From IMG/VR virus record IMGVR_UViG_3300035701_000014: 17,003 nt of DNA. The stretch is one strand, 5' to 3'. Below the pieces are notes generated by a model. It was given only the letters and a program-made list of their open reading frames with translations. It made no database searches and had not been told where the DNA came from. Source of the DNA: a virus. Taxonomy: Duplodnaviria > Heunggongvirae > Uroviricota > Caudoviricetes. The translations under genes were made by a program, and so were the position numbers. Shown piece by piece: positions 1 through 17,003 of this stretch (its first letter is position 1; each line of letters begins with the position of its first letter).

Positions 1-2
1 TT

Positions 3-110
3 TCATTGCTAATCTTCCTGACTGGGTTTGCAGGATGGGTAAACCCCCTTGTGCTCCTGATGTTCGGGGTGGTCACAGTGTCATTGTTCTATTGGAGAGG
101 TGGAATCTGA
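3..110 (+). CDS. 3' end of a membrane protein (partial, open at left edge)
   Basis: Frame 3 is open from the edge: SLLIFLTGFAGWVNPLVLLMFGVVTVSLFYWRGGI*, TGA at 108-110. Hydrophobic C-terminal segment. Confidence 0.75.
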   Translation, partial: SLLIFLTGFAGWVNPLVLLMFGVVTVSLFYWRGGI

Positions 111-257
111 TGGTAGGCTCTGGATGGGTCGCCTCTACAATAGGTAAAAAATAGGTAACACAGGGCATGGGAATATATACTGCCAGAACAAAAATGGATT
201 GTCCTAATGTTCCTATTGTATGAGGTGGTTTAAAATGGAAAGTTGCAAGGTGGAATC

Positions 258-3200
258 ATGAAGAAAGAATTGTTCCTGTCGCTGTTTTTCCTCGTTCTAT
301 TCGGTTCATTTGTAAAGGCAGACCCAATAATTGTAGCAAACTGGACTTTCAATGAGGGCACTGGAGGTTATGCGAATGACAGCACCATATTCGGAAACAA
401 CTGCACAATAAGCAATGCCTCATGGGTAACTGGATTACATGGCAGTGCTCTTGAGTTCAACGGATTTGACAGCTATCTTGACTGTGGGAATGACAGCTCC
501 TTGAACTTCGGCACAGGCGACTTCACTATAATGGCATGGGTAAAATATCCAGATGTTGGCTATCAAGAAGGTTTTATCGAAAAGACCAATTCTTCTCCGA
601 TTGGTTATGAAGTTCTTCTCACTGATTCAGTTCAGCTTTCTATGTGGGGAGATTTGGCTGGAGCAACCCCAACAGGAGTGGCAACCACTGACGACAGCAC
701 TTGGCATCAGATAGTGGCAGTCAGAAACGGAACGAACCACTCCATCTACATAGACGGAGTTTATGACAACAGCGAGGACAGCGACATAGGCAACACCGAC
801 GTCATAGATAATTTGCTTATTGGATACTCCCCAAACGATGACGCTTATTTTGATGGGATAGCAGATGAAATCAAAATGTGGAACGAGGCAAAAGACGATG
901 CCTTTATTTTGCAGATTTACAACGAAGAGAACCCATTCAATTTGACCGATTGCAAACGTCTCGACTTAGTAGGGGCTACTTATACGGTGAACAATGACAT
1001 CACCGTTTCATCATCTCCGATATGCTTTGATATTTCCGCAGAGGGAATAACTCTCGATTGCCAAGGACATACACTAAATGGCTCTGGCTCAACTGGAAAT
1101 GGAATTTATTCAAGCGGTTACAACTACATAACAATCAAGAACTGCAATCTGGTTGGTTTCTATGATGGAATCTATCTTGACACATCCGATTCTGTAAATA
1201 TAACAAACGTCAGTGCAAGAAATGGTCAATCAGGATTCTATTTACTAGGTATGACAAACAGCAATGTTAGCCAGATTACCGCAGAAAACAACTTCTATGC
1301 AACAAGCGGTTTGGATGTAATAAACAGCGACCACAATATATTCACGGATGTCAATGCAAACTGGAATGATGTCGGCATATTCATGAGCAATGCAACTTAC
1401 AATAGTTTCACGAATGTCAATGCAAGTAACAATTTGGAATACGGCGGGCAGCCTCCAAGCGGAATAGACCTGACCTCGGGCAGCGATTACAACAATTTCA
1501 CAAACGTGGTTGCGGATAACAACTCGCCTTATGGAATCTTCATAACAGACTCAAGTTACAATACTTTCCAGACTGTCGAAGCGAACTTTAACAATCAAAT
1601 TGGAATTAATCTCAACTACGGAGATTACAATAACTTTACAGATGTCATACTGGACACTAACAGCTTCTGGGGGATATACATGGAAGACTCCATTCAAAAT
1701 ACATTCATAAACACACTGATAAATGACACAATGGGCGGTGCGTATTTCCATTGGTCAGACAGCAATACTTTTGACAATGTAACTATCCAAAACTGCGGGT
1801 ATGGAATTGAAGTAGATTTCTCGGGATATAACACAATCGAAAACTCAATAATCCAAAACAACGCATGGGATGGAATGTTTCTACATGGCGCAGGCGACAT
1901 CGGGGAGAACAACTTCTTCAATATCCTGCTCAACAACTCGGTAAACGTCTACATCGACCCGAATGTAAATATATACCCGAACTATTTCAACACAACCCAG
2001 CAGGCAGGAACAAGAATTTACTCAACAGGGATTGACATCGGCGGGAACTATTATGTTGGCTATTCTGATATATGTGCAGACGGAGATGCAGATGGATTCT
2101 GCGATTACCCGCTTGACCTTGAGACAGGATTTGCCTGCATAAGCGGATTCACCTGTGGGAACAACACAGATTACTTGCCGTTGAGCAGCAATGGAACAAG
2201 CAACCCATTCAACGTAACTGACTGCGGGACTCTAGGAATATCTGGGCAGAATTACACAATGACGGGAGACATAACCGATTCAGATGCATATCCAGTCTGT
2301 ATAGACATCAAAGGGGACAACATCAATCTGAACTGCGAGGGACATACCGTAGATGGAGACAATGCAACGGGATACATCGGAATTAACATACAACGCAATT
2401 GCACAGGAATTATAACAAGCTGCACAGAAATAGATGACCTAATCTGCGGTGGTATAGAACCATGTTGTTACTACTTCGGCTGTGACTACAATGGGTCAGC
2501 CTGCAATGGGACAACTACAATGCCCTGCTATTCTCCTCCGTTCTGGGATGGTTGTAGTATGGGCTTCAGCGAATGCTCACTATCAACACCTTCAAATGTG
2601 GTAGTCCACAACTGCACAATCACGGACTGGACGGAAGCAGGCATCAATGTTGAAGATGCATCTGGCAACCGCCTTTACAATAACACGCTGATGGGCAACA
2701 GCTATGACGGAATCGCCCTGCGTAGTGCACCCAACAACCTCATCTATGACAACTGGATGGTCGACAATGAGTATGCAATCTCGCTTTACGACAACACAAC
2801 AACTGGTAACTACATCTATAACAACTTCCTGAACAATACTTATAACACTTGGGTAGATGAAGATGTCCTGAACAACTGGAATGTCGCTCCGCAGGGCGGA
2901 ATAAGAATCTATTCCAATGGCTCTCAGATAGGGGGCAACTACCATATTGGATATTCTGATTCTTGCCTAGACATAAATCAAGATGGATTCTGTGATGAGC
3001 CTTATGACCTCTGGAACGACAGCACTTGCACAGTGGGAGTAGACTGCAGCAACAATGTAGATTATTACCCACTGAGCGAGAACTATACAGCACCTCCTAT
3101 GTCAACCTGTCCTCCGACAAGTTACTTTGCAGGTCTGGTAGTCATCTTTGTCTTCCTGTCAGTTGCAGTGGGAGTGATGACAGCCTTTGGTGCATTGACT

Positions 3201-3293
3201 CCCGAGATTCTGGTGCTGATAGGAGTCCCAGCAGCAATGGCAGCAGTCTGGCTTCTGGCAAGGGCAATCACTTGCGGTGGAATCCTTCCCTAG
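258..3293 (+). CDS. Secreted, C-terminally membrane-anchored glycoprotein: LamG/ConA-like domain + two parallel beta-helix (NosD/CASH-like) modules (1011 aa)
   Basis: ATG 258 follows GGTGG and is preferred to TTG 243. Signal peptide MKKELFLSLFFLVLFGSFVKA. LamG-like motifs (WTFNEGTG, FTIMAWVK, WHQIVAV, IYIDG, FDGIADEIKMWN) at ~321-927. Modules at ~933-2186 and ~2205-3077 have GIYL/NNT-type beta-helix repeats. More than 30 N-x-S/T sequons by eye. Two hydrophobic helices at the C-terminus. Confidence 0.9.
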   Translation: MKKELFLSLFFLVLFGSFVKADPIIVANWTFNEGTGGYANDSTIFGNNCTISNASWVTGLHGSALEFNGFDSYLDCGNDSSLNFGTGDFTIMAWVKYPDVGYQEGFIEKTNSSPIGYEVLLTDSVQLSMWGDLAGATPTGVATTDDSTWHQIVAVRNGTNHSIYIDGVYDNSEDSDIGNTDVIDNLLIGYSPNDDAYFDGIADEIKMWNEAKDDAFILQIYNEENPFNLTDCKRLDLVGATYTVNNDITVSSSPICFDISAEGITLDCQGHTLNGSGSTGNGIYSSGYNYITIKNCNLVGFYDGIYLDTSDSVNITNVSARNGQSGFYLLGMTNSNVSQITAENNFYATSGLDVINSDHNIFTDVNANWNDVGIFMSNATYNSFTNVNASNNLEYGGQPPSGIDLTSGSDYNNFTNVVADNNSPYGIFITDSSYNTFQTVEANFNNQIGINLNYGDYNNFTDVILDTNSFWGIYMEDSIQNTFINTLINDTMGGAYFHWSDSNTFDNVTIQNCGYGIEVDFSGYNTIENSIIQNNAWDGMFLHGAGDIGENNFFNILLNNSVNVYIDPNVNIYPNYFNTTQQAGTRIYSTGIDIGGNYYVGYSDICADGDADGFCDYPLDLETGFACISGFTCGNNTDYLPLSSNGTSNPFNVTDCGTLGISGQNYTMTGDITDSDAYPVCIDIKGDNINLNCEGHTVDGDNATGYIGINIQRNCTGIITSCTEIDDLICGGIEPCCYYFGCDYNGSACNGTTTMPCYSPPFWDGCSMGFSECSLSTPSNVVVHNCTITDWTEAGINVEDASGNRLYNNTLMGNSYDGIALRSAPNNLIYDNWMVDNEYAISLYDNTTTGNYIYNNFLNNTYNTWVDEDVLNNWNVAPQGGIRIYSNGSQIGGNYHIGYSDSCLDINQDGFCDEPYDLWNDSTCTVGVDCSNNVDYYPLSENYTAPPMSTCPPTSYFAGLVVIFVFLSVAVGVMTAFGALTPEILVLIGVPAAMAAVWLLARAITCGGILP

Positions 3294-3301
3294 GTGGTGA
3301 T
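3102..3301 (+). repeat. 200-bp perfect direct repeat, copy 1 (anchor + stop + next RBS)
   Basis: Base-by-base identical to 6070-6269 (TCAACCTGTCCTCCG...CCCTAGGTGGTGAT). Offset 2968 bp. Confidence 0.97.
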
Positions 3302-3306
3302 GTGAC

Positions 3307-6261
3307 ATGAACAAGACACCCATCTTTGCATTCTTGGTATTGCTGCTAGCCTGCTCCATTGTGCGGGCTACGGACATCTCGAACTGCACGACTCTGGATA
3401 ATGCAAGCGACACTTACTACTTAACTGCAGATATACTCAACAGTTCAGATAATTATTGTATGCTCATCAGAGCAGATAACATCACTCTAGATTGTCAGAA
3501 TCATATAATCGGAGGAAATGGATTTGGTGCTGGCAATTCATACAGTGCTATCGAAGATTTATACGGAAGACCTGAAGGAGATAATCTAACTATCCAAAAC
3601 TGCGTAATTGATGGTTGGAATACTGCAATAAACGCACAAGGGGGAATCAACTATCTCTCGGTGTATAACACAACTGCATCTAATATGTGGTGGGCATTTG
3701 ATTTGAGAGGAGCAAACAACATTTATTTCTATAACATTTCAACGAATCGTTCTTCGGAACTTGACGATAACGCTGGAACTATGGCATTTATGATAGGAGG
3801 CGACACCAATTTCACAGTAGAAAATTCAACAATCTCAAATTATTATCACCCCGTATATATGTGGGGAGATTCCAGTAATGTAACTTTTAGAAATAATGTT
3901 TTCCAGAGTGATAGAAATATTGCCTATTTTGAAGATAACACCGAAACTGGAATTTTCTATAATAATCTATTCAATAACACTGGAAACACTGGATATGAAT
4001 ACTTAACGGGAATGGGGGGAGCAATGTCATATCTTGATTGGAACACTACTAACCAATCAGGCACTCCTATCTATGGCAATGGCATTCAGATAGGTGGCAA
4101 CTACTGGACTTCTTCGCCTATAGGTTATTCGGATACCTGCACTGATGCTGATGTGGATGGCTTCTGCGACCAGCCATTTGACCTTGCAACAGGACTTCCA
4201 TGCACTGCAGGTGTAGATTGCAGCAACAACACAGACTATCTTCCTTTGAGTGGCGATGTTATAGTTAGTCATAATCTATCCGATTGCTATACATTCACAC
4301 CATTTACGCCACAAGGAACTTATACTTTAACATCTGATATAGTCGATAGTTCTACACTTTACTGCATTTATTTTGAACCCAGAATACAAAATATTATTTT
4401 TGACTGTCAAAACCATTTGGTAGACGGACAGCAAATTCCTAATAGCGAAGGAATCTATATCTCAAATCAATATCCCAATCCAACTCTTAACATCACCATC
4501 CAAAATTGTTTCGTAACAGACTGGGATTACGGAGTTGAAGTGGATAGCGATAACACCAGTGTTCAAAATGTAACCGTGTCTAACTCAACAACTGAAAATT
4601 TTGCACTTTGGGGAGGTTGGGACACTTGGGACACTCGAGACTATTTCAATAATCTTACTTCTTATGATTCACTCGGGATGGGGCTAGACCTAGAAGGATA
4701 TTACAATATTCTGGAAAACAGCGATATATCAAACAACCAGCAAGGAATTTATCTATGGACTGATGAGTTTGGCAACAACACAATCAGAAACTGCATAATT
4801 CAAAACAATATTGATTACGGAATAGAAATTGATGCTGCAACAGGCAGTATGATTTACAATAATCTCTTCAACAACACTATCAATGCATTATTTGTCAATG
4901 ATGTTTATGCGAACAACTGGAACACCACAAACCAATCAGGAGCTCGCATCTTCGGGAATGGAACTGACATCGGTGGTAACTTCTGGGCAGACCCTGCGGG
5001 CACAGGATTCTCCCAGACTTGCACTGATGTAGACCACGACGGTTTCTGCGATTGGGCTTATGACTTAACACATTCACCCTGTGACCCGATGACAAACTGC
5101 TCGAACAACACAGACTTCCTACCTTTAAGCGACAACTATTCATCACCAGTTCCACCATCACCATACAGCAACATCACCGACTGCACAGAAATGACAACAC
5201 CAAACCACACTTACTACCTCACGCAGAACATAATCAATACTCCGATGGCATATTGCATGGATGTTCTAGCAGATAACATCACCCTAGATTGCGAAGGGCA
5301 TACCATCGACGGGGACAACAGCAGTTCATTAGTTGGAATCAATGTTTATTATATCAATGACACAACAATCCACAACTGCGTAATCACGAACTGGGTATCC
5401 GCAGGCATTGAATTAACTGCAGCAACAAATACAGTAATTTACAACAACACAATAAACTACAATGACGAGGATGGAATTGCGATATATGCATTTGATGATG
5501 CAACAATCTACAACAACTGGCTCGTCGGAAATGATTACGGAATCTCAATCTATGACGGCGACACAGGAAGCCTCATCTACAATAACTATTTCAACAACCA
5601 ACACGATGCATGGGTTGATACCGACAATCCGAATGACTGGAACACCACCAAGCAAGTAGGCACAAGAATTTATTCCACAGGGACTGACATCGGCGGAAAC
5701 TACTGGGCTGGAGGCGGAACTTGCTCAGGAACAGCAACTCCATGCGGGGATATATCGAATGAGACCGCCTGCAACAATCAGATGTTCTGCTCTTGGTATG
5801 GAGATGGGGCAGGCTCTTGCGAAGATGATATGGGTGCAATGCCATGCTTCTTCTTAAATGGCTATGAATCAGATTGTGAACAGCAACTTGGCTGCACATG
5901 GACTGCTGGCGGGTATTCAGACAACTGCATAGACGCAGACCACGACGGGTTCTGCGACCAGCCTTATGATGCCTATTACGGAGGAGGCTGCACTCTGGGA
6001 GTGGACTGCGGGAACAACACCGATTATCTTCCTTTGGCTGGAGGGTATACGCCACCAACTCCACCAGCATCAACCTGTCCTCCGACAAGTTACTTTGCAG
6101 GTCTGGTAGTCATCTTTGTCTTCCTGTCAGTTGCAGTGGGAGTGATGACAGCCTTTGGTGCATTGACTCCCGAGATTCTGGTGCTGATAGGAGTCCCAGC
6201 AGCAATGGCAGCAGTCTGGCTTCTGGCAAGGGCAATCACTTGCGGTGGAATCCTTCCCTAG
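3307..6261 (+). CDS. Secreted, C-terminally membrane-anchored glycoprotein with three parallel beta-helix (NosD/CASH-like) modules (984 aa)
   Basis: RBS GGTGGTGA upstream. Signal peptide MNKTPIFAFLVLLLACSIVRA. Modules at ~3370-4251, ~4270-5130 and ~5167-6039, each with a TLDC/FDC start motif and ending GGN(Y/F)W..C.D.D.DGFCD..C..C.NNTD(Y/F)LPL. Last 63 aa identical to the upstream paralog. Confidence 0.9.
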   Translation: MNKTPIFAFLVLLLACSIVRATDISNCTTLDNASDTYYLTADILNSSDNYCMLIRADNITLDCQNHIIGGNGFGAGNSYSAIEDLYGRPEGDNLTIQNCVIDGWNTAINAQGGINYLSVYNTTASNMWWAFDLRGANNIYFYNISTNRSSELDDNAGTMAFMIGGDTNFTVENSTISNYYHPVYMWGDSSNVTFRNNVFQSDRNIAYFEDNTETGIFYNNLFNNTGNTGYEYLTGMGGAMSYLDWNTTNQSGTPIYGNGIQIGGNYWTSSPIGYSDTCTDADVDGFCDQPFDLATGLPCTAGVDCSNNTDYLPLSGDVIVSHNLSDCYTFTPFTPQGTYTLTSDIVDSSTLYCIYFEPRIQNIIFDCQNHLVDGQQIPNSEGIYISNQYPNPTLNITIQNCFVTDWDYGVEVDSDNTSVQNVTVSNSTTENFALWGGWDTWDTRDYFNNLTSYDSLGMGLDLEGYYNILENSDISNNQQGIYLWTDEFGNNTIRNCIIQNNIDYGIEIDAATGSMIYNNLFNNTINALFVNDVYANNWNTTNQSGARIFGNGTDIGGNFWADPAGTGFSQTCTDVDHDGFCDWAYDLTHSPCDPMTNCSNNTDFLPLSDNYSSPVPPSPYSNITDCTEMTTPNHTYYLTQNIINTPMAYCMDVLADNITLDCEGHTIDGDNSSSLVGINVYYINDTTIHNCVITNWVSAGIELTAATNTVIYNNTINYNDEDGIAIYAFDDATIYNNWLVGNDYGISIYDGDTGSLIYNNYFNNQHDAWVDTDNPNDWNTTKQVGTRIYSTGTDIGGNYWAGGGTCSGTATPCGDISNETACNNQMFCSWYGDGAGSCEDDMGAMPCFFLNGYESDCEQQLGCTWTAGGYSDNCIDADHDGFCDQPYDAYYGGGCTLGVDCGNNTDYLPLAGGYTPPTPPASTCPPTSYFAGLVVIFVFLSVAVGVMTAFGALTPEILVLIGVPAAMAAVWLLARAITCGGILP

Positions 6262-6269
6262 GTGGTGAT
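6070..6269 (+). repeat. 200-bp perfect direct repeat, copy 2
   Basis: Identical to 3102-3301. Confidence 0.97.
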
Positions 6270-6386
6270 ATGGAATTCATCAGAATGAAGAGCATAAATA
6301 AGAAGAAGATAGTCCCCGAAGAAATACTAGCAGGCAGGGGGCTCATAGGGGAACAGACAATCGGCTCGATAATAGATTTGGGATGA
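6270..6386 (+). CDS. Small hypothetical protein (38 aa), not in ORF track
   Basis: MEFIRMKSINKKKIVPEEILAGRGLIGEQTIGSIIDLG*. RBS GGTGGTGA supplied by the repeat. ATGA overlap with the next gene. Confidence 0.6.
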   Translation: MEFIRMKSINKKKIVPEEILAGRGLIGEQTIGSIIDLG

Positions 6387-6655
6387 GGAACATGGAGAAG
6401 CCAAAGCTTACATTCTTTGAAATGAAGATATGGGAAGACCTCAACGGCAGGGGCGGGGAGCTCACGATAGCAGAAGCCCGCAGGATTTTCGGGGTCAACT
6501 ACAAAATCAAGAAGGAAGAGTTTCCCGTGTTGCTCAAGGAGCTCAAGCAGACCGACATATTCGAAATCTCGAAGAAGAAAATCAAGATAAAGGAATTCGA
6601 GATGATGCAGGAAGCTGGCACGCAGACCTGCGGGGCAAAGCAGCTTCGGATATAA
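6383..6655 (+). CDS. Hypothetical protein, possibly winged-helix DNA-binding (90 aa)
   Basis: Coupled start. Pattern IWEDL..GGELTIAEARRIFG..IKKEEFPVLLKELKQTDIFEI followed by beta-like KKIKIK resembles a wHTH fold. The fold call is weak (inference). Confidence 0.6.
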   Translation: MRNMEKPKLTFFEMKIWEDLNGRGGELTIAEARRIFGVNYKIKKEEFPVLLKELKQTDIFEISKKKIKIKEFEMMQEAGTQTCGAKQLRI

Positions 6656-6778
6656 TCCACCTTTTGGCTAACTGCCCTTCAAAGGCGTAAGGCTGGTTTC
6701 CTGTGTCGCCAAACGCCAGCCGAAAATAAGTGGGGCTGCCAACGGCTTCACTGGTCAAAAACTGCTGGTGGGCGAATC

Positions 6779-6848
6779 ACTGGAAAGCTGACCTTCTGGG
6801 ATATTCTATTTTTCTGGGTAGTTTGAGGCTCGAAGGTAGCCTTCCAGT
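6779..6848. other. Long imperfect inverted repeat / stem-loop in non-coding DNA
   Basis: ACTGGAAAGCTGACCTTC (6779-6796) pairs with GAAGGTAGCCTTCCAGT (6832-6848): 16 bp, one mismatch, one bulge, 35-nt loop. Confidence 0.6.
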
Positions 6849-6850
6849 CT

Positions 6851-6898
6851 GTTTATATACGTTAACTATATATACTACTATAGACCAAGTATATATAC
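6851..6898 (+). promoter_or_regulatory. Archaeal-type promoter with overlapping inverted repeat
   Basis: TTTATATA at 6852-6859, ~50 bp before ATG 6910. Perfect 10-bp IR TATATATACT (6867-6876) / AGTATATATA (6888-6897) spans the expected transcription start. Confidence 0.55.
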
Positions 6899-6909
6899 AC
6901 AGTGGTAAC

Positions 6910-7134
6910 ATGGCAATCGTGAGCTCAGGCAATCAGTTCAATCATCCGACAAAGGAACGGTTACTGGAAAGCATACCCAAGCTGAAGCAAGACCTTATGG
7001 CATGCAGTGCGCTCCCAACGAGCCAGAACAGGAGCGATGAGGAAATCGAGAGGATGTCTTTCAATGAGCTGAGATTGTATCACGGCATCCTGCTCGGATT
7101 CTGGCGGTTATATAACTTCGGAAAGTTCTACTAA
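6910..7134 (+). CDS. Hypothetical protein (74 aa)
   Basis: ATG 6910 after GTGG. The track's upstream extension (6730) runs through AT-rich promoter DNA and is unlikely to be coding. Confidence 0.7.
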   Translation: MAIVSSGNQFNHPTKERLLESIPKLKQDLMACSALPTSQNRSDEEIERMSFNELRLYHGILLGFWRLYNFGKFY

Positions 7135-7146
7135 GAGGTGGTATGA

Positions 7147-7278
7147 ATGGGAAAACTAGATAGGCAAGGCAGGAATCCCGAGTATCCAAACTTCAACTGG
7201 AAGAGAGAGTGCAATAACTGCCCCCACAATCAGGGGTGCACGACCAGCAAGCTTCAGCTTTGCTCCCACAGGAGTTGA
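7147..7278 (+). CDS. Small Cys-rich protein (43 aa), not in ORF track
   Basis: GAGGTG + 6 nt + ATG. MGKLDRQGRNPEYPNFNWKRECNNCPHNQGCTTSKLQLCSHRS* (CxxC-x5-C-x7-C). Confidence 0.7.
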   Translation: MGKLDRQGRNPEYPNFNWKRECNNCPHNQGCTTSKLQLCSHRS

Positions 7279-7282
7279 TTGA

Positions 7283-7471
7283 TTGAAGAAGATAAGAACT
7301 ATGGAAGAGTTTGAAAAGGAGTATCTACCAGAAGACTACAAGAAGAGACAAGAGGCACTCAAAGCAAAGGCAAAGCACAAAGGGGTGAACCCATATAAAC
7401 GAAGAACACCTGAAGATGAGTTGGTTGACCTGCTGATGTTCGCAGACTTATTGACTAGCAGAGGTGTGTGA
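7283..7471 (+). CDS. Hypothetical protein (62 aa, TTG start)
   Basis: GGAG upstream. MEEFEKEYLPEDY motif. Its 3' end carries the next RBS and TGA abuts the next ATG. Confidence 0.7.
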   Translation: MKKIRTMEEFEKEYLPEDYKKRQEALKAKAKHKGVNPYKRRTPEDELVDLLMFADLLTSRGV

Positions 7472-7600
7472 ATGGAAGGGGAATTATTTGATATAAGAGG
7501 GGCTCGAAAGAATCCGAAGCTGAAGGACAGAAAGAAGGTGGATGCGGAGTGGCTGGAGAAAGCAAAGATACTGATGAAAAAGAAAAGGGTGGTCTCATGA
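7472..7600 (+). CDS. Small basic protein (42 aa), not in ORF track
   Basis: GAGGTG upstream, TGAATG junction. MEGELFDIRGARKNPKLKDRKKVDAEWLEKAKILMKKKRVVS*. ATGA overlap with the TOPRIM gene. Confidence 0.7.
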   Translation: MEGELFDIRGARKNPKLKDRKKVDAEWLEKAKILMKKKRVVS

Positions 7601-8451
7601 AATATCAAGACATCGTTGAAAGAGTCAACAAGGTCTTTGTAGACTACTCGGCATACCTGCCATTGACTGTCAGGCAAATCTATTACAGGCTCGTTTCTGA
7701 TTTGGTGATTGCGAACAGCATGCAATCCTACAAGCAGTTCGACAGGATACTCACCAAGGCAAGGTGGAACGAAGAGATTGAAGCGTCCAACATCGTGGAC
7801 AGAAGCAGGACACTTCATCTGCATACTGTAGGGAAATATGCCACCCCAGAAGAGTTTCTTGACCGACTCGAGACCGCATTCCAGTTCAACATCTGGGAAG
7901 ACCAGCCCAACTGGCTTGAGGTCTGGATTGAGAAGGATGCCCTGAGCGAGGTCTTCAATACTGTGCTCAAGCCGTTTGACATAACGCTTCTGGTCAGCAG
8001 GGGCTACACATCATTCTCATTCATCAAGGAAACAGCGAACAGGCTCGGGGACATTGACAAGCCTATTTATATACTATACTTCGGAGACCTTGATGCTTCA
8101 GGAGTCGACATCTACCGCTATATAACCGAGAGCCTTGTGAAGATGGGGGTCGAGCCCACAGTTGAGAGAATCGCCTTGACCCATGAGCAGGTAGACCAAC
8201 ACAAGCTTCCGCCAATGCCAGTGAAGATGAGCGACAGCAGAGCCTCTGGGTTCATCAGCCAGTATGGGAACAACGCATGGGAGCTCGATGCCCTGCCTCC
8301 AGATGTGCTGCAGAAACTGATAAGGCAGTCCATCGCAGAATACTTTGATGCGGATGCGTTCACTGAGACCAAGGAAAGGCAGGAGCTCGTCCAAAGCAAG
8401 CTGGGGAAGTTTTTCCAGTCTTTCGGAAAAAAACCAGCTAGGAAGAAGTAG
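7597..8451 (+). CDS. Topo VI subunit A / Spo11-like TOPRIM protein (284 aa)
   Basis: Start at the ATGA overlap (7597) after GGTGG. LTVRQIYY matches the 5Y-CAP tyrosine motif (RDIYY in Spo11). TOPRIM motifs VWIEKDAL, SRGY and LYFGDLDASG. Confidence 0.8.
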   Translation: MKYQDIVERVNKVFVDYSAYLPLTVRQIYYRLVSDLVIANSMQSYKQFDRILTKARWNEEIEASNIVDRSRTLHLHTVGKYATPEEFLDRLETAFQFNIWEDQPNWLEVWIEKDALSEVFNTVLKPFDITLLVSRGYTSFSFIKETANRLGDIDKPIYILYFGDLDASGVDIYRYITESLVKMGVEPTVERIALTHEQVDQHKLPPMPVKMSDSRASGFISQYGNNAWELDALPPDVLQKLIRQSIAEYFDADAFTETKERQELVQSKLGKFFQSFGKKPARKK

Positions 8452-8457
8452 TATATA
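8447..8457 (+). repeat. 11-bp direct repeat AGTAGTATATA, left of HNH gene
   Basis: Identical to 8978-8988. Both copies contain the TAG stop of the preceding gene. Confidence 0.7.
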
Positions 8458-8475
8458 AACAAATGGTGATACTGG

Positions 8476-8982
8476 ATGAGAATTTGCTCTGTTGAGGATT
8501 GTGGAAAGAAACATCATGCAAAGGGACTATGCGAAAAGCATTATCTCCAGCGATATTACGAAGATGGGGAATACTACAAAACACACAAAAAGCAGATGAA
8601 CGATTCAGCCAAAAAATGGCTCAAGAAAAATAGAAAGAAAGAACGATTACAAGTCATCTTCCATTATTCGCAAGGCAAGAACTGCTGTGCCTGCTGCGGA
8701 GAAAATATAATAGAATTTTTGACAATCAACCATATCAATGGAGGAGGCAACAAACACCGAAAAGAAGTAGGTGCAAGAAGTGGTGAGAAATTTTACAAAT
8801 GGCTCATCAAGAATAACTTCCCTAAAGGTTTCAATGTCCTATGCATGAATTGTAATATGGCTACAGGAATCTACGGTATTTGTCCTCACCAAATAACAAA
8901 GAATCTAAAACAAATAGACCTGAAAGAGCTGAAGAGTAAGCTGAACAATCTCAGCACCGAGCAAACCCAAACTACCCAGTAG
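8476..8982 (+). CDS. HNH-family endonuclease with N-terminal Zn finger (168 aa)
   Basis: N-terminal CSVEDC..HHAKGLCEKHY, typical of phage HNH proteins. CACCGE..LTINHINGGG..LCMNCN..CPH beta-beta-alpha/Zn motif. RBS GGTGA + 6 nt. Confidence 0.8.
   Translation: MRICSVEDCGKKHHAKGLCEKHYLQRYYEDGEYYKTHKKQMNDSAKKWLKKNRKKERLQVIFHYSQGKNCCACCGENIIEFLTINHINGGGNKHRKEVGARSGEKFYKWLIKNNFPKGFNVLCMNCNMATGIYGICPHQITKNLKQIDLKELKSKLNNLSTEQTQTTQ
8901..8957 (+). repeat. 57-bp imperfect direct repeat, copy 1 (HNH C-terminal tail)
   Basis: 46/57 identical to 9137-9193. NLKQIDLKELKSKLNNLST vs NLEQIDLNELKSRLDSLST. Confidence 0.9.
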
Positions 8983-8988
8983 TATATA
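8978..8988 (+). repeat. 11-bp direct repeat AGTAGTATATA, right of HNH gene
   Basis: Identical to 8447-8457. Confidence 0.7.
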
Positions 8989-9131
8989 TAACCGAATAAA
9001 AAACTAGGGTCTAAGAATAAAAACCATGCTCCCAGAATATACCACTCCGAGGTGGTATATATACTAGACTTTATACTTGGGGCATAGCTTTATATATACC
9101 ACAAATCCTATATATACTCGAGGTGGTTATA
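8983..9131 (+). promoter_or_regulatory. Repeat-rich promoter region of the DUF932 operon
   Basis: TTTATATA at 9089-9096. RBS GAGGTGG at 9120-9126. IRs 9037-9045/9052-9060 and 9052-9063/9091-9102. GAATAAAAA direct repeat at 8994 and 9015. Confidence 0.65.
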
Positions 9132-10109
9132 ATGAGGAATCTGGAACAAATAGACCTGAATGAGCTGAAGAGCAGACTGGACTCTTTGAGCACTGCTTCT
9201 GAGAAGCCAGTAGTCGTGGTTGAGAAGGATAACACTCCTAGACCAGCCCTTGAGTTCAAAGCAATAGTGAACGACAAGGACGGGACTATCCACGCAATCG
9301 TTTCAAAGGGATATACGTTAATCCAGCACAAGGCTGCTTTCTCCGCAGTTGTGGATGCACTTGCAACCATAAGGTCTAATGACAAAGTCAGGGCAACAGT
9401 AGTTGAAGAGAAGGGCAGAGCATGGTTAACCGTAACCTTTCCAGAGATAAAGGTGGATGACGGAGAGGCAGGCATAGAGCTCGGCTTCAAGGTGAAGAAC
9501 TCCTATGATGCTACCACTGCATTGACTTACAGTGGCACGCAGAGAAAGAGCAAATGGGAAGAGAGCCATTTTGAATTCTTCGGTTACAGGCTCGCCTGCA
9601 TGAACGGCATGACAATGAGAATCCCGATGGACTTCACAAAGCCAGTGGTCGAGAAGAAGGATGCGAAGGTCGGCGACATAGTAAATGTCAAACTGGAGAA
9701 AGTGGAGGCGGGCATACAGACAACAACCGAGGCAGCAGCAAGTGGTTACATCAGGCACTACGGTGACAAGGCATTGCTGAACCTTGAGAGGATGAGGCAG
9801 GCATTCCTGCAGCTCCCAGAGATAAAGAGGCAGCTCGAGCAGACTATCCAAACAGTCAGGGCAATCAGCCTAACAACTGAGGAAGCAGGGAAGAGGCTGA
9901 AGGAGCTCGGGTTCGGTGAGAGGGTAGTCAACGACATCATGGAGAGGTTCAAGATTGAGGAGCAGACACAGTGGGGTCTCTACAATTCGATAACCACAGA
10001 GGCAACACACGGCAGGATGAAAAATGGCACGAACAAGAGCATACTCAGGGAAGAGGAGATGCTCGGGAAGGCAAGCAAGCTACTGGTGATGGAGGTGAGA
10101 GCTCACTGA
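9132..10109 (+). CDS. DUF932-family protein (325 aa)
   Basis: GAGGTG + 6 nt + ATG 9132. Motifs VSKGYTLIQH..F, GRAWLTVTFP, FKVKNSYD, YRLACMNGM and TQWGLYNSIT match my recollection of DUF932/DUF945 proteins. Confidence 0.8.
   Translation: MRNLEQIDLNELKSRLDSLSTASEKPVVVVEKDNTPRPALEFKAIVNDKDGTIHAIVSKGYTLIQHKAAFSAVVDALATIRSNDKVRATVVEEKGRAWLTVTFPEIKVDDGEAGIELGFKVKNSYDATTALTYSGTQRKSKWEESHFEFFGYRLACMNGMTMRIPMDFTKPVVEKKDAKVGDIVNVKLEKVEAGIQTTTEAAASGYIRHYGDKALLNLERMRQAFLQLPEIKRQLEQTIQTVRAISLTTEEAGKRLKELGFGERVVNDIMERFKIEEQTQWGLYNSITTEATHGRMKNGTNKSILREEEMLGKASKLLVMEVRAH
9137..9193 (+). repeat. 57-bp imperfect direct repeat, copy 2 (DUF932 N-terminus)
   Basis: 46/57 identical to 8901-8957, same reading frame relative to the peptide. 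Confidence 0.9.
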
Positions 10110-10132
10110 GCTCTCTTCCCCAAACGGGGAGG
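10097..10132. promoter_or_regulatory. 19-bp palindrome plus RBS-occluding hairpin
   Basis: GAGAGCTCA-C-TGAGCTCTC (10097-10115) lies over the stop codon. CTTCCCC-AAAC-GGGGAGG (10115-10132) overlaps the next RBS. Confidence 0.5.
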
Positions 10133-10140
10133 TGAAACCC

Positions 10141-11052
10141 ATGACAGATTATGAAATCCAAATGGAAAAGGAAAAGCAGGCTCAGTTGTCTGTGTGCAAC
10201 AAAGAGATTGGCAGGTTGAACGCTGAGATAGGCAATCTCCAGCATATAATCAGGTCGCAGGACTACAGGCAGAAGAAGGGGAAATTCATCAGGCTGACCG
10301 CAATCAAAGACCACATAGCCGATGTGCTGAGCGACTATAACACTGATGTCCAAAAGACTTTCTCAGAGTCCAACTATTCTGGAGCGGAAAAGGCAAGCGA
10401 TACCACAAGGGAGTTCATCAAGGCTGCGGGTCTGAAGAAGCTTAGCGAGACTTCAAAGAAATACATCGGGCAGGAGATTATCCGCAAGCTGACTCATACC
10501 AGTGAATCGTTTGGTGATTCCAGACCCGACCAGATAAAGCAGCTTGACGCAATCCAGAAAAAGCTGGGGGGCGAGATAGACCAGCTCGGGGAGAACATCT
10601 TCGGCTGGGGCAACAGCGTAGAAGCCAAGCTAGAAGATTTGCAGGATGAGCTCAAGAAGAAGAATGCCCGCAAGGAAGTCCTCGAAAGCAAGGAGCTCTT
10701 CGGGCAGGAGTTCGCAAAGAAGCAGGAGCAGGTAAAAGTCGAGGCAGAAAGGAGAGTGAGGCGTGAATCAATCACTAATCTAGACACACCCGATGCAACA
10801 GCCGAAGCTGGCAAAATCATTGCGATGCCAGAGTTCAAGAAGGTTCACGACCCGATGCTGGAGGATGTCGAGAAGCTGCTCAAGGACAAGGGATATGAGA
10901 AAACCCTAACCTGCGAGCATTGCGGGGAAGAGATAGAAACAGACAAGGCGATACTGGATGCGAATGCCCCCGAATACAGTGAAGTGCATGTCTTCGACAA
11001 GCTCGAGTGCCAGAGGGCGTATCACAAGGAGAAGAGCAAGAGGGGATACTGA
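10141..11052 (+). CDS. Coiled-coil protein with C-terminal putative Zn-binding motif (303 aa)
   Basis: GAGGTG + 6 nt + ATG 10141. Long charged helical segments. C-terminal CEHC...HVFDKLEC. Confidence 0.8.
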   Translation: MTDYEIQMEKEKQAQLSVCNKEIGRLNAEIGNLQHIIRSQDYRQKKGKFIRLTAIKDHIADVLSDYNTDVQKTFSESNYSGAEKASDTTREFIKAAGLKKLSETSKKYIGQEIIRKLTHTSESFGDSRPDQIKQLDAIQKKLGGEIDQLGENIFGWGNSVEAKLEDLQDELKKKNARKEVLESKELFGQEFAKKQEQVKVEAERRVRRESITNLDTPDATAEAGKIIAMPEFKKVHDPMLEDVEKLLKDKGYEKTLTCEHCGEEIETDKAILDANAPEYSEVHVFDKLECQRAYHKEKSKRGY

Positions 11053-11396
11053 TGGCAAAAACAAAATGCATCTGCAAGGTAATCAAGGGCGGATGGTTCT
11101 TTGATTTCGGTAATGGACTTGAGGAAGACAATCAGCTTGGAGAGATGATTGAAAAAAAGGCATGGCTCTTTGTGCATGAGGCACAACGGAAGAAAGTGGA
11201 ATGGGTAAAGAACATCCACAATGCCGTCCTGCTGTTGAGCACCATAGCGAGCAGCCCGAAGCTGAACAAGTGGTTCTTGGGTCAGATAAGCGACATAACA
11301 GGAAAGAAATGCAAGGCATGGGAAGTTCGCTTGAGTATGACCCTCATAGACAGCAAGTGTCCAGTTCATGGTAAAAGAGATGGTAGCAATGGATAA
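11052..11396 (+). CDS. Hypothetical protein with split CxC...CPxHG motif (114 aa)
   Basis: TGATG overlap start at 11052. KCIC at the N-terminus, KCPVHG at the C-terminus. Confidence 0.75.
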   Translation: MAKTKCICKVIKGGWFFDFGNGLEEDNQLGEMIEKKAWLFVHEAQRKKVEWVKNIHNAVLLLSTIASSPKLNKWFLGQISDITGKKCKAWEVRLSMTLIDSKCPVHGKRDGSNG

Positions 11397-11625
11397 ATGC
11401 GTCTCATGCAAAAAACGGGAAGCAGACTTCGGAGTAGATGGGGAAGAACTCTGTGCCGAATGCACCATAGAGCTGGCAGAAGATAGAATCCGAGACAGAA
11501 AGAATTTCAAGGTATGCCCATACTGCCACAAGAAGATAGACATGAATCATTTCCTTTTCCATATTGCAACGGAGCATCGGAAGGAACATGAAGAGGCACA
11601 GAAACGAGGTGGTTCGAATGAGTAG
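11389..11625 (+). CDS. Double zinc-finger protein (78 aa)
   Basis: CVSC-x14-CAEC and CPYC-x11-H-x4-H (C2H2-like). Confidence 0.75.
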   Translation: MDKCVSCKKREADFGVDGEELCAECTIELAEDRIRDRKNFKVCPYCHKKIDMNHFLFHIATEHRKEHEEAQKRGGSNE

Positions 11626-11995
11626 TTTCATAGTAGGTGACATTACCATAGACAGATTTATGAGTGTGGTTTGGAAAAACTCGAGTGAAGAAGGACTTAC
11701 AAAATTGGGAAGAAACCTTCTGAGAATGAATGTAGATGCTACCGAACAAAGATACCCAACACATCCCTATCTGGATGAAGATGAGAGGGAGCAGCGAATA
11801 AGAAATTACAAGTTTCATTTTCAGGAAGTCACACCAATACAAGCTCTAAAATCCATGAGTTGTTTTCTTTATCAATGTAGCGAAGGGACAATACCAAAAA
11901 GAGCGTTATACAAGCAGATGCGTAAAAAAGAAACCGAGCTGGCTTTCAGCATAGTAGATGCTATGCCAGAATATGACAAAGCGGAATGGGGTTAA
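11618..11995 (+). CDS. Phage-type conserved hypothetical protein (125 aa)
   Basis: GAGGTG + 6 nt + ATG 11618. Motifs VTPIQALK..CFLYQCSE and MPEYDKAEWG resemble an uncharacterised phage/plasmid family (recollection). Confidence 0.75.
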   Translation: MSSFIVGDITIDRFMSVVWKNSSEEGLTKLGRNLLRMNVDATEQRYPTHPYLDEDEREQRIRNYKFHFQEVTPIQALKSMSCFLYQCSEGTIPKRALYKQMRKKETELAFSIVDAMPEYDKAEWG

Positions 11996-12011
11996 ACAAG
12001 AGGTGGTATGA

Positions 12012-12668
12012 ATGAATAAAAAATGTGTGTGTTGTGAGGAAAGGAAGCCTAAAGATGAGATGAGAGTAGTGACCGTAGGGGAAGACAAAGGCAAGCCGAT
12101 ATGCGAGACTTGCTATGATGAGGACGAGCCACAAGCGACGGTCTTCTACAACGGAGATAAGGAAGAGCCAAAGTTCATAGGCAATTATACCAATGACACG
12201 GAAGGCGACTTCACGCTCAAGTGGGTCTCAACCGATGGCTGGAGAGGATATTACGATGTGACACCCAACGAGAAGTGGGTCAGGATAGTAGACGACTGCA
12301 TACTCTCATACTCAGAAGATGCAGAGCAGCTCCACGAGATGCAGGAGAAGCTCGAGGAGTTCCTGAAAAGCAGGGACATCGAGTTCGCAAAAGTATTCGC
12401 AAGGACTAGCAATTGCTTCTCGACAGGATATGATTTCTTTGTGGAGAAAGGCGAGGAAGACGAAGCGAAGTGCATCGTAGCAATCCTGAAGCTCAAATAC
12501 AGAGACCCAGACAGGTTCAACATGACGGCACTGACTGGCAAGGAATCAAGCAAGGAGTTCGACCAGAAGGACAAACTCCTGCTGGAAGCATTCAGGAGAA
12601 TCGAAAAAGGCGAGAGTTTCGACGACATTAAAGATGACATCCTGAAGAGGGTTGAGAAGGTGGTATGA
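12012..12668 (+). CDS. Hypothetical protein with N-terminal Zn finger (218 aa)
   Basis: CVCC...CETC. WVSTDGWRGYY motif. Strong RBS. Confidence 0.85.
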   Translation: MNKKCVCCEERKPKDEMRVVTVGEDKGKPICETCYDEDEPQATVFYNGDKEEPKFIGNYTNDTEGDFTLKWVSTDGWRGYYDVTPNEKWVRIVDDCILSYSEDAEQLHEMQEKLEEFLKSRDIEFAKVFARTSNCFSTGYDFFVEKGEEDEAKCIVAILKLKYRDPDRFNMTALTGKESSKEFDQKDKLLLEAFRRIEKGESFDDIKDDILKRVEKVV

Positions 12669-13007
12669 ATGGCGGGTATAACGATGCAGGAAAACATGGC
12701 GTGCATGTTCTATGCACAATGGTATAAGGAAGACGTGAGCCCGAAGCTGACACCAGAGCAGAAAGAGAAGCTGCTGAAGAAGCTCTCGGAACTGAGCTTG
12801 AGGATGCCGATATGGGAGATAGACAAAGTTCCACTAGACGACTTCCCAGAGCTGAAGCCGTTCTCCAACCTTCCAACATTCAGTGGCTTGCAGTTATATA
12901 CGGTGATGTCAGAGGTATTCAACGAAATATCAGCAACCAAGCTCGAGACCCCGTATATGCATTTTCCTGAGAAGTATAAGAGTATAAAAGGTAGGGGTCA
13001 TGGTTAA
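12669..13007 (+). CDS. Hypothetical protein (112 aa)
   Basis: AGGTGGTATGA-ATG junction abutting the previous stop. Confidence 0.75.
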   Translation: MAGITMQENMACMFYAQWYKEDVSPKLTPEQKEKLLKKLSELSLRMPIWEIDKVPLDDFPELKPFSNLPTFSGLQLYTVMSEVFNEISATKLETPYMHFPEKYKSIKGRGHG

Positions 13008-13042
13008 AATAGGTCAAAAGAATTGAAAGTGGAGGTGGGAGC

Positions 13043-13234
13043 ATGAATAAGGATGATACAAAGCACGGAGTCGTGGTCAAGGAAAAGAAGACTGGGAAGA
13101 TTGTCCAGTTCTTGGAATGCGAGGGGATGAAGTGCCTCTACATCCTTAGCGGTGTGAGGAAGCATCTCGGCAGCGATTACCAAGCAGATGAAGATATTAT
13201 GCTTACGAAAGATTTGCAAGGGGTAGGACAATGA
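13043..13234 (+). CDS. Hypothetical protein (63 aa)
   Basis: GGAGGTGG RBS. ATGA overlap with the next gene. Confidence 0.7.
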   Translation: MNKDDTKHGVVVKEKKTGKIVQFLECEGMKCLYILSGVRKHLGSDYQADEDIMLTKDLQGVGQ

Positions 13235-13407
13235 GGGAATGGCAAATAATTATGAATGGGCAAGAATGGCGAGTTCTAGCAAGCCAGCCATATACCGCAG
13301 TGTGGAAAGCAATTAGAGCGTATATGCAAGGCAGGAGAGAACAAGGTGCTAAACATCCATTCCCAAAGACCGAAGTTGGAATATTCATAAAAGAGGTGAA
13401 AAGATGA
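13231..13407 (+). CDS. Small hypothetical protein (58 aa), not in ORF track
   Basis: MREWQIIMNGQEWRVLASQPYTAVWKAIRAYMQGRREQGAKHPFPKTEVGIFIKEVKR*. ATGA overlaps at both ends, filling the gap exactly. Confidence 0.75.
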   Translation: MREWQIIMNGQEWRVLASQPYTAVWKAIRAYMQGRREQGAKHPFPKTEVGIFIKEVKR

Positions 13408-13640
13408 TAACCCAAAAGGCACAAGTATTGTTTGCACCAGACGGGGAGCACTTCCAAGTAATCAAGAAAGGTGAGACGGGGCGGATGTGGGATTACTTCA
13501 ATTTCAATCATGACATCAGGGTGCAGATAGCCCTGAACCCACAGGCAAAGTTCAGGTTGATTGGCGAGAGCGGAATAGTAATCGGCGAGCTCCCCAGATT
13601 CAAGTTCACTGGGGTCGAGCTCCCAAATGGAGGTAGGTGA
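13404..13640 (+). CDS. Hypothetical protein (78 aa)
   Basis: GAGGTG upstream, ATGA overlap. Confidence 0.7.
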   Translation: MITQKAQVLFAPDGEHFQVIKKGETGRMWDYFNFNHDIRVQIALNPQAKFRLIGESGIVIGELPRFKFTGVELPNGGR

Positions 13641-13645
13641 TACAC

Positions 13646-14113
13646 ATGAAAAGTTTTGTAGTATATTTTCACGGGAAGATTAATGTCGAAGCAGAGGACT
13701 GCGATGATGCTTGCGGTCAGGCATACGACAAGTTGCATGAAGCCTGTGTGGGAGAATTCTTCATAGACAGTGAGGAAGACGAGGGCGAAGTCGAGGAAGA
13801 GGAGGATGAGACCACAGAGCAGAAGGTTGTGCCAGAAGACGAAAGGATAAGACAACTGAATCTTGAGTTAGAAGTATCCCTCCCAGCAATCAAAATCATA
13901 GACAAGAACACATTGAAAATCAAGACCAGCGATTGGCAAGGGCAACATGAACATACCATCACAAGGCAGGACTTTTACAACTATATACGTTGCGAGTCTG
14001 GCAGCATGAGTGGACTCAGGAGTCTGGGTTCAGTAGATGGCGATTGGAGAATGATTGACAGCATCGCACAGGATGTCGCAGGAGTATTCAAGAAGATTGA
14101 TGAGGTGAGATGA
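13646..14113 (+). CDS. Hypothetical protein with acidic linker; N-terminus weakly DpnD/PcfM-like (155 aa)
   Basis: AGGTGA + 5 nt + ATG 13646. INVEAEDCDDACGQA resembles the VEAxSxEEA motif (weak). Acidic run DSEEDEGEVEEEEDE. Confidence 0.75.
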   Translation: MKSFVVYFHGKINVEAEDCDDACGQAYDKLHEACVGEFFIDSEEDEGEVEEEEDETTEQKVVPEDERIRQLNLELEVSLPAIKIIDKNTLKIKTSDWQGQHEHTITRQDFYNYIRCESGSMSGLRSLGSVDGDWRMIDSIAQDVAGVFKKIDEVR

Positions 14114-14499
14114 TGACGTATGATATAGATTTGAAAGGCAAAGAAACGTGCTTCGGAATACACGGTCTGGGCTATGGTGCAAACATGAGCAGCCCGATAG
14201 ACCTATGGGCGATAATAAAGAAGGCAATCAAGCGGGATAACTTCAGGCTGGGAGATGGCTACCTGAGTGCGGAGGAAGTAACCAAAGTCCTCAAGGTGCT
14301 GATACCCGAGTTCGACCAGAAACTAAAAGAGGCATACAAGAAATGGAAAGTCGACTACATCGGCGGGGACATAGAGTTTTGGTTTCCAGAAAAGACCAAA
14401 GTGCAACAGAGAGAGAAGACCAACTTCGAAGTGACAAAGAGAATGATACTGATACTGTTGGTTGCGAACTTCAAGAAGAGAGGGGTGCATTTTCATTAA
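14113..14499 (+). CDS. Hypothetical protein (128 aa)
   Basis: GAGGTG + 5 nt + ATG 14113 (alternative start 14110). Confidence 0.75.
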   Translation: MTYDIDLKGKETCFGIHGLGYGANMSSPIDLWAIIKKAIKRDNFRLGDGYLSAEEVTKVLKVLIPEFDQKLKEAYKKWKVDYIGGDIEFWFPEKTKVQQREKTNFEVTKRMILILLVANFKKRGVHFH

Positions 14500-14509
14500 G
14501 GTGATTGTG

Positions 14510-14668
14510 ATGAAAACAAAAGAAATAAGAAAAGATTGGAAGTGGGGGATAGGAAAAGCCATAGCTACAATTGGGGTTTGGGTAGTGTGCGGTCAAGTGG
14601 TTATTGCTGGGCATTCAGGATGGATACTTGCAATTGCAGGATTAGCAACCGCAGTTATATGGGCATGA
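14510..14668 (+). CDS. Small membrane protein (52 aa)
   Basis: AGGTGA upstream of ATG 14510. Two short hydrophobic segments. Confidence 0.7.
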   Translation: MKTKEIRKDWKWGIGKAIATIGVWVVCGQVVIAGHSGWILAIAGLATAVIWA

Positions 14669-14678
14669 GGTGGTATAG

Positions 14679-15008
14679 ATGAAATGGGTCGTAGAATTTG
14701 AAGTGCCCGAAGACAGGCAATTCGAGAACACGGAGAATTACGTAACCAACTTCGAAGAAGGAGGGTTGGTTCGTTATCACTACGGAGTCCCGCATGTCCT
14801 CCTGCCTTGGAAGTTGATAGAGAAAAAGAAGGTATGCTGGAACTGCGGAAAGGACTTCGTTATGAAGGAGCACATGATGTATTTCTACGGGGTCTGCGAT
14901 GAATGTTATGCAAAGGGATACAGAAGCAAGGACACCAAGAAGGAGGTCGACGCATTCAATCTCGGGAAGAAAGTCGGGGCAGAAGAAGAAAAGGAAAAGG
15001 TTGATTGA
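14679..15008 (+). CDS. Zn-ribbon protein (109 aa)
   Basis: GAGGTG + 6 nt + ATG. CWNC-x16-CDEC. Confidence 0.8.
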   Translation: MKWVVEFEVPEDRQFENTENYVTNFEEGGLVRYHYGVPHVLLPWKLIEKKKVCWNCGKDFVMKEHMMYFYGVCDECYAKGYRSKDTKKEVDAFNLGKKVGAEEEKEKVD

Positions 15009-15009
15009 A

Positions 15010-15450
15010 ATGAAAAACCAAAACGAGAAATTATTCAGGGCATACTGGCGTGATAGGGCAGATGTCTTCATCCTAGCCAAGACCAAAGTGGAAGCACTGG
15101 TGAAATACAAGAAGTATCTGGGCTACGGTGATTCTGCCATTGCATCCAAAGAGGAAAAAGGGGAGTGGTCATCGACATTCGCAACTCTGAAGATGGATGA
15201 GAGCAGGTTAGCCCCGATAGCAAGGATGTTAGCCAGTGCCAGCAGAGAAGGGGTAGCGATAATTCCTGAAGAGCTTACAAAGATTCCAACATGGGAGGCA
15301 TACTTTGACGGCAAGTTTTTCTTCAAGAGGGACTTAGAAGAGATGAACAAGACGGAAGAAATCTACGGGAACTCTGAGAAGTATAAAGAACTGAAAGAGA
15401 AGCTAACCCAAATGGTAGAAGATTTCAAAGAAGATGATGAGGTGAGATGA
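15010..15450 (+). CDS. Hypothetical protein (146 aa)
   Basis: ATG 15010 lies one base after the previous stop. The track's 14899 start overlaps the upstream gene. Confidence 0.75.
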   Translation: MKNQNEKLFRAYWRDRADVFILAKTKVEALVKYKKYLGYGDSAIASKEEKGEWSSTFATLKMDESRLAPIARMLASASREGVAIIPEELTKIPTWEAYFDGKFFFKRDLEEMNKTEEIYGNSEKYKELKEKLTQMVEDFKEDDEVR

Positions 15451-15810
15451 ATGGAAAAAGAATTGGCAAAGCATGAGAATGCATTCATACATATATACAA
15501 GAAGGATATATACAAGCTTTTCTTGTGGCTCTGCATAACCCTTCTTGCCAGCACGACATTATATGCTGTCTGGTTCGTAGCACAGGCAACATACGACAAG
15601 CTGAACCCTATCCTCACAAATATGTTCCAGACGCAGAAGGATTGTCCAAATTCGGGTATGCCTTGGTTTAAACACCCCTGCAGTGAAGAAGAGAAGGAAT
15701 ATTATCAGTCAGCTTGGACGACAGCATTTATGATAGTTTTCATAATTGCTTTGATTGGTCTTTGGTATTTGATAGCGGTAATGTTGGAGTGGTTAGCTCA
15801 GTATGAATAG
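15451..15810 (+). CDS. Two-TM membrane protein (119 aa)
   Basis: TGAATG junction. Two hydrophobic helices flank a CPNSGMPWFKHPC loop. Confidence 0.8.
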   Translation: MEKELAKHENAFIHIYKKDIYKLFLWLCITLLASTTLYAVWFVAQATYDKLNPILTNMFQTQKDCPNSGMPWFKHPCSEEEKEYYQSAWTTAFMIVFIIALIGLWYLIAVMLEWLAQYE

Positions 15811-15827
15811 AAGAGGTGATGTAGACG
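15803..15827 (+). repeat. Gene-junction repeat, copy 1 (stop + RBS + start position)
   Basis: ATGAATAGAAGAGGTGA (17 bp exact) then TG-TAG-ACG. 22/25 identical to 16159-16183. Confidence 0.85.
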
Positions 15828-16166
15828 AAAACCGAAAACAAAAGTCAGACACTGGATGAAGCAGCAAAAAAAGTAGCTGCAGGAACTACTGACATGAAAC
15901 AAGCAGCTATGGCTATCCATGTGTTCGGCAAGGCATACTATTGCAAGAAGCACAAAATCTATCTGATAAACGTGCAGGCACTGCACCTGCATTTTGAACT
16001 GGAGCATAGGGACGAGTATGAAGTGCTGGAGAAAAAAGGCGGAAAGTTATTGAGGGACGGGAAAGACCCGATGGATACATTCAAAGAGAAACTGACAGAA
16101 CTTGCAGGCAAGGAAACTGCAGAAAAGATGATGACTGAAATAGGTAAGCTAAGGACGAATGAATAG
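15825..16166 (+). CDS. Hypothetical protein, probable ACG start (113 aa; 90 aa from ATG 15894)
   Basis: GAGGTG + 6 nt + ACG, in frame with ATG 15894 with no intervening stop. ATG 15894 has no RBS. Contains YYCKKH motif. Confidence 0.65.
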   Translation, partial: TKTENKSQTLDEAAKKVAAGTTDMKQAAMAIHVFGKAYYCKKHKIYLINVQALHLHFELEHRDEYEVLEKKGGKLLRDGKDPMDTFKEKLTELAGKETAEKMMTEIGKLRTNE

Positions 16167-16183
16167 AAGAGGTGAGCTAGATG
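16159..16183 (+). repeat. Gene-junction repeat, copy 2
   Basis: ATGAATAGAAGAGGTGA then GC-TAG-ATG. Confidence 0.85.
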
Positions 16184-16492
16184 AATATGGAAAACGAGAA
16201 AGACGCAAAGTCTGAGAAGCCTGTAAAGAAAAATATGTTTGATACGGAAGTCACCAACACAACTCCGACCATAGACAAGGTGACAATAGACAAGCCGACA
16301 ATAGACTCGATGCTGAAGTTTGACATGCCGAAGATAGACCAGATGGAGAAGCTCGACATGCCGAAGATAGACAACAGTAACTTCTTCGGTTTCAAAGCAC
16401 CTGCAAAGAAGGAAGAAAAGAAGGAGGCGGAGAAACCAGAAGAGGAAGAGAAGAAGGAGGCGGAAGAACGAATAGAAACAGAGGTGAGGTAA
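16181..16492 (+). CDS. Low-complexity, likely disordered protein with internal peptide repeats (103 aa)
   Basis: TID x3, DMPKID x2, EEKKEAE x2. TAA abuts the next ATG. Confidence 0.75.
   Translation: MNMENEKDAKSEKPVKKNMFDTEVTNTTPTIDKVTIDKPTIDSMLKFDMPKIDQMEKLDMPKIDNSNFFGFKAPAKKEEKKEAEKPEEEEKKEAEERIETEVR
16266..16464 (+). repeat. In-frame coding tandem repeats
   Basis: 15-nt units at 16266, 16281 and 16296. GACATGCCGAAGATAGAC at 16322 and 16355. 21-nt near-identical unit at 16411 and 16444. Confidence 0.85.
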
Positions 16493-17003
16493 ATGGATTA
16501 TGAATTATTGAAGTTCGGGACATCGGCACTTTATGACTACCAAAAAACCCGTATCGGTCTGGTCAACAGGATGAGAAACCTGATACGGGTCAGGTTCTTG
16601 GGTCTAGAGCCGTTCAAGGTAGAGGATAAGAAAGAGGAAGATGAGAAGGCACACGGAGAATATGATGACAAGTCCGTGAAGGAACTGAAGGGGATAGCGA
16701 AGAAGCTCGGGAAGCTTAGTGAGGAAGAGGAAGGGATAATCAACCAGCTAGAGGAGCTCTCAATATCTTCCGAGATGATGGAAGAGAAATATAAGAAATG
16801 GGTCGAGGAGCAGGTAATCTACGAACCCATCTGGACTGAGTGGCTATCAAAGGTCAAGGGAATCGGCAAGCTGCTCACAGCGAACCTGCTATACTACTAC
16901 GGCTACTGCGAGAACTTCGACACGGTAAGCAAACTCTGGGCATACTCGGGATGGCACACGGTTGACGGCAAAGCCCCGAAGAGGAAGCACGGGGAGCAGA
17001 TGA
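16493..17003 (+). CDS. IS110-Tnp/Nop-like domain protein lacking RuvC, candidate TasA-type (partial, 170 aa visible, open at right edge)
   Basis: GAGGTGA RBS, TAAATG junction, 170 codons with no stop. LYDYQKTRIGLVNR coiled-coil start. EPIWTEWLSKVKGIGKLLTANLL (HhH GIG) and FDTVSKLWAYSG..VDGKAPKRKHGE match the IS116/IS110/IS902 C-terminal domain. No DEDD domain upstream. Confidence 0.8.
   Translation, partial: MDYELLKFGTSALYDYQKTRIGLVNRMRNLIRVRFLGLEPFKVEDKKEEDEKAHGEYDDKSVKELKGIAKKLGKLSEEEEGIINQLEELSISSEMMEEKYKKWVEEQVIYEPIWTEWLSKVKGIGKLLTANLLYYYGYCENFDTVSKLWAYSGWHTVDGKAPKRKHGEQM

Follow-up and report, generated by a model that had tools for sequence, protein, structure and literature searches.

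TIGR-Tas systems were described in 2025, and more than 20,000 loci are known. Arrays of the dual-repeat type adjoin a tas gene and consist of two alternating repeats of 8–12 nt with 9-nt spacers; each repeat has UG (box D) at its start and CCA (box C) at its end, and the terminal edge repeats are truncated (PMC12045711). Published TIGR arrays usually end with a terminator. Among the described systems, FpTIGR of Flavonifractor plautii (PMC12045711) has a solo protein of coiled coil plus Nop domain without a nuclease, a type that occurs in viruses, and an adjoining same-strand array of 36-nt units with two 9-nt UG...CCA repeats, 9-nt spacers and truncated end edges. The locus analysed here is like FpTIGR in all of these features, as judged from the published description rather than from the FpTasA sequence, and differs from it in a ~40-residue insertion at the tip of the coiled coil, in a DnaJ-type zinc ribbon within the Nop domain, and in that no terminator was detected after the array. 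The best solved relative is TaTasR of Thermoproteota archaeon LB_CRA_1 (9MTY, the TasR coordinate set of Faure et al.), which belongs to the same dual-repeat array type with 9+9-nt spacers and whose Nop domain is 36–37% identical to that of the protein considered here. TaTasR cleaves both strands and has a RuvC nuclease of ~110 aa at its N-terminus, whereas our protein starts at the coiled coil; TaTasR also has a Trp where our protein and TasH have the processing Tyr. SpTasH of Salicola phage CGphi29 (9W03, 21KL and others) shares the Nop domain but has an N-terminal HNH nuclease, and its residues Y289 and H296 are reported to mature the pre-tigRNA (bioRxiv 10.64898/2026.09.09.750476). A TasA has been described as a reversible RNA-guided repressor that binds target DNA in vitro, with no cleavage seen; it differs from the present case in coming from a stem-loop system, and the repressor role rests on that one preprint (bioRxiv 10.64898/2026.09.09.750476). 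The IS110 recombinases (IS621, 8WT6; ISCro4, 9T56) have a distantly related coiled coil and Nop-like domain, but they also have a DEDD/RuvC domain, a serine loop, a single bridge RNA and IS ends, where the present locus has a tandem guide array instead.

The window, by which we mean the whole 17,003-nt stretch of DNA that was analysed, ends inside an open reading frame that is very probably the start of tasA, the nuclease-free effector gene of a dual-repeat TIGR-Tas system in a virus-like element from sediment. The frame is still open at the last nucleotide. Its continuation is found on L021, a 12,758-nt Logan contig that was retrieved by exact look-up of the 103-aa protein encoded immediately upstream of tasA. 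Positions 1–10764 of L021 equal window positions 6240–17003 with 0 mismatches over 10,764 nt, and the contig continues for 1,994 nt more; a window or window-equivalent coordinate is the L021 coordinate + 6239. The array and the last 134 codons of tasA lie outside the window and are taken from this second assembly of the identical sequence. Three sediment DNA runs also carry the region as short contigs of 3–6x depth that end at 16920, and exact 55-mer scans of viral and metagenome contig collections gave no match to the window region. The features of the locus and of the rest of the window are listed in Table 1.

Table 1. Features of the tasA locus and of the window; coordinates are those of the window, or window-equivalent beyond 17003, unless L021 or residues are named.
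Feature	Position	Strand	Description and basis
Two adjacent genes for NosD/right-handed beta-helix proteins, ~1,000 aa each	243–3293, 3307–6261		one also Laminin_G_3
Three consecutive ORFs	7549–8451, 8476–8982, 9123–10109		phage-type "DNA topoisomerase" (phrog_6247, E 9e-67), free-standing HNH endonuclease, DUF932 protein
103-codon ORF upstream of tasA	16181–16492		TAA at 16490–16492
Shine-Dalgarno-like sequence GAGGTGAGG	16481–16489	+	just 5' of the tasA ATG; read from the sequence
tasA, 5' part	16493–17003	+	codons 1–170 of 304; ORF call, 9MTY match, AF2 model, identical contig L021
tasA, complete	16493–17407 (L021 10254–11168)	+	304 codons, intact
Visible tasA: coiled-coil helix 1	residues 3–36		
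Visible tasA: helical tip insertion	residues ~37–76		
Visible tasA: coiled-coil helix 2	residues 77–108		
Visible tasA: Nop RNA-binding domain, first half			contains KVKGIG, SKLWAYSG, DGKAPKRKHGE
Window edge	17003	+	beyond it: remainder of tasA to 17407, 29-nt gap, array, next gene
TIGR array	17437–17913 (L021 11198–11674)	+	same strand as tasA; parsed on L021
Gene for 69-aa membrane protein	starts at 17920		7 nt after the array

The tasA ATG directly abuts the TAA of the upstream ORF, so that a non-coding leader in which an IS end or a bridge RNA might lie is absent. The frame is not a chance one, as its 170-aa translation matches PHROG family phrog_4285 with an E-value of 8e-17, and this alignment begins at position 23 of the 277 positions of the profile, too near its start for an N-terminal domain to have been lost. 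The initial annotation had read the ORF as running off the edge of the window, as beginning directly with the coiled-coil helix and as continuing past its AYxG motif without a serine, and these readings stand: an AF2 model of residues 1–170 (pLDDT 91) places the first long helix almost at the N-terminus, and the motifs that had been quoted are all present in the translation (YDYQKTRIGLVNR at residue 14, KVKGIG at 120, SKLWAYSG at 146, followed by WHTVDGKAPKRKHGE). The ORF upstream of tasA contains in-frame 15/33-nt tandem repeats at 16265–16472, which encode an MPKID-like peptide repeat, as well as a Lys/Glu-rich tail; it has no family match, and the upstream ORFs have no Pfam match.

That the protein is a Tas protein, as had been proposed from its motifs, is seen at the level of both sequence and structure. 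A profile built from the window fragment and eight relatives matches TasR (9MTY) with an E-value of 4.5e-62 and SpTasH with 2.5e-27, and the IS110 recombinases ISCro4 and IS621 with only 0.02–0.03 (IS621, 0.03). The 170-aa fragment by itself matches 9MTY with an E-value of 2e-14; the full 304-aa protein matches 9MTY with 7.7e-35 and TasH with 8.7e-10, and by itself it matched no IS110 structure. The AF2 model of the fragment consists of the two long helices of the coiled coil (Table 1) and, after them, the beginning of the Nop domain, and its best structural neighbours are TasR, TasH, Nop5 and Prp31. For the closest relative (P0007, which is 92% identical to the window protein over ~85 shared residues), a model of its C-terminal 216 aa finds 9MTY first in a Foldseek search (E 1e-11, TM 0.66), then eight TasH chains, and IS110 proteins only at E-values of at least 0.01 (range 0.01–0.1, TM 0.42–0.48); the top 11 matches are all TasR or TasH. 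The order of the parts, coiled coil before Nop domain, is that of the Tas proteins, and the coiled coil is predicted to mediate dimerisation. The protein starts 13 residues before the YDxQ helix, in an alignment its N-terminus coincides with those of solo-Nop relatives, and Pfam finds no HNH or RuvC nuclease family in the 304 aa; the protein is therefore of the nuclease-free TasA type, which agrees with the earlier assignment. In the family alignment Tyr276 and His292 fall in the columns of SpTasH Y289 and H296, the Tyr-His loop being 9 residues longer here than in SpTasH.

Two parts of the protein are additions to this common plan. The insertion at the tip of the coiled coil lies at a position where 11 of 62 parsable relatives (~1/6) also have insertions, and a zinc ribbon of the DnaJ type (CxxCxGxG) is found inside the Nop domain at residues 217–234. 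A weak resemblance to a Rho_N/HeH-type helix pair had been suggested for residues 57–75 of the tip insertion. This suggestion gains no support from Pfam, where at E-values up to 10 no Rho_N or SAP match is found but only one to SAM_BAF (E 0.029), or from an Atlas feature search of residues 38–92, which gave nothing at or above 0.9, although the AF2 model does show a helix-loop-helix there (helices 59–71 and 77 onward).

The array beyond the end of tasA keeps strictly to an 18-nt register and is made up of 13 units of 36 nt, each consisting of a 9-nt edge repeat TGCGAGCCA, a 9-nt spacer A, a 9-nt loop repeat TGnAAnCCA and a 9-nt spacer B, and its 27 repeats contain no indel. The edge repeat is exactly TGCGAGCCA in 11 of the 13 units, with TG kept in 12, CC in all 13 and the final A in 12, while the loop repeat fits TG-n-A-n-n-CCA in every unit, TG and CCA being invariant. 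The terminal edge repeats are degenerate, the first (GAACAGCCA) being truncated at its 5' side and the last (TGCGAGGCG) at its 3' side. An array just past position 17003, composed of 36-nt units that each have a pair of conserved short repeats and a pair of variable 9-nt spacers, is what the initial annotation had predicted from the fragment, and the match to that anatomy is exact. The array matches the published dual-repeat TIGR architecture except that no terminator was detected; neither a terminator-like nor a sigma-70 promoter-like site was found flanking it. No comparable array occurs inside the 17-kb window on either strand (a chain of 4 arose in 0 of 200 shuffles), and no Rfam family matches the array. 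An ORF of 162 codons runs through it (L021 11196–11684, window-equivalent 17435–17923) and is not accepted as a gene. Pfam finds no match for it, the repeats are free of stop codons in its frame, and we estimate that such an open frame would arise by chance in ~8% of cases; across the arrays of the closest relative (L001) and of L002 no ORF is called, although part of the L005 array is covered by one. This ORF is almost certainly an artefact of the stop-free repeats.

Similar arrays accompany relatives of the gene. Arrays of 35–36-nt period adjoin it on four related contigs (L001, L002, L005 and L007), and among viral loci in IMG/VR an array lies beside the gene in 7 of 12 distinct loci (13 were returned, one of which is the L002 contig again), many of them sharing the TGCGAGCCA repeat. 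A tblastn search of GenBank phages gave no match, and a scan of viral contigs with the single sequence gave no relative. The relatives' loci are phage-like, with terminase, portal and methyltransferase genes, and no nuclease gene is conserved beside tasA across them. Some relatives (P0003–P0006) have an extra N-terminal DEDD-like domain of ~110 aa and would be of the TasR type. The accessory parts of the Tas family are highly modular. We note that two other relatives, P0001 (from L007) and P0010 (from L005), have an insertion of ~70 aa with Cys pairs directly after the WAYxG motif. The L007 locus has short TIGR units upstream of its tas gene (9429–9500) and a long downstream array (10463–11111) that is interrupted and shifts register.

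L001 comes from another sample, and its flanks are 91–93% identical to those of L021. Its array (L001 1507–1767) has 7 units as against 13 in L021. Three of the L001 units correspond to L021 units 1, 6 and 7, in the same order and with 2, 1 and 0 mismatches, respectively, and all other pairs of units between the two arrays differ at 8–17 of 18 positions. The presence of three common units in order, with the rest unrelated, indicates that the arrays change by whole units, and we tentatively suggest that TIGR arrays in this virus lineage may be undergoing renewal unit by unit. How TIGR spacer pairs are gained and lost was named as an open question by the discoverers of these systems. The tasA gene of L001 (564–1467) has a 2-nt deletion in the coiled-coil insertion and a second indel near its 3' end; it is called as two pieces of 74 and 216 aa, and the conserved His-containing C-terminus is lost. 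These breaks may reflect decay or an assembly error.

By analogy with the published TasA, TasR and TasH systems, the array would be transcribed together with tasA, and a TasA dimer would bind the repeats at their UG (box D) and CCA (box C) termini. Cuts within the edge repeats would then release 36-nt tigRNAs from the precursor, and because Tyr276 and His292 are kept in alignment with SpTasH Y289 and H296, TasA itself is the probable processing enzyme. The two spacers of each tigRNA would pair with opposite strands of an 18-bp site, spacer A with one and spacer B with the other. Since the complex has no nuclease, it would be expected to bind and bend DNA and to block transcription (or replication) of its targets in the host or in rival elements instead of cutting them. 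The most likely function by this analogy is thus RNA-guided DNA binding without cutting, and its role is probably repression. Mapping of the spacer pairs had been proposed as a way to find such targets; comparisons with the element itself, with the collected loci and with IMG/VR yielded chance-level matches only. In the 19 kb of the element that are visible, the 13 pairs, tried in both strand arrangements and with gaps of 0–2, gave 0 matches at up to 2 mismatches and 2 matches at 3 mismatches, against 1.1 for shuffled spacers; the spacers of four relatives' arrays likewise gave only chance-level matches against all collected loci. Two exact scans of IMG/VR with the conserved units gave 5 stretches (4 of them distinct, one similar to another) and 1 match, respectively. 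None of these is in a related context, their number is about that expected by chance for an 18-mer, and one lies inside a palindrome.

The ORF might instead be a truncated remnant of an IS110-family transposase without any guide-RNA function, and two observations point that way: residues 117–154 match the IS110 C-terminal family PF02371 weakly (E 0.005), and the PHROG label of the family to which the fragment belongs is "transposase". The PF02371 scores of 17.6 bits (for the match just given) and 16.9 bits are, however, both below the 21.3-bit cut-off, and the resemblance to Tas proteins is tens of orders of magnitude stronger than that to IS110. The gene is no remnant in the genome that contains it, where the ORF is intact over 304 codons, and the family to which it belongs has 8,723 cluster representatives at E ≤ 1e-3 and 897 at E ≤ 1e-30. 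An N-terminal DEDD/RuvC-like domain is absent, the protein beginning at the coiled coil. The catalytic serine of IS110 proteins presumably follows the AYxGL motif, a position that we take from IS621, and the visible residues after AYSG contain no serine but read WHTVDGKAPKRKHGEQMNWN. There is neither a leader for a bridge RNA nor an IS end: upstream the stop codon abuts the ATG, and downstream lie the array and then the next viral gene. The outcomes that had been named beforehand as speaking against a guide-RNA system were a catalytic serine with IS ends, a truncated pseudogene, and a lack of arrays or structured ncRNA near the gene and its homologues; what is found is no such serine in the visible residues, no room for IS ends, an intact ORF, and a TIGR array both here and beside relatives. 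As far as sequence can tell, the reading as an IS110 remnant is already refuted, and we regard the chance that it is correct as negligible.

If the locus is accepted as a TIGR-TasA system, it could still serve a purpose other than transcriptional repression, such as aiding the segregation, integration or exclusion of the element through RNA-guided bending or tethering of DNA, or through blocking the replication of rival elements. Faure et al. list options of this kind and TasA is sometimes found in an operon with ParB (PMC12045711), and no self or other target was found here that points to a regulated promoter. The sole experimentally supported function of a TasA so far is, on the other hand, reversible repression together with DNA binding (bioRxiv 10.64898/2026.09.09.750476), and we consider a different role unlikely, though a good deal less so than the suggestion that the TasA complex brings about cleavage by recruiting a separately encoded nuclease. 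A candidate for the latter is at hand in the free-standing HNH endonuclease of the element (Table 1), and the two clade-specific insertions in the protein, the coiled-coil tip and the zinc ribbon, might be thought of in connection with recruitment. That gene is nonetheless 7.5 kb away from tasA, the relatives' loci have no conserved nuclease gene beside tasA, and the published TasA gave no cleavage (bioRxiv 10.64898/2026.09.09.750476), so that nuclease recruitment seems highly improbable. RNA-guided DNA binding without cutting, probably with repression as its outcome, is the reading that we favour.

The remainder of the window encodes, all on one strand, two NosD/beta-helix proteins, a topoisomerase-like protein, an HNH endonuclease and a DUF932 protein. 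The NosD/beta-helix proteins may serve the element in receptor binding or as adhesins, and the source virus is environmental and probably archaeal.

The locus belongs as a regular member to the dual-repeat TIGR-TasA systems, a kind described in 2025, and it leaves the known picture of the TIGR-Tas family unchanged; it adds one well-resolved natural TIGR-TasA locus, with an intact effector and 13 guides. A fragment of 170 aa suffices to recognise TIGR-TasA systems. The practical use of the locus lies in an effector that is compact at 304 aa and keeps the residues for self-processing, and in two related arrays that document turnover by whole units. If renewal of this kind is indeed taking place, the pair of arrays on L021 and L001 could offer a natural case in which to study the gain and loss of TIGR spacer pairs.
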